In this document: positions 1 to 64,000 of the stretch, piece by piece
Layout of the letters: each line of letters begins with the position of its first letter
Numbering within the stretch: position 1 is the first letter of the stretch
Source of the DNA: Patescibacteria group bacterium
GTDB taxonomy: Bacteria > Patescibacteriota > Minisyncoccia > RBG-13-40-8-A
Direction of reading: 5' to 3'
DNA length: 64,000 nucleotides
Assembly (NCBI GenBank): GCA_018897295.1
Contig: JAHILA010000014.1
Location: forward strand, 3,390 to 67,389
Program-made: the position numbers and the translations under genes
Notes under the pieces: model-generated
Seen by the model: the letters and a program-made list of their open reading frames with translations, nothing else
Told to the model about the DNA's origin: nothing
Databases searched by the model: none

Positions 1-1
1 A

Positions 2-1699
2 TTGATTGATCCAGCTGTTTTAAATAGCTTGGAGAAAGAAGCTGTGGAAACGAATAAGAATCTGGAAGAAATTATTTTAGGAAGAGAACTGATTAACGAA
101 ACAAAATTTTACGAACTTAAAAGTCAATTTTTAAAAGTTCCTTTTAAGGATTTGACTGATTATAAAGTTGAGCCAGAAATTTTTAAAATCGTTCCATTAG
201 AAACTGTCCAGCATTACCGCTTTGTTCCCATTAGTGTTGATACAAAGAAAAAAATATTAGAAGCAGGTATGCTTAATCCGGATAATATTGACGCTAAAGA
301 GGCATTAAAGTTCGTTGCCCACCGCAATAATTTAACGCCCAAAATTTTTATTATTACTCTCACCGATTTTAAGAATATCCTTAAAGAATATTCAAGTTTG
401 AAGGGCGAAGTTAAGGAAGCATTAGATGAGCTTAAAAAGGAAATAGAAGAAGAGAAAAAAAATGTTCCTGAAAAAACCGGAAAAGAAGAAATAGAAAAAA
501 TCGCTGAAGATGCGCCAATTACCAGAGTCGTGGCGCTGATTATTAAGCATGCAATTGAACAAAGGGCGTCAGATATCCATATTGAGCCAGAAGAAAAATC
601 AACCAGAGTCCGTTTTAGGGTAGATGGAGTCTTAAAGATTAACCTGATTTTGCCTTTGCGCATTCATCTAGCTATTATTTCAAGGATAAAAATTCTTTCC
701 AATCTAAAAATAGACGAAACCAGAAAACCGCAGGATGGAAGATTTTTTACCGAAACTATGGGGAAGAAAATTGATTTCCGTATTTCTACTCTGCCTACTT
801 ATGCTGGGGAAAAAGTGGTGATGAGAATCCTTGATCCTACAGTGGGATTGAAAAGCTTGGCGGATTTAGGCCTTGAGGACAGAAATTTGGAAATTATTAA
901 TAGGTCAATTAAGAAACCGAATGGATTAATTCTCGTAACTGGTCCGACTGGCTCCGGAAAAACAACCACTCTTTACAGTATTTTGCATCTTTTAAATCAG
1001 GAAGGAGTGAATATTATTAGTTTAGAAGATCCTATTGAATATTATATTGACGGTATAAGCCAGTCCCAGGTTAGGCCGGAAATCGGTTATACTTTTGCCA
1101 ATGGCCTCCGTTCTATTTTGCGCCAGGACCCCGATAAAATCATGGTCGGAGAAATTCGCGATGGTGAAACAGCAGCTCTGGCAGTCCATGCAGCCCTGAC
1201 AGGACATTTGGTTCTGGCGACTTTGCATACCAATGATGCTATGGGTGTGATTCCGCGCTTGATTGATATGGGAGTTGACCGCTACCTGATTCCGCCGACC
1301 CTGATTGTAGCCATAGCTCAAAGATTGGTTCAAAGATTATGCCCAGAAAGCAGGAAAGAAGTTAAGCCGTCAGCAGATATTATGGGATTGATAGATGAAG
1401 AACTCTCAGGCGTCAATGTAGAAACTTTAAAACGATTTAACATTAAAAAACCCTATACTCTTTACGAACCTCAGCTTTCCAAAGAATGTCCCAGGGGGAC
1501 GAAGGGTCGAGTTGGAGTTTTTGAGATAATAGAAATGACTAGCCAGCTGGAAGAAATTATTTTAAAAGACCCGTCTGAAACCAAGATTAGAGAAGAGGCA
1601 AAAAGACAAGGCATGACTACTATGCTTCAGGATGGAGTCATAAAAGCACTCAGAGGATTAGTTGGTTTAGAAGAAGTGAGAAGAGAGGTTGAGGATTAA
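2..1699 (+). CDS. pilB: Type IV pilus assembly ATPase, PilB/GspE family. The 5' end is cut by the window edge.
   Basis: Walker A GPTGSGKTTT and a Walker B/His-box region (LATLHTND). An N-terminal GspII_E_N-like region is present. It precedes the pilT and pilC genes. Confidence 0.9.
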   Translation: MIDPAVLNSLEKEAVETNKNLEEIILGRELINETKFYELKSQFLKVPFKDLTDYKVEPEIFKIVPLETVQHYRFVPISVDTKKKILEAGMLNPDNIDAKEALKFVAHRNNLTPKIFIITLTDFKNILKEYSSLKGEVKEALDELKKEIEEEKKNVPEKTGKEEIEKIAEDAPITRVVALIIKHAIEQRASDIHIEPEEKSTRVRFRVDGVLKINLILPLRIHLAIISRIKILSNLKIDETRKPQDGRFFTETMGKKIDFRISTLPTYAGEKVVMRILDPTVGLKSLADLGLEDRNLEIINRSIKKPNGLILVTGPTGSGKTTTLYSILHLLNQEGVNIISLEDPIEYYIDGISQSQVRPEIGYTFANGLRSILRQDPDKIMVGEIRDGETAALAVHAALTGHLVLATLHTNDAMGVIPRLIDMGVDRYLIPPTLIVAIAQRLVQRLCPESRKEVKPSADIMGLIDEELSGVNVETLKRFNIKKPYTLYEPQLSKECPRGTKGRVGVFEIIEMTSQLEEIILKDPSETKIREEAKRQGMTTMLQDGVIKALRGLVGLEEVRREVED

Positions 1700-1704
1700 A
1701 ATTT

Positions 1705-2775
1705 ATGAAAGATTACAAACCACAACTCGACGAATTGTTGCAGGCAGCAGGAAAACATAGTGCCTCGGATATTCATATTTCTGTAGGTAGGTATCCGACT
1801 TTGAGAATTGACGGCCGGCTAGTAGCTTTAGATAAATATCCTGTTTTGACTGGTGAAAATACAGAGGGGCTAATTTATACTTTACTTTCTGAACAACATA
1901 AGCAAACCCTGCTAGAGAAAAAAGAAGTTGATTTTTCCTATAATTATGAAGATAAGGCCCGTTTCAGAATAAATGCATATTTTCAAAGAGGGTATCTTTC
2001 AGCTGCCTTGCGATTTTTCCCGCCAGAAATAAGGACAATAAAACAATTAAATCTTCCTCCGATTTTAGAAACATTTGTTAAATTATCACAGGGATTATTT
2101 TTGGTGACCGGTCCTTCGGGGCATGGCAAAACCACAACTCTGGCTGCTTTGATTGATTTAATAAACCATACCCAGACAAAACATATTATTACCATTGAAG
2201 ATCCGATTGAATATATGCTTGAGCAAGATAAAAGCATCATTGACCAAAGAGAGGTAGGCAATGATACATTAAACTTTAAAAGAGCTTTGCGCGCTGCCTT
2301 AAGGCAGGATCCTGATGTGATAATGATAGGAGAAATGCGGGACCTGGAAACAATTTCAACAGCATTAACTGCGGCTGAAACTGGGCATTTGGTTTTGGCA
2401 ACTTTACATACTAACAGCGTTTCCCAAACCATTGACAGGATAATTGACAGTTTCCCGCCTAGGGCCGAGAAGCAAGTAAGAACCCAGCTGGCTTCTGTGC
2501 TTATAGGCGTTGCTTCCCAGCGTTTGATACCGAAGCCCGGCGGAGGAAGAATACCGGCAGTAGAGGTAATGATAGCCAATCCTGCAATTCGCAATTTAAT
2601 TCGTGAAGATAAAGTTTTCCAGATAGATTTAGTAATAGAAACCAGCGTCGAGGAAAAAATGATTTCTTTAAACAGATCTTTGGCAGATTTAGTTCACAAA
2701 GGAATGATTTCCATGGAAGACGCAGAAACATATTCTCTGAACCGGTCAGATTTAAAGATGTTGCTAGGAGCATAA
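1705..2775 (+). CDS. pilT: Twitching-motility (retraction) ATPase PilT
   Basis: 356 aa with Walker A GPSGHGKTTT and an ATLHTNS motif. The size and layout are typical of PilT/PilU and the gene sits directly downstream of pilB. Confidence 0.85.
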   Translation: MKDYKPQLDELLQAAGKHSASDIHISVGRYPTLRIDGRLVALDKYPVLTGENTEGLIYTLLSEQHKQTLLEKKEVDFSYNYEDKARFRINAYFQRGYLSAALRFFPPEIRTIKQLNLPPILETFVKLSQGLFLVTGPSGHGKTTTLAALIDLINHTQTKHIITIEDPIEYMLEQDKSIIDQREVGNDTLNFKRALRAALRQDPDVIMIGEMRDLETISTALTAAETGHLVLATLHTNSVSQTIDRIIDSFPPRAEKQVRTQLASVLIGVASQRLIPKPGGGRIPAVEVMIANPAIRNLIREDKVFQIDLVIETSVEEKMISLNRSLADLVHKGMISMEDAETYSLNRSDLKMLLGA

Positions 2776-2781
2776 TTTATT

Positions 2782-3990
2782 ATGAAATTTAATTATCAAG
2801 CCAGAACCAAGGAAGAGAAAACCCAAACTGGAATAATTGAAGCGGGAAGCAGGGAGTCAGCCATTGAAATTCTTCAGCGGCTTGATTTGGTTGTAATTTT
2901 TTTGGAGAAAACCTCTGCCATTCCTTTTTATGCCCGTACATTAAAAATTTTCCAAAAAGTAAAAGTAAAAGAACTGACACTTTTCTACCGCCAGTTGTCA
3001 ATTCTTTTTGAAGCAAATGTTTCACCACTAGATTCTCTGGGGATTCTGGCTAAACAAATTATCAATCCGCTTTTTAAAGAGGTGATATTGCAGGTGGAAG
3101 GTGATGTTAAGGGGGGAGAATCGCTGTCCCAGGCATTGGGAAAACATCCGAAAGTTTTTTTCTCTTTTTATGTGAATGTAGTGAAAGCTGGCGAAGCAAC
3201 AGGAAATCTGTCCGATGTTTTAAAATATCTGGCTGACCATGCTGAAAGGGAATACAATTTAACCAGTAAAGTAAAAGGAGCATTTACTTATCCCATAGCG
3301 ATATTTGCTATGTTTTTGGTGGTTGGGACTTTAATGATGATTTTCGTTGTCCCTCAGCTGACATCAATGATTCAGGAATTGGGGCAAGAGCTGCCTATGC
3401 CGACTAGGGTTTTAATTTTCGTGAGCAACATACTACGTTCTTGGCTTTGGCTTGTTGTTTTGATTATCATTGGTTTGGTTGTAGCAATAGGGAGGTTTGT
3501 AAGGACGCCAAATGGTCGTTTTATTCTTGATACTGCAAAATTAAAAATCCCGATTTTTGGCGAACTTTTTAAGAAAATATATTTGGCAAGATTTTCAGAA
3601 AATTTAAGAACTCTTTTAAAGGGAGGAATTTCCATATTAAAAGCATTAGAGATTACCGGAGCGGTTATCGGAAACAAAATTTACGAAAACATAATTAAAG
3701 AAGCCAGAGAAAAAGTGAGAATCGGAGAAACGATAAGTATTGCTTTATCAAATTATCCAAAAGAAATTCCTCCGATGGTTACGCAAATGGTTTCAGTGGG
3801 AGAAAAGACAGCTCAATTGGATATTATTTTGGATAAGGTTGCCAATTTTTACCAGCAGGATGTTGATAGGATGGTTAACAACATGACTCAGCTTATTGAA
3901 CCGATAATGATTTTAATTTTAGGCGGCGGCGTAGGATTTTTAATTACCTCAATTTTGATGCCCATTTATAACATGACATCGGGAATGTGA
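2782..3990 (+). CDS. pilC: Type IV pilus inner-membrane platform protein PilC/GspF
   Basis: 402 aa polytopic membrane protein with two GspF-like repeats. It lies in the pilB-pilT-pilC order. Confidence 0.85.
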   Translation: MKFNYQARTKEEKTQTGIIEAGSRESAIEILQRLDLVVIFLEKTSAIPFYARTLKIFQKVKVKELTLFYRQLSILFEANVSPLDSLGILAKQIINPLFKEVILQVEGDVKGGESLSQALGKHPKVFFSFYVNVVKAGEATGNLSDVLKYLADHAEREYNLTSKVKGAFTYPIAIFAMFLVVGTLMMIFVVPQLTSMIQELGQELPMPTRVLIFVSNILRSWLWLVVLIIIGLVVAIGRFVRTPNGRFILDTAKLKIPIFGELFKKIYLARFSENLRTLLKGGISILKALEITGAVIGNKIYENIIKEAREKVRIGETISIALSNYPKEIPPMVTQMVSVGEKTAQLDIILDKVANFYQQDVDRMVNNMTQLIEPIMILILGGGVGFLITSILMPIYNMTSGM

Positions 3991-3996
3991 TATAAT
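3988..3996 (+). promoter_or_regulatory. Extended -10 element (TGaTATAAT) in front of the major pilin gene. It overlaps the pilC stop codon.
   Basis: The sequence gTGaTATAAT was read directly about 55 nt upstream of the pilin ATG. Confidence 0.35.
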
Positions 3997-4048
3997 ATAA
4001 TTAAGAAGAAAAGGTCGATTAAAAACGATAAAGTAACAAATTACTTCT

Positions 4049-4504
4049 ATGAGAAAATCTAAAGGTTTTACCCTAATCGAACTTTTGGTTGTTATTGCTA
4101 TTATCGGTATTTTATCAACCATTGTTTTGGTATCATTGAATTCTGCTAGGCAGAAGGCCAGAGATACTCGTAGGCTTGGCGACATAAGACAAGTGGCATT
4201 GGCTTTGGAAATGTATTACGATGATAATGCTTCTTATCCTTCTGTAACCGGCTGTACAGCAGCCAATTGGACCGGGACCCTGGCAACAGCCATTCGGACG
4301 GGCGGTTATATGACTGCACTTCCAATTGATCCGCTGAATTCCGGCAACAATGTTTATATGTTCGGCAGCATTGGCACAAATTACGCATTAAAAGCAACAC
4401 TGGAAAATAATAATGTCGCCTTAAAAGCCGATGTTGACGGTACGGCCATATCCTGTACTTGCAATGATTCGATACCGCCATATTATTATTGCATCCAGCC
4501 ATAA
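4049..4504 (+). CDS. Type IV pilin, major pilin candidate. It has a class III prepilin signal (KGFTLIELLVVIAIIGIL).
   Basis: A short basic leader is followed by G|FTLIE with Glu at +5 and an N-terminal hydrophobic helix. The 151 aa product has C-terminal cysteines. Confidence 0.85.
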   Translation: MRKSKGFTLIELLVVIAIIGILSTIVLVSLNSARQKARDTRRLGDIRQVALALEMYYDDNASYPSVTGCTAANWTGTLATAIRTGGYMTALPIDPLNSGNNVYMFGSIGTNYALKATLENNNVALKADVDGTAISCTCNDSIPPYYYCIQP

Positions 4505-4512
4505 TTTATGTT

Positions 4513-4578
4513 TTAGCTTAACAAACACATTCTGGTTCGATGTTACATCGGACCAGAGAAGTTTGCTAAGCTAATTTT
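4513..4578 (+). terminator. Nested hairpin followed by a T-run between the pilin gene and pilD. It may act as an attenuator or partial terminator.
   Basis: The outer stem is TTAGCTTA with TAAGCTAA. The inner stem is CTGGT(t)CGATGT with ACATCGGACCAG. It is followed by TTTTGT. Confidence 0.4.
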
Positions 4579-4583
4579 GTAAA

Positions 4584-5348
4584 ATGGTATTATTTTATAT
4601 TTTGATTTTTGTTTTTGGGGCAATTATTGGCAGTTTTTTGAATGTTATTATTTGCAGATTGAATACAGGAGAATCAATTTTAAAAAATCGCTCCCATTGT
4701 CCTTTCTGCAATAAAAAATTGGTCTGGTACGAATTGATTCCAATCATAAGTTTTATTATTCAGTTGGGAAAATGCCAGAATTGCCACAAAAAAATTTCCT
4801 GGCAATATCCATTAGTGGAATTTTTTACAGGAATAATTTTTTTCTCAATACTTATTACTCAATATTCGTTACTTAATACTTTGTTCTTGCTTCTTATTTC
4901 ATGTTTTTTAATAATTATTTTTGTTTACGACTTTAAGCATTATCTGGTTGCTGATATAATCATCTATCCAGCTATCATTGTCGCCTTTTTATACCAGCTC
5001 CAATTTCCAATTTCCAATTTCCAATTTCCAATTTTCAATTATTTGTTAGCCGGACTAATAGCTGGGGGATTTTTTCTGGCAATTGTTCTGATTTCTAAGG
5101 GTAAATGGATGGGGGTAGGCGATGTTAAAATCGGGGTTTTAATGGGATTGATTTTCGGGATGCCATGGGTGTTTATTGCTTTATCTCTGGCATTTTTCAT
5201 TGGGGCCATTGTTTCTGTGGCATTATTGGCGCTTAAAAAGAAGACGCTTCAATCAGAGATTCCTTTTGGTCCATTTTTGGTTCTCGCTACTTTTGTCGTT
5301 ATTTTTTGGGGAGATATTTTATTAAATTGGTATTTGAATCTATTTTAA
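4584..5348 (+). CDS. pilD: Prepilin peptidase / N-methyltransferase PilD (peptidase A24)
   Basis: An N-terminal GSFLNV motif and a CPFC...CQNC tetracysteine zinc site are present. The protein is polytopic and located in the pilus operon. Confidence 0.8.
   Translation: MVLFYILIFVFGAIIGSFLNVIICRLNTGESILKNRSHCPFCNKKLVWYELIPIISFIIQLGKCQNCHKKISWQYPLVEFFTGIIFFSILITQYSLLNTLFLLLISCFLIIIFVYDFKHYLVADIIIYPAIIVAFLYQLQFPISNFQFPIFNYLLAGLIAGGFFLAIVLISKGKWMGVGDVKIGVLMGLIFGMPWVFIALSLAFFIGAIVSVALLALKKKTLQSEIPFGPFLVLATFVVIFWGDILLNWYLNLF
5001..5035 (+). repeat. Heptanucleotide tandem repeat inside pilD: (CAATTTC)x3 followed by two degenerate units.
   Basis: Read directly as caatttc caatttc caatttc caatttt caattat. 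It encodes QFPISNFQFPIFNY. Confidence 0.7.
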
Positions 5349-5351
5349 TTT

Positions 5352-5909
5352 ATGAAAAGATTTAAAGGCTATGCCTACCGGCAGGCAGGATTTACGCTTA
5401 TTGAGGTATTGGTAATAATGTTTATTATTTCCACGCTTTCCACTGTGCTTGTGGTTAATTGGCGTAAGAATGAAAAGCGTTATCAGCTTCAGCGTTCAGC
5501 CCAGACAGTTGTTCAAAACTTCAGAAAAGTTCAAAGTATGTCTTTGGCAGGCAAGAATTTGTGTGATCAGGACTCTCCTTGCATCCCTCGGAATTATGGA
5601 GTTCATTTTGGGAAAACCACTTTAACCTCTTATGTCATTTTTGCCGATAAAAATAACAATGGTAAATATGCCAGCGCAGTGGAGACCAATGAACATATAG
5701 AAACAATCTATCTTGAGTCCGGCATAGAACTTTCGTTATCTGTGGACTTAGATGTTGTTTTCTCGGTTCCGGACGGATTCGTTATGATTAATGCGAAACC
5801 GCTGACTACTGAAGCATCTCTGACTATTAAGCGAAGCGGAACAACTTGCCCTTCTTCTAACTGTAAGATCATAATAATAAAGAAAAGTGGCCAAATAACA
5901 ATACAATGA
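5352..5909 (+). CDS. Minor pilin / pseudopilin (GspH/FimT-like)
   Basis: The prepilin N-terminus reads AGFTLIEVLV. The leader is unusually long (MKRFKGYAYRQAG). Confidence 0.7.
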   Translation: MKRFKGYAYRQAGFTLIEVLVIMFIISTLSTVLVVNWRKNEKRYQLQRSAQTVVQNFRKVQSMSLAGKNLCDQDSPCIPRNYGVHFGKTTLTSYVIFADKNNNGKYASAVETNEHIETIYLESGIELSLSVDLDVVFSVPDGFVMINAKPLTTEASLTIKRSGTTCPSSNCKIIIIKKSGQITIQ

Positions 5910-6415
5910 GAAAAATCATATTTGCCAATAAACGAGGTTTTACATTAATGGAAGTGATTGTTGCTGTGGCAATAATTATTACTGCATTGATTTCCTCGTT
6001 AGCATTAATCACTAGCAGTATTTCGAGCATCAGAGAAAATAAGTCAAAAATTATCGCAACAGGCCTTGCCCAAGAGGGCTTGGAAGTTGTTAGAAATATC
6101 AGAGACAATAATTGGCTTATTTATAAAAGAAAAGCTAATGACTGGAGAGACGGATTGTCAGCAGGAAATTATCGGGTTCAATTTGATCAAGAGAGTTTGC
6201 TTTCATTTAGTTCGGTGCCTTTAAAAATAAATACCACAGATGGACGTTATCAGTATTCCAATGGGAATAATACTATTTATTACAGAAAAATAATAATTCA
6301 GGATATAGACGTTGACCAATTTAAAGTAGTCGCTGAAATCAGTTGGCGAGAGGCGGGAAGAGATAATTTAATCAGCGCCGAAACCAGATTTTATAATTGG
6401 TTAAAAGAAGAGTGA
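5906..6415 (+). CDS. Minor pilin (PilV/GspI-like)
   Basis: The N-terminus reads RGFTLMEVIVAVAII. The gene is translationally coupled to its neighbours. Confidence 0.7.
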   Translation: MRKIIFANKRGFTLMEVIVAVAIIITALISSLALITSSISSIRENKSKIIATGLAQEGLEVVRNIRDNNWLIYKRKANDWRDGLSAGNYRVQFDQESLLSFSSVPLKINTTDGRYQYSNGNNTIYYRKIIIQDIDVDQFKVVAEISWREAGRDNLISAETRFYNWLKEE

Positions 6416-6416
6416 T

Positions 6417-6914
6417 ATGAAAAAGGCCATGCCTGCCGGCAGGCAGGGTTTTACATTAATAGAGCTTCTTGTTTCGATGTCCATATTCATAATAGTGATT
6501 ATGGTAGTTTTGGGTTTGTTTTCTGCAGCTATAAAAGCGCAGAGAAAAGCATTTGCTATGCAAGACGCCCAAGAAAATGCTAGATTTTTAATGGAATTTA
6601 TGGCTAAAGAAGTAAGGATGAGTGTAATTACTAGTAGTAATGGAACTTCACCCAATTTGACGCTTACGCGCTCTGACGGCGATAGTGTTACTTATAGTAT
6701 CAGTAGTAATAAAATTTACAGAAATAGTATTCAGGTAAGTTCTGATGAAGTTTATATTTCCGGAACTTTTTACACAGAAGGAGTTGGTTCTGAAGACGGC
6801 TTACAGCCAAAACTGACAATTGCGTTGAAGATTAAGACAACAGGCACTAAAGTCGAGGAAAGGGCCGAGATTAATATCCAAACTACTCTTTGCCAGAGAA
6901 ATCTTGATTTATGA
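6417..6914 (+). CDS. Minor pilin (PilW/GspJ-like)
   Basis: The N-terminus reads QGFTLIELLVSMSIF. The leader is long (MKKAMPAGRQ). Confidence 0.7.
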   Translation: MKKAMPAGRQGFTLIELLVSMSIFIIVIMVVLGLFSAAIKAQRKAFAMQDAQENARFLMEFMAKEVRMSVITSSNGTSPNLTLTRSDGDSVTYSISSNKIYRNSIQVSSDEVYISGTFYTEGVGSEDGLQPKLTIALKIKTTGTKVEERAEINIQTTLCQRNLDL

Positions 6915-7258
6915 AAAAATTAAAAAATAATAAAAAAGGGGCATCACTTCTTCTTGCGCTGTTGATTATATCAGCGGTTTTAAGTATTGCTTTCGGCATT
7001 TCGGAATTAAGTTTAGGAGAAATAAAGATTTCCCGCGATGCGCCTAAATCATTAATTGCTTATTATGCTGCTGATGCCGGAATTGAATGCCAAATGTTTG
7101 CCGACAGATTAAGCAAACCTAATTGTTCAAGCGCCTGCATAGATGTTAATTCTAAAATTTGTTATAAAATAACTATTTCTGGTGTTAGCCCAAAGAGAAC
7201 AATCAAATCTTCTGGCATATATCAGGATATAATAAGAGCTATCGAATTAACATATTGA
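6911..7258 (+). CDS. PilX-like minor pilin / pilus assembly protein
   Basis: A hydrophobic N-terminus and an AYYAADAGIE motif resemble the PilX_N signature. Confidence 0.55.
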   Translation: MKKLKNNKKGASLLLALLIISAVLSIAFGISELSLGEIKISRDAPKSLIAYYAADAGIECQMFADRLSKPNCSSACIDVNSKICYKITISGVSPKRTIKSSGIYQDIIRAIELTY

Positions 7259-8151
7259 TAAACATGATCAAACCAATTAAGAGTATTTTAAAAATCATTA
7301 AAAAACCGATTGTGGCTGCAATTTTAGTTTCTCTGATTATTGGTTTTATTGGCGGTTTTATTGGCGGATTTTTAGGCAAAGATTTTGTTTTTGGCAACAA
7401 ACAGGAAATTCCCGAAAGAGTTTTAAAAACAATTCCTGAAGTGGTTAAAGAAGTTTCACCAGCGGTAGTGAGTGTGATTATCAGTAAATATGTGCCGATT
7501 TTAGTACAGGAATATTACAATCCTTTTGGAGAAAACAGTCCTTTTAACATTATGATTCCGAGGATAGTTGAAAAAGGCAAAGAATTAAAAGAGGTCGGTG
7601 GGGGCAGTGGATTTATTGTTTCTTCTGACGGTATGATTGTGACTAATAAGCATGTGGTATTGGACGAAAAAGCCCAGTATACAGTTTTGGTCAATGACGG
7701 CAACAAGTATTCGGCCAAAGTTTTGGCCCGCGACCCAAATCAGGATATAGCAATTATAAAAATTGAGGCCAATGGCTTATCAACAGTTAATCTTGGTGAT
7801 TCTGACAGTATTGAGATAGGGCAAAGCGTGATTGCCATTGGCAATGCTTTGGGTGAATTCAGAAATACAGTCAGTGTAGGAATTATTTCTGGTTTAATGA
7901 GAACCATTACTGCTGGCGGAGGCGGGTTTGAAGAAAAATTGGAAGAAGTTATTCAGACAGATGCAGCAATTAATCTGGGAAATTCCGGCGGGCCATTGCT
8001 CAATCTTTTTGGCGAAGTAATCGGAATGAATACTGCTATGGCGACTGATGCGGAAAATATCGCTTTTGCAATTCCAGTAAACAAAATCAAGAAAGATATC
8101 TCAGACGTAGAAGCCACAGGAAAAATCAATAGTGAAAACAAAACAGAATAA
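7255..8151 (+). CDS. Membrane-anchored trypsin-like serine protease (S1C / HtrA-like) without a PDZ domain
   Basis: The His (TNKHVV), Asp (DIAIIKI) and Ser (GNSGGPL) catalytic triad motifs occur in the canonical order. An N-terminal TM segment is present. Confidence 0.75.
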   Translation: MINMIKPIKSILKIIKKPIVAAILVSLIIGFIGGFIGGFLGKDFVFGNKQEIPERVLKTIPEVVKEVSPAVVSVIISKYVPILVQEYYNPFGENSPFNIMIPRIVEKGKELKEVGGGSGFIVSSDGMIVTNKHVVLDEKAQYTVLVNDGNKYSAKVLARDPNQDIAIIKIEANGLSTVNLGDSDSIEIGQSVIAIGNALGEFRNTVSVGIISGLMRTITAGGGGFEEKLEEVIQTDAAINLGNSGGPLLNLFGEVIGMNTAMATDAENIAFAIPVNKIKKDISDVEATGKINSENKTE

Positions 8152-8222
8152 ATCAGTGTTTATGTTTATTGTTTATGTTTATTGCGGTTTATTACATTTA
8201 TATATCCTGTATTTGTATACAT

Positions 8223-8250
8223 TTCTTCACGATCGAGAAAAAGTGTATAT
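8223..8250 (+). promoter_or_regulatory. Copy 1 of a 28-bp motif, TTCTTcACGATCGaGAAAAagTGTATAT
   Basis: It is near-identical to the motif at 8900-8927 and contains the palindrome CGATCG and a TGTATAT(A) -10-like end. Confidence 0.5.
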
Positions 8251-8280
8251 TTTTTTAAAATAATATGTTATGATGTATTT

Positions 8281-8841
8281 ATGAAATATAAATTACCGTT
8301 TACTGAAAAATTACTTTGGGATTTATATAATTTCAGCCATAAGACAGGAAGATTAATACTTAAAGCGCTTCCTAAAAAACATGGGTTGCCTTTTTCTAGT
8401 TTTAATATATTTAGAGATGAATGGACGAGTGAAAATAAGAATAAATATCTAAGAAAACAAAGTAGGAAAAAATTTGCCCTTTTAGTTTATCGACTTAAAA
8501 AGCAAGGGTATCTAAAAAAATTAAAAATTAAAGATAATTCAGCAATTGCGATTACTCAACAAGGACTAGATAAGATTTTAAGGATTAATTTTAAATTAAT
8601 GGATAAAAAAATCAGAAAAGATAATAAGTGGCAGATGGTTTTATTTGATATCCCTGAGGATAAGAGAAGAGGTAGGGATTTGTTTAGAAATGAATTAAAG
8701 TATCTAGGGTATAAAATGCTTCAAAAAAGTATTTGGGTTTGCCCATATGACACATTAAAAGAAACTAAGGATTTGATTAAAAGATATAATTTAGGAATTT
8801 GGGTAGAATTGCTTTTAGTTAATAAAATTGGGTTAAAGTAG
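8281..8841 (+). CDS. Winged-helix + Cas2/PaaX_C-fold protein; putative transcriptional regulator
   Basis: The C-terminal segment WQMVLFDIPEDKRRGRDLFRNELKYLGYKMLQKSIWVC matches the Cas2 / PaaX_C core pattern (hydrophobic-YD-...-R...-G-Q-SV-C). Start is taken at the internal Met (MKYKLP) rather than the track start 8182. Confidence 0.5.
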   Translation: MKYKLPFTEKLLWDLYNFSHKTGRLILKALPKKHGLPFSSFNIFRDEWTSENKNKYLRKQSRKKFALLVYRLKKQGYLKKLKIKDNSAIAITQQGLDKILRINFKLMDKKIRKDNKWQMVLFDIPEDKRRGRDLFRNELKYLGYKMLQKSIWVCPYDTLKETKDLIKRYNLGIWVELLLVNKIGLK

Positions 8842-8899
8842 TTTGGATATTAATTTAATGTGTGAATTATATATACAGATTCTTACGATCGCGAAAATT

Positions 8900-8927
8900 T
8901 GTATATAATGAATATTGTTTTTTATTG
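8900..8927 (+). promoter_or_regulatory. Copy 2 of the 28-bp motif, TTCTTACGATCGcGAAAAttTGTATATA
   Basis: It is a direct repeat of 8223-8250 with 24 of 28 positions identical. Confidence 0.5.
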
Positions 8928-8948
8928 TTGTTTTTCGGTCAATTTTTC

Positions 8949-8977
8949 TTGACAAGATTTTTATTTGGGCGCATAAT
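8949..8977 (+). promoter_or_regulatory. Sigma70-like promoter: TTGACA, 17-nt spacer, CATAAT
   Basis: Read directly. It lies about 75 nt upstream of the ATG at 9052. A strong RBS (AAAGGAGG) follows. Confidence 0.55.
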
Positions 8978-9051
8978 ACCAATATACCCTAAAAGGGTAC
9001 GCAATTCCGCAAGGAATATGCACTTTATAAAAAAAAGGAGGAACAACTATA

Positions 9052-9735
9052 ATGAGTAGAACAACCTTTTCCATTCCAGGATGGTATGTGGAGTTTCGGT
9101 CCAGCGTATTGCGGCAATTGCCGCGGCCAGGAGATGGTCTCCAAAACATCGACCAGATTACAGCAGGGGGCTGGGTTAAAAATCAGGCAGCTTTGAAAAA
9201 TGTGTTGGCTCAAACTCTGATTCCGCCAAAATCTGTGTCTCCGGAGAAGTTCGGCCTGTTCATTGATCTCGGCATTATCACGGTGCCGGACAACTATGTT
9301 CACGATACCCAACTGGCCTCGTTTGAGAAAAAGAACCACGACAAGTTCCGTTTCTACGACGATGACATTACCGACAAGAATTTCGCCAAGGTTACGACAA
9401 AACTCGTGCCTGGCCAAAAGTTTCACGTCAAGGTCTTTAAGCTTATAGGAGCCACGACCGTCAAGGAACGTCTGGCGTTTTACAAAAGTCAAAACGCGGC
9501 TCTGGTCGGAGCCCAGGGTATCTCTCTTATATTCGAGCAGAAGAGGAATCTGTTGTCCAGGGGACTCTCATATTACTCTTTTAATGAGAAGGAAGCTCTC
9601 TGGATAGATACTGACGGTCATTACAGAATGCCATTTCTTGATCTGGATTTGATCGGGAACTGGGGTATTGGTCTTGATTACCTCAATTATGATTGGTCCA
9701 ACAAATGCTTGATTTGTTGTTTCTACCTAATTTAG
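9052..9735 (+). CDS. Hypothetical protein encoded by a GC-rich gene that is probably horizontally acquired
   Basis: It has a strong SD (AGGAGG) and a clean rho-independent terminator. GC content is visibly higher than in flanking DNA (about 45-50 % against about 33 %). No domain was recognised. Confidence 0.6.
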   Translation: MSRTTFSIPGWYVEFRSSVLRQLPRPGDGLQNIDQITAGGWVKNQAALKNVLAQTLIPPKSVSPEKFGLFIDLGIITVPDNYVHDTQLASFEKKNHDKFRFYDDDITDKNFAKVTTKLVPGQKFHVKVFKLIGATTVKERLAFYKSQNAALVGAQGISLIFEQKRNLLSRGLSYYSFNEKEALWIDTDGHYRMPFLDLDLIGNWGIGLDYLNYDWSNKCLICCFYLI

Positions 9736-9748
9736 TTTTTGAACGACA

Positions 9749-9778
9749 GGGGCCCTTGGTGGGCCCCATTTTTTTTAT
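9749..9778 (+). terminator. Rho-independent terminator
   Basis: GGGGCCC, loop ttggt, GGGCCCC, followed by a T8 run. Confidence 0.85.
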
Positions 9779-9787
9779 TTAATATTC

Positions 9788-9815
9788 TTGACAAGAAAAT
9801 TCTACTTGCTATAAT
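9788..9815 (+). promoter_or_regulatory. Canonical sigma70 promoter (TTGACA, 16 nt, TATAAT) for clpB
   Basis: Both hexamers are perfect. Confidence 0.7.
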
Positions 9816-9819
9816 TAAA

Positions 9820-9846
9820 TTAGCACTCTCGTATAGAGACTGCTAA
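9820..9846 (+). promoter_or_regulatory. CIRCE-like HrcA operator: TTAGCACTC, N9, GACTGCTAA
   Basis: It matches the CIRCE consensus TTAGCACTC-N9-GAGTGCTAA with one mismatch. It lies between the -10 element and the clpB start. Confidence 0.65.
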
Positions 9847-9854
9847 TTAAATAT

Positions 9855-12476
9855 ATGCGGTTGGATAAATTCACAACTAAAGCGCAGGAGGCATTGCAGG
9901 ATGCTCATGGCATTGCTTCGGAAAAAGGACAGCAGCAGGTTGATGCGCTTCATTTATTAAGAGCCCTACTCATACAGGAGGGATCTTTGGTTTTAGCTGT
10001 GTTCCAAAAATTAGGGAACAATATTGAGAAATTGGAAAAAGATATTGATATTGGATTAACAAAACTTCCCCATATTGCCATTGCAACTCCTGGAATGTTT
10101 CAGGCATATCTAACCCAGGAACTGGGAAAGATTTTAGAACAATCATTTAAAGAAGCGGAAAAATTAAAAGATGAGTTTGTTTCCACGGAACATTTTCTTT
10201 TGGGTATGCTTTTAATTCCCTCCAAAGTTAAAGATGTTCTGGAAAGCAACGGCTTAAATTATGATAAAGTTTTGAAAGTTCTGGCTGAACTTCGTGGAGG
10301 AGAACAAGTGACTGATATGGAGCCAGAAACCAAATATCAGGTTTTGGAAAAATATACCCGCAATTTAACTGAATTATCACGTCAGGAAAAACTAGACCCG
10401 GTTATTGGTCGGGACAATGAAATTAGGAGAGTAATGCAGGTTTTAAGCAGAAGAACAAAAAATAATCCGGTTTTAATCGGCGAAGCAGGCACAGGTAAAA
10501 CAGCTATTGTTGAAGGCCTTGCGCAGAGAATTGTCAGTTCTGACGTGCCAGAAACATTAAAGGAAAAAGAAATTATTGCTCTAGATTTGGGTAGCATGGT
10601 TGCAGGCACGAAATTCAGAGGAGAATTTGAAAGCAGATTAAAAGCTGCTTTAAGGGAGATTGACCGCGCAAAAGGCAAATTTATTTTATTTATTGATGAG
10701 CTTCATACTTTGGTTGGCGCTGGGGCAGCCGAAGGAGCGATTGATGCTTCTAATATGCTCAAGCCAGCCTTGGCCAGAGGAGAGCTTCATGCTATCGGCG
10801 CCACTACTTTAAAAGAATATCAGAAGTATATTGAAAAAGATCCTGCGTTGGAAAGAAGATTCCAGCCGATTTATGTCAAAGAACCGTCAGTTGAAGATGC
10901 TGTTGCTATGCTACGCGGAATCAAGGAAAAATACGAGGTCTATCATGGAGTGAGGATTACTGACCCGGCAATTATGGCTGCCGTAAACTTGTCTTCACGA
11001 TATATTTCTGATCGGTTTCTGCCGGATAAGGCAGTGGATTTAATGGATGAAGCAGCTTCTGCTTTGAGAATGGAAATCGACAGCATGCCTATTGAATTGG
11101 ACCAGATGAAAAGAAAGCAGATGAAACTGGAAATTGAAGCCAGGGCGCTAAAAATGGAAAAAGACGCTGATTCTAAAGAGGGATTAAAAGCAATTAAGCG
11201 AGAAATCGCCGAATTGAAAGAACAAAGCAGGGAAATGGAAATTCAGTGGAAAACAGAAAAAGATATTATTTCCAAAATCAGGCAGAATCAAAAACAAATG
11301 GAATCTTTAAAACAGGAAGCGGATATTACTGAAAGAAAAAGCGACTTACAAAAAGTAGCTGAAATCAGATATGGTAAAATTCCCCAATTAGAAAAAGAAA
11401 TCAAAGAAGAACAGAAAAAACTTTCTGGAATCCAGAAAAATAGACAGATTTTAAAAGAAGAAGTAAATGTTGAAGATGTGGCAAAGGTAGTTTCTCGCTG
11501 GACAGGAATTCCGGTTTATAAAATGCTGGAAGAGGAAACTTCCAAATTATCGCATATGGAGGATGAATTGGGAAGGCGAGTACTTGGACAGGATGAAGCA
11601 ATTTCTATTGTTTCTAATGCCACCAGGAGAAGCAGGGCAGGGATTTCTGAAGAGAACAGGCCAATTGGTTCATTTATGTTTCTCGGTCCCACAGGAGTGG
11701 GTAAGACCGAGTTAGCTTTGGCATTGGCTGAATTTATGTTTAATACTGAAGATGCAATTGTGCGTTTAGATATGTCCGAGTATATGGAGCGCCATACTGC
11801 TTCCAAGATTATTGGCTCCCCACCAGGCTATGTTGGCTATGAAGAAGGCGGGCAGCTGACCGAAATTGTCAGGCGTAGGCCATACAGCGTGATTCTTTTT
11901 GATGAGATTGAAAAAGCCCATCCTGAAGTTTTTAATATTTTATTACAGATTTTAGACAGGGGACGGCTTACTGATGCCAAGGGCCGGTTGGTTAATTTTA
12001 AGAATACAATTATAATTTTAACTTCCAATGTAGGCAGTGAAATGCTTCAGCAAATGGCAGAATTCGGTTTTTCTCATTCTGGAGAAGCGAAACAGAAAAA
12101 GCACGATGAAACAAAATCCAGAATTATGGAATCATTGAAAAACCAGTTCAGGCCGGAGTTTTTGAATCGTTTGGACGAGATTATTATCTTCAATGGCTTG
12201 GGCATTGAAGAGGTAAGGAAAATTGTTGATTTGCAGTTAAATTTAGTTGAAGAACGGTTGAAGCACAAGAAAATCAAAATTAATGTTTCGATTACTGCCA
12301 AGAATTTATTGGCTGAAAAGGGTTTTGACCCTGATTACGGAGTCAGGCCGTTAAAAAGAAAAATTCAGCAACTGGTCTTAGATCCATTAGCCAAAATGAT
12401 TGTTGAAGGAAAAATCAAAAACGGAGATAAGATTAAAGTAGATACGAAGGGGGAGAAAATAACCATAAACGCTTAG
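9855..12476 (+). CDS. clpB: ATP-dependent chaperone / disaggregase ClpB
   Basis: 873 aa. It has a Clp_N region, two AAA+ modules (GEAGTGKT and GPTGVGKTE Walker A) and a long coiled-coil middle domain. Confidence 0.95.
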
Positions 12477-12486
12477 TTGCCCACTA

Positions 12487-12515
12487 TTTACAAATTTTTA
12501 AAATACTGCTATACT
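12487..12515 (+). promoter_or_regulatory. Promoter-like element: TTTACA, 17 nt, TATACT
   Basis: Read directly. It is upstream of the 12554 ORF, which has a strong RBS. Confidence 0.4.
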
Positions 12516-12553
12516 AAAAATTCTGTTCATTTTATTAAATAAAGGAGAAAAGA

Positions 12554-12964
12554 ATGAAAAAATTAATTGTCAGTGAAGTGATTTCAGTTATTCTGGTTCT
12601 TGGAATTTTTCTGCTTATCTTTACCTTTCTTGACGGTTGGGAGAAGATTGGTTGGGAAAGATATGAAGTTGCTGTTGTCGCTGCTTTTACTGCTGCTGCT
12701 CTTGCTGTTTTTGCTGCTCTTGCCATTACTGTTGCTGTTTTTATTGTTGCCGCTGTTGCTACTCTTTTCGCTACTGTTGTTGCCGTTGCCATTCTTGCTG
12801 TTGCCGCTGATGCTTTCACTACTTTTGCTGTTGCTGCTGTTGCCGTTGTTGCTACTTTTGTTGTTCTTATTGTTATTATTGGTGACGAAAAGGACAAGTT
12901 TTCTTTAAGGGTAGAAGCAGTGGCTATAGTTATTCCTATTGTTCTGATTACCTTTTTTCACTGA
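12554..12964 (+). CDS. Small hydrophobic Ala/Val-rich low-complexity protein, probably membrane-embedded
   Basis: RBS AAGGAG is 6 nt before the ATG. The repeat region is read as NNT codons (GCT/GTT/ACT/ATT/CTT/TTT), which gives strong triplet periodicity in this frame. Confidence 0.4.
   Translation: MKKLIVSEVISVILVLGIFLLIFTFLDGWEKIGWERYEVAVVAAFTAAALAVFAALAITVAVFIVAAVATLFATVVAVAILAVAADAFTTFAVAAVAVVATFVVLIVIIGDEKDKFSLRVEAVAIVIPIVLITFFH
12660..12890 (+). repeat. Cryptic (GYT)n trinucleotide low-complexity tract
   Basis: Runs of gct/gtt/gcc/act were read directly. It produces ORFs in three frames. Confidence 0.8.
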
Positions 12965-12999
12965 ACATTTGACCATTTAATTTAAAAAAGGAGGAGAGA

Positions 13000-13218
13000 A
13001 TGATAAAAGCTGTTTTGAGAGAGAGGGGAATAATTCAATTAGTGCCAGGAAACGATGCAGAGGAAGAGCGAGTTAGGGTATTCGCTCTAGAAAAAGGTAT
13101 TGACGAGGACGATTTTTGCGGAAAAGTAAGTATAAGTCTATCGCCACCAATTATTTGTCGAGGCAGAAGGGTAAAGAGGAGAACTCTTAATATCCGTCTA
13201 CTTTGTCGAAGGCGTTAA
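13000..13218 (+). CDS. Hypothetical small protein (72 aa) with an Arg-rich C-terminus; an ncRNA cannot be excluded
   Basis: It has a strong RBS (AAAAGGAGGAGAGA-ATG) and is followed by a clean terminator. The region is locally GC-richer and no homolog was recognised. Confidence 0.3.
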   Translation: MIKAVLRERGIIQLVPGNDAEEERVRVFALEKGIDEDDFCGKVSISLSPPIICRGRRVKRRTLNIRLLCRRR

Positions 13219-13233
13219 AAAAAAGAAAGAAAT

Positions 13234-13275
13234 GGGGCAACAACCGAAAGGATGTTGCCCCTAATTTTTTTATTT
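13234..13275 (+). terminator. Rho-independent terminator
   Basis: GGGGCAACA, loop accgaaagga, TGTTGCCCC, then TAATTTTTTT. Confidence 0.8.
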
Positions 13276-13295
13276 GATATATTTAAATAGACAGT

Positions 13296-13856
13296 ATGGA
13301 TAACATTCCAACAATTGACAGAGAAAAAGAATTGCTTTCTCAGATTGCTTCGGGGGATAAAGAGGCCTTTGGCCAACTTTATGATTTATACGCCCCGAGG
13401 ATTTTCCGTTTCATCCGACTAAAGGTCGGTTCGCAGGTTTTGGCAGAGGACTTATCATCAGAATCTTTCTTAAGAATCTGGGAATATCTTAAAAACCCGG
13501 AGATAAGAATAGAGGAGACATTCCAAGCGCTTTTATATAAAGTTGCCAGAAATCTGATTATTGATTATTACAAGAAAAAAAGCTCGCAGGAGGTTCTTAT
13601 TGGCGATGATTTCCATTTATTTTTAAATGAGGAGCCGGCTAAAGATGAGATTGCTTCCAAAGAAACATCTGACCAGATTCACAGGGCAATAATACGCATC
13701 AAAGAAGAGTATCAGGATGTCTTAATCTTGTATTATATTGATGGGCTTTCAGTACCACAAATCGCCAAAACAATGGATAAATCGCAGGGCGCAATCAGGG
13801 TGTTGATTCATAGAGGTTTGAAGTCCCTAAAAGAGCATTTATCAGAAGAGGAGTAA
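13296..13856 (+). CDS. RNA polymerase sigma-70 factor, ECF (sigma-24) subfamily
   Basis: 186 aa with a region-2 pattern (FRFIRLKV...) and a region-4 HTH (LSVPQIAKTMDKSQGAIRVLIHRGLKSLKE). Confidence 0.85.
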   Translation: MDNIPTIDREKELLSQIASGDKEAFGQLYDLYAPRIFRFIRLKVGSQVLAEDLSSESFLRIWEYLKNPEIRIEETFQALLYKVARNLIIDYYKKKSSQEVLIGDDFHLFLNEEPAKDEIASKETSDQIHRAIIRIKEEYQDVLILYYIDGLSVPQIAKTMDKSQGAIRVLIHRGLKSLKEHLSEEE

Positions 13857-13940
13857 GGGGTGTAATGAAAGTGTAACAAAAGGGGGTAGTTATTCGTCTT
13901 ATATAGTAGAGCGAAACCAGAGCGATTGGAGGGATGATCT

Positions 13941-14714
13941 ATGGATGAATTTATTGTCAAACAACTGAAAAATTTAAGAAAGGTTAGGCCGTCCACTTCT
14001 TGGCTGGAAAGTCAAAGAAGTTTTTTGCTATCTAAAATAGCGCAAAACAAACCAGAGGAAAAGAAAAGCATTTTTACTTTTCCTATTTTTAATATTTCAA
14101 AACTATTCAGGCCAGTATTCGTGGTAGCTATGGTTCTGATTGTTTTTGCAAGTTCGTTGGGAACCATTGGCGTAATCAGCGCTGCCCAGAATAGTTTGCC
14201 TGGAGACGCATTATATGTCTTGAAAACAACATTTGAAAAAACCCAAATGACCTTTGCTTACGGCGACCAGAACAAGGTTGAACTTTCAATAAAATTTGCC
14301 ACCCAGAGAATGGACGAATTTGCGCAAGTGGCAAGCAAGCCGGAAAAAAGAGATGATATTGAAAAAACAGTTCAAAATTTAAATGCGCAGTTAGTTACTG
14401 TTCAGGAAAATATGGATAAATTAAAAGACAAGAACTCCGAGAAAGCAGCTGAAGTGGCGAGATTAATCAGCAACCAAACTAATTCTTATAAAGAGACATT
14501 AATTAAAACAAGTAATCAATTGGCTTATCTGATGCCGGAAGAAAGCAAGAAAATAAAAGCAGAAATTGACCAAGCATTAATTGAAGTTGACAAAACACAG
14601 GAAAAAGCGGAACAGATAATCAAGACAGAAGAAGATAAAACAGAAGAAACGCCCGTAGAAGAAACAATTATTTCACCTTCTTCAAGCTTTGAAGAAGTTA
14701 ACGAAATAAAATAA
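13941..14714 (+). CDS. Putative anti-sigma / sigma-associated single-pass membrane protein (DUF5667-like)
   Basis: It lies directly downstream of the ECF sigma. It has one TM helix, a PGDALYVLK motif and a coiled-coil, acidic C-terminus. Confidence 0.5.
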   Translation: MDEFIVKQLKNLRKVRPSTSWLESQRSFLLSKIAQNKPEEKKSIFTFPIFNISKLFRPVFVVAMVLIVFASSLGTIGVISAAQNSLPGDALYVLKTTFEKTQMTFAYGDQNKVELSIKFATQRMDEFAQVASKPEKRDDIEKTVQNLNAQLVTVQENMDKLKDKNSEKAAEVARLISNQTNSYKETLIKTSNQLAYLMPEESKKIKAEIDQALIEVDKTQEKAEQIIKTEEDKTEETPVEETIISPSSSFEEVNEIK

Positions 14715-14749
14715 AGGTCGAAAAAAATAACAAATTAAAAAAACTTAAA

Positions 14750-17700
14750 ATGAAAAAATTATTATCGATTACATTAGCTATCACGACAATTGTTTGGCTG
14801 GCTGGTTCATTTATATATGTCCCAGCTGCTCACGCTGCTGTTGTTGATGGCGACGTTGTAAGCCCTGATGCCACATTTGTTGACGCTGATGGAAACACAT
14901 ACTATCCGTATGATGTTTTTATTGTCAAAATAATTGGCACCAAGACCTTCAAACGTTTAGTTTTAAACCCGCAAGTTTTTGAAAGTTACGGCCACTTAAA
15001 GTGGAGTAATATCAAAACAATCTCAGCTGAGACCGTTAAAGGTTATACTACATCTGCTCTAGTAAGAGCGATTGATGATAGCCCTGTTTATGTGCTCGCT
15101 CCGAATGGAGACAGTGGTACAAAGCAGTGGGTTGATGATTTAACTTGCTTCAATTCAAAGAGTTATGACTGGGATTCAGTTTATACGATTAACGCAACAG
15201 ACAGAGACAATTACTCAACTACAACAAGTTTGTGCGGAACAGGTGGCGGAGCTTTGACGCTTTCATTAGCTTCAGACACACCAGCTGCTTCCACACTTCC
15301 TAACACTGCTCAAGGTGTAACCTTTGTCAAATACAATTTAACAGGTTCAGGAACATTAAACCAGATTGTATTCAAAAGAGATGGAGCTGGCGCTGTTGCA
15401 GATTTTGACGACCTCTACATTTACAAAGATGGAGTTCGTTTAACATCGGGCAGGTCAATTACCACTTCAACCAGTAAGGTTACCTTTATTAATTTAGGAA
15501 TTGTTGCTCCAGCTACATTTGAATTAGTAGCTGACATCAGCGGAACAGCTGGTAATGTTAACTATTTCACTGTTGAAATTGCTTCTGATGTTGTTGCTGA
15601 CACAACTGTTAGCGGAACATTTCCAATTAAGAGTAACACAATGGGAATCAGCGGTACTGCTGCTGGCACAATAACTGTTGCCAGGACTGGCTCTGCTACA
15701 AAAAATGTCACCATTGGCGCCTTAGAACAAGAGATTTCTCAATTTAAGGTAACTGTTGCCACTGAAGGAGCTAATGTCTACAGAATTCAATTATTCAACG
15801 GTGGGACAGCAGACAATAATCTAATTACTAATCTTAAACTTAAAGACAATACAGGAGCAACTGTAGCCACAGCCACAAGTATTGGCTCTAGTGGTTATGT
15901 TTCTTTTGTTTTCAGCACACCTTATTATATTCTAAAAGGTGAAAATGAAATTTTCCACATTTATGCTGATATTGGCGCAACAAAACCAGACAGAACAATT
16001 ATTCTCTATCAGGAATTGGCAACCGATATTTTGGCAAAAGGAACTACTTATGGTTATGGCATGACAGCCACTATTACTAGCTTTGATGCTACTGGTGATG
16101 CTGTTACTGTTACTTGTAAGGGTGGTGACTTAACCTTAAACAAAGTTGGTCCAAATGCCACAAGCATTGGAACTACAACTTCTGACACTGTATTCCTTGA
16201 ATACACAATGTCAGCAGCTGCTGACATTACCATTAAAAGAACAGAATTGATATTCTGTGAGGACACTGATGGCAATGGCACATACAATAACGCTTCCACT
16301 AGTGCTGGCGCTGACATTGAAGATATTAAGATAAAAGAAAAAGACAGCGGAGCCATTGTAATTGGTCCAAAAGACGGAACTTCGTTTAATGACGGTGTCA
16401 GGGCTTCTTGTCCTGGAAGTGTTAACGGTCTTTACGAAGCCTATACTGACACTATTGATTTAGCCGCTGGCACAACAAGAACTTTCCAGGTAACTGCTGA
16501 TATTAAGACCTCTAACACTAATAGTGGTCAACACATAGTGGCTAGTTCCAGAATTAAATTTATTCTTTACAGCTATGCTACAATGATTGGCACTACAGGT
16601 AATGTAAGTTATGTGAAGTATGCCGGAACAAGCGATGCTGTTGATGATTCGGCAATTGCTCCGTCAGGAGATATTGCTGGAGAAGAAATGACTATTGCCG
16701 CAGCAAGCTTAGCTATTACCTTGTCGGCAAGTCCATCAGGAGGTGATGTTACTGCAAATGAAAAAGTATATATCAAGGGCCAGGGCGGAGTAGAAGCAGC
16801 TGGATTCGTATTCACTGCTGGTTCGGCTTCTGATATTACAATCAGCACGATTCAGTTGACTGCTTATACAACAGAAAACACTGCAGTTGCATTGATTGCA
16901 GGAAAAGATACTAATTATGTTAAAGATACTGTTGGCAGTGTTTATATCTATGATAAAGACACTGGAGCAATGGTTCCTGGTTCATCCGCAAAAGGATTCA
17001 CCAGTGGAACAAACTATGAAAATGTTGATTTTACTGGTTTGAGTTGGACAATCACAGCCGGGAACTCCAAGACATTATTGGTAAAAACCGATATTTCTTC
17101 AGCTGCTCCAGCCAGCGCGTCTACAGCAGACACCTGGATTGGATTTGACATTCTTGATGTCAGCGCTGATGTTTCAGCTGTTGACGTAGATGGCAATTCA
17201 GTTGACGGAACAGGCGATGCTTCAAACCCATTAGCTGCTACTGTTAACTACGGTGTTGCTGAATATGGCTCATTGGCAGTTGTCGTTGCTTCTGACACGC
17301 CAGATAAAAGTTTGGCGGTTATGGGCACTACTGATAACGAGGTTTCCAAGTTCAAGCTTACTGGAACTAATGAGGCCTGGTACATTGAGACATTCTCAAT
17401 TGTGCTTGACGATGGCCAAGACGTTAGCTTAGACGACACAGATAACTTCAGCGCACTTAAGCTTAAGTACCAAACCCAAGCTCAGTGGGGTTCAAGTGAC
17501 TGGACAATCAGCACGGGCAAGACCTTTGCGAGTACAGCCAGTTTAGCTTTTTCCTTTACTGGTACTGATAGGATTTATATTCCTAAAGATGATAATTCCT
17601 TTGTCACTGTTTTAGCTAGTATTGATAGCTATGATGGTGGTTCTGGAGGAAAGTCAAAAGTTCCTTTTAGAATGTATCCTATTTCCGGTAGCACTAACTC

Positions 17701-18391
17701 ATTCAAGGTCTATGGCGCTCAATCAGGCAAGCAGTTGTCCACGTTTACTGATCCAACTAGCACAGATTACAATCTGCACTTCGTAACTCGCTCTAAGCCG
17801 GTGTTTGCTAAAGTATCAAGCACTGCTACAAACGAGTTAGCCAGATTTACCATCACTGCTGTTGGTTATGATGTTGTCTTTGACGGAACAGCAGGTACCG
17901 AGATAGACATTGCTAGCGCATGCTTGAGGTTTGATGTTGTTGCTTCAACAACTGACGATGCCACTGTTAATCTTTATCTTTATGACTGGAATGAAAATAT
18001 CGTTGCCAGTAGAGAAGCATTGGGTAGTTTAACCGGAAGTGTAACTAGCGTTTCCTTCGTATTTGAAGAGAAAGATGTTACTATTCCGAGTGGCACAACT
18101 AGAGAACTTCACGTTGACTTGGCTGCAGCAGATGCAAGTACTGACTTCTTAAAGACAGACGAATTCATCTATTTGCAGTTGAGAAATGATGATGGAGGCA
18201 ATTTGGCCACTGGTTCAATGGGCTTCGGAGAAAGAGATATTGTTTGGCACGATAGTACAGCCGAAGAAGGTATAAGTACTGTTGATGGAGATGCAAGCGC
18301 CGAGAGCAGATATGGTATGCCATCTCTGATTAAGAACATTGGCCCATTGCCAATTACTTTCACAATCTTGAGAGGAACAGCAACTCCATAA
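14750..18391 (+). CDS. Giant secreted surface protein (1213 aa) with a shared N-terminal 'KRL-x-LNP' module followed by long Thr/Ser/Gly/Ala-rich beta-rich repeats; S-layer or adhesin-like
   Basis: It has a signal peptide ending in AHA|A. The N-terminal roughly 120 aa are homologous to modules in the 18594, 23076 and 59011 proteins. The rest is low-complexity and Ig-like. Confidence 0.7.
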   Translation: MKKLLSITLAITTIVWLAGSFIYVPAAHAAVVDGDVVSPDATFVDADGNTYYPYDVFIVKIIGTKTFKRLVLNPQVFESYGHLKWSNIKTISAETVKGYTTSALVRAIDDSPVYVLAPNGDSGTKQWVDDLTCFNSKSYDWDSVYTINATDRDNYSTTTSLCGTGGGALTLSLASDTPAASTLPNTAQGVTFVKYNLTGSGTLNQIVFKRDGAGAVADFDDLYIYKDGVRLTSGRSITTSTSKVTFINLGIVAPATFELVADISGTAGNVNYFTVEIASDVVADTTVSGTFPIKSNTMGISGTAAGTITVARTGSATKNVTIGALEQEISQFKVTVATEGANVYRIQLFNGGTADNNLITNLKLKDNTGATVATATSIGSSGYVSFVFSTPYYILKGENEIFHIYADIGATKPDRTIILYQELATDILAKGTTYGYGMTATITSFDATGDAVTVTCKGGDLTLNKVGPNATSIGTTTSDTVFLEYTMSAAADITIKRTELIFCEDTDGNGTYNNASTSAGADIEDIKIKEKDSGAIVIGPKDGTSFNDGVRASCPGSVNGLYEAYTDTIDLAAGTTRTFQVTADIKTSNTNSGQHIVASSRIKFILYSYATMIGTTGNVSYVKYAGTSDAVDDSAIAPSGDIAGEEMTIAAASLAITLSASPSGGDVTANEKVYIKGQGGVEAAGFVFTAGSASDITISTIQLTAYTTENTAVALIAGKDTNYVKDTVGSVYIYDKDTGAMVPGSSAKGFTSGTNYENVDFTGLSWTITAGNSKTLLVKTDISSAAPASASTADTWIGFDILDVSADVSAVDVDGNSVDGTGDASNPLAATVNYGVAEYGSLAVVVASDTPDKSLAVMGTTDNEVSKFKLTGTNEAWYIETFSIVLDDGQDVSLDDTDNFSALKLKYQTQAQWGSSDWTISTGKTFASTASLAFSFTGTDRIYIPKDDNSFVTVLASIDSYDGGSGGKSKVPFRMYPISGSTNSFKVYGAQSGKQLSTFTDPTSTDYNLHFVTRSKPVFAKVSSTATNELARFTITAVGYDVVFDGTAGTEIDIASACLRFDVVASTTDDATVNLYLYDWNENIVASREALGSLTGSVTSVSFVFEEKDVTIPSGTTRELHVDLAAADASTDFLKTDEFIYLQLRNDDGGNLATGSMGFGERDIVWHDSTAEEGISTVDGDASAESRYGMPSLIKNIGPLPITFTILRGTATP

Positions 18392-18450
18392 TCTACTGAT
18401 TTTGACCTGAGCTATTTATCCTTGTAAGATAGCGTTCAGGAAAACTTGAA

Positions 18451-18480
18451 AAGCCCCGCATTTGCGGGGCTTTTCATTTG
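18451..18480 (+). terminator. Rho-independent terminator
   Basis: GCCCCGC, loop attt, GCGGGGC, then TTTTC. Confidence 0.8.
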
Positions 18481-18507
18481 GGGTTGCTTTGTTTGGTTTG
18501 TAAATTA

Positions 18508-18516
18508 TGTTATAAT
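18508..18516 (+). promoter_or_regulatory. Extended -10 promoter element: TGtTATAAT
   Basis: Read directly. It is about 80 nt upstream of the 18594 ATG. Confidence 0.4.
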
Positions 18517-18527
18517 CTGGATATATG

Positions 18528-18553
18528 CCAGCCTACGGCTGGTCACCCGTAGG
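18528..18553 (+). promoter_or_regulatory. Two mutually exclusive hairpins in the 5' leader of the 18594 gene
   Basis: Hairpin A is CCAGCC-tac-GGCTGG. Hairpin B is CCTACGG-ctggtcac-CCGTAGG. They share nucleotides and are followed by an A-run. Confidence 0.35.
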
Positions 18554-18593
18554 GTGAAAAAAAATAAAATTTAAAATTAAAAAATTTATATTT

Positions 18594-19961
18594 ATGAAAA
18601 AGTTATTTTTAGCAATATTAATAATCCTTTTGGTTTCTTTTTGGTTTATCCCTTCAAATGTTTCAGCCGCAATTATTATTGATGGCGACTTAATTAAAAC
18701 ATCCGACAATCCGGATGTTTATATTGTTAAACTTGTGGATTCCTTAAAATACAAACGTCTGATTCTAAATCCCGAAATTTTCAACCAATACAGCCATCTG
18801 AAATGGGAGAATATCAAAACAGTCAGCCAAACAGAATTAGATGAATATACAATTTCTGATTTGGTTAGGGCAGTTGGCGATGAAAAGGTTTACAAATTAT
18901 ACTCCAATGGCGATACAGGAGAAAGAAGATGGATAAAAACAGCGGAAGATTTTAATGGCTTTGGTTATAAATCAAATGCTATTTATGAAATTAATTCTTA
19001 TGAATGGAACTTTTATGCTACTGGGTTGGATTTAGCATATCAGTCCCCGGAAGCCCCAAAAACGCCAATAATCCCGATACCCCCAACAAGAACAGAAAAT
19101 ATCACTATAAAAGTTCCTGCTGATTATGCCACTATCCAGTCCGCTTTAGACGCTTCAATTAACGGAGACACGATTTCTGTTTCCAAAGGAACTTATAAGG
19201 AAAATATAGTAATTAGCAAAAATGTAAAACTGATTGGCGAGTCAGCCAATTATGTGACTATTGACGGGCAAGGCAATGATTCGGCCATAGTTATTAATGG
19301 CGCAAGTGATTTTTCAATTCAAAGATTTATCATCAAAAGCCAAGACCAAAAGGCAGTTTATTGCGTTGGTAATAGTAAAACCAAAGGAGTGATTAAAAAT
19401 ATTATTTTTAAAGATTCAAAATGGGGAGTATACACTGAAAACGATTGCGAATTAGTGATTCTTAATAATATTATTTACAATAATCGCGCATTGGATAACA
19501 AAGACGGCGGAGGAATTTTTATTAAAGATAATCTTTCCTATGGCATTACCATTGAAATTCGCAACAATACTATTGATGATAATCACCATGGCATCTGGAT
19601 GGACAATTCTAAGGTTAAAACCATAAATAATATCGTCAGTTCAAACATGGGCAGCGGGATAAGTACGGGCATATATTTAAAAAGCGGCGAGATAAACAAT
19701 AGTTACAGCGATATTTGGGGCAATGGCGCTAATTCTTTTGGTGGAGTGGGATTTGGCGATGGGGGTATTTCTTTGGATCCGCGTTTTGTCAGTACCAGGG
19801 AAAGAAACTATCGCTTGATCTGGGGTTCTGGGGATGTTTCGCCTTGTATTGATGTTGGAAGCCCAAATACCAGTTATAATGACGGAAAGCTTTTTACTGG
19901 CACTAATTACAGAAGCGATATGGGCGCTTATGGCGGATCGGATAATGGCGGCTGGGAATAA
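18594..19961 (+). CDS. Secreted protein with the shared N-terminal module plus a right-handed parallel beta-helix (PbH1) repeat domain
   Basis: It has a signal peptide and a module homologous to the 14750 N-terminus. Repeats of the form NNxI.NN / IRNNTIDDNHHGIWMD are typical of pectate-lyase-fold beta-helices. Confidence 0.65.
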   Translation: MKKLFLAILIILLVSFWFIPSNVSAAIIIDGDLIKTSDNPDVYIVKLVDSLKYKRLILNPEIFNQYSHLKWENIKTVSQTELDEYTISDLVRAVGDEKVYKLYSNGDTGERRWIKTAEDFNGFGYKSNAIYEINSYEWNFYATGLDLAYQSPEAPKTPIIPIPPTRTENITIKVPADYATIQSALDASINGDTISVSKGTYKENIVISKNVKLIGESANYVTIDGQGNDSAIVINGASDFSIQRFIIKSQDQKAVYCVGNSKTKGVIKNIIFKDSKWGVYTENDCELVILNNIIYNNRALDNKDGGGIFIKDNLSYGITIEIRNNTIDDNHHGIWMDNSKVKTINNIVSSNMGSGISTGIYLKSGEINNSYSDIWGNGANSFGGVGFGDGGISLDPRFVSTRERNYRLIWGSGDVSPCIDVGSPNTSYNDGKLFTGTNYRSDMGAYGGSDNGGWE

Positions 19962-19968
19962 CAAGAAA

Positions 19969-21027
19969 ATGGATATTAAGAAAAAAATACTTTTTTTGGT
20001 GACTCAATCCGAGTTTGGCGGAGCCCAGCGCTTTATTTATAATTTGGTAACCAATTTAAATCAGGATAAATATAGTATTGCAGTCGCAGCAGGATTAGAA
20101 GGTGATAATGAAAACGGACTTTTATTTGCTTTAGAGAAAAAAGGGATTGATACAGGACATTTAAGATATCTTAGACGGTCAATTAATCCTTTTTTTGATT
20201 TCTTGGGCGTTATTGAGATTTTAAAATTGATAAAAAAAGAAAAGCCGGATATCTTATTTTTATGCAGTTCCAAAGCAGGATTTTTAGGGAGTTGGGCAGG
20301 AAAAAACAAAATAAAAAAAGTAATTTACAGAATCGGTGGATGGACTTTTAATGACCCTTGGCCAAAATGGAAAAAGAAATTGTATATTTGGATAGAGAAA
20401 ATAAGCGCTGGATGGAAAGATTACATTATCAATAATGCTGAATCAGACAAACAGCAGGCAATAAAAATAGGTATTAAGCCACAAAGGGGAATCTTAACCA
20501 TTTACAATGGAATTGATGCAGATAAACTGAAATTTTTGAATAAAGGAGAAGCAGGAAATTTCCTGCGATTAAATAATTCGGATTTCGTTGTTGGAACTAT
20601 TGCCAATGATTACCCGACTAAGGGATTAAAATACCTAAGAGAAGTCGAAGGAAAATTACAGGATATTAAGCTTGTAATATTGAGCAATATTCCTGACGCG
20701 TATAAATATTTAAAGGCATTTGACATCTTTGTTCTGTCGTCTGTAAAAGAAGGGTTTCCTTGGGTAATTTTAGAAGCAATGTCTGCCGGAGTGCCAATTA
20801 TTGCTACAAAAGTTGGAGCAATACCGGAAATTATCCAAAACAATGAAAATGGCATCTTGATAGAGCCAAAAAGCCCGAAAGCAATTATTGATGCAGTAAA
20901 GTTGTTAATGGATAATAAAGATTTAATGAGGAAATTAGCAATTAATGGCAGAAAAACAGTTATAGAAAAATTTAATCTGGAAAAAATGATTAATAGATAT
21001 GTAGAATTATTCGAATCTACGAATTGA
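19969..21027 (+). CDS. Glycosyltransferase family 4 (GT-B, retaining)
   Basis: The C-terminal EGFPWVILEAMSAGVPIIATKVGAIPEI motif fits the EX7E signature region. Start is set at ATG 19969, just after the upstream stop. The track ORF 19834 is an in-frame upstream extension that overlaps the previous gene. Confidence 0.8.
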   Translation: MDIKKKILFLVTQSEFGGAQRFIYNLVTNLNQDKYSIAVAAGLEGDNENGLLFALEKKGIDTGHLRYLRRSINPFFDFLGVIEILKLIKKEKPDILFLCSSKAGFLGSWAGKNKIKKVIYRIGGWTFNDPWPKWKKKLYIWIEKISAGWKDYIINNAESDKQQAIKIGIKPQRGILTIYNGIDADKLKFLNKGEAGNFLRLNNSDFVVGTIANDYPTKGLKYLREVEGKLQDIKLVILSNIPDAYKYLKAFDIFVLSSVKEGFPWVILEAMSAGVPIIATKVGAIPEIIQNNENGILIEPKSPKAIIDAVKLLMDNKDLMRKLAINGRKTVIEKFNLEKMINRYVELFESTN

Positions 21028-21094
21028 TATGCGAATCTACAAATAATTCGTTGATTCGGATAAATATTCGTATCATTCGGATAATATATTTATG
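21011..21094 (+). repeat. Copy A of a recurrent intergenic cis-element of about 85 bp; forward orientation
   Basis: CGAATCTAC direct repeats with about 20-bp spacing and ATTCGGATA direct repeats with 21-bp spacing. Near-identical copies occur at 21945-22036 (inverted), 26586-26673, 27074-27120 and 28838-28884. Confidence 0.85.
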
Positions 21095-21895
21095 AGGACT
21101 TGTTTTCTCTCAATTGATGTTGAATCCTCCTACGCCCGGACTAAAGTCGGGGCTTCGAAGGACAAGAATCCGTTTGAGTCAGTAGATAAACTTGACTGTA
21201 TTCTTGATATTTTCAGAAAACATAATGTTCCGGCTACCTTGTTTGTGACTGGCGAAGTTTTGGAATATTGCCCTGATTTAGTTAAAAAATGGTCCAAGGA
21301 TTTTGAAATCGGATGCCATAATTATTGGCACGTCCAGCTGGATAAAATTGATTTAGTAGAAAGGGAGAGGCAGGTTAAAAATTTCGTTAATTTATACAAA
21401 GGTATTTTCGGGTTTTCGCCAAAAGGATTCAGGGCGCCGAGAAATGTGATTGATAACCAGCAATTCCCGATTTTAGAAAGATATGATTTTATTTATGATG
21501 CCAGTGTTTTTCCGCGTTACCCCTGGCGTATCGGAGCATATGTCGGATACAGAGGCAGAGCGCCAATTGCGCCGTATTGGCCGAGCAGAAAGAATTACAG
21601 GGAAAAGGGGGACATAAAGATTCTCGAAATTCCCGAAAGTCCGGCTTTGTTCGATGTTCCGTTTGTCGGAACATGGTTAAGGAAACTGGGCGTGAAGTTT
21701 TTTAAATTTATTTTTAAAATAAAAAAGCCGGAATTTATTAGTTTTAGTATGCACTCTTGGGATGGAATTGAGTTTGAAAACGGCAAGAACAGCGGTAAAA
21801 AATATTTAAAACAACTTGATGAAATGCTGGGATTTTTAAAGAAAATAGGGTATAATTTTAAGAGCGGAGAGCAAATTTCATCTGAAATTGCTTGA
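21092..21895 (+). CDS. Polysaccharide deacetylase (carbohydrate esterase family 4, NodB-like)
   Basis: CE4 motifs are present: SIDVE (motif 1 variant), CHNYWH (HxxxH) and FRAPRN (RxPY-like). Confidence 0.65.
   Translation: MRTCFLSIDVESSYARTKVGASKDKNPFESVDKLDCILDIFRKHNVPATLFVTGEVLEYCPDLVKKWSKDFEIGCHNYWHVQLDKIDLVERERQVKNFVNLYKGIFGFSPKGFRAPRNVIDNQQFPILERYDFIYDASVFPRYPWRIGAYVGYRGRAPIAPYWPSRKNYREKGDIKILEIPESPALFDVPFVGTWLRKLGVKFFKFIFKIKKPEFISFSMHSWDGIEFENGKNSGKKYLKQLDEMLGFLKKIGYNFKSGEQISSEIA
21127..21166 (+). repeat. Degenerate in-frame copy of the GC-rich element family inside the CE4 gene
   Basis: cctacgcc...ggggcttcg..gg.caag shares its 5' and 3' signatures with the 62401 copy. Confidence 0.4.
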
Positions 21896-21944
21896 CAGGT
21901 TTTTTTATGCTATAATTAAAAGGTAATAAATAATAATATATTAT

Positions 21945-22036
21945 CCGAATGATACGAATATGTATCCGAATCAACGAATTATTTGTAGATTCGCATATCA
22001 ATTTGTAGATTCGAATAATAAATTCATAAATTTATG
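21945..22036 (-). repeat. Copy B of the recurrent cis-element, reverse complement of copy A. Copies A and B form an inverted repeat of about 80 bp flanking the CE4 gene.
   Basis: The reverse complement matches copy A with about 2 mismatches over about 78 bp. It ends at the ATG of the 22034 gene. Confidence 0.85.
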
Positions 22037-23032
22037 AAAAACAATAAACAATTTCTTAGCGTATTAATAAGCGTTTTAATCTGCGTGTTTGTGTTTGGGG
22101 TAATTGTTTATGCCACAACAACAATCGGAGACAATATTTCCGCAGGCGGGACTTTAAGCGGAACCAATTTTTCAACAAATGATACTTATTACAACACGTT
22201 TGTAGGTACGGGGATAGAAACAACAACCACAGCCAGCTACAATGTATTTGTCGGTTATCGAGCAGGATATTCAAATGATGATGGAGCAGCAGATAGTAAT
22301 ACGGCCGTTGGTTATAATGCCCTTAACCTTAACACCACTGGTGATTCTAATTCGGCAATAGGTTTTTCTGCTCTTGGGAAAAATACTACCGGTATTGCGA
22401 ATTCAGCAATAGGAGTGGGTGCTCTTGGAGGTAATACTATAGGAGGTTATAATACTGCTGTTGGATATATGGCGGGTTATGCTGGAGTTGGAGAATACAA
22501 TAATAATACTCTTGTAGGTTTTAGGGTGGGTTATGGTAGTAGTGGTGTGTTTTCAAATAATACCGTAATGGGTTATGATGCAGGATATAATCTTACAGGA
22601 AATAATAATATTCTTTTTGGATATCAGGCAGGAGACGATTTAACGGCAGGAAGGAATAATATCGTTATTGGATATGATATTGATACTCTTTCTGCCACAG
22701 CAGATAATTATATGAATATTGGAGGATTATTATTTGGAGATTTATCTACTGCCAGCGCCAAGTATCTGGGCATTCTTGATTCTTCGCCCGCTTACACTCT
22801 TTCTGTTGACGGCACTGCATCTGTTTCGGGAACTACATATTTAGGCGATACTTATTTTAGCGGTGTGGTTTCTGCGTCTGATGCGAATGGTATGTTAGTG
22901 GGGGAAGGAATAAGTATCAAGACTGGAATTGCCTCGCCGAGCGGGGCCTGTGGTACAGCTGGAAGTCTTTATCTGGATACAACAGGGGGTATAAGTAGCT
23001 GTGGCACAGATAATAAGTGGGATCCTAAGTAA
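22034..23032 (+). CDS. Secreted repeat protein with Hep_Hag / tail-fibre-like Gly-Asn-Ala repeats; paralogue of the 60837 gene
   Basis: It has a signal peptide and repeats of the form NTAVGYNAL..NTTGDSNSAIGFSALG. The N-terminal about 65 aa and C-terminal about 60 aa are almost identical to the 60837 protein. Confidence 0.7.
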   Translation: MKNNKQFLSVLISVLICVFVFGVIVYATTTIGDNISAGGTLSGTNFSTNDTYYNTFVGTGIETTTTASYNVFVGYRAGYSNDDGAADSNTAVGYNALNLNTTGDSNSAIGFSALGKNTTGIANSAIGVGALGGNTIGGYNTAVGYMAGYAGVGEYNNNTLVGFRVGYGSSGVFSNNTVMGYDAGYNLTGNNNILFGYQAGDDLTAGRNNIVIGYDIDTLSATADNYMNIGGLLFGDLSTASAKYLGILDSSPAYTLSVDGTASVSGTTYLGDTYFSGVVSASDANGMLVGEGISIKTGIASPSGACGTAGSLYLDTTGGISSCGTDNKWDPK

Positions 23033-23075
23033 TTAGGAACTATAAGTTATTAATTTAATTTAATTTGTTTAATTT

Positions 23076-24368
23076 ATGCGCAAAAAAACTTTAACAATAG
23101 TATTTCTCTTGATTTTTACAGTAAGTATAATCAGCTGGCCATTATTGGCTTTAGCTGCTGATGAAGTTAGTTTTAGCGCTGACACTACAATTTTATTAGG
23201 TAATGGTGTATATTTAACCATATTAAATACAGGGGTCTGCGATGCAATCGTCGTTGGCACAAGTACTTTAACCGTTTCTCTTTCTACTAACTCTTCTTTA
23301 GAAATAAGATCATATAGTAAGTACGTATTGAACAATTCCTTGTTTACAACTGATTGCGAGCATAGCCAGAGTTATTCTCGATTAGTACTTACTGGACAAG
23401 CCGTAGCTACGGATTTGGTGATTACTCCCAATACTTCCGCAACCTGTCCTTCTTGGGGAAGTAGTGGCGGTGGAGGTGGCGGGGCTACTACGACTTCTGC
23501 TCAGCCAACTACAACTACTGGTCAAGTAACTGCCACCGCTTCTGGCGGAGGAAAGACAACTTTTATTACCACTGAAACTGCTACGGCCACAGTTGATTTA
23601 CCGGCAAGCGCGGTTACTTCATCTACAAATATAGCAATATCAATAGAAACCAAGGCAACGGTTACGTCTAGTAAACCAGTGCCATCAGGACAAAATGTGG
23701 TGGGCGGATATATCTATAATTTTACTGCTACTGCTGGGAGTACTGCAATAACTACATTTTCCAAAGACATTACACTGACCTTTACTTATACCGATAGCCA
23801 GGTAACAGGGTTAAATGAAGATACATTAAAGGTTTATTATTGGGACGGAAGTAAATGGGCAGCTTTAACTGGAACACTGAATAAAACGAATAACACGATT
23901 ACTGTTTTAACAAATCATTTTACCTATTTCGCAATATTGGGAGATTCGGGTACAACATCAACAACAATGGCTAAACCAGAAGATTATGGATTAAAAGAAG
24001 GAGATTTAATCAGGGCTCAAGGGGATTTTGACATCTTTATTATCAGCCAGTATGGCTATAAAAGATTATTCCTTAATCCGACTATCTTTAATATGTACGG
24101 CCATCTTAATGGAGGATGGAATGCAGTAAAAACCGTATCTACGGCAACCAGAGATGCGTTTATTACTTCTACTCATTATCGCTTTGTAGATGAAGATAAA
24201 GTATATCATCTGGAAGTAACGGGCGAGGATACTGGTACTTTGCATTGGCTGAATATGACTGGAGAGAATTTTTTGGCTCAAGGAGGAAAATCTGAGGATA
24301 TCTTCACTATTAATAAATCAGAATTGGACTGGTATTCTAAAGGCGCTGATATAACTTCCTTAAAATAA
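23076..24368 (+). CDS. Secreted surface protein with a Thr/Gly-rich linker and the shared module at its C-terminus
   Basis: It has a signal peptide, a low-complexity GGGGGATTTSAQPTTTTGQ linker and a C-terminal 125 aa region about 75 % identical to the 59011 protein C-terminus. Confidence 0.7.
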   Translation: MRKKTLTIVFLLIFTVSIISWPLLALAADEVSFSADTTILLGNGVYLTILNTGVCDAIVVGTSTLTVSLSTNSSLEIRSYSKYVLNNSLFTTDCEHSQSYSRLVLTGQAVATDLVITPNTSATCPSWGSSGGGGGGATTTSAQPTTTTGQVTATASGGGKTTFITTETATATVDLPASAVTSSTNIAISIETKATVTSSKPVPSGQNVVGGYIYNFTATAGSTAITTFSKDITLTFTYTDSQVTGLNEDTLKVYYWDGSKWAALTGTLNKTNNTITVLTNHFTYFAILGDSGTTSTTMAKPEDYGLKEGDLIRAQGDFDIFIISQYGYKRLFLNPTIFNMYGHLNGGWNAVKTVSTATRDAFITSTHYRFVDEDKVYHLEVTGEDTGTLHWLNMTGENFLAQGGKSEDIFTINKSELDWYSKGADITSLK

Positions 24369-24428
24369 CATTGATTTGGACCTTCGCTTCTTCCTTGTAG
24401 GAGTTGAGAAGGAATAAAGAGAAAAATA

Positions 24429-24456
24429 TCCCGACATGGGTCGGGACATTTTTCAT
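24429..24456 (+). terminator. Rho-independent terminator
   Basis: TCCCGAC, loop atgg, GTCGGGA, then CATTTTTC. Confidence 0.8.
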
Positions 24457-24507
24457 TGTTTTGGGGTTGTTTTTTTGCTGTGAAAATGCTATTCTTAATA
24501 CAAATAT

Positions 24508-25527
24508 ATGGGTAATTTCCAAGAGCTAAATAAGCCCGAATTTAAGGCATTATTGGATAAAACGCTTTTTAAGACGTTTTTTCATTCTATAGAATGGCAT
24601 GAATTTTTGGAAAAAGAATTTAAGTGGCTAAAATTTGAATATTATTTGTATAAGTATGATGAGGCAATATTGGTTTTTGGGCGGATAAAAACCTGCCTGT
24701 CAACAGGCATGGAAAAGTTAATTTCTTTGCCTTTTTGTGAATATGGCGGACCACTACCACTAAAGGGAAGTATTATGTGGGAAGAATTTACAAGAGATAT
24801 TTTTAAAGAATTTGGTGATAATATTAAAATTAAAATTCATCCGCGGATTTCAGAAATTTTAGGTAATCCGCGCTCTTCAAGTAATTTATCAAGCTATTGG
24901 TTATATCTGGAAAATAAATCAGAACAGGAAATCTGGGAATCTTTACGTAAAACTTTGAGGCAGGAAATCAGAAATGCCAAGGAGCAAGGTTTGGAAATCA
25001 GGGCTTATAAAAACCCAAAAGAACTGAAGAAATTCTACGATTTATATGCGGCTAATTTGAGACAAAAGAAGACCATTCCTTATCCATGGCCCCTGATTCA
25101 ATTTCTATGTCAAAACCCGTCTAGCGAGCTGTTATTGGCCTCTTATAGGGGTAAAATCGTGGGGGGTGCCTTGTTTCTGAAATATAGCTCGCCTCGCGGC
25201 GAAGCGGGTGGATTTATCCATTATTTCTTGAGCGCCTCGGATTACAAATACCATAATTTCGGCATAGCGCACCTTATTTTATGGGAAAAGATAAAGGGTC
25301 TAATTGGCAAAAATATTACTCTTGATTTAGGCGCTTCGCCACAAGGTTCGGATTTGGAAATTTTCAAGCGCGGGTGGGGAGGAACAGAGTGGCCAATTTA
25401 TCAGATTGGAATAAAAAGAACGGAAGAATCTTTCCGTTCATCAAAAATAATCAGATTTATTTGGGGATTATTGCCGAATTTTATAATTAAAAAACTTAGC
25501 CCATACTTGATAAAATACCGTCTGTAA
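24508..25527 (+). CDS. FemAB-family / GNAT (Acetyltransf_6-like) aminoacyl- or acyl-transferase
   Basis: About 340 aa with a FemAB-like tandem-GNAT architecture (IRAYKNPKELKKFYDLYAANLRQKKTIPYPWPLIQFL). This call rests on pattern recognition only. Confidence 0.4.
   Translation: MGNFQELNKPEFKALLDKTLFKTFFHSIEWHEFLEKEFKWLKFEYYLYKYDEAILVFGRIKTCLSTGMEKLISLPFCEYGGPLPLKGSIMWEEFTRDIFKEFGDNIKIKIHPRISEILGNPRSSSNLSSYWLYLENKSEQEIWESLRKTLRQEIRNAKEQGLEIRAYKNPKELKKFYDLYAANLRQKKTIPYPWPLIQFLCQNPSSELLLASYRGKIVGGALFLKYSSPRGEAGGFIHYFLSASDYKYHNFGIAHLILWEKIKGLIGKNITLDLGASPQGSDLEIFKRGWGGTEWPIYQIGIKRTEESFRSSKIIRFIWGLLPNFIIKKLSPYLIKYRL
25187..25210 (+). repeat. Degenerate GC-rich element copy inside the FemAB-like gene
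   Basis: gcctcgcggcgaagcgggtg compares with gcctcgccggcaggcgggtg in the 31489 copy. Confidence 0.4.
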
Positions 25528-26578
25528 TTTTATTAATATCTTTTTCAGTAAACCAGTTTTGAAGAGGGAAATTAATAATGCGTTTTGCAGTTTCGGCAGT
25601 ATTAGGGAATTCGTTAAATAATGGTTTTTGCCAGATACGCGAACAGAAAATCCCTTTCTTTCTTAATTTATTGAATAATTCGTCGCGGTTTGTATTTTTA
25701 GGCACAAGCGCAGATAAATAGGTAAAAGTATTATTTTCAGATTCCTGCTTGTCTGCCGATGAGGCAGGCACCTCAAAACCTATTTCTGTTAATTTCTTTT
25801 GAAAGTATTTTGCCAAGTTGATTCGTTTATTGAGATTGGTTTCAAGATTATCCAGATAGTAATTTACAATTTTTAAACATCCTTTTGATGCCTTTCTTGT
25901 CTCGTCGTAGCCCCGTAGATGCAGGGGCGAAGGCGGATTAATTCTCCTAAACAATTCCGACAATCCAGCCAGCATTGGAAACAACCTCAAAAATTTTACA
26001 ATATTAAATAATCTTGATTTATATTTTGGCAATTCTAATTCGATTTGATTTTTACAAATCAGCATTCCTCCGTTTATAACAGGAAACAATTTAGCAAAGC
26101 TGAAAAATAAAGCATCCCCGAATTTTTCAGGGGACATCGGTGGCGCAATATGCGCGCAATCCTCAATGATTTTTAAATTATATTTTTTGGCGATTCCCAG
26201 GATTCTATCCATTTCAATTGGCAGTCCGTAAGTGTGGCAGATTAAAATAGATTTAGTCAGTGGAGTAATCTTTGACTCAATATCAATAGAATCAGCATGA
26301 AAAGTTTTGAGATTCGTATCCAGATAAACCGGCTTAATATTATATTTTTCTAAAATCGGTTTTAAAATATCACAGATATAGGCAGGCATAATCATTTCAG
26401 AGTTTTCTAGATTCAGCTGTTGTATTGCTAGCCGGAAAGCAGACCTGCCAGAGTTAGTGAAAATAATTTGGTAATCAGGAAAAATCTTAGCTAATTTATT
26501 TTTTAAATCAGCTTCAGAAAATTTTCTGAAGAATACTCGTAAGGGGAATTTTTTAAATTGTGGATGCGCAAAATACAT
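25496..26578 (-). CDS. DegT/DnrJ/EryC1/StrS-family PLP-dependent sugar aminotransferase
   Basis: About 360 aa with a fold-type I layout. A putative PLP lysine sits in FSFAKLFP. It shows the typical DegT N-terminal substrate region and lies in a glycan locus. Confidence 0.6.
   Translation of the reverse strand: MYFAHPQFKKFPLRVFFRKFSEADLKNKLAKIFPDYQIIFTNSGRSAFRLAIQQLNLENSEMIMPAYICDILKPILEKYNIKPVYLDTNLKTFHADSIDIESKITPLTKSILICHTYGLPIEMDRILGIAKKYNLKIIEDCAHIAPPMSPEKFGDALFFSFAKLFPVINGGMLICKNQIELELPKYKSRLFNIVKFLRLFPMLAGLSELFRRINPPSPLHLRGYDETRKASKGCLKIVNYYLDNLETNLNKRINLAKYFQKKLTEIGFEVPASSADKQESENNTFTYLSALVPKNTNRDELFNKLRKKGIFCSRIWQKPLFNEFPNTAETAKRIINFPLQNWFTEKDINKITDGILSSMG
25901..25937 (-). repeat. 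Degenerate GC-rich element copy inside the DegT gene
   Basis: The reverse complement, ccgccttcgcccctgcatctacgggg, shares the 11-mer ccgccttcgcc and cctgc with the 31489 copy. Confidence 0.4.
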
Positions 26579-26585
26579 AATTTTA

Positions 26586-26673
26586 TTATCCGAATCTACA
26601 AATTAATATGCGAATCTACAAATAATTCGTTGATTCGGATACATATTCGTATCATTCGAATAATATATTTATG
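26586..26673 (+). repeat. Copy C of the recurrent cis-element (forward), in a divergent promoter region
   Basis: It is near-identical to copy A and lies between the divergent DegT (-) and GxxExxY (+) genes. Confidence 0.85.
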
Positions 26674-27069
26674 GAAAAAGTTTATAAAGATGTTTTATAT
26701 CCCGAATTATCATATAAAGTTTGTGGTTTATGTTTCAGAATTCATAATGAATTGGGGCGATTTTATAATGAATTGCAATATGCTGATGCGCTCGAGAACT
26801 TATTTAAAATAGAAAAAGTTGAATATAAAAGAGAGATACCATTGCCGCCGTCATTCAATGGTGAAAACGAAAGAAGAAACATTCCAGATTTTATAATACA
26901 AGAAACGATTATTTTAGACTTAAAGGCTAAACGCATTATTACTAAAGACGATTATTATCAAATGAAGAGATATTTGAACGCTTACAATAAAGAACTTGGA
27001 TTAATTGTAAATTTCAGAGAATATTATTTAAGTCCCAAAAGAGTTTTAAGTAAAAATAATTTAAATTAA
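26671..27069 (+). CDS. GxxExxY-family protein
   Basis: 132 aa. The N-terminal LSYKVCGLCFRIHNELGRFYNELQYADAL matches the family signature. This family is often found in exopolysaccharide loci. Confidence 0.6.
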   Translation: MEKVYKDVLYPELSYKVCGLCFRIHNELGRFYNELQYADALENLFKIEKVEYKREIPLPPSFNGENERRNIPDFIIQETIILDLKAKRIITKDDYYQMKRYLNAYNKELGLIVNFREYYLSPKRVLSKNNLN

Positions 27070-27073
27070 TAAG

Positions 27074-27120
27074 CATTCGTTGATTCGGATACATATTCGT
27101 ATCATTCGGATAATACCATG
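27074..27120 (+). repeat. Copy D (right half only) of the recurrent cis-element
   Basis: cattcgttgattcggatacatattcgtatcattcggataata lies immediately upstream of the 27118 ATG. Confidence 0.8.
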
Positions 27121-28278
27121 CGTATTTTGATGCCAATTTTACATTATCCTCCAATAATCGGCGGCTTTGAGATTTTCTCTCAGAATATTGCCGAGAGAAT
27201 CGGCAAAACCGATAATGTTTTTGTTATTACCAGCAGGGTTGCGAATGCGCCCAGCAAAGAAATAAACAACAATTTAAGAATACTCAGAACCTCGCCCTGG
27301 TCGCTGAAAAACCTGTCTTATAGCAAGCCATGGTTTATTGTTGGGGCAATGATATGGATTTTTTTTAAGTCAATTAAATTGATTAAAAAAGAGAAAATAG
27401 AGCTAATCCATGCTCAAGGGTTTTTGAGCGGAATTATCAGTTTGATATTAAAAAAACTGACAAAAGTCCCATATTTACTTACTATTCAATCGGCTGATTT
27501 TAGTGTATACCATCCACGCTTGAATATCAATATCATTAAGGCGATTTATAAAAAGATGGAAAAGGCGGTTTTTAAAAATGCTGATTATTGCCACGCAGTA
27601 AGCAATTATTTGGCAGACCATATAAGGCAATACTATGTGCAGAAAGTTGAGATGATCCCGAATGGAGTTAATTGGGAAAGATTTAGGCCGGATGTTGATA
27701 AATTAAAAACCAGAAAAGAACTTGGGTTTGATGCGGAAAATTTAATTGTTTGCGTTTCGCGGCTGGAGCATAAGAATGGAACGCACGATTTAATTGAATC
27801 GGTAAAATATCTTCAGGATTTTGATTTTAAACTAATGATTTGCGGCAGTGGTTCAGAAAAAGAAAAATTAGAGAAAATGATAAAGGATTTTAACTTGGAA
27901 GACCGAGTTTTCCTTTTGGGGGATATTCTCCATAGTGAATTACCCAAATATGTTGCTTGCGCGGATATTTTTGTCAGGCCGTCTTTAGCAGAGGGATTCG
28001 GGATAGTTTTTTTGGAGGCAATGGCATGCAGTGTTGCGGTTATCGGAACTCCTGTGGGCGGGATACCCGATTTTTTAAAAGATAGAGAAACGGGTCTTTT
28101 CTGTGAGCCGGGAAATCCGAAGGATATTGCCGAAAAGATAAAAAAACTTTTAGCAGACAAAGAATTATATCAAAAACTGACAGTAAATGGTTTGAAAATG
28201 GTTAGGGAAATATATAACTGGGATCAGGTAGTGAGGAAATTAAAAGAGTTATATACTAAAACAATAAATAATAATTAA
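27118..28278 (+). CDS. Glycosyltransferase family 4
   Basis: An AEGFGIVFLEAMACSVAVIGTPVGGIPDFL motif is present. Confidence 0.8.
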   Translation: MRILMPILHYPPIIGGFEIFSQNIAERIGKTDNVFVITSRVANAPSKEINNNLRILRTSPWSLKNLSYSKPWFIVGAMIWIFFKSIKLIKKEKIELIHAQGFLSGIISLILKKLTKVPYLLTIQSADFSVYHPRLNINIIKAIYKKMEKAVFKNADYCHAVSNYLADHIRQYYVQKVEMIPNGVNWERFRPDVDKLKTRKELGFDAENLIVCVSRLEHKNGTHDLIESVKYLQDFDFKLMICGSGSEKEKLEKMIKDFNLEDRVFLLGDILHSELPKYVACADIFVRPSLAEGFGIVFLEAMACSVAVIGTPVGGIPDFLKDRETGLFCEPGNPKDIAEKIKKLLADKELYQKLTVNGLKMVREIYNWDQVVRKLKELYTKTINNN

Positions 28279-28283
28279 GAAGT

Positions 28284-28316
28284 AACCCGCCGCAAGCGCG
28301 AAGCGCAAGCAGGCGG
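28284..28316 (+). repeat. Intergenic GC-rich hairpin element related to the in-frame GC-rich elements
   Basis: cccgccgcaagcgcgaagcgcaagcaggcgggcaag. A CCCGCC...GGCGGG stem encloses GCGC-GAA-GCGC, and the 3' end ggcgggcaag is shared with the 31489 and 62401 copies. Confidence 0.5.
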
Positions 28317-28325
28317 GCAAGAAAT

Positions 28326-28862
28326 ATGAAAAAAGTTATTCCATTTTTAGCAATAGCTTTTGTGGTCATCGGAGCAGCGCTGAGATTTGCTCCGCATTTT
28401 CCGAATTTTGCGCCAATTGCGGCAATGGCATTATTCGGCGGAGTTTATCTTAATAAAAAATATGCCTTGATCGTTCCGATAGTTGCGATATTTGTCAGTG
28501 ATTTGTTTATTGGTTTTTACGATGCCAAATTAATGGCAGGGGTATACTTAAGTTTTATTTTGGTTGGTTTAATCGGATTATTTATTAAGAAACATAAAAA
28601 TATAGGCACAATAATCGGCGGAACTGTTTTAGGTTCTGTTTTGTTTTTTCTGATTACCAATTTTGCTGTTTGGGCGTTCTATTCGTGGTATCCGCACACT
28701 TTAAATGGCTTAAGTCAGTGTTTTACAATGGCATTGCCATTTTTCAGAGGTACGTTAATTGGTGATTTGTTCTATGTCGCAATTCTATTTGGAGTTTATG
28801 AAGTGGTTATAGCTTCGGTTAGAAAAAAACATTTATTAGTAGATTCGAATATTAATTTGTAG
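28326..28862 (+). CDS. Integral membrane protein with 5-6 TM helices; possibly a small-substrate transporter component
   Basis: It is polytopic and hydrophobic with a FAPHFPNFAPIAAMALFGG N-terminus. Its function is not recognised. Confidence 0.3.
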   Translation: MKKVIPFLAIAFVVIGAALRFAPHFPNFAPIAAMALFGGVYLNKKYALIVPIVAIFVSDLFIGFYDAKLMAGVYLSFILVGLIGLFIKKHKNIGTIIGGTVLGSVLFFLITNFAVWAFYSWYPHTLNGLSQCFTMALPFFRGTLIGDLFYVAILFGVYEVVIASVRKKHLLVDSNINL

Positions 28863-28884
28863 ATTCGAATAATATATTTATATG
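28838..28884 (-). repeat. Copy E of the recurrent cis-element (left module inverted, fused to the conserved AATAATATATTTAT end)
   Basis: gtagattcgaatattaatttgtagattcgaataatatatttat lies upstream of the 28882 ATG. Confidence 0.75.
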
Positions 28885-29940
28885 AAAATCGTAATTGCAT
28901 CAGGAATATACCCGCCGGATATTGGCGGACCAGCAACATACTCGCAAACTACTGCGCGGGAATTTACTAAACAAGGAATTAATGTCTCTTTGATTTGTTA
29001 TTCGGATAAAAAACAAGAAGATAATGAAAATTTTAAAATTGTCAGAATTTTAAGAAAAAATAAATTATTCAGATATTTATTGTATTTTTGGAACCTTTTG
29101 AAATTAGCCAGAAATTGCGATGTAATTTATGCCCAAGGTCCATTAGCAGCTGGTTTGCCAACAATGTGGGTGAGTAAAATTTTGAGAAAGAAATTTGTGA
29201 TTAAAGTTGTTGGTGATTATGCCTGGGAACAAGGGGTAAATCAATTTGGCGTTAAAGAATTAATTGAAGAATTCCAAAATAAAAAATATAATTCCAGAAT
29301 TGAAAGAATAAGAAGAATTCAGAAAAAAGTTTGTAAAAGCGCGGACAAAATTATTGTCCCGAGCGAGTTTTTAAAGAAAATAGTAAAAGGCTGGGGGATT
29401 AATGAGAATAAAATTAAGGTTATTTATAATGCTTTTTCGGGAATTGAAAATTGGAAATCGGAAATTGAAAATTTGAATTTAGATGGCGATATAATTATTT
29501 CAGCTGGTAGGCCAGAGCCATGGAAAGGATTTGATACTCTAGATGAGATAATGTCGGATTTGCTAAAAGAAAATCCGAAATTCAAATTGGTTATAGCGAC
29601 TAAATTATCTCATAATGAACTAATGGCGTATTTTAAGACAAGTATGATTTTCGTACTGAATTCCGGGTATGAAGGATTTTCGCATATCCTTTTGGAAGCA
29701 ATGGCTTGCGAATTGCCTGTGATTACAACCAATGTTTGTGGGAATCCCGAAATCGTCAGAAACAGTTATAATGGATTATTGGTTGAGTATAATAATAAAG
29801 AGCAAATAAAAAATGCTATTTTAAGATTATGGAAAGATGAAAATTTGCGAAGAAAATTTATTGAGAACGGAAAAAAGACATTAGAGAAATTTAAATTAGA
29901 AATAATACTGGAAGAAACATTAAACGTTTTAAGACCATGA
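28882..29940 (+). CDS. Glycosyltransferase family 4
   Basis: A YEGFSHILLEAMACELPVITTNVCGNPEIV motif is present. Confidence 0.8.
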   Translation: MKIVIASGIYPPDIGGPATYSQTTAREFTKQGINVSLICYSDKKQEDNENFKIVRILRKNKLFRYLLYFWNLLKLARNCDVIYAQGPLAAGLPTMWVSKILRKKFVIKVVGDYAWEQGVNQFGVKELIEEFQNKKYNSRIERIRRIQKKVCKSADKIIVPSEFLKKIVKGWGINENKIKVIYNAFSGIENWKSEIENLNLDGDIIISAGRPEPWKGFDTLDEIMSDLLKENPKFKLVIATKLSHNELMAYFKTSMIFVLNSGYEGFSHILLEAMACELPVITTNVCGNPEIVRNSYNGLLVEYNNKEQIKNAILRLWKDENLRRKFIENGKKTLEKFKLEIILEETLNVLRP

Positions 29941-31373
29941 TAGTTTTAATCCAAATTAATTATTCCAAAGACCATTCCGAAGTTACCTTGCCTTTGGGAA
30001 TTTTATCTGTGGGCAGCGCTCTGAAAAAAGCAGGGTTTGAAGTGAAACTAATTAATATTAACGAGAAAATCATTGATAAGGCAGCTGATAAAATTGTCGG
30101 GATGCATCCGGAATTTGTCGGTATTTCGGTAATGACAGGAATGCAAACCAAACACAGCGCGGAATTAAGTAAAAAAATAAAAGAAAAAAATTCACAGCTT
30201 CCGATTACCTGGGGCGGGATCCATCCGTCTCTTCTGCCTGAACAATGCCTAGAAGAAGATTATATTGATTATGTTGTTATTGGCGAAGGAGAAGTAACAA
30301 TCATAGAATTTGCTAATAAATTGAAAAATGGTGAAAGCTTTGATAATATAGCGGGTCTGGGGCACAAAAAAAACAAGAAAATAGTAATCAACCAGCCACG
30401 GGAATTCATAAAAAATCTGGATGATTACAGGTTGGATTTCAGTTTGGTTGATATTGAAAAATATCTTTTCCGGTTGAAAGGCGCAACGCGGACAATAGCT
30501 TATAAAGCAAGCCGTGGATGCACTTTTAATTGCGCTTTTTGTTATAACAGGGCATTTAATAAAAACAGATGGAGGGTTTGGTCAGTAAATTCAGTTGTTG
30601 AAGACGTCAATTTTTTAAAAAAAGAATACGGAGTTGATGCGATAAAATTTTATGATGATAATTTTTTTATTGATAGTCAAAGAGCATTGGAAATATTGGA
30701 AAAAATTGACATACCAGCGCATACAGAAATCAGAATTGATATGATTACTGATGATTTGGCGAAAAGATTAAAAGAATTAAAAGTCAGCGAACTGCTTATT
30801 GGCATAGAATCGGGCAGCAACAGGATGCTGAAATTAATCAATAAAGGTTATACAGTTGATAAAATAAAAGAAGGTGTAGAGATATTGGCGAAGCATGATC
30901 TTTACGTCACTTATTCTACAATAGTCGGATTACCCACAGAAACAAAAGAAGAATTTAATAAAACTCTTGATTTGATGTCTTGGGTTCACAAAATACATGC
31001 TAGGGCAGGATTTACGCTTGGGGCATATTTGCCCTATCCTGGCTCATTGATGTATAAATTTGCAATAGAACAAGGATTTAATCCGCCGATTAAAACAGAA
31101 GACTGGGGAAGCATCGATAGATTTAGAAAAGATTTTTTATCTCCTTGGGTTGATGCCAAAAAAGTGTGGAGAGTCAGGGAGTATTTCAAATTTTTCAGTT
31201 ATAAAATCGGATTTCTAAACAAATGGGTTGAATATAGAATCAGGAAAAAGTTTTTTAAATTCGCCATTGATATACCAGTTATTGAATATTTTGCCGGGTT
31301 GGCAATCGAGGAAAAAGGGTTAATCGGAAAATTTTTAAGAAAAATCCATTCTTTTGTTAAAAAATTCAAGTAA
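29937..31373 (+). CDS. B12-binding-domain radical SAM enzyme (class B)
   Basis: An N-terminal B12-binding Rossmann region (GISVMTG) is followed by CTFNCAFC (CxxxCxxC). It has an ATGA overlap with the upstream GT. Confidence 0.8.
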   Translation: MIVLIQINYSKDHSEVTLPLGILSVGSALKKAGFEVKLININEKIIDKAADKIVGMHPEFVGISVMTGMQTKHSAELSKKIKEKNSQLPITWGGIHPSLLPEQCLEEDYIDYVVIGEGEVTIIEFANKLKNGESFDNIAGLGHKKNKKIVINQPREFIKNLDDYRLDFSLVDIEKYLFRLKGATRTIAYKASRGCTFNCAFCYNRAFNKNRWRVWSVNSVVEDVNFLKKEYGVDAIKFYDDNFFIDSQRALEILEKIDIPAHTEIRIDMITDDLAKRLKELKVSELLIGIESGSNRMLKLINKGYTVDKIKEGVEILAKHDLYVTYSTIVGLPTETKEEFNKTLDLMSWVHKIHARAGFTLGAYLPYPGSLMYKFAIEQGFNPPIKTEDWGSIDRFRKDFLSPWVDAKKVWRVREYFKFFSYKIGFLNKWVEYRIRKKFFKFAIDIPVIEYFAGLAIEEKGLIGKFLRKIHSFVKKFK

Positions 31374-31374
31374 T

Positions 31375-32535
31375 ATGAAACTTTTAATCATTTCAGGCGA
31401 TACAGCCTTGGCTCAGGGCAAAAAAGGGCCATTTTATTATGTGTTGGAAGAATTGTCTAAATATTGGGAGAGGATTGATATTATCTGTCCCCGCCTTCGC
31501 CAACCTGCCTCGCCGGCAGGCGGGTGCTTCGGCGGGCAAGCAAAACCATGTGTTCAAAAATTTTTTAATAACGTATATGTGCATAGTTCTAATTTGCCTT
31601 TAATCCTTCAGCCGTGGTTTATTTTTAAAAAAGGAGCAGAGATTTATAAAGAGCAGAAATTTGATTTGTTCACAATTCATAGCTATCCTCCTTTTTATAA
31701 TGATATTGGCGGATTGTGGCTTTACAATAAAATAAAAACCCCTTACTTTTTAGAAGTAATGCATATCACTGGTTATCCCAAAGCAGGGAATTTTAAGGAG
31801 TGGTTTTATAAAATTTTAACTAAATATTTTATAAATTTTTTTTCAAAGAGAGCTAAAGCAATTAGAGTGATTAATCAGATACAAACACCAGAATTTTTGA
31901 AAAAAGCAGGGGTTGATGAGAAAAAGATAAAAATTGCACCGGCATTTTATATCGATTTTGAAGTATTTAAACCCAATGCCGCAGAAAAAAAATATGACTT
32001 GGTTTTTTCCGGTCGATTAGCGAAGAATAAAGGTATATTTTTATTACTGAAAGCAGTGAGAAGTCTCAAATCACAGATTCCAAACATCAAGCTTGTAATT
32101 ATTGGAAGTGGGCCGTTGGAGAAAAGGATCAAGAAATATATTATAAAGAATAAATTAGAAAATAATGTGGAATTTGTCGGTTGGTTGCCGACCATAAATG
32201 ATTTGGCGAGAATTTATAATCAATCAAAAATTTTAGTTATGCCGTCATTTAACGAAGGTGGACCGAGAGTAACCTTAGAAGCAATGGCTTGTAAAGTGCC
32301 GGTTATTACAAGCAGAGTCGGGGTGATGCTGGATATAATTAAGCATGGTGAAAATGGAATATTTATCAAATGGAATGCCGAGGATATTGCTGAGAAGATA
32401 ATTTTATTATTAAAGGACGACAATCTAAGGCAGAAGATAGCTGAAAACGGCTGCCAAACAATCCAACGATTTGAAAGAAAAAAAGTAATTGAAAATTATG
32501 CAAAAATATATCAAGCTTTGCTACGTTCTGCCTGA
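31375..32535 (+). CDS. Glycosyltransferase family 4 carrying an in-frame GC-rich element insertion
   Basis: A NEGGPRVTLEAMACKVPVITSRVGVMLDI motif is present. Start is set at ATG 31375 immediately after the upstream stop; the track 31354 start overlaps the upstream gene. Confidence 0.75.
   Translation: MKLLIISGDTALAQGKKGPFYYVLEELSKYWERIDIICPRLRQPASPAGGCFGGQAKPCVQKFFNNVYVHSSNLPLILQPWFIFKKGAEIYKEQKFDLFTIHSYPPFYNDIGGLWLYNKIKTPYFLEVMHITGYPKAGNFKEWFYKILTKYFINFFSKRAKAIRVINQIQTPEFLKKAGVDEKKIKIAPAFYIDFEVFKPNAAEKKYDLVFSGRLAKNKGIFLLLKAVRSLKSQIPNIKLVIIGSGPLEKRIKKYIIKNKLENNVEFVGWLPTINDLARIYNQSKILVMPSFNEGGPRVTLEAMACKVPVITSRVGVMLDIIKHGENGIFIKWNAEDIAEKIILLLKDDNLRQKIAENGCQTIQRFERKKVIENYAKIYQALLRSA
31489..31548 (+). 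repeat. GC-rich palindromic element of about 57 bp, in-frame within the GT4 gene. It is translated as [20 protein letters not shown].
   Basis: ccccgccttcgccaacctgcctcgccggcaggcgggtgcttcggcgggcaagc is about 93 % identical to 62401-62457. Confidence 0.85.
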
Positions 32536-33610
32536 TTATAATTCCAAAACAGACAGCCATTTTTTCCATCTGTATGAATTTTTGGAAAAGGCGTCTAAAA
32601 AACTGGACATATTTTTAATCGTAGAAAGAAGTAGTAGCAACAAAGAAGATATCGGGAGTGTTATGCCGGATATAAAATTTATTTATATCCAAAAATTTAA
32701 GTTTATCCCTTTTCGCTTTATTGAGAGTTTTATTGCTGTTTTAATCGCCAGAATTAAAGGATATAAAAACTTTTATACCCATTATTGTTATATCGGCGGA
32801 ACCAACGCCGCAATTATATCCAGGGTTTTCGGCGGGAAGTCGTATTATTGGAATTGTGCCATGAATTGGTTGTTTAAGAAAAAAGATTCTTCAAAAATAG
32901 GATATGAATTGTGCTTGAAATGGTCTCATTATCTGGTAACCGGCAGCGCGGGGATGAAGAAAGGATATATTGAACATTATCATCTGAGTCCGGAAAGAGT
33001 TAAAGTAATGCCTAATTGGATAAACCTGGAAAGATTTAAACCGGGAAACTTCCAGCCCAAGGCTGGTCCGCCTCGGGCGGAAAAGACTTTATTATTTATT
33101 CATTGGCTTTCAAAAAGGAAGGGCGCGGATATGATTGTGCCGATAGCAAAACATTTATCCCAAATACTAAATACAAAATACAAAATATTGGTTGCAGGCA
33201 ATGGTCCGTATGGAGATGATTTATTGAAAGAAATAGAGGAAAACAAATTAAAAAAAATTATCGAAGTTTTGGGAGCCATTCCTAATGAAAATATAATTAA
33301 GTATTACGAAAAGACGGATATATTTATCATGCCGTCTATGGAAGAAGGATTTCCGAGAGTGTTGTTGGAAGCAATGGCAATGGGCGTTCCTTATATTGCT
33401 TCCGATATCGGAGCAGTCAGGGAAATTTCTTCGGAAATCGCTCAAAGATTTCTAGTCAGGTCAGGAGACGCCGAAATGTTTGCCCATAAAATAGAAAACT
33501 TAATATCGGACGAAAGGGTATACGAAGATTTCAGAAAAGAAGAATTGCAAAAAATCAAGGAATATTCAATAGATAAAGTGATTGATATATTTGTAAAATT
33601 ATTTAAATGA
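32489..33610 (+). CDS. Glycosyltransferase family 4
   Basis: An EEGFPRVLLEAMAMGVPYIASDIGAVREI motif is present. The start is either 32489 or 32498, and the gene overlaps the upstream gene. Confidence 0.75.
   Translation: MKIMQKYIKLCYVLPDYNSKTDSHFFHLYEFLEKASKKLDIFLIVERSSSNKEDIGSVMPDIKFIYIQKFKFIPFRFIESFIAVLIARIKGYKNFYTHYCYIGGTNAAIISRVFGGKSYYWNCAMNWLFKKKDSSKIGYELCLKWSHYLVTGSAGMKKGYIEHYHLSPERVKVMPNWINLERFKPGNFQPKAGPPRAEKTLLFIHWLSKRKGADMIVPIAKHLSQILNTKYKILVAGNGPYGDDLLKEIEENKLKKIIEVLGAIPNENIIKYYEKTDIFIMPSMEEGFPRVLLEAMAMGVPYIASDIGAVREISSEIAQRFLVRSGDAEMFAHKIENLISDERVYEDFRKEELQKIKEYSIDKVIDIFVKLFK
33051..33081 (+). repeat. Possible degenerate GC-rich element copy in the GT4 gene
   Basis: cccaaggctggtccgcctcgggcgg compares with ccaacctgcctcgccggcaggcggg. 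Confidence 0.3.
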
Positions 33611-35031
33611 AATTAATTCTTACAACTAGTCCTAGAGCAGAAGGCGACTTGGAAAGAAAGGGTCTGCCGTTTTTGGGCATTGGTTATATTGCCGGCTATA
33701 TGGAAAAATTCAGCCATCATCAGGTTGAGATTTTTGATGCTCATACTTATGGTTTGACCGCGTCTGAAGCAGCTGGGAAAATACTGGCTAAAAATCCGGA
33801 TGTTGTTGGTATACATTCTATTACCGACAACAGATTTAAGGCGATTGCTTTGGCGAAGGGACTAAAAAAGGAAAATAAAAATGTAATTGTTTTAATGGGT
33901 GGCCCGCATTTTTCTTTGACAGCGAAAAATGCTTTGGAATTGGTTCCAGAAATAGATTATATTATCAGAGGCGAGGGTGAAAAAGCAATTGTTCAATTAT
34001 TAGATGTTTTGGAAAATAAAGGGGACATTTCAAAAGTTTCAGGATTGGCTTATAGAGATAAAAATGGCCAGATTATAGAAAAACCATTAACTGATTTGAT
34101 AATGAACTTAGATGAGCTTCCAATGCCCGCTTGGCACCTATTTGACCTTAAAGAGTATAACAAGCCCATAGATGGCACAAACGTTCGTTCTGTAGGCGTT
34201 TTAAGCGCCAGGGGATGCCCAAATGTATGCGTCTACTGCGCTAACGCCAGATCAGTACTGAGATTAAGAAGTCCGAAAAATTTCATTGACGAGGTTGAGT
34301 ATTTGCATAAGACATACGGCTATCACGGTTTTGATTTTTGGGACGACACTTTAACCATGGTGAAAAGCCACGTTACGGCTGTTTGTGAAGAAATTATCAA
34401 AAGGAAACTGGATATAATTTGGTATGCCCGGGCAAGGGTTAATACCGTAGACAAAGAATTACTGCAATTAATGGGAAAAGCAGGATGCATCAGAATCAGT
34501 TTTGGTGTTGAATCTGGGAGTCCGAGAATCATAAAAATTATTAAGAAAAACATCACCGTTGAACAAGTGTTGAATGCCGTGCGATGGTCATCGGAAGTCG
34601 GCATGGTAGTGGTTACCAATTTTATGGTTAATTTGCCGGAAGAAACATTAGATGATTTAAAACAAACAATAGGCCTGATGAAAGAATTGAGCAAGATTAA
34701 AAATTCTTATCCCGCTTACGGCTTCACGGTTATTTATCCAGGCACGGAGCTGGAATTGATGGCAAAAGAACGAGGATTGATGCCGAAAGATTTTTCCTGG
34801 AACAGCCCGTACCAGTCGCCAAAATATAAAGTTGCCGGAACCGATCCATCTTTGTTTTATATGGAATGGCCTGGTGCTGAATTGGAGAAAATAAAAGCAA
34901 TTATGGTAAGAGGCTTGGGAATTAAGGGCAATGTTTTTAAAAAAGGATTTAATAAGCTAAGAAAAATAAAATCATTCGGCGAATTGAAAGAATTGGTTAA
35001 AACGGGAATTGATTATTTTTTTAAATTTTAA
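33607..35031 (+). CDS. B12-binding-domain radical SAM enzyme
   Basis: It has a B12-binding N-domain and CPNVCVYC. It is paralogous to the 29937, 36784, 39804, 46357 and 47746 genes. Confidence 0.8.
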   Translation: MKLILTTSPRAEGDLERKGLPFLGIGYIAGYMEKFSHHQVEIFDAHTYGLTASEAAGKILAKNPDVVGIHSITDNRFKAIALAKGLKKENKNVIVLMGGPHFSLTAKNALELVPEIDYIIRGEGEKAIVQLLDVLENKGDISKVSGLAYRDKNGQIIEKPLTDLIMNLDELPMPAWHLFDLKEYNKPIDGTNVRSVGVLSARGCPNVCVYCANARSVLRLRSPKNFIDEVEYLHKTYGYHGFDFWDDTLTMVKSHVTAVCEEIIKRKLDIIWYARARVNTVDKELLQLMGKAGCIRISFGVESGSPRIIKIIKKNITVEQVLNAVRWSSEVGMVVVTNFMVNLPEETLDDLKQTIGLMKELSKIKNSYPAYGFTVIYPGTELELMAKERGLMPKDFSWNSPYQSPKYKVAGTDPSLFYMEWPGAELEKIKAIMVRGLGIKGNVFKKGFNKLRKIKSFGELKELVKTGIDYFFKF

Positions 35032-35037
35032 ATAAAA

Positions 35038-35682
35038 ATGTCCAAAGAAACTCTTAATAAAATTTATCACTATCATCACACAGCCGAAAAACGAGAAGAT
35101 TTCGTTTCTTTTGGAATAATTAAAGGAAAGTTATTTTCCGAATGGATTGGTCGAGAGAAAAAGGTTTTGGATTTGGGTTGTAGAGATGGTGCTTTAACAA
35201 AATATTTTATTAAAGGAAACGAGGTTTTGGGCGTAGACGTGGATTGCGAAGCTTTAAAAAGATGCGAAGAGAAACTTAATATAAGAACAAAATGGCTTGA
35301 TTTAAATGATGATTGTGATTTATCCAAAGAGTTTGATGTTGTAGTGGCCAGTGAGATATTGGAGCATCTCTATTTTCCCGAAAAGGTTTTAGGAAGAATT
35401 AAAAACATTCTTAAAGAAGATGGATTATTTATTGGTTCGGTTCCCAATGCTTTTAGTTTGAAAAATCGTTTTAGGATTCTTTTTGGCAGGAAAAAAGGAA
35501 CACCATTAAACGATCCTGTACATATTAATCATTTTTCTTATAAAGAACTTAAACAAATTTTAAACAAAGAGTTTAAACAGGTTAGAATTTATCCCGTTAT
35601 TCAGAAAAAGTATAGTTGGCTGGCAAAAATTTTTCCATCGTTAATTTCTTATCAATTGATTTTTAAATGCAAAAATAAATGA
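35038..35682 (+). CDS. Class I SAM-dependent methyltransferase
   Basis: Motif I reads VLDLGCRDGALTKYF and a motif II/III pattern follows. Confidence 0.75.
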   Translation: MSKETLNKIYHYHHTAEKREDFVSFGIIKGKLFSEWIGREKKVLDLGCRDGALTKYFIKGNEVLGVDVDCEALKRCEEKLNIRTKWLDLNDDCDLSKEFDVVVASEILEHLYFPEKVLGRIKNILKEDGLFIGSVPNAFSLKNRFRILFGRKKGTPLNDPVHINHFSYKELKQILNKEFKQVRIYPVIQKKYSWLAKIFPSLISYQLIFKCKNK

Positions 35683-36803
35683 AGCTAATCTATTTAACAT
35701 CTAATCAATTTCCTTCACAAATGGCCAATAGTCAGCAGATTTTAAATACTTCAAGAGGGTTTTATAAGTTATTAAATAAAGATTTTTTGTTGATTATTGC
35801 TAATGCTTTTGAGTCGTTAAAAGGCGTTAATTATAAAGAAGTGGGCTTTAATAAAAAAGGACTGAGAACTTTTTATTATTTTTTTTGGACGTTTAAATTC
35901 TTTTTTAAAAATATTAACAAAAAAGATTATAATATTGTTTATTGTAGGGATTCAAACTTGCTTTTAATATTGAGCCTTTTGAAAAATCTTTTCCATTATA
36001 AAATAGCTTTAGAGTATCATAGATTTGAAAAGACATCAAAAGAAAAATTTATTATAAAACATGTTGATTATTTTATTGTTATTACGAATTATTTTAAGGA
36101 CTTGCTTATAAAAAAATTTAATGTTTCTAAGGATAAAATTATTGTTGTGCCCGATGCAGTTGATTTAAAGGCATTTGAGGCAATTGATATTTCTACACAA
36201 TCCATCCGCCACAAATTAAATTTACCCCTCGATAAAAATCTAATTGGTTTTATTGGCAGGTTTAAAACAAAAGGCCAGGAAAAAGGCATAAAAACAATGA
36301 TAGAATCGCTTCGATTTTTAGACGATTTAGACATAAGTATGTGTTTTGTTGGAGGAACAGAAGACGAAATAGAAGAATATAAAACAATGGCTGATAAATA
36401 TAATTTTGGACATAAGTGCATTTTTATAAAATATCAATTGACAGAAATGGTTCCGTTTTATGCGAAGGCTATGGATATTCTTACTATGCCATTTCCTTGG
36501 ATAGAGCATTATGCTTATTATATTTCACCAATGAAAATGTTTGAATATATGGCCGCCGGGAAACCAATTGTGGCTTCAGATTTACCGTCAATTAGAGAAA
36601 TTCTCAACAATAATAACGCAATCTTAATAGCGCCAAATAACCCCAAAATGCTGGCAGAGGGAATTAAAACCATTTTGAATGATTCATTTTTAGCAGAAAA
36701 GATTTTAAGCCGGGCGTCAGAGGATGTTAAAAAATACACATGGGATAAACGGGCCGAGAGAATAATAGATTTTTTAAAAAAAGATGAAAATATTATTAAT
36801 TAA
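35679..36803 (+). CDS. Glycosyltransferase (GT4-like, GT-B fold)
   Basis: A C-terminal FEYMAAGKPIVASDLPSIREIL motif is present. Confidence 0.65.
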   Translation: MKLIYLTSNQFPSQMANSQQILNTSRGFYKLLNKDFLLIIANAFESLKGVNYKEVGFNKKGLRTFYYFFWTFKFFFKNINKKDYNIVYCRDSNLLLILSLLKNLFHYKIALEYHRFEKTSKEKFIIKHVDYFIVITNYFKDLLIKKFNVSKDKIIVVPDAVDLKAFEAIDISTQSIRHKLNLPLDKNLIGFIGRFKTKGQEKGIKTMIESLRFLDDLDISMCFVGGTEDEIEEYKTMADKYNFGHKCIFIKYQLTEMVPFYAKAMDILTMPFPWIEHYAYYISPMKMFEYMAAGKPIVASDLPSIREILNNNNAILIAPNNPKMLAEGIKTILNDSFLAEKILSRASEDVKKYTWDKRAERIIDFLKKDENIIN

Positions 36804-38118
36804 ACCAAAATCATTTTTCAGCGCCAAGGGGGCTGGTCCACCGCTTAGTTTAATGTATATTGCTTCCTTCTTGAAACAAGGTGGCCATCAGGTGATTTTA
36901 AGGGATTTCATGGTCTTTAAGGGAGATATGAAAGAAGAATTAGAAAAATTAATAAAAGAAGAAAATATCAAAATAGCCGGTGTCACTTGTAATTCTCACG
37001 AGCGATTTGAATCTTTTGACGTTATTAAATTGCTTAAAAAAATTGATTCAAATATAATTACTATTTTAGGTGGACCCCATCCAACCATTTGTCCTCAGGA
37101 AACAATTAAAAATTTACCCGAATTGGATATTTTAGTTACAAATGATGGAGAGAATGCAATGAGAGTAATTATTGATTGTTTGAATAGCAAGAAAGATTTT
37201 GAAAATATTGGAGGCATCATTTATAGAACCAGACAAGGCGCGATTAAAGAAAATCACGTTGGTCGTATAGTAGTAAACCTGGACGAATATCCTTTTCCAG
37301 ATTTTAATTTAATCAATATGGATGATTATCAGCTTACGGTACCCATTAAAGGTAAACCTATGTCAGTACCGATAATTAGTAGCCGCGGATGTCCTTTTAA
37401 TTGCGGTTTTTGTGCTGCCAAAGAAACAAATTATGGTCGAATAAGATTTCGTTCTATTGACAATATAATTGAGGAATTAAAAATTTTATTGCCTAAGTTT
37501 CCCGGTTATCATATTTTCATTTATGATGATCATTTTTTAGTAAATAAAGATAGAATATTGGAGTTTTGTCAAAAAGTTAAAAAGGAAAATTTAAAATTTA
37601 AATGGGCCTGTTATGGCAGAGTTGATTCTATAGATGAAGAAATTGTTACAGCAATTAAAGAGGTTGGTTGTGTTATGATTTCTTTTGGTATTGAATCCGG
37701 CAGTAAAAAAATGTTGAAAAAAATGAATAAATTAATTTTACCCAATCAAATTATAAAGGCGGTTAAAATAGTTAAAAAACATGGTATTTCTGCTCGCGGT
37801 TCGTTTATTTTTAATTATCCAGACGAAAATATTTTTGACGTTATAAAAACTTTTTGGTTGATATTTAGATTAAAATTAACTCCTGAAGAATTTGCTATTG
37901 GGCCTTATACGGTATTATATCCAGGCACTCAATTATTTGCTGATTATAAAAATAAATGCTTGCCAGAAAATTTTAATTGGAATAAAAAATATGAAAATTT
38001 GCCTAATTATAAAGAAGTGCCGATTTATCAACCAATATTTTTTTCTTTACGGCTTTGGTTTATTCATTTTTTAAGGAAAATTCATAAAGCTTTTAATATT
38101 TTAAAATCTAAATTATGA
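36784..38118 (+). CDS. B12-binding-domain radical SAM enzyme
   Basis: It has a B12-binding N-domain and SSRGCPFNCGFCAA. Confidence 0.8.
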   Translation: MKILLIKPKSFFSAKGAGPPLSLMYIASFLKQGGHQVILRDFMVFKGDMKEELEKLIKEENIKIAGVTCNSHERFESFDVIKLLKKIDSNIITILGGPHPTICPQETIKNLPELDILVTNDGENAMRVIIDCLNSKKDFENIGGIIYRTRQGAIKENHVGRIVVNLDEYPFPDFNLINMDDYQLTVPIKGKPMSVPIISSRGCPFNCGFCAAKETNYGRIRFRSIDNIIEELKILLPKFPGYHIFIYDDHFLVNKDRILEFCQKVKKENLKFKWACYGRVDSIDEEIVTAIKEVGCVMISFGIESGSKKMLKKMNKLILPNQIIKAVKIVKKHGISARGSFIFNYPDENIFDVIKTFWLIFRLKLTPEEFAIGPYTVLYPGTQLFADYKNKCLPENFNWNKKYENLPNYKEVPIYQPIFFSLRLWFIHFLRKIHKAFNILKSKL

Positions 38119-39188
38119 CAGTTTGTTTTTTTGGCACATATGAACAAAGTTTTTCCCGAAACGCCGTTTTGATTAAGGGATTAAAAGAAAACGGAGTAGA
38201 GATTATTGAATGTTGTTCCAGATTTTTAGGCTGGAAGAAATTTCCTATTCTTGTTTTCAGGTTAATAAAAAAACATCGGCAAATTAAAGATAAATATGAT
38301 TGTATAGTAGTTGGCTTTCCAGGTCATTACATTATGTTTTTGGCAAAGATTTTAAGCAAAAAACCAGTTATTTTTGATGTTTTTGCTTCTAAATACATTA
38401 CTGAAATTGAAAGGAAAAAACTAGGTACAAATTCTTTAAAAGCCAAATTTTATTATTTTGCTGATTGGTTTTCCTGTAAATTAGCCGATAAGATTTTATT
38501 AGATACAGAAGAACATATTAAATATTTTGTTAAAACTTTTAAATTGCCAAGGAATAAATTCGAAAGAATTTTTGTTGGGACGATTGAGGATGTTTTTTGT
38601 CCTCGACCTCAAATTTATCATGAATGTTTTACGATTCTTTTTTATGCCAAGGTTACTCCAATGCATGGTTTCGAGCATATTATCAATGCGGCAAAAATTT
38701 TAGAAAAAGAAAAAGATATTTGTTTTGAAATAATCGGCAAAGGAAAACTATATGAAGATAAGATAAAAAATTTAGATAATTTAACCAATATTAAATTAAT
38801 TGATCAAATAGCCTATGAGGAATTGCCAAAACATATTCAAGAGGCCGATGTGTGTTTGGGAATTTTTGGTGGAACTCAAAAAGCGATGCTTGTTATTCCC
38901 AATAAAGTATATGAGTCAATGGCCATGGGGAAGCCATTTATTACGGGAGATTCTCGTGCCGTGCGCGAATTGTTGATAAATAAAGAGAGCGTTCTTTTTT
39001 GTAGAATGGCCGATTCGAATGATTTAGCCGACAAAATTATTGAATTAAAACACGAAGAGGCAATGAGAAAGAAAATTTCTTATGGCGCCAGAAAGGTTTT
39101 TGAAGAACGGGCAAGTTCTGTTGTTATTGGAAAACAATTAAAAGAGATTTTATTTTTAATGGTAGACAAAAATGAAAGAAAAAATTAA
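38115..39188 (+). CDS. Glycosyltransferase, GT-B fold (GT4/GT1-like)
   Basis: An E..MAMGKPFITGDSRAVRELL C-terminal motif is present and the N-terminal half has an acceptor-binding Rossmann fold. Confidence 0.6.
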   Translation: MTVCFFGTYEQSFSRNAVLIKGLKENGVEIIECCSRFLGWKKFPILVFRLIKKHRQIKDKYDCIVVGFPGHYIMFLAKILSKKPVIFDVFASKYITEIERKKLGTNSLKAKFYYFADWFSCKLADKILLDTEEHIKYFVKTFKLPRNKFERIFVGTIEDVFCPRPQIYHECFTILFYAKVTPMHGFEHIINAAKILEKEKDICFEIIGKGKLYEDKIKNLDNLTNIKLIDQIAYEELPKHIQEADVCLGIFGGTQKAMLVIPNKVYESMAMGKPFITGDSRAVRELLINKESVLFCRMADSNDLADKIIELKHEEAMRKKISYGARKVFEERASSVVIGKQLKEILFLMVDKNERKN

Positions 39189-39807
39189 AAAAATAATTCC
39201 TAATTTTTATACTAAGGCCAGGAAAACTTATTTTGGTAAAAACTCAAATTCTCTTAGAAGATTTTCTACTTATTGGTATTTGAAACTGAAATACAGTTTG
39301 TTTTCTATAGAAGAGAAAAATATTAAACTGCACCTGGGTTGCGGTCGTCAAAAAAAGGATGGATTTATAAATATTGATTACAATAAAACAAAGATAACCG
39401 ATTATGTATTAAATGTAATTAATTTGCCGTTCCCCCCTGGATCAATTGAGCGAATAGAATGTTATCACTTAATAGAACATTTTTCGATAAAAGAAATTCC
39501 TTATGTTTTTTCAAATTGGTATAAAATTTTAAAACCAGGGGGAGAGTTGGTTATGGAGTTTCCGGATTTTGATAAAAATATAGAAGCATATTTAAAAGAA
39601 GGGGACGAAAAAAGATTATTTAACATTTTTGGCGCCCAAAGATTTTTAGGCGATGTTCATCTTTGGGGCTGGAATTATGAACGTATAAAAACAGAATTAG
39701 AAAAGTACGGTTTTATAGGGATTAAACAAGAAGAACCTAGGGATTACCATATAAAAGAGGAAGATTGTATTAGGGTTGTGGCATGTAAAATAAAACAGAA
39801 AATATGA
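39172..39807 (+). CDS. Class I SAM-dependent methyltransferase (Methyltransf_11/23-like)
   Basis: LHLGCGRQKKDGFINID and ILKPGGELVMEFPD motifs are present. Confidence 0.7.
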   Translation: MKEKIKKIIPNFYTKARKTYFGKNSNSLRRFSTYWYLKLKYSLFSIEEKNIKLHLGCGRQKKDGFINIDYNKTKITDYVLNVINLPFPPGSIERIECYHLIEHFSIKEIPYVFSNWYKILKPGGELVMEFPDFDKNIEAYLKEGDEKRLFNIFGAQRFLGDVHLWGWNYERIKTELEKYGFIGIKQEEPRDYHIKEEDCIRVVACKIKQKI

Positions 39808-41285
39808 AAAAAACAATTTTACTTTTTATGCCTAATCCTTCTGAAGACAGGAAAAGAGAAACCCCGTTGAATCTAATAGCAATTTCTGTGTTTTTAGAAA
39901 AGGAGGGATATGATATTAAAATCTTTCATTCTTTTGATAAGAATCAGGCATTGATGTACGCAGACAAAGCGCTTTGTGTCGGCATAACAGCTATGACGGG
40001 TTATCAAATTTATGACGGATTACAATTCGCCAAATTGGTAAGAGAAAAAAATCCAAACGTGCCTATTGTTTGGGGAGGAATCCATCCTACAATTAAGCCC
40101 ATTCAAACGGTTGAACATCCATTGGTGGATATCGTGGTCAAGGGACAGGGAGAAGATACTTTTACTGAGCTTGTCCATAGATTAAACAACAATGAGAGTT
40201 ATGACGATATTCGAGGGATAACTTTTAAAAAAGACGGGAAAATAATCGATAATCCGACAAGGCCATTTAAAAGTATAAATGATTATCCTTTATTCCCATA
40301 CCATGTTTTGGGCGATAGTATTGAACAATATATTAGGAAAAATAATTATGCCAGCAGAAGTTTGGTTTATATCACCAGCTCGGGATGTGTTTTTAATTGT
40401 GCTTTTTGTTATTTGTCTAATCCTGCTTTTAGCAGGAAATGGGATGCTTATCCGGCCGAAAGAGTAGTTGACGAATTAGAGTATTTAGTTAAAACCTACA
40501 ATATTGATGGTGTAGAAATTAGAGATTCTAATTTTTTCGTAAATAAGCAGAGGGTTTTGGATATCTGTTCTGGATTATTGGAACGCAATATACATTTAAG
40601 CTTTTCTACGGTTAATGGCAGGGCAGACCAATTAGCCGGATATACTGATGATGAATGGAAGCTTTTGCGAAAGGCAGGAATCAGAGAACTTTTAATCGGT
40701 GCTGAATCAGGAGACAAAGAAACGCTAAATTTAATTAATAAGCAACTTTCAATAGACATGGCGATAGAATGCAATAGAAAAGCCCGAAAATATGATATTG
40801 ATATCCTAAATTCATTTATGACCAGTTTTCCCACAATACCACCAAAAAAAGAACTAAATAACACGTTTGAACTAATCTGTAGGATTTTTAAAGTCAATCC
40901 TCTTGCCAAAACTTTCTTATTTTTTTACACCCCCTATCCTGGCACTTCTTTGTATGAGTTAGCTCTTCAACAAGGATTTAAAGAACCAAAAAACCTGGAA
41001 GAATGGGGTGGGTTTGGACTAACTAGCGTAACCACTCCATGGACAAGCAAGTCTCACATTGGGAAAGTCCTATTATTAAAAGATTTATTTGTTTTAAAAA
41101 GGATTATTAGCGAAAACCATCTTAAACTTAAAAAAAGTTGGAAACATTTATTGTTAAAAAAAATGGGCATATACGCATTATTAAATTGGTGGATTGATTT
41201 AAGATTTAAATATAAATTTTATTTTTTTCCAATTGAGCGTATTTTATCTTTTTATCAAAACCGAAAGACACGAGAAGAGAAATAG
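39804..41285 (+). CDS. B12-binding-domain radical SAM enzyme
   Basis: It has a B12-binding N-domain and SSGCVFNCAFCYL. Confidence 0.8.
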   Translation: MKKTILLFMPNPSEDRKRETPLNLIAISVFLEKEGYDIKIFHSFDKNQALMYADKALCVGITAMTGYQIYDGLQFAKLVREKNPNVPIVWGGIHPTIKPIQTVEHPLVDIVVKGQGEDTFTELVHRLNNNESYDDIRGITFKKDGKIIDNPTRPFKSINDYPLFPYHVLGDSIEQYIRKNNYASRSLVYITSSGCVFNCAFCYLSNPAFSRKWDAYPAERVVDELEYLVKTYNIDGVEIRDSNFFVNKQRVLDICSGLLERNIHLSFSTVNGRADQLAGYTDDEWKLLRKAGIRELLIGAESGDKETLNLINKQLSIDMAIECNRKARKYDIDILNSFMTSFPTIPPKKELNNTFELICRIFKVNPLAKTFLFFYTPYPGTSLYELALQQGFKEPKNLEEWGGFGLTSVTTPWTSKSHIGKVLLLKDLFVLKRIISENHLKLKKSWKHLLLKKMGIYALLNWWIDLRFKYKFYFFPIERILSFYQNRKTREEK

Positions 41286-41321
41286 CATAATAAAGATTTT
41301 AAAATCAGGAATAAAATTATC

Positions 41322-41738
41322 GTGGCCATTGCATCAAATACGAAAAAGGATTATATTATAAATATAATGTACAAAAATATATTATTGACCATATTAGTAG
41401 CATTATTTACGATATTTAGTCAGACATTTTTAAAAAAAGGTCTTAAAATAATCGGCGAATTAAAAATAGCTGGTTTTCATGATTTGGGTGTAATTATTTT
41501 AAAATTAATTCAGAACAAGTTTATCATTATTGGTGTACTTATTGCGGCTGGCGGCGCTTTTTTATGGTTGATGGTTATTTCAAAAATGGATCTCACCACA
41601 GCTTTTCCTATAAGTGGAGCTATATTTTTTGTTTTGCTTTTTTTATTCTCCTGGATTTTTCTAGGAGAAACAATAACGGTTGTTAAAGTTTTGGGCGTTC
41701 TTTTAATACTTTCAGGTGCCTACATAATTTTTAAATAA
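41322..41738 (+). CDS. Small 4-TM DMT/SMR-like membrane protein (ArnE/ArnF-like). It may be a flippase subunit for polyprenyl-phosphate sugars.
   Basis: About 120-138 aa with four predicted TM helices and an EamA/SMR-like pattern. The true start may be an internal Met near 41367. Confidence 0.4.
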   Translation: MAIASNTKKDYIINIMYKNILLTILVALFTIFSQTFLKKGLKIIGELKIAGFHDLGVIILKLIQNKFIIIGVLIAAGGAFLWLMVISKMDLTTAFPISGAIFFVLLFLFSWIFLGETITVVKVLGVLLILSGAYIIFK

Positions 41739-42758
41739 ATGAATCCTCTTATTTCAATAATTATTTTGAATTATAACGGCATGCGTTTTTTAGCCACCTG
41801 CCTGAATTCTCTCAGGAAGCAGATTTATAAAAATTTTGAGATTATCCTGATAGACAATGGATCTACGGATGGATCTGTGGAATTTGTAAAAAGTAATTTC
41901 TCTGAAATAAAAATTATAAAAAATAAAGAAAACCCTGGCTTTGCAGAGGCAAATAATCAAGGGATTAAAGTATCCAAAGGAGAATTTATAGTGACGCTTA
42001 ATAATGATACAATGACAGATAAGAATTGGTTAGAGAATTTGGTCGAGGTGGCTCAAAAAGATAGAAAGATTGGTATGTGTGCTTCCAAAATACTGTTGAT
42101 GAGTGGCCAGAATGAGATTGATTCGGTGGGTGTGAATGTTTGCCTTGATGGGATGACGCGTCAAAGAGGCAGAGGTGAGATTGATAAGGGGCAATATGAT
42201 AGAATTGAAGAGGTGATGTTTCCGAGCGCCTGCGCCGCTTTATACAAACGGGAAATGATTGAAGAAATTGGTCTTTTTGATGAATTATTTTTTGCTTATT
42301 GTGAAGATTCTGATTTGGGTTTAAGGGGTAGGTTGGCGGGCTGGAAAGCGGTTCTATCGCCGAATGCAATTGTATACCACTATTATTCGGGCACCGCTGG
42401 CAAGTATTCGTCCTTTAAAGCCTACCTTGTTGAGAGGAATCATATTTGGCTAGTCGTGAAAAATTTTCCATTAGAACTTCTATTTCTTTTCCCGTTTTTT
42501 ACTTTGTTCAGATTTATTTTGCAATTTTATGCGGTTTTGGCCAAAAGGGGAGCATCGTTTCAATTTGTGAAACAGGGTTCAGTTTTCACTACCGTGGGAA
42601 CGATATTCAAGGCTTATTTTAACGCTTTTAAAAAATTACCGCTATTTATAAAGAAAAGGAGAATCATTCAAAGAAATAAAAAATTATCACGGTATGAATT
42701 TTATCCGCTTTTGCGCAAATATCGGCTAAGCTTTAAAGAATTAACTTTCAAAAAATAA
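41739..42758 (+). CDS. Glycosyltransferase family 2
   Basis: A SIIILNYNG...LIDNGSTDGS pattern and a DxD region are present. Confidence 0.8.
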   Translation: MNPLISIIILNYNGMRFLATCLNSLRKQIYKNFEIILIDNGSTDGSVEFVKSNFSEIKIIKNKENPGFAEANNQGIKVSKGEFIVTLNNDTMTDKNWLENLVEVAQKDRKIGMCASKILLMSGQNEIDSVGVNVCLDGMTRQRGRGEIDKGQYDRIEEVMFPSACAALYKREMIEEIGLFDELFFAYCEDSDLGLRGRLAGWKAVLSPNAIVYHYYSGTAGKYSSFKAYLVERNHIWLVVKNFPLELLFLFPFFTLFRFILQFYAVLAKRGASFQFVKQGSVFTTVGTIFKAYFNAFKKLPLFIKKRRIIQRNKKLSRYEFYPLLRKYRLSFKELTFKK

Positions 42759-42762
42759 AGAT

Positions 42763-43641
42763 ATGGTTTCTATTTTCGAAAAATTAAAACCAGATGTTAT
42801 TGTTTGCCCGTTTTGCAAAGAGTTGCTTATAAAGAAGGAAAAATTTTTATTCTGCTTAAAATGTAATAAAGAATATCCAATAATAAATAACGTTCCATAT
42901 TTTTTGATTGAATCCAACAAGTCAGAATATTCTTTGTCTAGTAGAAATTTTGAATTCCGAAGTCGTATTAGGAATTCGAGAATTTTTAAAATATTGAAAT
43001 ATATTTTTGGAGCTGATTTTGTACCCTATGATCCTTTGAAAAAATTTCATAGTATTTTTTTGGGCACAAAAGATGACAGATTTATTGTGCTGAATTTAGG
43101 ATCCGGCTCGAAAAATTACGGAAGGAGGGTTGTAAATCTTGACGTTGAGGCATTTCCTAATATTGATATTGTGGCAGATGGTTGTTGTCTTCCTTTTGCC
43201 GCTGATACCTTTGATGCGGTTATAGCCGAGGCAGTTATTGAGCATGTGAAGTATCCCGATAAATTTACCGCCGAAATTAAAAGGGTTTTGAAAAAAGGCG
43301 GGGCGATTTTTATTGTAGCGCCATTTGTTCATCCATTTCACAGTTACCCGAATGATTATCAAAGATATAGCATTGAAGGATTAAGAGTTCTTTTTGAAGA
43401 TTTTAAAGAGATAGAAAGCGGAGTTTATCGAGGTCCCAGCGTTGCATTTATTGGCATTTTCAGCGATTATCTTGCTGGAATATTTTCATTTTTGTGCCAT
43501 CCCATTCATCTTCTCATGAAGTCGATTTTTACTATTTTAATATTCCCAATAAAATTTTTAGACATCATTTTGGCTAAAGGCAAAAAAAGCTACATACTGG
43601 CGCACTCGGTATATTATATTGGAAAAAAGGTAAATGAATAA
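42763..43641 (+). CDS. Class I SAM-dependent methyltransferase with an N-terminal Trm112-like zinc ribbon
   Basis: It has CPFC...CLKC followed by VLNLGSGSKNYG and VLKKGGAIFIVAP. Confidence 0.65.
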   Translation: MVSIFEKLKPDVIVCPFCKELLIKKEKFLFCLKCNKEYPIINNVPYFLIESNKSEYSLSSRNFEFRSRIRNSRIFKILKYIFGADFVPYDPLKKFHSIFLGTKDDRFIVLNLGSGSKNYGRRVVNLDVEAFPNIDIVADGCCLPFAADTFDAVIAEAVIEHVKYPDKFTAEIKRVLKKGGAIFIVAPFVHPFHSYPNDYQRYSIEGLRVLFEDFKEIESGVYRGPSVAFIGIFSDYLAGIFSFLCHPIHLLMKSIFTILIFPIKFLDIILAKGKKSYILAHSVYYIGKKVNE

Positions 43642-43643
43642 CA

Positions 43644-45731
43644 ATGAAAATATTTAACTTATTGTTTGAATCTAGGATAAAACAAATAAATTCGCATCTC
43701 TTAGTTGATAAACCTTTATTTTTAATTAAGACAGCTTATCGCTATTTTTTAAAATTTGTTTTTAAGAAAGATTTACTCAGAGGGGCGGTTTTCGCATCTT
43801 CCTACCAATGCAATTTTCATTGTTCGCATTGTTACGCATTGAAATTCAGGAACGCCGGGATTAAAGAGCCGGAGTTTTATGAAAAAGCAGCAATAATCAA
43901 GGAATGTCTTAAGGCTGGCGTGATGGCATTTGATTTTGTGGGTGGAGAAATAGGAATAACGCCAGATTTTATAAATTTACTGAAAATTTGTAGGCCGAAG
44001 AGAACTTTTATTTCTTTGGCATCCAACGCCTTTGCCCTTACGAAAGAAAAAGTGAAGGATTTTAAAAAAGCCGGCGTTGATCAGATCAGTATATCAATAG
44101 ACGGCGGGACAGAACAAGAGCACGATGAATTCAGGAGACAGCCCGGATCGTTTAGAAAATGCTTCGAAGCTCTTGATATAATAAGAGAAGAAGGAATGAA
44201 CCCGGTTATTATTACTTGTGTTGCTCGGAGCGGTACAAGAAAAAAACCCTTTCGTGATTTAGTTGATTATGCCATTAAAACGCGAACGCAATTGATTTTT
44301 ACGCCTCTAATTCCATTTGGCGAGTTGGAAGGTAATTTAGACATTCTTTGTGACGAAGAAGATCTTGATTACATGAAAGAAATGCATAAAAAATACCCTT
44401 TTTTAACGAGAGATAACTATGAAAATATGGGAGAGATAGGTTGTCCGGGAGCTAAGCAGGTTATCTATGTATCTGAATATGGCGACGTGATGCCCTGTCC
44501 TTTCTTACATATCTCTTTTGGCAATATAATGACCGAATCCCTCGTTGATATTAGAGAACAAATGCTAAAGTTGCCGGAATTAAAACGATACAATCCTCGG
44601 TGTTTGGCCGGCGAGGAAACTTCATTTATTAAGAATCATTTGGCAAAACTTGCAAATATCGATAGTTATCCGATAACGGCAGAAAAAGTTTTTTCTGAAA
44701 ATAAGGATCTTTTTAGAGCCAAATCTTTTCATAAAAATATTGCAAAAATAGACCGTCCATGTCCTTTATGCGGTTCCTGGGAAAGAGAAGTAATTTCTAG
44801 TGGACGCGAACATGAATTTAAAGATACAACTCAAGACCTTTTTTTTGTAGTGAAATGTAAAAATTGCGATTTAGTCTATCTTAATCCAAGGCCAGATAAA
44901 AAAGAATTAGACATAATTTATCCAAAAAATTATTGTTGTCACAATGAACAGTATTCGGAAATAAATACAAAAAGAAATTTTTTAGTGCGCCTCAAGAATT
45001 ATTTAAATCATTGTCTGGGATTTCCGAGTAGAATCAGGCAAGTTTTAAAACTTATTCCGAAACAAAGTCAAATAAAAATTCTTGATGTTGGTTGCGGTAG
45101 CGGGGGAGCATTAGATGTTTTTAGGGAGAGTTGTCGGGGAGCACTAACGACCGGAATTGATTTCGATGAAAGGGCAATTAATATTACAGCGGCGAAGGGT
45201 CATTCTGTAATAAAGGCGAAAATTGAGGATGTCGAACTAGCGAAGGAAAATTTTGACATAATTTATTCAAGTAATGTCATTGAGCATGTTTCGGATCCCT
45301 TTCAAATGTTTCAAAAAGTAGCCTTTGCCCTCAAACCTTCAGGAATTTTTTTCTGCGAGACCCCGGACTTTGATTCCGTCGATTCCAAATTATTTGCCAA
45401 ATCTGGCCACTGGGGTGGATTCCATTTTCCGAGGCACTGGACTTTTTTTACGCCTAAGACTTTGGAAAAAATAGCGGATAAAGCCGGCTTGAAGTTGGAA
45501 AAAATTAAACATAGTCCGGTCCCAATTTTTTGGATATGGTCTATGCACTCGCTTTTATATCGGGGGCTGAATCGAAAAAAGCTTGCTGATAGACTATTCC
45601 CCCTAATAGAAAACAGGCAGAATTTTTTTATTTCTTTTTTGAATAAAATTATTTTCACGCTTATTGATATTATATTAGAAAAAACGGTTGGTCGAACAGG
45701 GGTAATGTGTGTTGTTTTTCGAAAAAAATAA
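43644..45731 (+). CDS. Fusion protein: radical SAM (CNFHCSHC) with a SPASM-like auxiliary cluster region, a zinc ribbon and a class I SAM methyltransferase
   Basis: An N-terminal CxxxCxxC is followed by a Cys-rich GCPGAK...PCPFLH segment. The C-terminal part has CPLCG...KCKNC and ILDVGCGSGGALDVF. Confidence 0.65.
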   Translation: MKIFNLLFESRIKQINSHLLVDKPLFLIKTAYRYFLKFVFKKDLLRGAVFASSYQCNFHCSHCYALKFRNAGIKEPEFYEKAAIIKECLKAGVMAFDFVGGEIGITPDFINLLKICRPKRTFISLASNAFALTKEKVKDFKKAGVDQISISIDGGTEQEHDEFRRQPGSFRKCFEALDIIREEGMNPVIITCVARSGTRKKPFRDLVDYAIKTRTQLIFTPLIPFGELEGNLDILCDEEDLDYMKEMHKKYPFLTRDNYENMGEIGCPGAKQVIYVSEYGDVMPCPFLHISFGNIMTESLVDIREQMLKLPELKRYNPRCLAGEETSFIKNHLAKLANIDSYPITAEKVFSENKDLFRAKSFHKNIAKIDRPCPLCGSWEREVISSGREHEFKDTTQDLFFVVKCKNCDLVYLNPRPDKKELDIIYPKNYCCHNEQYSEINTKRNFLVRLKNYLNHCLGFPSRIRQVLKLIPKQSQIKILDVGCGSGGALDVFRESCRGALTTGIDFDERAINITAAKGHSVIKAKIEDVELAKENFDIIYSSNVIEHVSDPFQMFQKVAFALKPSGIFFCETPDFDSVDSKLFAKSGHWGGFHFPRHWTFFTPKTLEKIADKAGLKLEKIKHSPVPIFWIWSMHSLLYRGLNRKKLADRLFPLIENRQNFFISFLNKIIFTLIDIILEKTVGRTGVMCVVFRKK

Positions 45732-46360
45732 TGCCTATCGATTATAAAAAAACTTCATCGCTTCTTTATCAAAGAGACCAATACCGAAAAGGTGGCATTG
45801 GTCGTTGGTATTGGGATTGGCGTGATAAAAAAATACTCGATTTTATTAAAAAAAAACATCAGGATATTTTGGATATCGGTTGCGGTGAAGGTATCACGCT
45901 TGAGAAATTAGTAAACAAATACAAAGATAAAAATATTTTAGGCGTTGATGTAATTGTTGAGAATGTTGATATCTGCAAAAAATACAACCTACCAGTCGTT
46001 CTGGGCGACGTTTATGGTTTAAAAATAAAAGAAGAATCGATTGACCTGTGTATCCTTTCAGAGGTGATTGAACATTTGGACAACGTAGGTTTGGCGCTCG
46101 AAAATATAAAGAGGATTTTGAGACCCGGCGGAGATTTAATCATCGTGTTTCCCAATGACACTTTTTTTAAAATAGCCAGAATACTTTTTTTAAAATTCAA
46201 AGAAGCATTTGCCGATTACGGCCATATTAATCATTTTTCGCCATGGAGTATCGAAAAGATTTTGAGTAGGGCGGGTTTCGAGATTATCAAAATCAAAAAT
46301 ACTCCGTTTGGGTTTTGGATTTTAAGTTTGCATTGCTTAGTCTTAGCGAGGAAAAAATGA
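45731..46360 (+). CDS. Class I SAM-dependent methyltransferase
   Basis: An ILDIGCGEGITLEKL motif is present. Start is probably the ATG overlapping the upstream stop (TAATG); the track ORF begins at 45707. Confidence 0.7.
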   Translation: MPIDYKKTSSLLYQRDQYRKGGIGRWYWDWRDKKILDFIKKKHQDILDIGCGEGITLEKLVNKYKDKNILGVDVIVENVDICKKYNLPVVLGDVYGLKIKEESIDLCILSEVIEHLDNVGLALENIKRILRPGGDLIIVFPNDTFFKIARILFLKFKEAFADYGHINHFSPWSIEKILSRAGFEIIKIKNTPFGFWILSLHCLVLARKK

Positions 46361-47736
46361 AAAAAGTTTTATTTATAAGGGCGATAGATCCCATAAGCGA
46401 AGTGGAAACGAGGTATCCGGGTTTAGGATTGGCTTATTTGGCAAGTGCTTTGCGTTCTCATTTTGGAGACGATTATTTTGATTTTCGGATAATAGAGAAT
46501 GGAAATGAGTCTGAAGTAAAAAGACAGATTTCTCAATTTGAGCCGAATATCGTGGGCATAAGTTCGGTTACGCAAAATTTTAATCTGGCAAAAGAATACG
46601 CGGTTTTCGCGCATAATAGAAATATCCCAGTTATAATGGGCGGGATTCATATTTCAATGTTGCCGCAGTCCTTGCCCAACGAAGCGGTTTTGGGCTGTAT
46701 TGGGGAAGGAGAACGGACGATCGTTGATCTTTTTTGTCTGTTCGAAAAAGCGGGCGAGTTTTCCAAAAAAGAATTAAAAAAAATAAAAGGAATCGTGTAT
46801 CGCGATGATGGCGGGCGACTGGTCGTGAATGAACCAGCGCCACTTATAAGTAATTTAGACGAGATAAAGATGTCGGCGCGCGATTTGCTTGAGATAAAAA
46901 AACATTCTTACATTTTTTCTTCGCGAGGATGTCCGTATAGATGCACTTTTTGCGCGTCATCTCGATTTTGGAATAAGGTTCGGTTGTTTTCGGCAGAATA
47001 TGTGGTTGAGGAAATTAAAGAGCTTTATGAACGATACGGCGTTAGGATGATTAGTTTTTTTGACGACCTTTTTATTATTAGTCCGCAGCGGTTGGAAGAA
47101 ATTGTCGTTTTGTTGGAGAAAGAGGGGTTGTTGGGGAAAATAAAATTTACCGGTTCGTGTCGGGCTAATCTGGTTAATAAAGGAGTAGCTAAAATCCTAA
47201 ATAAATTAGGTGTTGTCTCGGTCGGTCTTGGTTTGGAGTCGGGCAACGAGAGGGTGTTGCGTTATTTGAAAGGAGAGACTGCCTCGGTCGAATTCAATAA
47301 AAATGCCGTGGCTATACTAAAAAAATACGGGATTACGGTTAATGCTTCTTTTGTTATTGGTTCGCCCGATGAAACTGAAGAAGAAATGATGGAAACTTAT
47401 CGTTTTATAAAAAATAATCCTTTGGATTTGGTTGATGTTTATGTTTTGACACCACTGCCCGGTACGCCGATCTGGGAATATGCTAAAACCAGAAATTTGG
47501 TTTCGGATGATATGGATTGGTCGAAGTTTAACGTCAATTTTGAAGTCGGCCATAAAGAAGCGATTATTCTTTCAGAATTATATAATGCTGATCAGCTTTA
47601 CCGGATTTATAAAAGATTCAGGCGATTGCGTTTGTATTTAAATGCAAAAAACATTTGGCACAGTCCGTTTTTAATGGATTTACCTAAATATGTAATAAAG
47701 AAAGTTTTTGAGCGGCTAAAATCATTTTTAGGATAG
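46357..47736 (+). CDS. B12-binding-domain radical SAM enzyme
   Basis: It has a B12-binding N-domain and SSRGCPYRCTFCAS. Start is set at MKKVLFI (46357) overlapping the upstream stop; the track start 46315 is an upstream extension. Confidence 0.8.
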   Translation: MKKVLFIRAIDPISEVETRYPGLGLAYLASALRSHFGDDYFDFRIIENGNESEVKRQISQFEPNIVGISSVTQNFNLAKEYAVFAHNRNIPVIMGGIHISMLPQSLPNEAVLGCIGEGERTIVDLFCLFEKAGEFSKKELKKIKGIVYRDDGGRLVVNEPAPLISNLDEIKMSARDLLEIKKHSYIFSSRGCPYRCTFCASSRFWNKVRLFSAEYVVEEIKELYERYGVRMISFFDDLFIISPQRLEEIVVLLEKEGLLGKIKFTGSCRANLVNKGVAKILNKLGVVSVGLGLESGNERVLRYLKGETASVEFNKNAVAILKKYGITVNASFVIGSPDETEEEMMETYRFIKNNPLDLVDVYVLTPLPGTPIWEYAKTRNLVSDDMDWSKFNVNFEVGHKEAIILSELYNADQLYRIYKRFRRLRLYLNAKNIWHSPFLMDLPKYVIKKVFERLKSFLG

Positions 47737-47745
47737 TTTATCCAA

Positions 47746-49116
47746 TTAGATTTTTGTTAGGATTTTCAGCCCTCGTAGATTGTATAATAAATCCTTCAAA
47801 GATTTTATTGAACTTATCCTCTTCCAGATGTATTTCGGTCTGAAATAAAATGATCTATAAGCAGTTTTTAGATAGCGACGAAGCTTGTTAATTGAAACAT
47901 CGGATAAGCTGATAAGTGGTTTTGCGCTTAGAGCATAAAAACTTTTTGACCAATCGTTATTAATCTTTCTTGATTGTTTTGCTATTTCATAAAGTTCTGT
48001 TCCGGGGTAGGCGGTAGCAATAGCAAACTGGACATAGTCTAAATTTAATTCTTTACTAAATTTAATGGTTCGTTTAATTTCCTCCTCGCTTTCGGTGGGT
48101 ATGCCGAGTATAAAGTATCCCAACATTTGAATATTAACCCCTTTTGTTATTTCGACAGTATTTTTTATTTGTTCAATAGTAGTGCCTTTTTTTAGAAAAT
48201 TTAGGACTCTCTGGCTTCCAGATTCAATACCATAAGCAATTAAATAGCAGCCGGCTTTTTTCATTATTTTGAGTAGTTCTTTGTCGACTAAATTAACTCG
48301 GGTTTCGCACTTCCATTGAATTTTTATTTTATTCTCAATGAGTAGTTGGCAGATTTTTAATACTCGCTTCCTGTCTAAGGTAAATGTGTCGTCGTAAAAT
48401 TGGAGTTCTTTAATGCCATATTTATTTTTAAGTAATTCTATTTCCGAAATAATATTTTCTGGACTTCGGGGTCTAAATTTGGTACCAGTAATTGGCTTAG
48501 AGCAGTAAATGCAATGGTGAGGACATCCTCGACTAGTAAAAATAGTGGTGGCTGGTTTTTTAAGACTATTTAAATATTTAGAATATCTTTTTATGTTTAA
48601 TAATTCTCGGGCCGGGAAGGGTAATTCGTCTAAGTTTTCAATAAAATCAGCGTCAGGGGTATTGATAATTTGTTTATTTCTTCGGAAGGTTAACCCAGGC
48701 AGATTCTCGGGATTTTGTTTTTTTAAGATATATTCAACCAGTTTTGGAAATCTTATTTCTCCCTCTCCTCGAAAAACATAATCAATGCTTTCGGTTTTTT
48801 CTAGCACTTCATTTGGTTTAAGAGTGGCATGGGCTCCGCCTAAAATAATAATTTTTTCAGGGAATTTTTTTTTAATTATTTCTGCCAGGTAAAGAGCTTT
48901 TTTTATATTTGGCGTCACAGCAGTTAAGCCAATAATAGAAGCATTTTCTTTTTTTATAAATTTTAATAGTTTTTCTTCTGAAAATTTTTCTAACAAATAA
49001 TCAAGAATAATAACTCGATAATTTAATTTTTGGAGGGTAGCTGCCAAATAAGCCAGTCCCAGCGGTGGACAGACAAGAGACTTTTTACCTGGCGGATTAA
49101 TGAGAAGAATAGTCAT
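47746..49116 (-). CDS. B12-binding-domain radical SAM enzyme
   Basis: It has TSRGCPHHCIYCSK. It converges on the 46357 gene with only a 9-nt gap. Confidence 0.8.
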   Translation of the reverse strand: MTILLINPPGKKSLVCPPLGLAYLAATLQKLNYRVIILDYLLEKFSEEKLLKFIKKENASIIGLTAVTPNIKKALYLAEIIKKKFPEKIIILGGAHATLKPNEVLEKTESIDYVFRGEGEIRFPKLVEYILKKQNPENLPGLTFRRNKQIINTPDADFIENLDELPFPARELLNIKRYSKYLNSLKKPATTIFTSRGCPHHCIYCSKPITGTKFRPRSPENIISEIELLKNKYGIKELQFYDDTFTLDRKRVLKICQLLIENKIKIQWKCETRVNLVDKELLKIMKKAGCYLIAYGIESGSQRVLNFLKKGTTIEQIKNTVEITKGVNIQMLGYFILGIPTESEEEIKRTIKFSKELNLDYVQFAIATAYPGTELYEIAKQSRKINNDWSKSFYALSAKPLISLSDVSINKLRRYLKTAYRSFYFRPKYIWKRISSIKSLKDLLYNLRGLKILTKI

Positions 49117-49448
49117 TTTTTTCTTTTAGAACTATTTTTGAGAGCTATTTCTCTGATAATTTCGGTGATATTAGTTTCGATTTTCTGAAGCTTAATAAAT
49201 ATTCTAAATACAAGATAGAAGAGCAATACTATTGAGAAGTAAATAGCAACATCTACCCCTCTACCAACCCCCAATATTTTAGCAAAAAAAGCAGTAGTTT
49301 GAGGCAACAGAACAGCTATTAAAATTATTATCCAGAGTATTAACCAGAATAACAATCCCTTCAAAGAGATTTCCCCCCTTTTAAAATTTAAAATTATTTT
49401 TATTATAACAGATAAAGCAAAAACAATTATTAAAAATTGGATAAACAT
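49113..49448 (-). CDS. Small 3-TM membrane protein (DUF2304-like), the usual partner of Ppm1-like GT2 enzymes
   Basis: 111 aa and hydrophobic. It is directly downstream of, and overlapping, the GT2 gene. Confidence 0.45.
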   Translation of the reverse strand: MFIQFLIIVFALSVIIKIILNFKRGEISLKGLLFWLILWIIILIAVLLPQTTAFFAKILGVGRGVDVAIYFSIVLLFYLVFRIFIKLQKIETNITEIIREIALKNSSKRKK

Positions 49449-49452
49449 ATTT

Positions 49453-50154
49453 TTATTTAAATAATTTAAGAATTATTAGTTTAACAAAAGTTTTTAAGCC
49501 AAGAATAAAATTTTGTCCCTTAGAAAGTGAATAATCAGTATAAATAGCCTGAATAGGTACCTCCATTAATTTAAGATTGTGAACCTTAATTTCTTTGATT
49601 ATTTCTGAAGAAACCTCCATAGAGTTGGTTTTAAGATTTAAAAGTTGAGCTGTTTTTTTATTAAAGCATCTTAAACCCGACTGGCTATCAGTTGTCCAGA
49701 TTCCAAACAAGAAACGGGTAATTATATTAGCTATTCGGTTAGCTAATTTTCTTGAAAAGGGCATTTTGGAAGGGACCAATAATCGAGAGCCGATTATAAT
49801 ATCAGCCACTCCATTTTTTATAGGATTGACCATTTTTGGAATATCCTGAGCCTTATGCTGACCGTCGGCATCAAATGTTAAAAAAATATCACCATGTTCC
49901 AGTAACGCCCCTTTAATTCCTGTTGTTAGCGCCCCGCCCAAACCCCTGTTAATTATGTGATGATAAATACTAACTTCTTCTTTTTTTGCGGTTTCATAAG
50001 TTTTATCTGTTGAGCCATCGTCTACTACAATAATATTATCAACGTATTTTTTGACTTCTCGAATAACTTGACCAATGGTTTTTTCTTCATTATAAGCCGG
50101 GATTACTACAAATATTTTCTTGCTTTTTGATGATTTTTGATTTATAGTAATCAT
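49453..50154 (-). CDS. GT2 polyprenyl-phosphate glycosyltransferase (dolichyl-/undecaprenyl-phosphate mannose or glucose synthase-like)
   Basis: 233 aa with VVIPAYNEE...VVDDGSTD and FDADGQH motifs, typical of the DPM1/GtrB/ArnC family. Confidence 0.75.
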   Translation of the reverse strand: MITINQKSSKSKKIFVVIPAYNEEKTIGQVIREVKKYVDNIIVVDDGSTDKTYETAKKEEVSIYHHIINRGLGGALTTGIKGALLEHGDIFLTFDADGQHKAQDIPKMVNPIKNGVADIIIGSRLLVPSKMPFSRKLANRIANIITRFLFGIWTTDSQSGLRCFNKKTAQLLNLKTNSMEVSSEIIKEIKVHNLKLMEVPIQAIYTDYSLSKGQNFILGLKTFVKLIILKLFK

Positions 50155-50219
50155 ATAGGATTATATTTAAATCTTATTATAAGGATATAATATAAAGAGT
50201 TTTTTGTCTACCTTGTTTT

Positions 50220-51659
50220 ATGCAAACAATTAAAGAAAATAGATATTTTTTAATTATACTTCTTGGGTTAACTTTGCTAAGTGCCTTGCTTTGGAGTTGG
50301 GGTGATTTTGGTATTCAGCATAAATTGTTTGCCGACGGAACATATACAGATGATGGGGCTCTTTATGACAAGATTGGCAGAAATATAATTGAGAAAGGAA
50401 TATTTAGTGACGATGGTTCTACGAGGGAAAGTTTGATAGAGCCATTATATCCATTAATTATTGCCGGAGTCTATAAATTAGTAGGACCAAACCAGGATGC
50501 ATTAAGAATTTTAAATTTAATAGTTTTCTGTATTTCGATAATTTTGTTTTATTTTCTTGTCCGTTCTTTGTTTAGACATGAAAAAATTGCTAAAACCTCG
50601 GCAATTATTTTTGCTTTTTGTTATCCTTTGGCAAATGAAGTAGGGCAGATACATCGTGAAGTAATTTTTATTTTTCTAACTTTGCTTTTAGCGTTATTTA
50701 TTTATAAAAGTCAAGAAACTGGTAAAAAAAAATGGTTTTTTGGTTCTGGTATTATATTAGGCCTTGCAATTTTGCTTAACGGTGTTGCCCAATTATTACC
50801 ACTATTCATCTTGACCTGGTTTTTTTGTTTCTATAGAAAGCAGTTTAAAACATTGTTTTTTTGGAAGCGGGTTATTCTATTTATTTTAGGACTGTTAATT
50901 GTGGTTAGCCCTTGGATAATGCGGGATTTATTTAAGAAAGGGAAACTTGAATTTGTGTCGCCAAAAGGAGGTTTGATTTTTTCTCGGCGTGTCGAAATAA
51001 TGAATGGTATTAAAAATGATTTTTGGTCCCATTTGGTTGGCCAGACAGTAGGATACTATTTTGTTCAGAAATTTGATCCAGATGTTGATATTAAAAAATT
51101 GTGGAAACATCCTTTAACTATTGATTTGGCAGAAAAAATCGAAAATTCTAAAAAGGAATACGGAGATGTTGAAATCCAACTAATAAAGAATGGTCTAAAA
51201 GAAATTATTAGTAACCCTGTAATGTTGGTTGCCGCTTCATTATTAGATTTTATAAGATTAAATAGCCCTCTTTTACCGGCAAAGAATTTTTCTGTTAGAG
51301 AAGCATCTACTTTATTCGTTCAATATCGTTGGAATCACGTGCCAAATTATATTAAAACCTCATTTCTTATATTTGTTCGTTTAGTTTGGTTATTGTTTTT
51401 TGCTTTGGTTGTTTATGGTATCGTGAAATCTAAAAACAAATTGTCCGTTTTAGCTCCTATTTTATTGTTAATAATTTATTTTAATTTATTTTATAGCTTG
51501 ATTCATGGCATCCCGCGTTATGCCTATCCCATTTATCCTTTTTATATTATGTTTTTTGTGGTGGGGATTTTTGCTTTTTATTCAAAGTTTTTTCGCCGTG
51601 ATAGTCATCATACTAGTCAAGCCGAACTTAGCCAAGAGATGACTCAGGGGTCGAAATAG
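50220..51659 (+). CDS. GT-C fold glycosyltransferase, GT39/GT83-like (PMT / ArnT family)
   Basis: 479 aa and polytopic. The N-terminal region with a DDG/DE loop motif resembles PMT/ArnT. It is transcribed divergently from the GT2 gene. Confidence 0.55.
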   Translation: MQTIKENRYFLIILLGLTLLSALLWSWGDFGIQHKLFADGTYTDDGALYDKIGRNIIEKGIFSDDGSTRESLIEPLYPLIIAGVYKLVGPNQDALRILNLIVFCISIILFYFLVRSLFRHEKIAKTSAIIFAFCYPLANEVGQIHREVIFIFLTLLLALFIYKSQETGKKKWFFGSGIILGLAILLNGVAQLLPLFILTWFFCFYRKQFKTLFFWKRVILFILGLLIVVSPWIMRDLFKKGKLEFVSPKGGLIFSRRVEIMNGIKNDFWSHLVGQTVGYYFVQKFDPDVDIKKLWKHPLTIDLAEKIENSKKEYGDVEIQLIKNGLKEIISNPVMLVAASLLDFIRLNSPLLPAKNFSVREASTLFVQYRWNHVPNYIKTSFLIFVRLVWLLFFALVVYGIVKSKNKLSVLAPILLLIIYFNLFYSLIHGIPRYAYPIYPFYIMFFVVGIFAFYSKFFRRDSHHTSQAELSQEMTQGSK

Positions 51660-52451
51660 CCAACAGAATAGATAAGAAAGAATAAAATTCGTTTTATCAT
51701 TTTTACACTTAAAAACATAATTCAGTGTTTTTAGAAATATTTTCGGATTAGGGTCGAATTCAATCTTTTGTGTTTTGAAACCAGCTTTTTCCAGAAGTTG
51801 ATTTATTGTTTTGGGAGTAAAATGATAAAGATGGCGAGGGCAGTCAAGACCAAACCATTTATTTTTAAATATTTTTGCCGACAAACTGCGGAAATTTGGA
51901 CCGTAAATAATTATTTCTCCATTTGGCTTTAGAAGGTTTTTTAATTGTTGCAGAGTTGTAAGGGGATTATTGAGATGTTCCAAGCTATTATTCAGGTTTA
52001 TAATATCAAAATAATTAAATTTATAATTTGCGTCTTTAAGTTCTCCGCAAAAAATATTTAGTCCTTTCTCTATAGACTGTTTACAAGCATATTCATTTAT
52101 ATCCAAGCCATATAGTGCCCAATTGGGGTGGCTTTTTTTAATTTCTGATAATTGATTTCCGCTCCCGCAGCCAAAATCTAAAAAATGTAATCTACTTTGG
52201 TCTTCTTTATGGTTTACTCCTTTCTTATGTGAAGATGTGTTTATTTTTTTGGACTGATACGTTTTATAATCAGGAGGATAATATTTTTTTAATCCCTCGA
52301 GGGTGGGCTGGGGATTTAAATAGACCAGACCACAATTAAGGCATTTAACAATATTAAACTTAGTATCGTCTACCTTATGAAGCAGATCTTTGCCGGCAAA
52401 CAATTGTTTCGTTTCATCTTTATTACAAATAATGCATTTGATTTGATTCAT
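51582..52451 (-). CDS. Class I SAM-dependent methyltransferase with an N-terminal zinc ribbon
   Basis: It has CIICN...CLNCGLVYLNPQP followed by FLDFGCGSGNQL. Confidence 0.7.
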   Translation of the reverse strand: MNQIKCIICNKDETKQLFAGKDLLHKVDDTKFNIVKCLNCGLVYLNPQPTLEGLKKYYPPDYKTYQSKKINTSSHKKGVNHKEDQSRLHFLDFGCGSGNQLSEIKKSHPNWALYGLDINEYACKQSIEKGLNIFCGELKDANYKFNYFDIINLNNSLEHLNNPLTTLQQLKNLLKPNGEIIIYGPNFRSLSAKIFKNKWFGLDCPRHLYHFTPKTINQLLEKAGFKTQKIEFDPNPKIFLKTLNYVFKCKNDKTNFILSYLFCWLFRPLSHLLAKFGLTSMMTITAKKL

Positions 52452-52456
52452 ACAGA

Positions 52457-53707
52457 TTATTTTGTTTTTTTAAGCAGTGAAGAAGCTAAGCCTAAACCAA
52501 TAAATCTTGCAATCACTCTCGCAATAATTGCGCCCCAGAGGCCATAAAAATAGATGAATAAAAATAGAACAATTATTTGAATAATAGAGCTATAAATATT
52601 GAGCTGATATAGTTCTTTTTTTGCTGATATAGATTGCAATGCAGCAATAGGAAGCATTACGATTGTCGCGATTAAAGAAATAGCATAGATTTGAGAATAA
52701 GATATTGACTCAAGATATTGCGGGAAAAATATTTTGAAGACCAAAGGAGCGACGAGTATATAAATAATAGTTATAACAGATATTACTAATCCAAACTTCA
52801 ACATCTTTTTTAAAATACCCTGTTTAATTTCCTCTATTGTTCTTTGCGAGAATTTGGGCAGGGCTAAAAGATGGATGTTTTTGAATAATCCCTTTATTTG
52901 ATCTATGGGCACGACAGCAAATGAGTAAATTGCTAATTCAATGGCTCCCAAATAGTGAAAAATTAAAATTTTATCTATTTGGCTTGCTATTGCGTCAAAG
53001 ACCCCCATCAAACTCAAATGTTTGCCATAGGAAATTGTTTTTGGATCTTTTTTTTCGTTGGGTTGGAATTTTTTGAGAGTAATTTTTAAAAAAATAAGAC
53101 GAAGCAGCGTATTAGGGACAAAATAGGCAAAGATAACAAGAAAAATATTGTTGGTTAGAAAAAGCGTGACCATCATTATTGCTGCGGCGATGACTTGGGT
53201 AATGATATCGTATTTTGTAGAAAATTTAAAAAGTTTTCTGCCAGTCAACAAAGAACTATAAATAGCCAGAGAATCCATAAAGGGAAGGAAGGCTGCCGCA
53301 ACCAAAAAACATAAAGTTAAAGCAATATCACCATGAAAATAATAATAGCCGGCTAAAACAATACTGATTAATCCTCCGAATAACCCCCATTTAATTTTGG
53401 TTTTTAAGGCGGAAACAAAAGTACCTTCATAACCGCGGGCAACCGCTTGAATAACCGCGGTGTTTATACCAGAAAGAGTAAAGATAGTCAATAGACCTGC
53501 CAATGACAAAATATATTTATAAATACCGTAAATTTCTTTTGATAATAAATTAGCAAATGCGATTGTCAATAAAAAAGAGGCAATCGTAGAAACAATTTTC
53601 CCAAAAGTTAACCAAAAGCCACCTTCTACTAGATATACCATATCAGTTTGAGTGTATTTTTGACTCCAGCGTAGCAGATTGTAAATTTTTGATTTTATTT
53701 TCTGCAT
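52457..53707 (-). CDS. Polysaccharide biosynthesis flippase (Wzx-like, MOP superfamily)
   Basis: 416 aa with about 12 TM helices, in the typical Wzx size and position next to the initiating transferase. Confidence 0.65.
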   Translation of the reverse strand: MQKIKSKIYNLLRWSQKYTQTDMVYLVEGGFWLTFGKIVSTIASFLLTIAFANLLSKEIYGIYKYILSLAGLLTIFTLSGINTAVIQAVARGYEGTFVSALKTKIKWGLFGGLISIVLAGYYYFHGDIALTLCFLVAAAFLPFMDSLAIYSSLLTGRKLFKFSTKYDIITQVIAAAIMMVTLFLTNNIFLVIFAYFVPNTLLRLIFLKITLKKFQPNEKKDPKTISYGKHLSLMGVFDAIASQIDKILIFHYLGAIELAIYSFAVVPIDQIKGLFKNIHLLALPKFSQRTIEEIKQGILKKMLKFGLVISVITIIYILVAPLVFKIFFPQYLESISYSQIYAISLIATIVMLPIAALQSISAKKELYQLNIYSSIIQIIVLFLFIYFYGLWGAIIARVIARFIGLGLASSLLKKTK

Positions 53708-55077
53708 TATCTACCTCCTCCTTTAAGGACGATGTTAATTGTTTTAAGAACTATGCTTGAATCAAAGATGAAGGAACGGTTTTTTATATAATATAAATCG
53801 TATTGAACTTTCTCAAAATTATCTGCAACAGATGAACCATAGCCGTATTTTATCTGCGCCCAGCCAGAGAGTCCTGGCTTTATTAAGTATCTTTCCTGGT
53901 AGAAAGGGATGTGTGCTTTGAGTTCTTGGTGAAATTCCGGTCTTTCTGCCCGTGGTCCCACAAAACTCATTTCTCCTATAATAATGTTCCAAATTTGCGG
54001 TATCTCATCTAATCTTGTTTTTCTTAAAAATTTTCCGAATTTAGTGATTCTGGAATCTTTTTGTGTAGTCATTTTTGGTCCGTCTTTTTCCGCGTCTTTT
54101 ATCATTGAGCGGAATTTTACAATTTTAAATGGCCTGCCACCTTGTCCGACTCTTATTTGTGTATAGAATATTTTGCCTCGCGATTCCAGTTTTACGATAA
54201 TTGCAATTAGTGGCCAAAATGGCAAACTAATTACTAGAAGAAATAATCCGAAAATAAAATCAAATAATCTTTTAGCGACTTCATAAGGTTGTTTTTTCTC
54301 CTGGGATATATTTTCTAGAAACCAAACTTCATTAATTGCCGTAAGTGGAATTTTTTGCGTTATGTTTTCATAGAACTCGGGCAAATTTACAAAGTCAATT
54401 TTATATTTAATGCATTCAAAAAGATTTTGGATTAATTCCTGTGATTTATAAACCTCTGGCGTGACAATCGCTATGTTTACTCTTTCTTGTTGTAATGTTT
54501 CTCTTAAGTTCTTAAATCCTTGTGTTATTTTTATTTCGGGCAATTCGGTTCGGTCGACTTCTTCATGATTCTCAATAATTAATTTCAGTTTGTAGCCCAA
54601 TTGAGGATTTTTGATTATTTCTTTTGCCAACTCAATGGCTTGTGGATTGTAGCCGATAATCGCTATATTGGTTTTTAGTTTTAAAGATCCTGCTAATAAA
54701 TTAAATAAATATCTCCAGCCGTAGAATAAGAATACGAAAAAGACGATATTTAAAAATAGGTTTGTTTTTGGCGTGATTGAAGATATAATGAATCCCGGTA
54801 TGATGTAAAAAAATGCAATTGAAATTAATCCGCCAATAATTAATGCTCGGATTAGGGCCGAAGAAAAAACGATATTATTTTTGGCAATATCTATTTCGTA
54901 GAGATTGTGAATATAAAAAACAATTATCCAGACCAAATAAACAATTGAAAAGGGGATAAAGTGGGCTTGAAAAGTGCCAAAATCAAACTCTTTATAGCGG
55001 ACTATAAGAGCGATGGTCAAAGAAACGTATAAAATAACTAAATCTCCGATAAGAAGGATTAATTTCTTTGTTTTCAT
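53707..55077 (-). CDS. Polyprenyl-phosphate glycosyl-1-phosphate transferase (bacterial sugar transferase; WbaP/PglC-like initiating enzyme)
   Basis: The C-terminal domain has KRLFDFIFGLFLL...KFRSM...PQIWNII.GEMSFVGPRAERPEF, the bacterial sugar transferase signature. Confidence 0.8.
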   Translation of the reverse strand: MKTKKLILLIGDLVILYVSLTIALIVRYKEFDFGTFQAHFIPFSIVYLVWIIVFYIHNLYEIDIAKNNIVFSSALIRALIIGGLISIAFFYIIPGFIISSITPKTNLFLNIVFFVFLFYGWRYLFNLLAGSLKLKTNIAIIGYNPQAIELAKEIIKNPQLGYKLKLIIENHEEVDRTELPEIKITQGFKNLRETLQQERVNIAIVTPEVYKSQELIQNLFECIKYKIDFVNLPEFYENITQKIPLTAINEVWFLENISQEKKQPYEVAKRLFDFIFGLFLLVISLPFWPLIAIIVKLESRGKIFYTQIRVGQGGRPFKIVKFRSMIKDAEKDGPKMTTQKDSRITKFGKFLRKTRLDEIPQIWNIIIGEMSFVGPRAERPEFHQELKAHIPFYQERYLIKPGLSGWAQIKYGYGSSVADNFEKVQYDLYYIKNRSFIFDSSIVLKTINIVLKGGGR

Positions 55078-55119
55078 ATTGGCTTCATTCTATCTCAATT
55101 TATTTTTATTGACAATAGT

Positions 55120-55148
55120 TTGACACGAAATTTATGTAAACATATAAT
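55120..55148 (+). promoter_or_regulatory. Sigma70 promoter: TTGACA, 17 nt, TATAAT. The -10 element is 10 nt from the ATG, so the mRNA may be leaderless.
   Basis: The hexamers and spacing were read directly. The ATG at 55158 lies 9-10 nt after the -10 element. Confidence 0.55.
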
Positions 55149-55157
55149 AATTGTATT

Positions 55158-57392
55158 ATGGTTATTTCTGAAGCTTTTGCGAAAATACTCCGTTGGGGGG
55201 TTTTTATTTCTTTGTTTTTGCCGTTGGTAATTTTCTCTCAATATCTATCGCCGTTTCATTTCGGCAAGGTGATTATTTTTAGAATCCTTGTGGGAATAAT
55301 GGCGGTTTTTTATATTCCGTTAATCATTGTTGATAAGAGATATCGGCCAAAGTGGACAATGATTTTAATCAGTATTTCTGTTTTTGCTTTTCTGTATTTA
55401 TTCAGCGGCTTAGTAGGAAATAGTTTTTATTCCAGTTTTTGGGGGACGATTGAAAGAATGGGGGGAATTTTCAGTTTTTTGCATTATTTGGTCTATTTTC
55501 TAATTTTAATTAGTATTATTAAGAAAGAAGTTGACTGGGATAAAATTTTAAAAGTTTCGCTTTTTGTTGGTTTTCTTTCTATTCTTTTCGCTTATGGTCA
55601 GCGCCTGAAATTGGGCAATTTTTTCGTTGGCTGGCAGCATGGAGATAGGGTAATTGGCACCATTGGCAATCCTGCTCTTTTTGCCGGCTATCTTTTATTT
55701 ATTCTATATTTGGCAATTTTATTTCTCTCTAGAAAAATAACTCGGCCTGCTGAGAAAGGGTTTTTTGCTGCTATTCTTATTTTGGGCGTTCCGGTTTTAT
55801 TGATGACCGCAGTAAGAGGAGCTATTATAAGTTTTTTTGGCAGTCTTTTGCTTCTGGCATTGTTTTTTCTTTTTTTCCAGAAAAGCCGGAGAATAAAGAT
55901 TCTTTTATTGGTAGCAATTATTGTTTTCGTAATTTTTGGTACCATTATCTGGTTAGAGAAGAATAAAGATTGGGTTAAAAATAATAGTTTACTGCAGCGA
56001 ATCACTGATATTTCTTTTAAGAGTGACACTATCCAAACCAGATTATGGTCATGGGAAAGCGCAATCAATGGCTGGAAGGAAAAACCGATTTTCGGATGGG
56101 GTCCGGAAAATTTTACTTTTCTGCATATGAAATATTTTGATTCCCGACATTTTTCCGGCCTGGGGTCCGAAACAATTTGGGACAGGGCCCATAATATAAT
56201 TTTGGAAATGCTTTCAACCATGGGCATAGTTGGTCTTTTAAGTTATATTTTCATTTTTTTCAGCATCTTTTATATTCTGATTAAAAAATTTAAGCAAAAG
56301 CAAATCGAGAATTCTGATTTTGGCATAATTATAGCAATGCTTATTGCCTATATTGGACAGAATTTGTTTATCTTTGACACATTTGCTAATTATTTTTTAT
56401 TCTTTTTGATATTGGGATATATAAATAATCTTCATTTAAAAGAGGAGACCTATTCAATACCGACAAAAGAGCCATCTGTCTTTTTGGCTGCGATTTTATT
56501 GGTTTTTGTCTTAATATTGACATATCAAACCGGAATTAAACCGGCAAAAGCCAATTATGCCTGCACTAGAGCAATTGTAGCTGGCCAAAGGGGAGATGCG
56601 AATGAGGCTTTCCAGTATTACAAAAAAGCATTGAGCTATGATAATCCGCAGGTTAATTATGACATAACCCACAAATTAGCTACTTTTACCATACAGCTTA
56701 TTGAAGCACAGAGACAGAAGAATAAAACCATTGATGTAAATTTGGCGCATTACACAATTGAAGCAGTAAAAAAGAATATCGAAAGATTTTCCCTAGACAC
56801 AACGCCTTATCTTTATGTTGGAAGAATGTATATTCTTTTAATCGATGAGGAGGCGGATACAGCTGGTAAACTGGCAGAAGAATTCATCGGCAAAGCCCTG
56901 GATTTAAATAGAAAGAATCCAAGAATATGGTATGAACTTGGACAAGCGCAATTATCACTCGATAAATATAAAGAGGCCTATGATAGTTTCAAGGAAGCAT
57001 TAAACCTTAATCCGCAGGTAGCCATTTCTTACTGGTTTTTGGGTATGGCTGCTTATGAAAATGGCCAATACGATTCAAGTCATTACCAAGAAGCTGCTCA
57101 ACTTGTTGAAAAGGCGATAGTAATGGGATACAATTACAAAGGCAGTATAAATGATTTAATGCGTTTAGTTCATATTTATGACAAGGTCGGGAATTATAGT
57201 AAAATTGTAGAAGTTTACAAGTTGGCAATATTGAAACAGCCAAGCAATGCTCAACTGCATGCTTCTTTGGCTGCTGCATACGCTAAAATTGGAGATTACG
57301 AAAATGCTAAAAAAGAAGCGCTGAAATCAGCTGAAATTGATCCGAATTTTAAATCAGATGCCGAGAAATTCATTAATTCATTGCCGCGTTAA
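55158..57392 (+). CDS. O-antigen ligase-domain (Wzy_C) membrane protein fused to C-terminal TPR repeats. It may be an O-oligosaccharyltransferase or a ligase.
   Basis: It is polytopic with a WSWESAINGWKEKPIFGWGPENF / RAHNIILEMLSTMGIVG Wzy_C signature. The C-terminal 250 aa carry TPR-like repeats. Confidence 0.7.
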   Translation: MVISEAFAKILRWGVFISLFLPLVIFSQYLSPFHFGKVIIFRILVGIMAVFYIPLIIVDKRYRPKWTMILISISVFAFLYLFSGLVGNSFYSSFWGTIERMGGIFSFLHYLVYFLILISIIKKEVDWDKILKVSLFVGFLSILFAYGQRLKLGNFFVGWQHGDRVIGTIGNPALFAGYLLFILYLAILFLSRKITRPAEKGFFAAILILGVPVLLMTAVRGAIISFFGSLLLLALFFLFFQKSRRIKILLLVAIIVFVIFGTIIWLEKNKDWVKNNSLLQRITDISFKSDTIQTRLWSWESAINGWKEKPIFGWGPENFTFLHMKYFDSRHFSGLGSETIWDRAHNIILEMLSTMGIVGLLSYIFIFFSIFYILIKKFKQKQIENSDFGIIIAMLIAYIGQNLFIFDTFANYFLFFLILGYINNLHLKEETYSIPTKEPSVFLAAILLVFVLILTYQTGIKPAKANYACTRAIVAGQRGDANEAFQYYKKALSYDNPQVNYDITHKLATFTIQLIEAQRQKNKTIDVNLAHYTIEAVKKNIERFSLDTTPYLYVGRMYILLIDEEADTAGKLAEEFIGKALDLNRKNPRIWYELGQAQLSLDKYKEAYDSFKEALNLNPQVAISYWFLGMAAYENGQYDSSHYQEAAQLVEKAIVMGYNYKGSINDLMRLVHIYDKVGNYSKIVEVYKLAILKQPSNAQLHASLAAAYAKIGDYENAKKEALKSAEIDPNFKSDAEKFINSLPR

Positions 57393-57404
57393 AACAATAA
57401 ACAG

Positions 57405-57971
57405 ATGAATAAAAAAACATTAATTATTCTGGTAATATTATTTATTATATTAACAGGATTGGTTCTGGCTTATTTTTTTATTTTTAAAAAGACGCTGCCA
57501 CAGCAAAACGCACAAACCGAAATAAACAAAGACGGCTTCGTTATTGAATTACCAGATGGATGGGTGGAGGTAGAAGCTGTAATGGGTTCTTTTGCAACAG
57601 CAATGAATAATAAAGAACAGATTAACAATGCGGATGCTGCGAAAATAGGTTTTAGGAGTTATTACTCTGTTGTTTACGATACTTTTAATGAAAAAACCAA
57701 TAATGATTATCTGGAGAAAATAGAAACTTCTTTAAAGGGAAATTTTCCAGAAGTAAAAATATCAAAGGAGGAAGGCAGGAATATGGATGGCGAACCAATT
57801 TATTTTATGGAAACAGACATTATTCAGCAGGATATTGATTTTAAAGTTTTATTGGCTGTAAATATTAAGGATAAAGATGTCTGGATAATCTCGTTCAATA
57901 CGCTTGAGGAAAGCTGGGAAGGATACAAAAATCTATTTTATCAAATTGCGGGAAATTTCCAGATTAAGTAA
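57405..57971 (+). CDS. Hypothetical membrane-anchored extracytoplasmic protein
   Basis: It has an N-terminal TM segment. No motif was recognised. Confidence 0.4.
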   Translation: MNKKTLIILVILFIILTGLVLAYFFIFKKTLPQQNAQTEINKDGFVIELPDGWVEVEAVMGSFATAMNNKEQINNADAAKIGFRSYYSVVYDTFNEKTNNDYLEKIETSLKGNFPEVKISKEEGRNMDGEPIYFMETDIIQQDIDFKVLLAVNIKDKDVWIISFNTLEESWEGYKNLFYQIAGNFQIK

Positions 57972-57981
57972 TAAATAAAAT

Positions 57982-58740
57982 ATGGAAGATACAAATAAAA
58001 GTAAAAAGATTAACTGGGCTATAATTGCGCCCGTGATTTTAGCTGTAGTTGTTGCGGCAATTTTCATCTATCTTGATTATAGGAAACCAGGAGATGACCC
58101 AAATTCACCGAATAATTCAACTTCAGAAGAATATAAGCCAAAGCCAGTTTCTCTCAAGGATAACCCAAGGCGTTCTGAAGTAATTACGGATTTCTCCAAA
58201 TATGGATGCGCAAGCCCGGCAACCATTGAGCCCACAATAACAAAAGAACCGGATAAAATATGGACAATACCAAAAGATGGCGGATCTAGTATAGTCAGTT
58301 TGGGCAGATATAAAATCAAAAATTCAGTCAATACGATTTTAGATATACGCAAGCTTTGGCTGTATTTTTTCAGCGACAAATTGAGCGTCAGAGAAGACAA
58401 GGTTTATGCTTTGGAAAAATCATATGTCTCTAAAATGACTTTAGTGGTGAATGGTTATGAGCAGGAAATAAAATTAGGGGGTACAGAATATATGTTGATA
58501 GAACTTTCTGATTATCCTTTAGGTGATATTTATCCCTATGACAGAGAAACGTTTTTGGAGTTTGAGGTTTTAATTGAATTAAAGTGCAATAATCTTCAGA
58601 ATGGAACTTGTCTAAGCAATGAAAATAAATCTTTGGAATTTTTGGACAGAGCTGATATTTCTCCAATGTTCAAGATTTTTGCTCTCGGATGTCAGGAATT
58701 TGATAAAGATATCACTATAGATGCTGAATTTTCTTATTAA
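57982..58740 (+). CDS. Hypothetical membrane-anchored extracytoplasmic protein
   Basis: It has an N-terminal TM segment and a Pro/Ser-rich linker. No motif was recognised. Confidence 0.4.
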   Translation: MEDTNKSKKINWAIIAPVILAVVVAAIFIYLDYRKPGDDPNSPNNSTSEEYKPKPVSLKDNPRRSEVITDFSKYGCASPATIEPTITKEPDKIWTIPKDGGSSIVSLGRYKIKNSVNTILDIRKLWLYFFSDKLSVREDKVYALEKSYVSKMTLVVNGYEQEIKLGGTEYMLIELSDYPLGDIYPYDRETFLEFEVLIELKCNNLQNGTCLSNENKSLEFLDRADISPMFKIFALGCQEFDKDITIDAEFSY

Positions 58741-58744
58741 TACT

Positions 58745-58773
58745 TGACAGCCAATTTTTTACCTGCTAGTATA
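58745..58773 (+). promoter_or_regulatory. Promoter-like element: TTGACA, 17 nt, TAGTAT/TATATA
   Basis: Read directly. It is followed by a GNRA hairpin (TCCC-GAAA-GGGA) and a terminator-like hairpin. Confidence 0.4.
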
Positions 58774-58821
58774 TAAACAGTTGAATGGGTGATCCCGAAA
58801 GGGAAAACTCTATATTTGGGG

Positions 58822-58858
58822 AAAAACGTCTGGCTTTTAGTCGACGTTTTTCTTTCTA
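58822..58858 (+). terminator. Terminator-like hairpin: AAACGTC, loop, GACGTTT, then TTTCTTTC
   Basis: Read directly. It would end a transcript of about 80 nt initiated at the 58745 promoter. Confidence 0.35.
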
Positions 58859-58887
58859 TTTGACACGTATTATTCATTCCAGTTATA
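58859..58887 (+). promoter_or_regulatory. Second promoter-like element: TTGACA, 17 nt, TTATAC
   Basis: Read directly. It is about 125 nt upstream of the 59011 ATG. Confidence 0.4.
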
Positions 58888-59010
58888 CTTAAACTATGGA
58901 TTGTGTTGCTTAAGGAGTTCGGGAACTAGTACCCATTCAACACTAAGTATTGGGGTTTTACTTTCCCGGCTCCTTTGGCAACGCAATTTAGGATATAATT
59001 AATTATAATT

Positions 59011-60813
59011 ATGTTTTTTCCAAAATCTAATTCGATTCAGAAATATAAGAAATTTTTATCAATCCTGCTGGTTTCAGGCGGGATTTTTATTATTTGCAGT
59101 TGTTCTGTTTTTGCTGCTTTTGAAGTTGGCGACAGCAGGGAATTTTTTGTTGATTCATCTTTTGATTATGAAACAAGAACAAAGATAGCAGCTACATTAC
59201 AAAAGGTTTCTGCTAATGCTTATTTTTATGTTGAAGATCCATTTTGGCAGGAATTGTCTCTGGCCCAGCAAAGTTCTTTTCTTGACGGATTAGATGACAT
59301 TGCTGTTCAATTTAATGAGAAAACCTATCCTTCCTTAAGATATATTTTCGGCTCGGAATGGAATCCTGGAATTGATAACGATGAAAGAATTACAATTCTT
59401 CTCACGCAGTTAAAAAAGACAGCAGGAGGATATTTTAATGAAAGAGATGAAGTTGCCAACTTACAGGAACCTACTTCCAATAACAGAGAAATGATTTATA
59501 TCAATGTCAGCCAGGTTGGCACCAGTTTAGTTCACGGTTTGATTGCCCATGAATTGCAGCATATGATTAATTGGAATCAAAAACAAAGACTTAATAATGT
59601 TCAAGAAGATATTTGGCTTAATGAATTGAGAAGTGAATATGCTCCAACAATAGCTGGACTGGATAGCGATTACGTAGGAAGCAATTTAGAAAGGCGCGTT
59701 GAAGATTTTCTTTTCCAGCCATCAGATTCCCTGACCGAGTGGAAAGGCGACAGGTATGATTATCCATCAGTGAATCTTTTGGGCCATTATCTGGCTGAGC
59801 AGTTCGGCGAAGATATTTTTTCTTTAATGATAAAAAACAATAAAGTGGGAATCTACAGCATTGAACAGGCATTAAAAGAAAAAGGATATAGTTCTACTTT
59901 TTCTCAGATATTTAATAATTGGGTAATTGCTGATTATCTGAATGACAAATCAATCTATAGCGGAATATACGGCTACAAAAATCCGTATTTGAAAGGAAAT
60001 GTCCAGATTTCACCAATCACTTACAGCATCGTATCAGCAAGCGTAATTAATATCTCGCAGCAGGTAAAGGATTGGTCGCCCTATTGGTATCGTTTTATTA
60101 ATAAACAGGATGCAAGCACTATTGCTAAAGATTTGGAAATTGAGTTTGAAGGTTTTATGGGACAGGGGGATTTTAATGTTTATTACATCGTTGATTACAT
60201 AGACCAGCAGACAGTAGTTGGAAAATTAACATTAGAAAATCAAAGCGGAGTATTAAAAATACCTGATTTCAAAACAAGAGTTGATTCGGTTACGATTGCT
60301 ATTTCTAATCAATTTAAGAAAAGCGATTTTCAAAGCAATGAACCGACAAATCCTTTTATTCTTTCAGCAGTTACGACTCTCTTTGATGAAATAGTTGAGC
60401 CACCTGGAGAAGAATTGCCCAAGCCAGAGGATTATGGATTAAAAGAAGGGGATTTAATCAGAGCAGTTGGTGATTTTGATATTTTCATCATTAGCCAACA
60501 TGGCTATAAAAGATTATTCCTTAATCCTGTTATCTTTAATATGTATGGCCATTTGACTGGCGGATGGAAAGCAGTTAAAACCGTTAGTCCGGAAGTAAGA
60601 GATGTATTCAAGACATCGAATTATTACCGTTATGTTGATTCGCCCAAGGTTTATAATTTAGAGATTTCCGGCGAGGATACAGGAATTTTAAGTTGGTTAA
60701 ACATAACCGGCGAGAACTTTCTATCTCAAGGCGGAAAACCGGAATCAATATTTATAATTAACAAATCAGAATTGGATTGGTATCCAAAAGGAGAGGATAA
60801 AATGGGGTTGTGA
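59011..60813 (+). CDS. Secreted putative zinc metallopeptidase (HExxH) with the shared module at its C-terminus
   Basis: It has a signal peptide and HELQH within LVHGLIAHELQHMINW. The C-terminal 125 aa are about 75 % identical to the 23076 protein C-terminus. Confidence 0.55.
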   Translation: MFFPKSNSIQKYKKFLSILLVSGGIFIICSCSVFAAFEVGDSREFFVDSSFDYETRTKIAATLQKVSANAYFYVEDPFWQELSLAQQSSFLDGLDDIAVQFNEKTYPSLRYIFGSEWNPGIDNDERITILLTQLKKTAGGYFNERDEVANLQEPTSNNREMIYINVSQVGTSLVHGLIAHELQHMINWNQKQRLNNVQEDIWLNELRSEYAPTIAGLDSDYVGSNLERRVEDFLFQPSDSLTEWKGDRYDYPSVNLLGHYLAEQFGEDIFSLMIKNNKVGIYSIEQALKEKGYSSTFSQIFNNWVIADYLNDKSIYSGIYGYKNPYLKGNVQISPITYSIVSASVINISQQVKDWSPYWYRFINKQDASTIAKDLEIEFEGFMGQGDFNVYYIVDYIDQQTVVGKLTLENQSGVLKIPDFKTRVDSVTIAISNQFKKSDFQSNEPTNPFILSAVTTLFDEIVEPPGEELPKPEDYGLKEGDLIRAVGDFDIFIISQHGYKRLFLNPVIFNMYGHLTGGWKAVKTVSPEVRDVFKTSNYYRYVDSPKVYNLEISGEDTGILSWLNITGENFLSQGGKPESIFIINKSELDWYPKGEDKMGL

Positions 60814-60836
60814 AATAATTAATAAATAAAAAATTT

Positions 60837-61898
60837 ATGAAAAACAATAAACAATTTTTCGGAGTGTTCTTCAGTGTTTTGATTTGTGTGTTTGTATTTG
60901 GAGTGATTGTTTATGCCACAACAACAATCGGAGATAATATTTCCGCAGGTGGGACATTAAGTGGAACTAATTTTTCAACAAATGCCACTTATTACAACAC
61001 GTTCGTAGGTACGGGGATAGAAACAACAACTACGGGTAGTTGGAATACATTTGTTGGTTATCAGGCAGGATATCAGAACGATGATGGAGCGGCTGATCAG
61101 AATACGGCTATCGGTTATGACGCCTTTTATTTAAACAATACAGGACAACGCAACACCGCCGCAGGTACGTATGCTTTATCTAATAGTGTTTCAGGTGACT
61201 ATAATGTTGCGATTGGTAGTTATGCAATGGAACTGAATACAACCGGAGATTACAATGTGGCTGTTGGTGATTCGGCATTAGATTGGAATGAGACGGGTTC
61301 GTATAATGTAGCGATTGGTTGGTCAGCCATGTTAGGAGCCTGGCCTGCTTCTACAGCTAATACAGCTGTTGGATATCGAGCCGGGGACGGCAATAATAGT
61401 ACCGGATATTCATCTTCGAACAATTCAATTTTTGGATATAAAAGCGGATTTAATGTTCGAACAGGTTCAAAGAATATTCTTGTTGGCTATCAAGCAGGAG
61501 ACGCTTTAACCTATGGTTCTAATAATATTGTTATTGGATATGATATAGATACATTAAGTGCTACAGCAGATAATTATATGAATATCGGCGGTCTGATCTT
61601 CGGAGATCTATCTACTGCCAGCGCTAAATATCTTGGTATTCTTGATTCTTCTCCTGCTTATACTCTCTCTGTTGACGGCACTGCCTCTGTTTCCGATACT
61701 ATGTATGTAAAAGATATTTATTTTAGCGGAGTGGCATCTGTTTCAAGCAGCGGCATTCGGTTGGATGATGGAGTAATGATTACTACCGGGATTGCTTCGC
61801 CGAGCGGAGATTGCGGCACATCAGGAAGTTTATTTATAGATAAAGTTAATGCCGGATTATATATGTGTGGCACAGATGCAAGGTGGAATGTTAAATAA
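60837..61898 (+). CDS. Secreted Hep_Hag/tail-fibre-like repeat protein; paralogue of the 22034 gene
   Basis: The N-terminal about 65 aa and C-terminal about 60 aa are near-identical to the 22034 protein at both protein and DNA level. The central repeat region has diverged. Confidence 0.7.
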
Positions 61899-61900
61899 TT

Positions 61901-64000
61901 ATGTTGGAAAAATTATTCGGGGATCCGAATAAAAGATATTTGAATAAAGTCCAGCCGATTGTGGAGAAAATAAATGAGCTCGAAAAAGAATTCGAGCGTT
62001 TTTCTAACGAGGATTTAAAAAATAAAACTAAAGAATTTAGAAAAAAAATAGAAAACTACGGAGGACAGACCTCCGTAGTGCTTGATGATATTTTGCCGGA
62101 AGCATTTGCTGCTGTGCGGGAGGCATCGAAAAGAACTTTAAATCAAAGACATTTTGACGTACAGCTTGCCGGAGGCATTGTTCTGCACCAGGGGAAAATT
62201 GCAGAAATGAGAACCGGAGAAGGAAAAACATTAACCGCAACCCTATCATTGTATTTGAATGCATTAGAGGGAAAAGGCGCGCATCTGGTTACAGTTAACG
62301 ATTATTTAGCCAGAAGAGATGCTGTTTGGATGGGGCAAATATATAATTTTCTTGGATTTAGCGTGGGATGTATAAATCATGAAACTTCTTATATTTATGA
62401 CCCCGCCTACGCCAACCTGCCTCGCCGGCAGGCGGGGGCTTCGGCGGGCAAGCCAGAACTAAAATTAGACAAAGAACGTGATGAGGCGGGTGGGTTCAAA
62501 GTGGTGCAGGAATTTTTGAAACCGTGCAGTAGAAAAGAAGCTTATAGCGCTGATATTTTGTATGGCACTAATAATGAATTTGGGTTTGATTTTTTGCGGG
62601 ATAATATGGCTTATGATAAAAACGAGATGGCGCAAAGAGCTTCTAATTACGCAATTATTGATGAAGTAGACAGTATTCTAATAGATGAAGCCAGAACTCC
62701 TTTAATTATTTCTGCGCCAGATGTGGAATCAGCCCAGCTTTACAAGAAATTTTCCAAAATCGCTCCGCAATTAAAAAAGGACATTGATTTTAAAATTGAT
62801 GAAAAAATGCGCGCGGCAACCTTAACTAATGCAGGCATGGATAAAGTGGAAAAAACCTTGGGAGTCGGGAATATTTATGATGAAGCCGGAATTCAATTAG
62901 TGCATCATTTGGAACAGGCCTTGCGCGCGGAAGTCCTATTTAGAAGAGATAAGGATTATGTGGTGCGCAATGGGGAAGTGATTATTGTTGATGAATTCAC
63001 TGGTAGGTTGATGCCTGGTAGGCGCTATTCCGGCGGGTTGCATCAGGCATTAGAGGCAAAAGAAAATGTGCAAGTACAGAAGGAATCGAAAACTTTGGCA
63101 ACAATTACTTTCCAGAATCTTTTCAGAATGTATAAAAAATTAGCCGGAATGACAGGAACTGCATTAACTAATGCTGAAGAGTTCGACAAGGTTTACAAAT
63201 TGGACACCATAGTTGTGCCGACTAATAAGCCGATGATTAGGAAAGATTTGCCAGATAAGATTTACAAGACCGAGCAAGGGAAATTTAAAGCAATTGTTCA
63301 GGAAATAAAAGAACGCTATGAAAAAGGTCAGCCAGTTTTGGTGGGCACGATTTCAATTGAAAAAAATGAGCATTTGGGAATGCTCTTAAAAAAAGAGGGA
63401 ATACAATGCGAGATTTTAAATGCCAAACAGCACGAAAGGGAAGGCGCGATTATTGCCCAGGCAGGAAGATTAGGAGCTGTGACAGTTGCAACCAATATGG
63501 CAGGTCGTGGAGTTGATATTGTTTTGGGGGGCAACCCTCAAGATCCTGAGCAGGGTCGAAGGGTTTGTGACGTTGGCGGACTTCATGTCCTTGGCACCGA
63601 GCGCCATGAAGCAAGAAGAATTGATAATCAATTAAGAGGAAGGTCTGGCAGGCAGGGAGATCCTGGCTCTACTGAATTTTTTGTTTCATTGGAAGACGAA
63701 TTAATGCAGAGATTCGGTTCTGAGAAGATTAAGACCCTGATGGATGCTTTGAAAATTCCCGAGGACCAGCCAATTGAAAATAAGATGATTTCATCGGCGA
63801 TTGAAAAAGCCCAGGCAAAGATTGAAGGATATAATTTTGATATCAGGCATCATGTTTTGGAATATGACGAGGTGATGAATAAGCACAGGGAAACGATTTA
63901 TAAAATGAGAAAAGAAATTTTATTCCAAGCAACAGATAAAGAGATGCATCAGAAAGTTAAGGAATTAATGACAGAGGACAAGTATAAGCAATATTGTAAT
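61901..64000 (+). CDS. secA: Preprotein translocase ATPase SecA. The 3' end is cut by the window edge. It carries an in-frame GC-rich element insertion.
   Basis: The N-terminus reads [14 protein letters not shown]. Walker A is [13 protein letters not shown] and the DEAD-like motif is [20 protein letters not shown]. The frame stays open to the window end. Confidence 0.9.
62401..62457 (+). repeat. GC-rich palindromic element of about 57 bp, in-frame within secA. It is translated as [18 protein letters not shown].
   Basis: ccccgcctacgccaacctgcctcgccggcaggcgggggcttcggcgggcaagc is about 93 % identical to 31489-31548 but is read in a different codon phase. Confidence 0.85.

Follow-up and report, generated by a model that had tools for sequence, protein, structure and literature searches.

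Nested GC-rich hairpin modules of 21 and about 31 nt inserted in frame in a glycosyltransferase gene and secA of a Patescibacteria genome

The stretch of DNA analysed here (the window, 64,000 nt) carries a gene for a GT4-family glycosyltransferase and, at its end, secA. Homologues of the former belonged to the Pfam families Glycos_transf_1 / Glyco_trans_1_4, and the best relatives of both host proteins were found in Patescibacteria/Paceibacterota. A segment of 53 nt, CCCCGCCTWCGCCAACCTGCCTCGCCGGCAGGCGGGKGCTTCGGCGGGCAAGC, was common to the two genes (Table 1), in the places where an earlier, sequence-only reading had located a shared element. The two copies were identical at 51 of 53 positions (96 %). 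With three flanking bases included, the 56 nt were 95 % identical, and the likeness stopped at those borders. Dinucleotide-preserving shuffles gave no match (0 of 100).

Table 1. Coordinates in the window of the composite copies, their parts and host genes, and related hairpins
Feature	Position	Strand	Remarks
Host gene 1, GT4-family glycosyltransferase	31375..32535	+	likely start ATG 31375; listed ORF from TTG 31354
Composite copy 1, 53 nt	31489..31541	+	in frame in the GT4 gene; 19-residue peptide
Outer module, left arm CCCGCCTTCGCCAA	31490..31503	+	in orthologues L123/L124 and L127 without the 21-mer
Inner 21-nt hairpin (HP) CCTGCCTCGCCGGCAGGCGGG	31504..31524	+	encodes PASPAGG; absent in L123/L124/L127, reverse-complemented in L121
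Outer module, right arm TGCTTCGGCGGGCAAGC	31525..31541	+	
Host gene 2, secA	61901..64000	+	continues past the window end; full length 852 aa in the source contig (GCA_018895295.1)
Composite copy 2, 53 nt	62401..62453	+	in frame in secA; 17-residue peptide
HP in secA	62416..62436	+	encodes LPRRQAG; phase shifted 1 nt relative to the GT4 copy
Relative of the outer module, CCCGCC GCAAGCGCGAAGCGCAAGCA GGCGGGCAAG	28286..28321	+	intergenic, between two genes; fold z = -4.3
Degenerate outer-like arm TCCGCCTTCGCC; nested hairpin differs	25896..25938	-	in frame within an aminotransferase gene of the DegT/DnrJ type, encoding NPPSPLHLRGYDETRK
Two adjoining GC-rich hairpins CCAGCCCAAGGCTGG, TCCGCCTCGGGCGGA	33052..33081	+	encode QPKAGPPRAE in the frame of the adjacent glycosyltransferase gene
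Loop-less HP relative CCTGCCGGCAGGCAGGG	6432..6448	+	in pilin-like leader MKKAMPAGRQGFTLIE
Loop-less HP relative CCTACCGGCAGGCAGG, one mismatch	5374..5389	+	in another pilin-like leader YAYRQAGFTLIE

The element had been described as a single palindrome of about 57 bp with 65-70 % GC. The shared unit was shorter than this and richer in GC (77-79 %, against 35.5 % in the window), and its parts turned out to be independently distributed. The first C of CCCGCC lay at codon position 2 in the GT4 gene and at position 1 in secA, which gave the predicted phase offset of 1 nt. Because the same 53 nt were read in two phases, conservation was indeed at the nucleic-acid level. Both host frames were uninterrupted, also as predicted, and the GT4 copy contained no stop codon in any of the six frames. 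A length in multiples of three did not hold for the 53-nt unit, but it did for the net insertions relative to orthologues, which were 45 nt in the GT4 gene and 36 nt in secA.

The composite folded as a hairpin with a minimum free energy of -29 to -32 kcal/mol, in line with the palindromic character ascribed to it. Compared with shuffled sequences, the z score of the fold was -3.3 for the GT4 copy and -1.05 for the secA copy. The proposed C(UUCG)G core was present as GCTTCGGC, but the apex of the fold was the UCGCC loop of an inner 21-mer. The composite is made up of two nested modules, a 21-nt hairpin (HP) sitting at the apex of an outer hairpin of about 31 nt. HP has the stem CCTGCC/GGCAGG, the loop TCGCC and the tail CGGG, with a hairpin energy of -11 kcal/mol. 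The consensus of the outer hairpin is CCCGCCTWCGC-N4-GCTTCGGCGGGCAAGC.

Orthologues of the GT4 gene were found in four states at this site: empty (L126), with the outer module only (L123/L124, …CGCCAA/TGCTTCGG…, and L127), with the outer module and HP (the window and L125, …CGCCAA[HP]KGCTTCGG…), and with the outer module and an inverted HP (L121, …CGCCAG[ CCCGCCTGCCGGCGAGGCAGG ]GGCTTCGG…). Most orthologues lacked the insert. The three non-empty states differed by exactly 21 nt (7 codons), with no target duplication. Across the aligned sites HP behaved as an exact block of 21 nt, whether it was gained, missing or inverted.

The nearest SecA relative (P0001/L128, 80-84 % identity) also lacked the insert. 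The corresponding SecA segment had a modal length of 87 aa (27 of 107 orthologues) versus 99 aa in the window, and the closest relative had DPEYKKPTKEEDEQRDE opposite 29 window residues. All four assemblies in which the secA region was found were filled, and neither window site showed filled and empty alleles within one species. Relative to their orthologues both modules were thus insertions, which agreed with the sequence-only reading.

A further set of filled and empty sites was found in one Acidobacteriota contig, in which two paralogues of the Acido-Lenti-1 hairpin were empty and two contained HP, exactly 21 nt apart. No target-site duplication was seen at any resolved junction, whether in the GT4 orthologues, the Acido-Lenti-1 paralogues or the HP loci.

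Sequence collections were scanned for both modules by exact match, and the numbers of loci and copies are therefore lower bounds. Many further copies were found, as anticipated. The exact HP 21-mer was present at at least 120 genome loci, in at least 129 copies with non-homologous flanks. The outer module was present in at least 120 metagenome contigs with 33-73 % GC, and its loop was 4 nt long in 67 of 122 copies among the matches listed. The hosts included Patescibacteria, Bacteroidota, Omnitrophota, Acidobacteriota, Proteobacteria and one archaeon; no cyanobacterial label was found among the at least 120 HP loci listed. By exact matching, each module alone was shown to be letter-perfect in many phyla with unrelated flanks.

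The two modules were not seen nested elsewhere. Among the matches listed, HP was in none of 122 outer copies, and the outer module surrounded none of 129 HP copies. The nested composite appears to be specific to this lineage.

The sites occupied by HP were compared with control positions. Direct repeats of at least 7 nt flanked 13 % of HP sites versus 2.7 % of controls. HP was found in phase within arrays of heptamers or octamers, which it interrupted (L097, L056, L058, L116, L030, L088 and L129; also L089), and the outer module likewise occurred in tandem heptameric arrays (L133, L233, L156 and L219). In four loci HP was nested in HP-like hairpins (L034, L041, L050 and L055). The junction fell in a predicted hairpin loop at 24 % of sites versus 14 % of control positions (p = 0.008). 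The preference for hairpin apices was only about 2-fold. In 112 of 125 copies HP was followed on its 3' side by C or T (p = 8e-21). This pyrimidine was the sole signal, no conserved flank being seen on the 5' side of HP sites.

Copies lay on either strand, in coding or intergenic DNA. Orientation was not biased with respect to local GC skew, a noisy proxy, for HP (53 vs 54) or for the outer module (41 vs 38). This argues against a strictly lagging-strand mechanism of the IS200/IS605 type, and such insertion was dropped as a candidate.

HP frequently lay where it would be read as protein. Open frames of 150 codons or more held 79 (61 %) of the 129 copies listed. The peptides encoded were PASPAGG (31), PPAGEAG (17) and LPRRQAG (12), followed by RLPARQ, PACRRGR and CLAGRR (6-7 each), and this use of frames was skewed (chi-square p = 9e-7). 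Host genes confirmed by Pfam included those for UvrA, UvrB, TopA, DinB, QueA, RluA, SpoU methylase, P-type ATPase and DUF4256. The copies persist in genes because the length is a multiple of three and no frame contains a stop codon.

AlphaFold2 predicted the GT4 protein with a mean pLDDT of 88.8. The sole segment below 50 was residues 45-58 (PASPAGGCFGGQAK), which is the element, and the element peptide was placed between the strands at 34-39 and 61-65. For SecA the pLDDT dropped under 50 in residues 176-185, which belong to the element peptide (168-185). The SecA of T. maritima (3DIN) has a long insert at the same loop, which is a naturally expandable one. In these models the element peptides, rich in Pro, Ala, Gly and Ser, were shown in predicted disordered loops between secondary-structure elements, and the expectation that they are tolerated as loops was borne out to this extent. 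Translation most likely runs straight through the insert, as is assumed here.

We interpreted the shared segment, with a probability of roughly 0.8, as selfish repeat DNA composed of two nested tiny hairpin modules, and not as coding sequence shaped for its protein. The earlier suggestion of a selfish repeat that colonises coding sequence was thereby supported. Its assignment to the Rickettsia palindromic elements was not: the host is a Patescibacteria metagenome-assembled genome, the unit is a 53-nt composite of 21 + ~31 nt, and the CGTC tag is absent.

An enzyme-free spread, which we consider unlikely, survives best among the other explanations. Here ectopic gene conversion or template switching would take place at forks stalled on hairpins or slipped heptamer arrays, the nascent strand copying a short stretch elsewhere and returning. 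No transposase or recurrent neighbouring gene was found, there was no target duplication or strand bias, and hairpin apices and tandem heptamer arrays, at which forks stall, were over-represented among the sites. The ends of the secA element also overlapped codons that look like the ancestral ones (CCG GAA TAC versus CCC GCC TAC; AAG AAA CCC versus GGC AAG CCA), which is compatible with microhomology. On the other hand, the 21-nt borders were nucleotide-identical in unrelated targets from several phyla with no shared flanking microhomology, and the strong, one-sided preference for a pyrimidine resembles a preference in enzymatic cleavage or ligation. Template switching normally copies nearby sequence and gives hairpins specific to the locus, not one invariant sequence.

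It is much less probable that the hairpins are mRNA structures selected for stabilisation, translational pausing or protein binding. The very stable fold and its z score in the GT4 copy would suit such a role, and so would the high sequence conservation across hosts. In L121 the outer stem was preserved by a compensatory pair (CCCACC…GGTGGG), and the intergenic copies in L075 and L100 were followed by T runs, in the manner of terminators. The fold of the secA copy, however, was no better than that of shuffles, and orthologues function without the insert. The 21-mer also occurred at one site in either orientation, and with respect to genes it lay on both strands; it was found in unrelated genes, intergenic DNA, a tRNA fragment and heptamer arrays. 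No Rfam family was matched: the whole window gave nothing at the gathering threshold, and the element, searched at E<=10, gave only a chance-level match to P9 sRNA.

Origin of each hairpin de novo, followed by convergence through mutational or GC-biased processes with no copying between sites, is very improbable. A continuum of related hairpins does exist, including the loop-less CCTGCCGGCAGG and CCTGCCAAAGGCAGGCAGG in Namhaeicola, and many other GC-rich hairpins occupy the same protein loops. Beyond the stem, however, the TCGCC loop and the unpaired CGGG tail were also identical in at least 120 copies. By chance, the 21-mer would be expected less than once in 596 Gb outside very GC-rich genomes, and the HP loci listed were mostly in genomes of 34-50 % GC, where less than one chance match is expected. 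More than one HP copy was present in 8 of the 120 loci among the matches listed. The non-ascertained extra copies in the listed loci were mostly exact (9 exact, 4 with one mismatch and 2 with two), and filled and empty sites differed by a clean 21-nt block.

We give almost no weight to an assembly or sequencing artefact, which the predominance of metagenome-assembled genomes among the carriers and the common use of 21 as an assembler k-mer size might suggest, or to ancestral low-complexity coding sequence under protein-level selection: HP was found in cultured isolates and in chromosomes assembled from long reads (Aureibaculum, Agriterribacter humi, Namhaeicola litoreus, Lutimonas vermicola and Sorangium) and at orthologous positions in independent samples and assemblers, its frame use was non-random, and ancestral coding sequence is excluded by the different phases in the two genes and the absence from most orthologues.

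On the selfish-repeat reading, the outer hairpin of about 31 nt is the older layer, and HP landed later in its apical loop. The 53-nt composite was probably copied whole from one locus of this lineage to another. If so, this suggests that the ends of the outer module are recognised and that the content of the loop is a passenger. The data fit unit copying of the composite and two independent site-specific insertions of HP alike. The GT4 copy is probably the older and the secA copy the younger, the latter being absent from the nearest relative.

How the modules move can be proposed only tentatively. A putative enzyme, supplied in trans, may carry out a defined cut-or-copy-and-ligate event at the DNA level. 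The substrate would be single-stranded or extruded hairpin DNA or slipped repeat arrays, and insertion would occur immediately 5' of a pyrimidine, with hairpin apices favoured. A DNA-level event is preferred to an RNA-level one because both orientations were found at the same site and copies were found on both strands, in coding or intergenic DNA.

No transposase was detected in the window by Pfam searches of the unassigned ORFs, and neither the 64-kb window nor its flanks yielded a RAYT (Y1 HUH transposase) gene. An all-against-all comparison of 4547 ORFs from about 250 loci revealed no recurrent family near the copies. A six-locus cluster of four-helix-bundle proteins (23S-IVS-type) lay 1-4 kb from copies, not adjoining them.

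Vectors were also considered. In 2.9 million viral contigs there was 1 match to HP and there were 5 to the outer module; phages are therefore not a reservoir. Plasmids gave nothing convincing, with near-chance partial matches in GC-rich replicons only. Two further candidates were discarded. The HP copy in L010 had been thought to lie inside a functional tRNA, but ARAGORN and Rfam called none, and the sequence looks like a 5' tRNA fragment. A resemblance to the Twister ribozyme was dropped after Rfam gave no match.

By analogy, the closest known relatives appear to be the cyanobacterial SDRs, the REPs and the RPEs. The small dispersed repeats SDR1-8 of heterocyst-forming cyanobacteria, which Elhai et al. 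reportedly described in 2008, are 21-27 nt long. They resemble the 21-nt HP in being imperfect palindromes or hairpins embedded in tandem heptamer repeats and nested in other small elements and in their own copies, with filled and empty paralogous sites and no known transposase. Unlike the modules here, which are invariant in Patescibacteria and many other phyla, SDRs were reportedly confined to one cyanobacterial group. Frequent in-frame residence in housekeeping genes is not known to be an SDR feature, and an RNA intermediate was reportedly proposed for SDRs, whereas a DNA-level event is favoured here. According to papers that cite the work of Elhai et al., SDR5 inserts precisely into HIP1. 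Like HP, SDRs are reported to insert without target duplication.

REPs are likewise GC-rich imperfect palindromes (20-40 nt) in many dispersed copies, and REPs and REPINs are mobilised by RAYT transposases, which are IS200/IS605-like (Bertels & Rainey 2011, PMC3116915; PMC3733652). Some REPs are intragenic, prominent hosts being polymerases and repair genes such as uvrA (PMC3733652), a residence shared by HP in UvrA, UvrB, TopA and DinB. Neither REPs nor the modules here have coding capacity, and both would therefore be mobilised in trans. The differences are several. REPs end in a GTAG or CGTC tag, which the modules lack, and are mostly extragenic and typically paired in inverted orientation, whereas the modules are mostly single units, with 61 % in long open frames. 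REP families are specific to a species or genus, whereas the modules are letter-perfect across phyla. A RAYT gene in the window or flanks and a strand bias were not seen here. IS200/IS605-derived elements have a fixed 5' tetra- or pentanucleotide target and an orientation tied to the replication strand, and neither was seen here.

RPEs are about 100-150 bp long and occur in Rickettsia or in Rickettsiales and relatives. They too are palindromes that enter unrelated protein genes without loss of frame; they are read in different phases, tolerated as extra stretches of peptide and found in a small AT-rich genome. They are several-fold longer than the modules, are not known outside Rickettsia and relatives, and are not composed of nested 21/31-nt modules, and no sequence similarity to the modules was apparent. 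RPEs end in CGTC (PMC3733652; RPEs: Ogata et al. 2000 as cited there). Neither of the 53-nt copies contained CGTC or GACG.

MITEs (Correia/NEMIS, RUP, Nezha and others) are 70-300 bp long, with the terminal inverted repeats of a parent IS and target-site duplications (PMC3733652). Like the modules they are non-autonomous, structured, dispersed and sometimes intragenic; the modules differ in being 21-31 nt long, with no duplication and no parent IS.

Searches of the full-text literature found no mention of the 17-mer core, in DNA or RNA spelling, and nothing on GC-rich hairpin repeats in Patescibacteria. Organellar counterparts exist in the GC clusters and double-hairpin elements of fungal mitochondria and the 'byp' elements of Magnusiomyces. 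These resemble the modules in being short GC-rich hairpins in AT-rich genomes, with landings in coding sequence and nesting. GC clusters often have short target duplications, and none was seen here. Byps are skipped by the ribosome, so that the frame is dispensable, whereas here the frame is kept and stop codons are absent.

The modules appear to rank among the smallest known mobile DNA units. It is possible, at about the same tentative level as the mechanism, that they represent a pan-prokaryotic class of autonomous-looking mobile DNA modules of 21-31 nt (CCTGCCTCGCCGGCAGGCGGG and the CCCGCC…GGCGGGCAAG hairpin), the smallest mobile units. A putative machinery, shared widely or spreading horizontally and inserting precisely into structured or single-stranded DNA without target duplication, would hold them invariant across phyla and at least one archaeon. 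If this is true, loops of 7-10 residues are continually being added to essential proteins such as SecA, UvrA/B and TopA. Letter-perfect identity across phyla is not readily accounted for by any transposition system known to us, a point against the main interpretation.

So far as we know, in-frame palindromic selfish DNA in proteins has been found only in Rickettsia and a few REP-rich species, and very small mobile repeats have been reported only from some cyanobacteria, their mechanism never being explained. What is new here is the same anatomy in streamlined Patescibacteria genomes, at four places in the essential secA, and two modules that are letter-perfect in very distant phyla. The modules give rise to spurious 'hypothetical proteins', make orthologues seem more divergent than they are and can break gene callers and assemblies. 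They also serve as natural markers of the loops in which conserved proteins tolerate insertions. Among the carriers are several Bacteroidota in culture (Namhaeicola litoreus, Aureibaculum, Agriterribacter humi and Lutimonas vermicola), so that movement of 21-nt elements can be tested in the laboratory.

Related hairpins were present in and near the window (Table 1). The intergenic relative of the outer module has a paralogue inside the C-terminal part of secA, just beyond the window. At least three further GC-rich inserts were found in secA of this genome just beyond the window. At the site of the two adjoining hairpins in the neighbouring glycosyltransferase gene, orthologues carried different inserts or none. 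In L059, a copy of HP was housed in a hairpin pair similar to these two.

The two copies of the 53-nt sequence CCCCGCCTWCGCCAACCTGCCTCGCCGGCAGGCGGGKGCTTCGGCGGGCAAGC, in the GT4-type glycosyltransferase gene and in secA (see table), were identical at 51 of 53 positions, and their flanks were unrelated. No match like this pair occurred in shuffled versions of the window. The copies were 77-79 % GC, versus 35.5 % for the window. Their reading phases were 1 nucleotide apart, which bore out the sequence-only reading that one element lies in both genes with phases offset by 1 nt. The predicted fold was a single long imperfect hairpin (-29 to -32 kcal/mol); its apex loop was UCGCC, and not the hairpin core GCUUCGGC claimed in that reading.

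The SecA segment between VNDYLA and a 10-residue motif was 99 aa long in the window versus a modal 87 aa among the 120 SecA relatives listed, all Patescibacteria. The nearest relative (P0001, 80-84 % identical) has YIYDPEYKKPTKEEDEQRDELGGFKV where the window has 38 residues. The GT4 site was short in most of the 120 orthologues listed, e.g. CPKTEQKVFNVHKN. Relative to these orthologues both copies are insertions, and the suggestion that the segment is absent elsewhere held in the alignments for P0001 and most GT4 orthologues. Apparent frameshifts divided the secA of the closest relative (L128 10001-12432) into three called ORFs; the cause may be an error in long-read assembly and not biological.

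The DNA of six GT4 orthologues (L121, L123, L124, L125, L126 and L127) was compared at this site. L126 was empty. L123 and L124 (…CCCCGCCTTCGCCAA joined to TGCTTCGGCGGGCAAGC…) and L127 contained only a ~31-nt hairpin with CCCGCC…GGCGGG-type arms (the outer module). In the window and L125 a 21-nt block was present in addition (…CGCCAA[CCTGCCTCGCCGGCAGGCGGG]KGCTTCGG…), and in L121 the reverse complement of the 21 nt occupied the same position (…CGCCAG[CCCGCCTGCCGGCGAGGCAGG]GGCTTCGG…). The outer arms of L121 held a compensatory pair, CCCACC…GGTGGG. No target duplication was visible in this comparison. Since the occupied states differed by exactly 21 nt, or seven codons, we interpreted the composite as a 21-nt hairpin (HP) nested in the loop that caps an older outer hairpin of ~31 nt. 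The four site states thus replaced the single ~57-bp element first proposed with two modules.

Scanning one genome per species for exact matches gave at least 129 HP copies in at least 120 loci, with unrelated flanks. The hosts among the matches listed included about 40 Patescibacteria of many classes and about 28 Bacteroidota, among them the cultured Aureibaculum sp., Agriterribacter humi YJ03, Namhaeicola litoreus CCUG 61485 and Lutimonas vermicola IMCC1616. Further hosts were Omnitrophota, Acidobacteriota, Gammaproteobacteria, Elusimicrobia, Planctomycetia, Nitrospirae, Armatimonadota, Sorangium and a Bathyarchaeota archaeon. The GC content of most of these loci was 34-50 %, at which this 21-mer is expected far less than once by chance. 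The loci also held copies not selected by the scan (nine exact, four with one mismatch, two with two).

The outer module, scanned as CCCGCCTWCGC-N(1-31)-GCTTCGGCGGGCAAG, was present in at least 120 metagenome contigs of 33-73 % GC. Its loop was 4 nt (CAAG, CGAG, TGAA, TAAA) in 67 of the 122 copies listed and 7 nt in 18; in about a dozen it was filled by nested 13-28-nt hairpins of other sequences. Both modules thus had copies beyond the two first noticed; most hosts were MAGs, and the scans were exact-match, so the counts are lower bounds. HP was inside none of the 122 outer copies listed, and none of the HP matches listed lay in an outer module. Because the two were never combined there, the composite appears to be a speciality of the window's lineage. 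The modules were rare on viral contigs, and plasmid sequences gave no convincing match.

The outer module often adjoined tRNA genes (L132 3033-3132, L184 4829-4925, L155, L228, L154, L134, L216/L235/L230/L137, L236). It was usually on the opposite strand, and its GGCGGG arm doubled as the acceptor-stem start, with an overlap of 3-5 nt at the tRNA 5' end. A third arm (…GGCGGGCAAGCCCGC) in many copies permits an alternative hairpin. In N. litoreus CCUG 61485 (L094 1640-2600), a ~70-nt repeat, AACCACCCCGG…CCACCC[hairpin]CTCCTAAAAGGAGGGGA, occurred at least five times within 1 kb. Two copies had the 21-mer as their central hairpin, one had a variant with 3 mismatches and two had CCTGCCAAAGGCAGGCAGG, so in this cultured strain one inner hairpin can replace another inside a larger repeat.

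HP broke tandem heptamer or octamer arrays in phase in L097 (CAATTTC)n, L056 (AGTCCAA)n, L058, L116, L030, L088 and L129, the one viral match, with no target duplication at these arrays. It was also nested in other hairpins, HP-like ones included (L034, L041, L050, L055). With HP removed, the junction fell in a predicted hairpin loop at 24 % of sites versus 14 % of control positions (p = 0.008), an enrichment and not a rule. In 112 of 125 copies the base 3' of HP was a pyrimidine (C or T); comparison of the flanks revealed no motif on the 5' side.

The Acido-Lenti-1 RNA motif (Rfam RF01687) was present four times in the Acidobacteriota contig L103, twice empty (…CACTCCGCTTTG joined to CTCCGTGCC…) and twice filled with exactly HP. 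Filled and empty paralogous sites are thus side by side within a single genome, whose phylum is distant from Patescibacteria. The motif was a multi-copy hairpin in Acidobacteriota contigs (L103 944-976 and other copies, L042 7866-7941, L031, L106), with HP in the apical loop of some copies and not of others, and itself acts like a dispersed repeat. Two heptamer arrays lay inside coding genes of the window, a prepilin-peptidase-like gene and a glycosyltransferase gene; similar arrays elsewhere host HP.

These results showed that insertion is at the DNA level, in exact units, without target duplication and in either orientation, and that the two modules are independent. The invariant boundaries and the one-sided pyrimidine preference pointed to a putative enzyme-defined cleavage and ligation, which would act on structured or single-stranded DNA. 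The main rival is spread with no enzyme of this kind, through template switching or ectopic conversion where forks stall; no candidate mobilising enzyme gene was encoded near the modules in the window or the neighbourhoods of the loci.

Within this lineage the composite would have been copied as one unit, because no other instance of it was seen and HP has the same position and orientation in the outer module of both genes. Therefore the ends of the outer module, rather than its loop, would be recognised, and the free variation of loop content agrees with this. Independent site-specific insertions of HP at GT4 and secA are also possible, as suggested by L121 with HP inverted at the same nucleotide. 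Three negative results argue against a process of the IS200/IS605-RAYT type: orientation was not biased relative to GC skew (a weak proxy for replication strand in loci of 8 kb), and neither a 5' target motif nor a GTAG/CGTC tag was present.

Of the 129 HP copies listed, 79 lay in open frames 150 codons or longer; coding status here is open-frame length, with nine genes confirmed by Pfam. The frames used were PASPAGG (31), PPAGEAG (17), LPRRQAG (12), RLPARQ (7), PACRRGR (6) and CLAGRR (6). This skew to Pro/Ala/Gly/Ser readings (chi-square p = 9e-7) agrees with a selective filter on the putative peptides. The confirmed genes encode, in cultured hosts, a SpoU methylase (Aureibaculum) and DUF4256 (A. 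humi), and elsewhere RluA, UvrA, TopA, UvrB, QueA, an archaeal DinB and a P-type ATPase. Thymidylate-synthase-like genes on three contigs (L157, L161, L205) had the outer module at a shared position (…YG.QWR.W[PAYAKASAGK]P…), in the phase used in the window's secA.

In a distant lineage (P0076/L131) the same SecA loop held the outer module without HP, within a heptamer-like array. In other lineages the SecA and GT4 loops contained other hairpin- or heptamer-derived peptides (e.g. …IPASPAGRSKIKSQ… in P0046), and P0178/L130 had a different 21-nt hairpin in an (ATTCAAA)n array. Both loops are insertion hot spots. In the AlphaFold2 model of the GT4 protein (mean pLDDT 88.8), only residues 45-58 (PASPAGGCFGGQAK), which lie between strands 34-39 and 61-65, fell under 50. 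In the model of the N-terminal part of SecA, residues 176-185, part of the predicted element peptide (168-185), had a pLDDT under 50. The inserts are tolerated in loops predicted to be disordered. The alignments place a long insertion specific to T. maritima SecA (3DIN and relatives) at the same NBD1 point; those to B. subtilis and E. coli SecA pick up only past it. The SecA site is naturally expandable.

Six loci with HP or the outer module (L024, L115, L174, L012, L048, L219) contained genes for small four-helix-bundle proteins (23S-rRNA-intervening-sequence type), at a distance of 1-4 kb from the hairpin. Several of these genes have upstream open-frame extensions of heptamer-array peptides.

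Neither module matched an Rfam family, and in the literature we found no description of either sequence or of such a phenomenon in Patescibacteria. Small dispersed repeats (SDRs) of heterocystous cyanobacteria are reportedly 21-27-nt hairpins that lie in heptamer arrays, are nested and lack target duplication. In function and anatomy, these repeats (Elhai et al. 2008) are the closest known system; papers citing that study state that SDR5 inserts precisely into HIP1. Like REPs/REPINs and Rickettsia palindromic elements (RPEs), as described in PMC3733652, the modules are palindromic, dispersed and sometimes intragenic. They lack the tags that define those elements and differ from them in size and host range, and no RAYT gene was seen in the window or its flanks. 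The comparison with RPEs was apt for habit and not for identity.

The window is part of a ~132-kb contig of a Patescibacteria MAG (GCA_018895295.1 / GCA_022012975.1). Just past the window, secA contained three further GC-rich in-frame inserts absent from L128 (see table). One of the two adjacent hairpins in the first insert is a paralogue of an intergenic hairpin in the window.

Modules, related hairpins and other repeats in the window and in its source contig (L252)
Feature	Position	Host or location	Content
Composite copy 1	31489-31541	GT4-type glycosyltransferase gene 31375-32535	19-residue peptide
Composite copy 2	62401-62453	secA (from 61901)	17-residue peptide
secA insert	L252 13169-13246	secA codons ~702-843 (all three inserts), 0-1.6 kb beyond window end	two adjacent CCCGCC…GGCGGG hairpins, encode PAVSAERKQAGPPQSEGLGGD
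secA insert	L252 13484-13545	as above	reversed outer module with different nested hairpin (GEVGLPAEVPTKVGTKVG)
secA insert	L252 13552-13594	C-terminal zinc-finger motif	8-residue replacement, CPCG-ATHPDGRP-KKYKHCCG vs CPCGSGKKYKKCHG
Hairpin	28286-28321	intergenic	
In-frame hairpin	25896-25938	DegT-like gene, minus strand	
In-frame hairpins	33052-33081	second glycosyltransferase gene	
Loop-less HP relatives	5374-5389; 6432-6448	leader peptides of two pilin-like genes	CCTACCGGCAGGCAGG; CCTGCCGGCAGGCAGGG
Heptamer arrays	4999-5040; 29442-29477	coding genes	(TCCAATT)x6; complement (AATTGGA)x5
AT-rich ~89-nt repeat	21006-21094; 26585-26673; 27035-27123		
Inverted relatives of this repeat	21968-22028; 28822-28882		
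PDDEXK_3 gene	26671-27069		
Paralogous pair	22014-23032 vs 60817-61898		74-82 % DNA identity (both pairs)
Second paralogous pair	23968-24267 vs 60416-60715	directly upstream of secA	
ORF	8182-8841	pilus gene region	PaaX central / Cas2-like domain (Pfam PF20803, PF09827)

The loop-less HP relatives stand just 5' of the GFTLIE processing motif (…YRQAGFTLIE, …MPAGRQGFTLIE). No CRISPR array was present near the PaaX/Cas2-like ORF. The AT-rich repeat, which includes ATTCGAATCTAC-type sub-repeats, extends as far as the ATG of the gene downstream. Two copies flank the small PD-(D/E)XK gene, as if it had been inserted into a duplicated leader, and L121 and L125 have PDDEXK_3 genes in their equivalent clusters too. 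One paralogous pair encodes a repeat-rich secreted protein starting MKNNKQF, and the similarity of the other pair covers the C-terminal domain of the large surface proteins encoded alongside.

Follow-up and report, generated by a model that had tools for sequence, protein, structure and literature searches.

What reaction would bring a radical SAM (rSAM) enzyme and a conventional methyltransferase (MTase) together in one polypeptide, and on which substrate would the two act? The question is raised by a single gene within a 64,000-nucleotide stretch of contig JAHILA010000014.1 (hereafter the window). An initial annotation described it as a fusion of an rSAM enzyme carrying a Cys-rich, SPASM-like extension with a zinc ribbon and a class I MTase, and suggested two successive modifications of one substrate. 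The composition of the polypeptide was borne out by the motifs located in it, C56-N-F-H-C60-S-H-C63, C373-P-L-C376-G, K-C405-K-N-C408 and D481-V-G-C-G-S-G-G, and by Pfam matches far above chance to Radical_SAM (residues 54-209, E=7e-19), SPASM (267-307, E=1.7e-5; a score of 25.4 bits where the cutoff is 21.5, with only profile positions 1-46 of 67 aligned) and Methyltransf_23 (467-619, E=1.8e-23). The gene begins 3 nt past the stop codon of an upstream MTase gene, and its 3' end overlaps a downstream MTase ORF by 25 nt. Its layout, with AF2 structure predictions made on the two halves separately, is as follows.

43644..45731, + strand: the fusion gene, with an ATG start, 695 aa plus stop.
43644..43778, + strand: N-terminal helical segment, basic and aromatic (aa 1-45; AF2 helices 17-22 and 24-40).
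43779..44375, + strand: radical SAM core (aa ~46-244), with C56/C60/C63, GGE (100-102), N128, S151/D153 and H160-D161-x-x-R164.
44376..44693, + strand: predicted twitch (half-SPASM) auxiliary-cluster domain (aa ~245-350), with C267-X12-G280-X4-C285 and C320.
44694..44741, + strand: variable interdomain linker (aa ~351-366), the cut point of the natural split version.
44742..44885, + strand: four-Cys zinc ribbon (aa ~367-414), with C373, C376, C405 and C408.
44886..45518, + strand: class I SAM methyltransferase core (aa ~415-625), with D481-x-G-C-G-x-G, D506, E547-H548 and W590-G-G-x-H594-x-P-R-H598.
45519..45731, + strand: C-terminal hydrophobic/aromatic helical lid (aa ~626-682) and final beta-strand, from the AF2 secondary structure.

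The N-terminal segment of about 45 residues gave no Pfam match; it is conserved among standalone as well as viral relatives of the rSAM half, and the alignment to the viral homologue includes it. Hydropathy analysis placed a hydrophobic segment at residues 660-679, within the C-terminal lid, which is only suggestive of membrane anchoring.

The N-terminal half shows the features of the PF04055 superfamily, namely a CX3CX2C cluster motif, a GGE SAM-binding motif and a partial (beta/alpha)6 barrel, and C56, C60 and C63 are invariant across 122 relatives. A full SPASM domain has a seven-Cys motif, CX9-15GX4C-gap-CX2CX5CX3C-gap-C, and binds two auxiliary clusters, whereas the twitch domain is a truncated SPASM that retains the first half of the motif on a beta-hairpin and has one auxiliary cluster site (PMC6231123). 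In the fusion, the CX12GX4C motif (C267...G280...C285) aligns with the twitch hairpin of SkfB, with AF2 strands at 273-276 and 281-283 followed by helices; beyond it there is C320, and the CX2CX5CX3C block of SPASM is missing. Exactly three auxiliary cysteines, C267, C285 and C320, are universal among the 122 relatives. Since only these three are universal and the CX2CX5CX3C block is missing, the extension is predicted to be a twitch domain with no more than one auxiliary Fe-S cluster, bound through three cysteines. The SPASM-like label is thereby narrowed to this half-domain, and with only three conserved cysteines the extension is not Cys-rich. C173 is an unlikely fourth ligand, being kept in only 18% of the relatives.

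Among the closest known systems are the twitch-domain rSAM enzymes SkfB, MoaA and BtrN (PDB 6efn, 1tv7 and 4m7s), which share with the fusion the CX3CX2C cluster, the GGE motif, the partial TIM barrel, and a C-terminal beta-hairpin with flanking cysteines (CX12GX4C) followed by a later Cys at a single auxiliary site; MoaA likewise conserves only three auxiliary cysteines. BlsE, the rSAM enzyme acting on cytosylglucuronic acid in the blasticidin S pathway (PDB 7vob), is 19% identical to the fusion. It differs in its C-terminal cysteines (CxCxxC, as against C...C...C in the fusion), has no MTase domain and belongs to a nucleoside-antibiotic pathway, not to polysaccharide synthesis. No match was found in the fusion to the B12-binding domain PF02310 of class B cobalamin-dependent rSAM methylases. 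The named NCBIfam equivalogs (AhbD, NirJ, TIGR04053, GeoRSP, MoaA, PqqE and viperin) were rejected, all scoring far under their cutoffs; the best, AhbD, reached 91.9 bits where 500 are required.

The C-terminal half has the hallmarks of a class I MTase, with motif I (D/E)xGxGxG, an acidic residue after beta2 and a Rossmann-like fold. The four zinc-ribbon cysteines C373, C376, C405 and C408 are invariant in A1 and 95-97% conserved in 61 relatives, and they align with the CxxC...CxxC of a PF08484-containing phage homologue, a TcaB9-type C-MTase. The homology of this half to TcaB9-type NDP-hexose C-methyltransferases (PF08421/PF13489/PF08484; PDB 3ndi) spans the zinc ribbon and the Rossmann core, in an alignment of 249 residues at about 18-25% identity, and the four-Cys zinc-binding module before the MTase core is common to both. 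However, neither PF08484 (Methyltransf_14) nor PF08421 matched the fusion at E<=1, the hhalign alignment ends near residue 622, and about 60 residues of hydrophobic/aromatic helices stand in place of the PF08484 domain. Since that domain, which defines TcaB9-type enzymes, is missing, O- or N-methylation by the fusion would be as compatible as C-methylation.

The gene lies in a glycan cluster of about 38 kb, as part of a conserved five-gene cassette of GT2, MTase, fusion, MTase and B12-rSAM. Besides the fusion, the cluster holds five MTase genes and six B12-rSAM genes; a standalone paralogue of the fusion's MTase half lies within it. The cassette partners and the paralogue are:

41739..42758, + strand: GT2 glycosyltransferase, 339 aa, 46-48% identical to the GT2 adjoining the fusion in other genomes.
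42763..43641, + strand: protein with a CxxC...CxxC N-terminus and Methyltransf_11, 292 aa, 30-32% identical to the gene directly upstream of the fusion elsewhere.
45707..46360, + strand: class I methyltransferase, 217 aa, 45-46% identical across loci.
46315..47736, + strand: B12-binding radical SAM enzyme, 473 aa, 51-53% identical across loci.
51582..52451, - strand: standalone paralogue of the zinc-ribbon MTase half (outside the cassette), 289 aa, 30% identical over its whole length.

No nucleotidyltransferase gene for sugar activation and no 4,6-dehydratase gene was found in the window, so the link to NDP-sugars is drawn from relatives at only 27-32% identity. As further sugar context, locus L055 encodes a CMP-sugar-type cytidylyltransferase, a GT2 and an amidotransferase; standalone rSAM relatives adjoin NDP-sugar epimerase/dehydratase, GtrA and GT2 genes; and the genes at phage loci include those for a nucleotidyltransferase, 4,6-dehydratase-type SDRs, DegT, NeuB and a ThDP enzyme. 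All the longer contexts are glycan clusters or nucleotide-sugar loci.

The initial annotation had proposed a search for the same fusion in other genomes, and this recovered at least 17 distinct full-length homologues from different samples and phyla, at 40-57% identity and with the alignment continuous through the linker, confirming that the fusion is real and conserved. An exhaustive search extended the relatives to about 1,100 at E<1e-30. The relatives include more divergent fusions in the same order (P0028, P0029, P0035, P0039, P0042, P0043, P0046, P0048 and P0096), fusions in the reversed order, MTase before rSAM (P0030 and P0044), and fusions of the rSAM domain to other MTase subtypes (P0045, P0072 and P0132) or to a DegT sugar aminotransferase (P0148). 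In one lineage the protein is encoded by two genes (L052/L053) that overlap by 4 nt, with the break falling precisely in the linker; their products share 53% and 49% identity with the corresponding halves. Of 33 viral loci, at least 15 have rSAM and MTase genes side by side on one strand; the evidence for viruses comes from IMG/VR contigs, and two of these contigs were checked for viral hallmark genes. Among 50,697 deposited phage genomes there was no homologue of the viral rSAM protein, and the fusion itself gave one weak match only. Taken together, these comparisons show that the rSAM and MTase modules are recurrently linked, fused in either order, split and overlapping, or adjacent. The family ranges over Ratteibacteria, Syntrophales-type MAGs, the source MAG, labelled Patescibacteria, and uncultivated phages. 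Our literature searches turned up no description of this fusion or pairing, and no characterised member.

We lean, with moderate confidence, towards a bifunctional enzyme in which the rSAM and MTase halves are coupled in tailoring a sugar of a surface-polysaccharide pathway. The rSAM half would use a 5'-deoxyadenosyl radical to take a hydrogen from a sugar, either nucleotide-activated or linked to polyprenyl phosphate at the membrane. The conversion of that sugar would be either an oxidation that yields a keto sugar or a dehydration/elimination like those of BlsE, DesII or BtrN, and the auxiliary cluster with its three Cys ligands would accept electrons, anchor the substrate or do both. Next, the MTase half would methylate this same sugar, the likeliest site being the carbon beside the new carbonyl, as in TcaB9, with O or N as the alternatives, and the GT2 of the cassette would place the product into the glycan. 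The surface-glycan sugar, as a class of substrate, is the main addition to the earlier suggestion of two steps on one substrate. Of the chemistries that the initial annotation put forward, epimerisation or dehydrogenation ahead of O/N-methylation is possible, and the variant in which the rSAM generates the methyl acceptor gains some weight from the homology of the MTase half to NDP-sugar C-methyltransferases; the specific order of keto-sugar formation followed by C-methylation is, taken by itself, doubtful.

The DegT fusion and the PF08484-type partner point to a sugar substrate. In the desosamine and butirosin pathways (DesI/DesII/DesV/DesVI and BtrN/BtrS), one deoxy or amino sugar is worked on jointly by an rSAM sugar lyase or dehydrogenase, aminotransferases of the DegT family and a class I MTase, and these three kinds of enzyme occur together, or as fusions, in P0148, L054 and L088. 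A more specific proposal, which we regard as speculative and rather improbable, is that the pair of three-Cys twitch rSAM and zinc-ribbon MTase provides anaerobes and their phages with a hitherto unrecognised way of making methylated or branched sugars in two steps, without cobalamin. With the substrate held on the open iron of the cluster, radical chemistry would place a carbonyl or enol where NAD-dependent 4,6-dehydratases cannot reach, and a TcaB9-like C-methylation would follow. With the nucleotide-binding PF08484 replaced by what would be a membrane-facing helical lid, the substrate of such a route may be a polyprenyl-phosphate-linked sugar.

The strongest competitor, although still unlikely, is that the halves are independent activities, fused only for co-expression or co-localisation and acting on different sugars or on different positions of one polysaccharide. 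The numerous MTase and B12-rSAM genes of the cluster suggest that its tailoring enzymes are modular, the MTase half has a standalone paralogue in the same cluster, and it is widespread elsewhere as a standalone protein without any rSAM nearby. Furthermore, MTase motif I is degenerate in the P0019 lineage, which implies that methyl transfer is not obligatory for rSAM function. Repeated joining, in both domain orders, with several MTase subtypes, as an overlapping split pair and as adjacent phage pairs, is nevertheless hard to explain by co-expression, and this comparative evidence supports action on one substrate.

Coupled action on a sugar is also to be weighed against action on a lipid (a polyprenyl carrier, a fatty acyl chain or another membrane lipid), with the rSAM half attacking an unactivated lipid carbon and the MTase methylating the lipid. 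This is distinctly unlikely, as the longer contexts all concern glycans or nucleotide sugars, the similarity of the fusion to Tes/GDGT-MAS is weaker than that to SkfB, MoaA and BlsE, and the DegT fusion and PF08484-type partner suggest sugars. Less probable still is a SkfB/SuiB-like maturase of RiPPs or proteins with an attached peptide methyltransferase. The top-scoring fold neighbours of the rSAM half, SkfB, SuiB and ChlB, are indeed peptide-modifying enzymes and count against a sugar substrate; within the SPASM/twitch group, function is poorly predicted by sequence or fold similarity (PMC6231123). However, the tightly packed operon showed nothing like a gene for a precursor peptide, the N-terminal segment of about 45 residues, without a Pfam match, is too short for an RRE, the NCBIfam scores fall far under their cutoffs, and all contexts examined involve glycans or sugar nucleotides; the maturase reading was rejected on the missing RRE and these contexts. 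An assembly or frameshift artefact joining two genes, which the initial annotation had itself raised against the fusion, is practically excluded, because despite the two-gene version in one lineage the conserved architecture recurs in at least 17 independent full-length sequences and in the divergent fusions.

Sequential action of the two halves on one sugar, if it occurs, would make this family a new step in the anaerobic tailoring of surface glycans, and a sugar-acting three-Cys twitch enzyme would join a subfamily whose function cannot be predicted from sequence. The repeated pattern of fusion, splitting and adjacency lends itself to experiment, since the substrate is marked by the MTase partner. 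The locus also brings to attention glycan clusters unusually dense in radical SAM enzymes; here, seven rSAM domains occur in about 30 kb.

The fusion ORF (43644..45731, + strand) opens with an ATG and encodes 695 aa. It starts 3 nt after the upstream stop codon and is overlapped for 25 nt by the downstream ORF, so the gene belongs to a tightly packed operon. The motifs named in the initial annotation, CNFHCSHC (C56/C60/C63), CPLCG (C373/C376), KCKNC (C405/C408) and DVGCGSGG (from D481), were all located, and the Pfam annotation it called for matched radical SAM (rSAM), partial SPASM and methyltransferase (MTase) profiles.

Pfam matches in the fusion protein
aa 54-209: Radical_SAM (E=7e-19)
aa 267-307: SPASM, partial (25.4 bits, cutoff 21.5; profile positions 1-46 of 67 only)
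aa 467-619: Methyltransf_23 (E=1.8e-23)

NCBIfam matches (AhbD, NirJ, TIGR04053, GeoRSP, MoaA and other SPASM/twitch enzymes) were all sub-threshold, with a top score of 92 bits (cutoff 500), leaving no named NCBIfam family that covers the fusion. Public annotation is generic, the identical protein at NCBI being labelled only 'methyltransferase domain-containing protein [Patescibacteria group bacterium]'.

Comparison figures for the rSAM half were 21.3 for SkfB, 19.8 for viperin, 19.7 for SuiB, 19.5 for ChlB, 19.2 for BlsE, 18.9 for anSME, 18.4 for MoaA and 13.0 for BtrN. SPASM domains carry a seven-Cys motif (CX9-15GX4C-gap-CX2CX5CX3C-gap-C) and bind two clusters, and the twitch domain is a truncated SPASM binding one (PMC6231123). 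In the fusion, C267-X12-G280-X4-C285 aligns to the SkfB twitch hairpin and is followed by one further Cys (C320); the CX2CX5CX3C block is absent from the fusion family. Six Cys and no others, C56/C60/C63 and C267/C285/C320, are universal among the 122 relatives compared (24-100% identity). C173 is invariant in the fusion clade, but just 18% of the wider family has it. Three universal C-terminal Cys without the CX2CX5CX3C block indicate a twitch domain in which these Cys are the predicted ligands; the extension first described as SPASM-like is thus of the twitch type, but is not a full seven-Cys SPASM. The sequence implies that the fourth ligand of the predicted auxiliary cluster is either missing, which leaves an iron site open, or not a Cys, as in MoaA, which likewise has three Cys ligands.

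In the MTase half, the four ribbon Cys (C373, C376, C405 and C408) are 95-100% conserved. A phage homologue bearing PF08484, the C-terminal domain of the TcaB9-type NDP-sugar C-methyltransferases, aligns to this half over the zinc ribbon and the Rossmann core (hhalign probability 98.7%, E=2.6e-16). The alignment ends at about aa 622, and the C-terminal ~70 residues form W/F-rich helices with one hydrophobic segment (660-679), then a terminal beta-strand. The alignment and the different C-terminus together indicate that this half is related by descent and architecture to TcaB9-type enzymes but is not a member of that group, membership being defined by PF08484. A standalone paralogue in the same gene cluster (51582..52451, - strand, 30% identity) has both the ribbon and the C-terminal helices. 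Standalone relatives with 31-41% identity are widespread (Melainabacteria, Acidobacteriota, Chitinophagales, filamentous cyanobacteria), and no rSAM partner was found near them. The Melainabacteria/Obscuribacterales loci L011-L018 hold two paralogous standalone zinc-ribbon MTases, 37-41% identical to the C half, ~2-3 kb apart on opposite strands, with no rSAM relative within 8 kb.

The two modules have been joined repeatedly. Reversed-order fusions, MTase→rSAM, occur (P0030, P0044), and the rSAM module is also fused to other MTase subtypes (P0045, P0072, P0132). In a natural split (L052/L053), a 340-aa rSAM protein, 53% identical to aa 19-350, stops exactly at the linker, and its gene overlaps by 4 nt that of a 292-aa MTase, 49% identical to aa 366-695. 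On its 3-kb contig the L052 pair (497-2941) is closely followed by a NinG-like gene, so this split version too may be carried by a phage. Of 33 IMG/VR viral loci, at least 15 have adjacent rSAM and MTase genes on the same strand, overlapping by 4 nt in L088, and in L055 (8001-12233) the reversed fusion P0030 (706 aa) adjoins a same-order fusion of 695 aa. Next after the two L055 fusions come a standalone rSAM and three MTases, of which one has DUF268; before them stand a GT2, a CTP_transf_3 cytidylyltransferase, a further rSAM and an Asn-synthase-like amidotransferase. Such recurrence in different orders, split or adjacent, is Rosetta-stone evidence for a shared pathway step. To that extent the proposal of two successive modifications on one substrate is supported, but linkage alone does not prove sequential action on one atom. 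That the halves are independent activities, fused for co-localisation only, is in our estimate unlikely.

Gene contexts point to sugars. The fusion gene sits in a cluster spanning ~19.8-57.4 kb of the window, and five genes are conserved around it in other genomes.

Glycan cluster and conserved cassette (minus-strand coordinates marked (-) in the MTase and B12-rSAM rows; identities across loci)
Many GT4 and GT2 glycosyltransferases
Wzx flippase; Bac_transf priming transferase
Wzy_C/TPR protein; PMT_2 GT-C enzyme
Small EamA-like membrane protein
Six class I MTase domains: 35038, 39172, 42763, fusion, 45707, 51582 (-)
Six B12-binding rSAM genes: 29937, 33607, 36784, 39804, 46315, 47746 (-)
Cassette GT2: 46-48%
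Cassette Methyltransf_11 with CxxC...CxxC N-terminus: 30-32%
Cassette fusion: 53-55%
Cassette ~210-aa MTase: 45-46%
Cassette B12-rSAM: 51-53%

With the fusion, seven rSAM domains fall within ~20 kb (29937-49116). This density of rSAM and MTase genes suggests that the polysaccharide is heavily methylated on C and O. ORFs of 1213, 332, 430, 600 and 353 aa (14750-18391, 22034-24368, 59011-61898) had no Pfam match; the longest comes shortly before a beta-helix protein and the cluster start.

Among relatives, standalone rSAM genes adjoin NDP-sugar epimerase/dehydratase, GtrA and GT2 genes, and P0148 (761 aa; L054:7014-9299) fuses the rSAM-twitch module to a DegT/DnrJ/EryC1 sugar aminotransferase. 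Beyond this fusion, L054 has two rSAM/SPASM, two B12-rSAM and one DegT gene. On two IMG/VR contigs of uncultivated phages (L088:1576-11161, L066:764-13514) the rSAM/zinc-ribbon-MTase pair lies within nucleotide-sugar gene sets (nucleotidyltransferase, GDP-mannose-4,6-dehydratase-type SDRs, DegT, NeuB, ThDP enzyme, PF08484 C-methyltransferase). As for viral genes, L088 has a gene for a major head protein ~2 kb ahead of the start of this set, and L066 encodes a UvsX-like recombinase; none of 50,697 deposited phage genomes yielded a homologue of this viral rSAM. Divergent fusions are likewise located in MTase- and GT-rich loci.

BlsE, which acts on cytosylglucuronic acid, is the closest solved sugar-acting relative of the rSAM half, and its authors proposed a 3-Cys second cluster in contact with substrate (PMC3715490). 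Domains, ligand conservation, folds, repeated linkage and sugar settings are shown by the data; by our reading, the rSAM half would take hydrogen from a sugar carbon and convert the sugar by oxidation, dehydration/elimination or decarboxylation, with the three-Cys auxiliary cluster accepting an electron, binding substrate, or both; the MTase half would next methylate the same sugar. TcaB9-type C-methyltransferases require a neighbouring carbonyl. Given the lineage of the MTase half, this need makes generation of the methyl acceptor by the rSAM half, a suggestion of the initial annotation, the most attractive specific model, albeit a doubtful one; O- or N-methylation is fully compatible. No nucleotide-sugar activation or dehydratase genes occur in the window, so the fusion may act on a common NDP-sugar synthesised by genes elsewhere or on a sugar linked to polyprenyl phosphate. 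The lipid-linked option would be reasonable, since hydrophobic helices replace PF08484 and a GT2, a small 4-TM protein and a GT-C enzyme are present. The EamA/TMEM234-like 4-TM gene is directly upstream of the cassette GT2 (41322-42758) and the PMT_2 gene close by (50220-51659); the three resemble a polyprenyl-phosphate-sugar synthase/flippase/transferase set of the Arn/Gtr type.

Modification of a lipid would fit the likeness to Tes/GDGT-MAS, the hydrophobic C-terminal helices, an LPG_synthase_TM neighbour and the desaturase-MTase fusion P0147; we consider it improbable beside the sugar contexts. In P0147 (687 aa) a membrane fatty-acid desaturase domain (PF00487) is joined to a zinc-ribbon MTase homologue (35% identity over aa 359-694), which hints that the subfamily may be able to act at the membrane. 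A role as RiPP maturase is very improbable, with no RRE, precursor gene or fitting context; the N-terminal ~45 residues, short basic/aromatic helices kept even in viral homologues, are too short for an RRE.

The fusion is real, and an artefact is practically negligible as an explanation: the search for the same architecture elsewhere, among 5.8 billion clustered proteins, recovered this protein in identical form and ~18 others of full length (658-717 aa, 40-57% identity) from independent samples, one a Ca. Ratteibacteria MAG. Seventeen align end to end through the linker (mean column identity 62%), which at ~aa 351-366 is the sole poorly conserved stretch. Of 185,579 species-representative genomes, only 4 have the complete fusion: Ca. 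Ratteibacteria, a Syntrophaceae MAG, a Syntrophobacterales MAG and one unclassified MAG. The main clade is thus rare and seems restricted to uncultivated lineages represented by MAGs alone. Exhaustive HMM searching of 1.84 billion representatives gave 1,114 proteins at E<1e-30, including divergent same-order fusions with 25-32% identity (P0028, P0029, P0035, P0039, P0042, P0043, P0046, P0048, P0096).

The literature searched contained no characterised member and no account of the fusion or pairing. Desosamine and butirosin biosynthesis set precedents for rSAM, DegT and MTase enzymes working together on deoxy sugars; as both domains also come from well-known superfamilies, the fusion is not a new category. 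It offers a clean, conserved and tractable lead to putative radical chemistry on surface glycans of uncultivated (here MAG-only) bacteria and phages. The main clade's most divergent member, P0019 (L003:6221-8197 / L010; 40% identity), has a degenerate motif I, IIGWGVEQ in place of LDVGCGSG; its MTase half may be inactive, in which case rSAM function would be able to persist without methyl transfer.

Follow-up and report, generated by a model that had tools for sequence, protein, structure and literature searches.

In the 64-kb stretch of DNA analyzed here (the window), from the MAG of an uncultured monoderm Parcubacteria (Patescibacteria) bacterium, we read one gene block, with moderate confidence, as the membrane end of a Wzx-dependent Und-PP-heteroglycan pathway, in which a Wzy_C protein with a C-terminal TPR domain (Wzy_C-TPR) serves as a surface-protein O-oligosaccharyltransferase and a DUF2304/GT2/GT-C trio forms a side-branch module (Table 1). 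The enzyme that attaches the glycan is probably an O-antigen-ligase-type transferase decorating surface proteins. The gene positions of a preliminary description of this DNA agree exactly with the ORF boundaries, and the domains it named were recovered with strong Pfam matches, far beyond chance; its title list lacked a methyltransferase gene located between the GT-C and Wzx genes, with a 78-nt convergent overlap with the GT-C 3' end. The complete Wzy_C-TPR gene (55158-57392, + strand) matched Wzy_C (1.4e-21) and several TPR families in Pfam. As had been described, PGT, Wzx and the Wzy_C-type transferase make up a coherent set, and the upstream array (18594-49116) contains GT4, GT2, methyltransferase and B12-radical-SAM genes.

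Table 1. Features of the glycan export and transfer block and of associated genes (window coordinates).
Feature	Position	Strand	Match or remark
DUF2304 small membrane protein, 111 aa	49113..49448	-	Pfam PF10066, 9.7e-24
GT2, 233 aa, without TM segment	49453..50154	-	PF00535, 3.6e-28
GT-C fold polytopic glycosyltransferase, 479 aa	50220..51659	+	PF13231 (PMT_2), 1.6e-15
SAM-dependent methyltransferase, 289 aa	51582..52451	-	PF13489, 6.8e-21
Wzx/MOP-family flippase, 416 aa	52457..53707	-	PF01943 (Polysacc_synt), 1.7e-19
Large WbaP/WcaJ-type polyprenyl-phosphate glycosylphosphotransferase (PGT), 456 aa	53707..55077	-	PF02397 (Bac_transf), 1.1e-65
Divergent promoter-like sites, back to back	55087..55148	.	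80-bp PGT/Wzy_C-TPR intergenic region
Wzy_C-TPR membrane domain, residues 1-462, 13 TM helices, WaaL fold	55158..56543	+	
Wzy_C-TPR residue R220	55815-55817	+	extracytoplasmic loop
Wzy_C-TPR residue R295	56040-56042	+	extracytoplasmic loop
Wzy_C-TPR residue H345	56190-56192	+	extracytoplasmic loop
Wzy_C-TPR C-terminal TPR domain, ~280 aa	56544..57392	+	TPR Pfam matches
Secreted HExxH metalloprotease-like protein, 600 aa	59011..60813	+	
Ser/Thr-rich secreted surface protein, 1213 aa	14750..18391	+	
Secreted protein, Thr/Ser/Gly-rich linker and shared C-terminal module, 430 aa	23076..24368	+	
Small EamA/ArnF-like membrane protein	41322..41738	+	

The membrane domain of Wzy_C-TPR resembles the O-antigen ligase WaaL. 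Foldseek aligned the protein with 7tpg_B at a TM score of 0.66, a profile search of the PDB recovered WaaL only (1.8e-5), and R215, R288 and H338 of the Escherichia coli enzyme align with the invariant R220, R295 and H345. Positive-inside analysis of the 13 TM helices showed short Lys/Arg-rich loops alternating with the loops that carry the invariant residues, which puts the TPR domain, by prediction, outside the cytoplasm together with the active site. This domain was modeled as helical repeats with pLDDT above 90 and is presumed to be an acceptor- or partner-binding module. Compared with WaaL of Cupriavidus metallidurans (7TPG/7TPJ) and E. coli K-12, to which it is ~18% identical, the window protein has one more TM helix, the 13th, in addition to the TPR domain, and its conserved partner gene is a PGT instead of core-oligosaccharide genes.

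The database contains over 100 full-length orthologues at 41-96% identity, and the complete Wzy_C and TPR fusion is present at each of the 80 genome loci. Between genomes, the protein retains 55-88% identity even though the glycan genes beside it are unrelated: locus L003 has a NeuB/CMP-sugar pathway, L004 has genes of the B12-rSAM, methyltransferase and deacetylase types, and L005 has Methyltransf_21 and epimerase genes. Because Wzy is expected to track the structure of its repeat unit, this pattern argues against a Wzy-type polymerase that would join Und-PP repeat units into a capsule or exopolysaccharide, with attachment or release left to an enzyme elsewhere in the genome. Some Wzy polymerases do belong to Pfam Wzy_C, the block carries the classic combination of PGT, Wzx and Wzy_C, and there is no other polytopic polymerase candidate in the cluster. 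However, the window and the four Pfam-annotated neighborhoods contain no Wzz/GNVR or LCP domain and no Wzz/PCP or tyrosine-kinase gene, the Wzy_C-TPR profile showed no similarity to WzyE (E 0.2) while the WaaL catalytic residues align, and paralogues occur in operons with a surface protein. We therefore favor a ligase, as the preliminary description had done in proposing a ligase or O-oligosaccharyltransferase, and consider a polymerase improbable.

Neighboring genes were counted in the 54 loci flanked on each side by 3 kb or more of sequence (tblastn, E <= 1e-5, coverage of at least 40%). A PGT gene lies within 3 kb of Wzy_C-TPR in 36 of these. In the window the two genes diverge from a short intergenic region with a perfect TTGACA-17-TATAAT site (12/12) at 55120-55148 (+), 9 nt upstream of the Wzy_C-TPR ATG, and a 10/12 promoter-like site for the PGT at 55115-55087 (-); of the 10 related loci whose intergenic region measures ~67-87 bp, 8 keep the 12/12 site. 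Given this proximity and the conserved divergent promoter, we regard PGT and Wzy_C-TPR as the core module. The PGT scored above the cut-off of NCBIfam TIGR03025 (6.4e-113, 378 bits; cut-off 295.6) and is predicted to initiate an Und-PP-linked glycan. Wzx homologues accompany the pair even in loci lacking the DUF2304/GT-C trio. An HExxH metalloprotease-like gene, followed by SecA and SecDF, was also found within 7 kb of the pair in 34/54 loci. The N-terminal 300 aa of its product are homologous to the neutral metalloprotease 7bb8 (2.5e-16), with HExxH conserved, and its C-terminus is a wall-anchor-like module. The recurrence of these three neighbors may be plain synteny of small genomes.

From its family membership, the PGT would transfer the first sugar-1-phosphate to polyprenyl phosphate, and the products of the upstream array (GT4, GT2, methyltransferase and radical-SAM enzymes) would extend and tailor the glycan at the cytoplasmic face. 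Wzx, by its family and its co-occurrence with the core pair, would then flip the product. Wzy_C-TPR, for which fold, residues and topology were computed, would pass the completed glycan en bloc to an extracytoplasmic nucleophile at the membrane surface, most likely Ser/Thr (or Tyr) of secreted wall-associated proteins such as the 1213-aa and 430-aa proteins in Table 1. This would place it among O-oligosaccharyltransferases such as WsfB and PglL, and the TPR domain would hold the protein to be modified.

Because ligation to lipid A-core is carried out by WaaL-type enzymes that have identical catalytic residues, fold and residues do not specify a protein acceptor. Wzy_C-TPR could instead be the WaaL analogue of a monoderm cell. 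The acceptor would then be a non-protein one such as peptidoglycan, some other wall polymer or a membrane glycolipid, the last yielding a lipoglycan, and the TPR domain would be a scaffold for polysaccharide handling or wall contact like those of PgaA, BcsC and PelB. The lipid-directed WaaL, whose catalytic residues are conserved here, is indeed the only solved structural or sequence relative, and the marker domains of the protein-directed PglL are missing. In addition, four secreted proteins around the cluster have a common module, in the place of which some orthologues carry PG_binding_1, suggesting that these proteins bind a wall polymer rather than carry one. Nevertheless, Patescibacteria are described as lacking lipid A/LPS, and no lipid A-core acceptor is known in this host. 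Wall attachment in monoderms is moreover normally performed by LCP phosphotransferases and not by Wzy_C enzymes. The characterized monoderm Wzy_C enzymes, WsaB and WsfB, are protein O-oligosaccharyltransferases (PMC2943079). With the paralogue operons described below, these points make a non-protein acceptor rather unlikely.

Transfer of the glycan to surface proteins rich in Ser/Thr is plausible, and operons of paralogues strengthen this reading. The window does encode the Ser/Thr-rich secreted proteins previously noted, at 22.5% S+T for the 1213-aa and 26.5% for the 430-aa protein, and the gene for the former directly precedes the glycan cluster, ~37 kb from the Wzy_C-TPR gene. Full-length homologues of the 1213-aa protein (30-34% identity) are encoded just upstream of Wzy_C-TPR paralogues in five loci (L019, L023, L024, L040 and L064), although the window's gene belongs to the PGT-linked clade and these to a PGT-less clade plus L040. 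The paralogue operons run from a giant (1224-aa) surface protein through TPR proteins, a TMTC-like GT-C and a beta-propeller protein to Wzy_C-TPR and then GTs; in L040 the paralogue directly follows the surface-protein gene. We thus favor a protein acceptor on the basis of the WsaB/WsfB precedents, the paralogue/surface-protein operons and the homologue that opens the window's glycan cluster. The 1213-aa protein is a better candidate than the pilin, and the 430-aa protein, which is 76% identical to the C-terminal module of the HExxH protein, is a second candidate.

By published description, the closest known systems are the S-layer O-oligosaccharyltransferases WsfB of Paenibacillus alvei and WsaB of Geobacillus stearothermophilus (PMC2943079). 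These monoderm enzymes carry Wzy_C; WsfB, like PglL, has a C-terminal TPR motif, while WsaB adjoins a separate TPR protein, WsaA, and in both systems a WbaP-type Gal-1-P transferase (WsfP/WsaP) starts the glycan on polyprenyl phosphate before en-bloc transfer to a surface protein (PMC2943079). The Parcubacteria enzyme differs in its ~280-aa multi-repeat TPR domain and its conserved position next to SecA. Glycan export in Geobacillus is by an ABC transporter, whereas the window encodes Wzx. The S-layer gene adjoins the slg cluster or is close to it; the candidate acceptor here is distant from the transferase.

Pilins had also been put forward as recipients of the en-bloc transfer, and this part of the proposal was not borne out. 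TfpO genes directly adjoin pilA, whereas homologues of pilin, PilB or PilD were found within 10 kb of the Wzy_C-TPR gene in none of the 54 loci. The window does contain a complete type IV pilus operon (2-7258), but ~48 kb separate it from the Wzy_C-TPR gene, a gap that includes unrelated genes (ClpB, a sigma factor), and the pilin it encodes (4049-4504) has no Ser/Thr-rich tail. PglL of Neisseria and PilO/TfpO of Pseudomonas transfer Und-PP-glycans with relaxed glycan specificity, and the pgl system shares the logic of PGT, GTs, flippase and transferase. PilO and PglL are likewise Wzy_C enzymes, and PglL is reported to have the TPR motif (PMC2943079). Many TPR proteins resemble the TPR domain here, the pilus-biogenesis proteins PilW and PilF among them. 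However, the PglL_A and Wzy_C_2 Pfam domains occur in 0/33 members of the window's family, and the window's host is a monoderm. The pilin is thus not specifically implicated, and a PilO/TfpO- or PglL-like enzyme dedicated to it appears very improbable.

The trio had been presented as part of the same toolkit and likened to actinobacterial protein O-mannosylation; both views needed revision. It adjoins the Wzy_C-TPR gene in only one other genome (L088), within the same block and with the same methyltransferase gene order, and was absent from the 54 loci by tblastn, a search in which small or divergent genes (DUF2304, Wzx) can be missed. We therefore treat it as an accessory module. The GT2, labeled Ppm1-like, found its best NCBIfam match in PpgS (1.7e-51; 174.9 bits against an equivalog cut-off of 370) and is predicted to belong to the GacI/PpgS class of polyprenyl-phosphate HexNAc-type sugar synthases. 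The two characterized DUF2304 proteins, GacJ and Rv3632 (the latter stimulating PpgS), activate polyprenyl-P-HexNAc synthases for wall-polysaccharide decoration, and the GT-C enzyme GacL uses GlcNAc-P-Und (bioRxiv 10.1101/180810). The DUF2304 protein here is accordingly predicted to partner and activate the adjacent GT2 in the manner of GacJ and Rv3632.

The GT-C had been labeled GT39 and carries the NCBI name 'glycosyltransferase family 39 protein', but it matched only PF13231 and not the GT39-defining PF02366; membership of GT39 is thus unsupported. Its top Foldseek match (AF2 model, pLDDT 71) was ArnT 5f15 (3.6e-5), ArnT also led its weak NCBIfam matches, ahead of LA_3751, and D45, Y49, D50 and E74-P-x-Y-P78 are invariant. 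It is predicted to move one sugar from a polyprenyl-P-sugar to an extracytoplasmic acceptor, either glycan or protein. A Ppm1/Pmt (GT39) kind of protein O-glycosylation, in which single sugars are placed on Ser/Thr of secreted proteins, also pairs a GT2 polyprenyl-P-sugar synthase with a GT-C acting outside the membrane; distant relatives of the GT-C (33-36% identity) have precomputed PF02366 matches, Pmt structures appeared among its Foldseek matches, if only at 0.03-0.05, and both the Thr-rich proteins and the TMTC-like GT-C+TPR genes beside surface proteins in related genomes would suit it. Yet the GT2 is closest to a GalNAc-P-polyprenol synthase and not a mannose synthase, the GT-C relatives all lie within sugar-nucleotide and GT clusters, and Ppm1 is not known to have a DUF2304 partner. 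Protein O-glycosylation by the trio is therefore unlikely. The trio better matches the GacI/GacJ/GacL(/GacK) system of Streptococcus pyogenes and PpgS/Rv3632/Rv3779 of Mycobacterium tuberculosis, in which a short TM-less GT2, an adjacent DUF2304 small membrane protein and a polytopic GT-C are likewise grouped in a cluster for a wall glycan, close to a Wzx-family protein; the GT-C here is PMT_2/ArnT-like.

As a side-branch module, the trio would make a polyprenyl-monophosphate sugar, probably HexNAc, which, once flipped, the GT-C would attach outside the membrane as a single branch, with the glycan as the most likely acceptor. Flipping could be by Wzx or by the small membrane protein at 41322, a possible flippase on sequence grounds, whose matches to PF00892/TMEM234 (~3e-5) and, as sole NCBIfam match, ArnF (1.4e-6) fall below cut-offs.

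The open reading frames of the block were found exactly where the preliminary description had placed them, each with strong domain matches (see the table), and the surroundings that it listed, namely a type IV pilus operon, a tailoring array and Thr-rich secreted proteins, are all present in the window (G+C content about 35%); the secreted proteins are rich in Ser and Thr, and one of them has 1213 aa. The window matches without differences a part of contig JAHION010000002.1 in the MAG GCA_018895295.1, which is annotated 'Patescibacteria group bacterium'. Its gene list for the block stood with one omission, a SAM methyltransferase gene. This gene and the GT-C gene are convergent and overlap by 78 nt (51582-51659), and the overlapping GT-C tail is kept in a 79%-identical orthologue (P0122). 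Two genes for membrane-anchored proteins, one PsbP-like, lie 3' of the Wzy_C-TPR gene and were retained beside it in just 3 of 54 related loci.

Coordinates and domain matches of the glycan block, its promoters and neighboring features
Feature	Position	Strand	Match or remark
Type IV pilus operon	2-7258		annotated in window
Ser/Thr-rich secreted protein, 1213 aa	14750-18391		
Module of ~120 aa (four copies)	14909-15214; 18681-19031; 23967-24350; 60415-60798		in secreted proteins
Tailoring array, 30 kb	18594-49116		GT4, GT2, methyltransferase, B12-radical-SAM, DegT, FemAB-like and deacetylase genes
Paralogous surface-protein genes	22034-23032; 60837-61898		
Thr-rich secreted protein, 430 aa, adjacent to the first surface-protein gene	23076-24368		
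PD-(D/E)XK_3 nuclease-family gene	26671-27069		1e-22
Six B12-binding radical SAM genes	starts 29937, 33607, 36784, 39804, 46315, 47746 (-)		within 29937-49116
SAM methyltransferase genes, at least six	29937-49116		interleaved with GT4 genes
EamA/TMEM234-like small membrane protein	41322-41738		ArnF, 1.4e-6
GT2, 339 aa	41739-42758		
Radical-SAM/SPASM-methyltransferase fusion	43644-45731		
DUF2304	49113-49448	-	Pfam 9.7e-24
GT2	49453-50154	-	Pfam 3.6e-28
GT-C (PMT_2)	50220-51659	+	PF13231 1.6e-15
SAM methyltransferase, 289 aa	51582-52451	-	within block
Wzx (Polysacc_synt)	52457-53707	-	PF01943 1.7e-19; PF13440 4.6e-10
Large PGT (Bac_transf)	53707-55077	-	PF02397 1.1e-65; TIGR03025 378.3 bits (cut-off 295.55), residues 11-453
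10/12 promoter site for PGT	55115-55087	-	
12/12 promoter site for Wzy_C-TPR	55120-55148	+	
Wzy_C + TPR, 744 aa	55158-57392	+	PF04932 1.4e-21
PsbP-like membrane-anchored protein, 188 aa	57405-57971		1.4e-7
Membrane-anchored protein, 252 aa	57982-58740		no Pfam matches
Secreted HExxH protein, 600 aa	59011-60813		PDB 7bb8, 2.5e-16

The type of enzyme encoded by the Wzy_C-TPR gene was assigned using marker domains, catalytic residues and fold. The Wzy_C model scored 77 bits against a cut-off of 31.7, covering the outer-loop region, and matched all 33 family members searched. An AlphaFold2 model computed from 30 orthologues (pLDDT 86.7, pTM 0.81) aligned by Foldseek to 7tpg_B with a TM-score of 0.66, and WaaL was the sole match when the profile of the N-domain, the membrane part of about 460 aa, was compared with PDB sequences (1.8e-5). 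The protein showed the WaaL fold, in which 12 TM helices are combined with a large periplasmic loop that connects TM9 to TM10; the model predicts 13 TM helices for it. When the profile was aligned by hhalign with the sequence of WaaL from E. coli K-12, the match was weak overall (E 0.006), yet residues R215, R288 and H338, which are essential in WaaL, aligned with R220, R295 and H345 of Wzy_C-TPR. None of these three varied among 30 full-length or 33 N-domain sequences, and they are located in outward loops of the predicted topology. Short loops rich in Lys/Arg (the N-terminus, L2-3, L4-5, L6-7, L8-9, L10-11 and L12-13) alternate with the loops bearing the invariant residues, so that the active site is predicted to face outward; because of the extra 13th helix, the TPR domain of about 280 residues would also be extracytoplasmic, on the active-site side. 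By computation, Wzy_C-TPR has the fold and the Arg/Arg/His residues of WaaL; the TPR domain and the 13th helix are additional to it.

More than 100 full-length orthologues of Wzy_C-TPR were recovered, with identities of 41-96%. In the GTDB species set the gene was found at 80 loci, every one of them from Patescibacteria (Paceibacterota/Parcubacteria, Portnoybacteria and Yanofskybacteria). Except for two on very short contigs, they span approximately residues 1-744, so the fusion of Wzy_C and TPR is fixed. Proteins of the window were then searched by tblastn against 82 loci, and counts were taken from the 54 of them in which each flank was 3 kb or longer. A large PGT was present within 3 kb of Wzy_C-TPR in 36 of these, divergently upstream as in the window in 13 and immediately downstream in 23. 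A Wzx homologue was detectable in 10 of the 54, and neither the PMT_2 GT-C nor DUF2304 was found in any by this search. The secreted HExxH protein, which in the window neighbors the Wzy_C-TPR/PGT pair ahead of SecA and SecDF and is homologous over its N-terminal 300 aa to a 'neutral metalloprotease' in a PDB profile search, lay no more than 7 kb away in 34 of the 54 loci, and SecA no more than 10 kb away in 28. As functional partners the HExxH protease, SecA and SecDF were set aside and treated as context, since plain synteny may account for their conservation.

On the far side of the PGT, the Pfam-annotated neighborhoods contained genes unrelated between genomes: a nonulosonic-acid pathway in locus L003, B12-rSAM, methyltransferase, GT2 and deacetylase genes in L004, and Methyltransf_21, GT2 and epimerase genes in L005. 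Across these three loci the PGT was 70-80% identical and Wzy_C-TPR 55-62% identical, and the identity of Wzy_C-TPR was 55-88% over loci whose glycan genes are unrelated. PGT and Wzy_C-TPR therefore form a conserved two-gene core beside a variable cassette. Polymerases of the Wzy type are poorly conserved, in step with the structure of their repeat unit, and work with a Wzz/PCP co-polymerase; a conserved transferase beside a swappable cassette is the reverse of what would be expected of them. No Wzz/GNVR domains were found by Pfam in the window or in four annotated neighborhoods, and E. coli WzyE, a polymerase, showed no similarity to the N-domain profile (E 0.2). An O-antigen or capsule polymerase was rejected on these grounds. 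Because the conserved transferase adjoins a swappable glycan cassette, a ligase or oligosaccharyltransferase with relaxed donor specificity is indicated, and we consider it likely that Wzy_C-TPR is an enzyme of this kind and not a polymerase.

The 80-bp intergenic region between the divergent PGT and Wzy_C-TPR genes contains a perfect sigma-70 consensus (TTGACA-17-TATAAT), the -10 hexamer of which ends 9 nt before the Wzy_C-TPR ATG. The sequence suggests that the Wzy_C-TPR mRNA is leaderless or nearly so. This 12/12 site was kept in 8 of the 10 related loci whose intergenic region is similar, and a 10/12 site for the PGT lies back-to-back with it. The promoter scan as a whole gave no enrichment over shuffled sequences (63 sites vs. 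50 ± 8), and the conserved perfect intergenic site is the sole result of the scan that we considered meaningful.

Among known transferases, PglL homologues are marked by PglL_A (PF15864) and/or Wzy_C_2 (PF11846) beside Wzy_C. Both domains, the markers of a PglL-type general O-oligosaccharyltransferase (O-OTase), were absent from all 33 members searched at E ≤ 1 and from the full Wzy_C-TPR protein at E ≤ 0.01. WsaB of Geobacillus and WsfB of Paenibacillus are S-layer O-OTases with a Wzy_C domain that partner with WbaP-like initiating enzymes, and WsfB, likewise PglL, has a C-terminal TPR motif (PMC2943079). The window resembles these systems in its Wzy_C and TPR modules and in the WbaP-like PGT that adjoins them in the 36 loci. 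WsaB and WsfB are linked to an S-layer or surface structural protein. Here a protein of about 1200 aa, homologous to the 1213-aa protein of the window, shares an operon with paralogues of Wzy_C-TPR or directly precedes them; the window's own clade showed no such linkage.

These paralogues were resolved in a neighbor-joining tree of N-domains, in which 16 loci without a PGT mostly formed one clade; both types occur together in several genomes. The operon of the PGT-less clade begins with genes for a surface protein (about 1224 aa), a protein of 183 aa and a TPR protein, and continues with a GT-C combining TMTC_DUF1736 and TPR, a beta-propeller protein, Wzy_C-TPR, two GT4 and a GT2. It was complete in four loci (L019, L023, L024, L064) and partial in eight (L031, L034, L036, L038, L041, L078, L084, L085), and it appears to be devoted to glycosylation of the surface protein. 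In a further locus, L040, another Wzy_C-TPR paralogue comes directly after a 1160-aa homologue of this surface protein, and a DUF5667 gene comes before that homologue. The window contains the same opening genes, for an ECF sigma factor, DUF5667 and the 1213-aa secreted protein, which is 32% identical over 1191 aa to the surface protein of L064; after them comes the glycan cluster, which ends with the PGT/Wzy_C-TPR pair.

The interpretation in the preliminary description, en bloc transfer of the glycan onto pilins and/or Thr-rich surface proteins, was borne out in part: the surface-protein half is supported by the paralogue operons with their homologue of about 1200 aa, and the pilin half is not. 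No homologue of pilin, PilB or PilD was found by tblastn within 10 kb of the Wzy_C-TPR gene in any of the 54 loci, and a search around the full set of 82 loci gave none either. The pilin gene of the window has its end at 4504, some 48 kb separate the pilus operon from Wzy_C-TPR, and the pilin sequence has no Ser/Thr-rich segment or tail. A pilin O-OTase of the PilO/TfpO type, for which pilin adjacency would be expected, was accordingly rejected, and we regard pilin as a very improbable acceptor. Alternatively, the acceptor may be a lipid or the wall. The acceptor of WaaL is lipid A-core oligosaccharide; no LPS genes occur in the 64-kb window, and Patescibacteria are not known to make LPS. No LCP domains were found in Pfam scans of the window or in the annotated neighborhoods. 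Given the paralogue operons and the WsaB/WsfB precedent, O-glycosylation of wall-associated surface proteins is favored, by association and partly via paralogues, and the case for a protein acceptor of Wzy_C-TPR is evenly balanced.

The GT2, DUF2304 and GT-C genes had been compared with actinobacterial Ppm1/Pmt protein O-mannosylation, which is not the best fit. The GT2 has 233 aa and no TM helix, and its best NCBIfam match was to PpgS, which makes polyprenyl-P-GalNAc in M. tuberculosis; at 1.7e-51 this match fell short of the equivalog cut-off. AglJ came next, with ArnC far behind. The DUF2304 gene lies 4 nt downstream in the same operon. Two DUF2304 proteins have been characterized: GacJ, which complexes with and stimulates the GlcNAc-P-Und synthase GacI, and Rv3632, which stimulates PpgS (bioRxiv 10.1101/180810). 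In both systems a GT-C, GacL or Rv3779, then adds HexNAc to a wall polysaccharide, and GacK, of the Wzx family, is the proposed flippase (bioRxiv 10.1101/180810). The window pair shares with GacI/GacJ and PpgS/Rv3632 the arrangement of a short soluble GT2 and an adjacent DUF2304.

The GT39 label given to the GT-C is not supported, as PF13231 was its only Pfam match and the GT39 model, PF02366, did not match. NCBIfam gave weak matches to ArnT and LA_3751, a PDB sequence search returned nothing relevant, and only ten relatives were detectable; distant relatives bear precomputed PF02366 matches. Foldseek with a moderate AF2 model (pLDDT 71) ranked ArnT best (3.6e-5), then STT3, AglB and PglB, with Pmt4 and Pmt1-2 at 0.03-0.05 and low TM-scores throughout (0.3-0.5). 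This model-based ranking of ArnT over Pmt is weak evidence; a Pmt identity is not supported by it or by the Pfam result. The GT-C gene is divergently adjacent to the GT2 gene, an order repeated in L088, a locus with a 79%-identical relative in which the whole block from DUF2304 to SecA recurs beside a different upstream cassette. Since GT-C relatives always lie inside sugar-nucleotide and GT clusters and L088 repeats the block, we think it rather probable that the three genes form an accessory module adding a side branch to the glycan, although the GT-C may act on a protein acceptor. Elsewhere in the array, a small EamA/TMEM234-like membrane protein, encoded directly upstream of a 339-aa GT2 gene, had ArnF as its sole NCBIfam match. 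ArnF is a subunit of the Und-P-Ara4N flippase, and this protein is a second flippase candidate, possibly acting on a polyprenyl-P-sugar.

The remaining pathway components agree with their annotations: the PGT is of the WbaP/WcaJ type over its full length, its TM bundle at the N-terminus being followed by Bac_transf at the C-terminus, and the Wzx shows Polysacc_synt over about 12 TM helices, as in MOP flippases. In the pathway that we propose, the PGT would initiate the glycan on polyprenyl-P, the upstream array would elongate and tailor it in the cytoplasm, and Wzx would flip it. Wzy_C-TPR would then move it en bloc to Ser/Thr/Tyr of a surface protein, with the TPR domain binding the acceptor during transfer, and the GT-C would add a single sugar extracytoplasmically from a polyprenyl-P-sugar made by GT2/DUF2304. 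The pgl system of Neisseria and the slg system of Paenibacillus follow the same logic of PGT, glycosyltransferases, flippase and Wzy_C transferase. A wider reading, which we put forward tentatively and hold to be less likely than not, is that the Wzy_C-TPR family serves as a general protein O-OTase of Parcubacteria/Patescibacteria. Encoded together with its PGT at a fixed locus beside the Sec genes, the enzyme would use its extracytoplasmic TPR domain to bind S-layer-like surface proteins that are rich in Ser/Thr and anchored in the wall, and would attach to them glycans that vary between strains and are heavily methylated. A second paralogue, in an operon of its own with a TMTC-like GT-C and a giant surface protein, would serve that protein alone. 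If true, this would give the Candidate Phyla Radiation (CPR) its first defined protein-glycosylation system and also its first identified surface glycoprotein.

Most Patescibacteria (CPR), which live as ultra-small epibionts, have not been cultured; their attachment to a host is determined by their surface, and we know of no experimental report on CPR surface glycoconjugates. Our search of the literature on CPR/Patescibacteria glycosylation, O-antigen ligases, oligosaccharyltransferases and B12-rSAM glycan clusters found nothing specific. On present evidence all components are of known families and extend known biology without a new mechanism. What is new is the fixed core of PGT and Wzy_C-TPR across Parcubacteria, the outward TPR domain of the enzyme and the candidate acceptors. 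A two-gene core, in which a PGT is paired with a transferase of WaaL fold whose TPR domain faces outward, makes for a testable protein-glycosylation hypothesis together with the candidate acceptors, among them the secreted proteins of 1213 aa and 430 aa, and if glycan specificity is as relaxed as the conservation implies, Wzy_C-TPR could be a useful O-OTase for glycoengineering.

Several further features were observed in and around the cluster. Four secreted proteins share a module of about 120 aa with the motif 'KPEDYGLKEGDLIRA..GDFDIFII..GYKRLFLNP..F..YGHL', N-terminal in the 1213-aa protein and a beta-helix protein and C-terminal in a Thr-rich 430-aa protein and the HExxH protein. Among 29 orthologues of the HExxH protein, PG_binding_1 is found in its place in 4, so the module is probably an anchor that binds the cell wall or a glycan and is typical of surface proteins in Parcubacteria. 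Two paralogous surface-protein genes bracket the glycan cluster; their products of 332 and 353 aa are 65% identical with near-identical signal peptides (DNA 83% identical over 309 nt), and the C-terminal modules encoded by the adjacent genes are 76% identical. Through these bracketing repeats the cassette could recombine or be exchanged. With six B12-binding radical SAM genes, a radical-SAM/SPASM-methyltransferase fusion and at least six SAM methyltransferases, the C/O-methylation capacity is unusually dense for a glycan cluster, and B12-rSAM genes lie beside the PGT in 10 of 54 related loci. Mid-cluster, a PD-(D/E)XK_3 nuclease-family gene between DegT aminotransferase and GT4 genes may be a selfish insertion.
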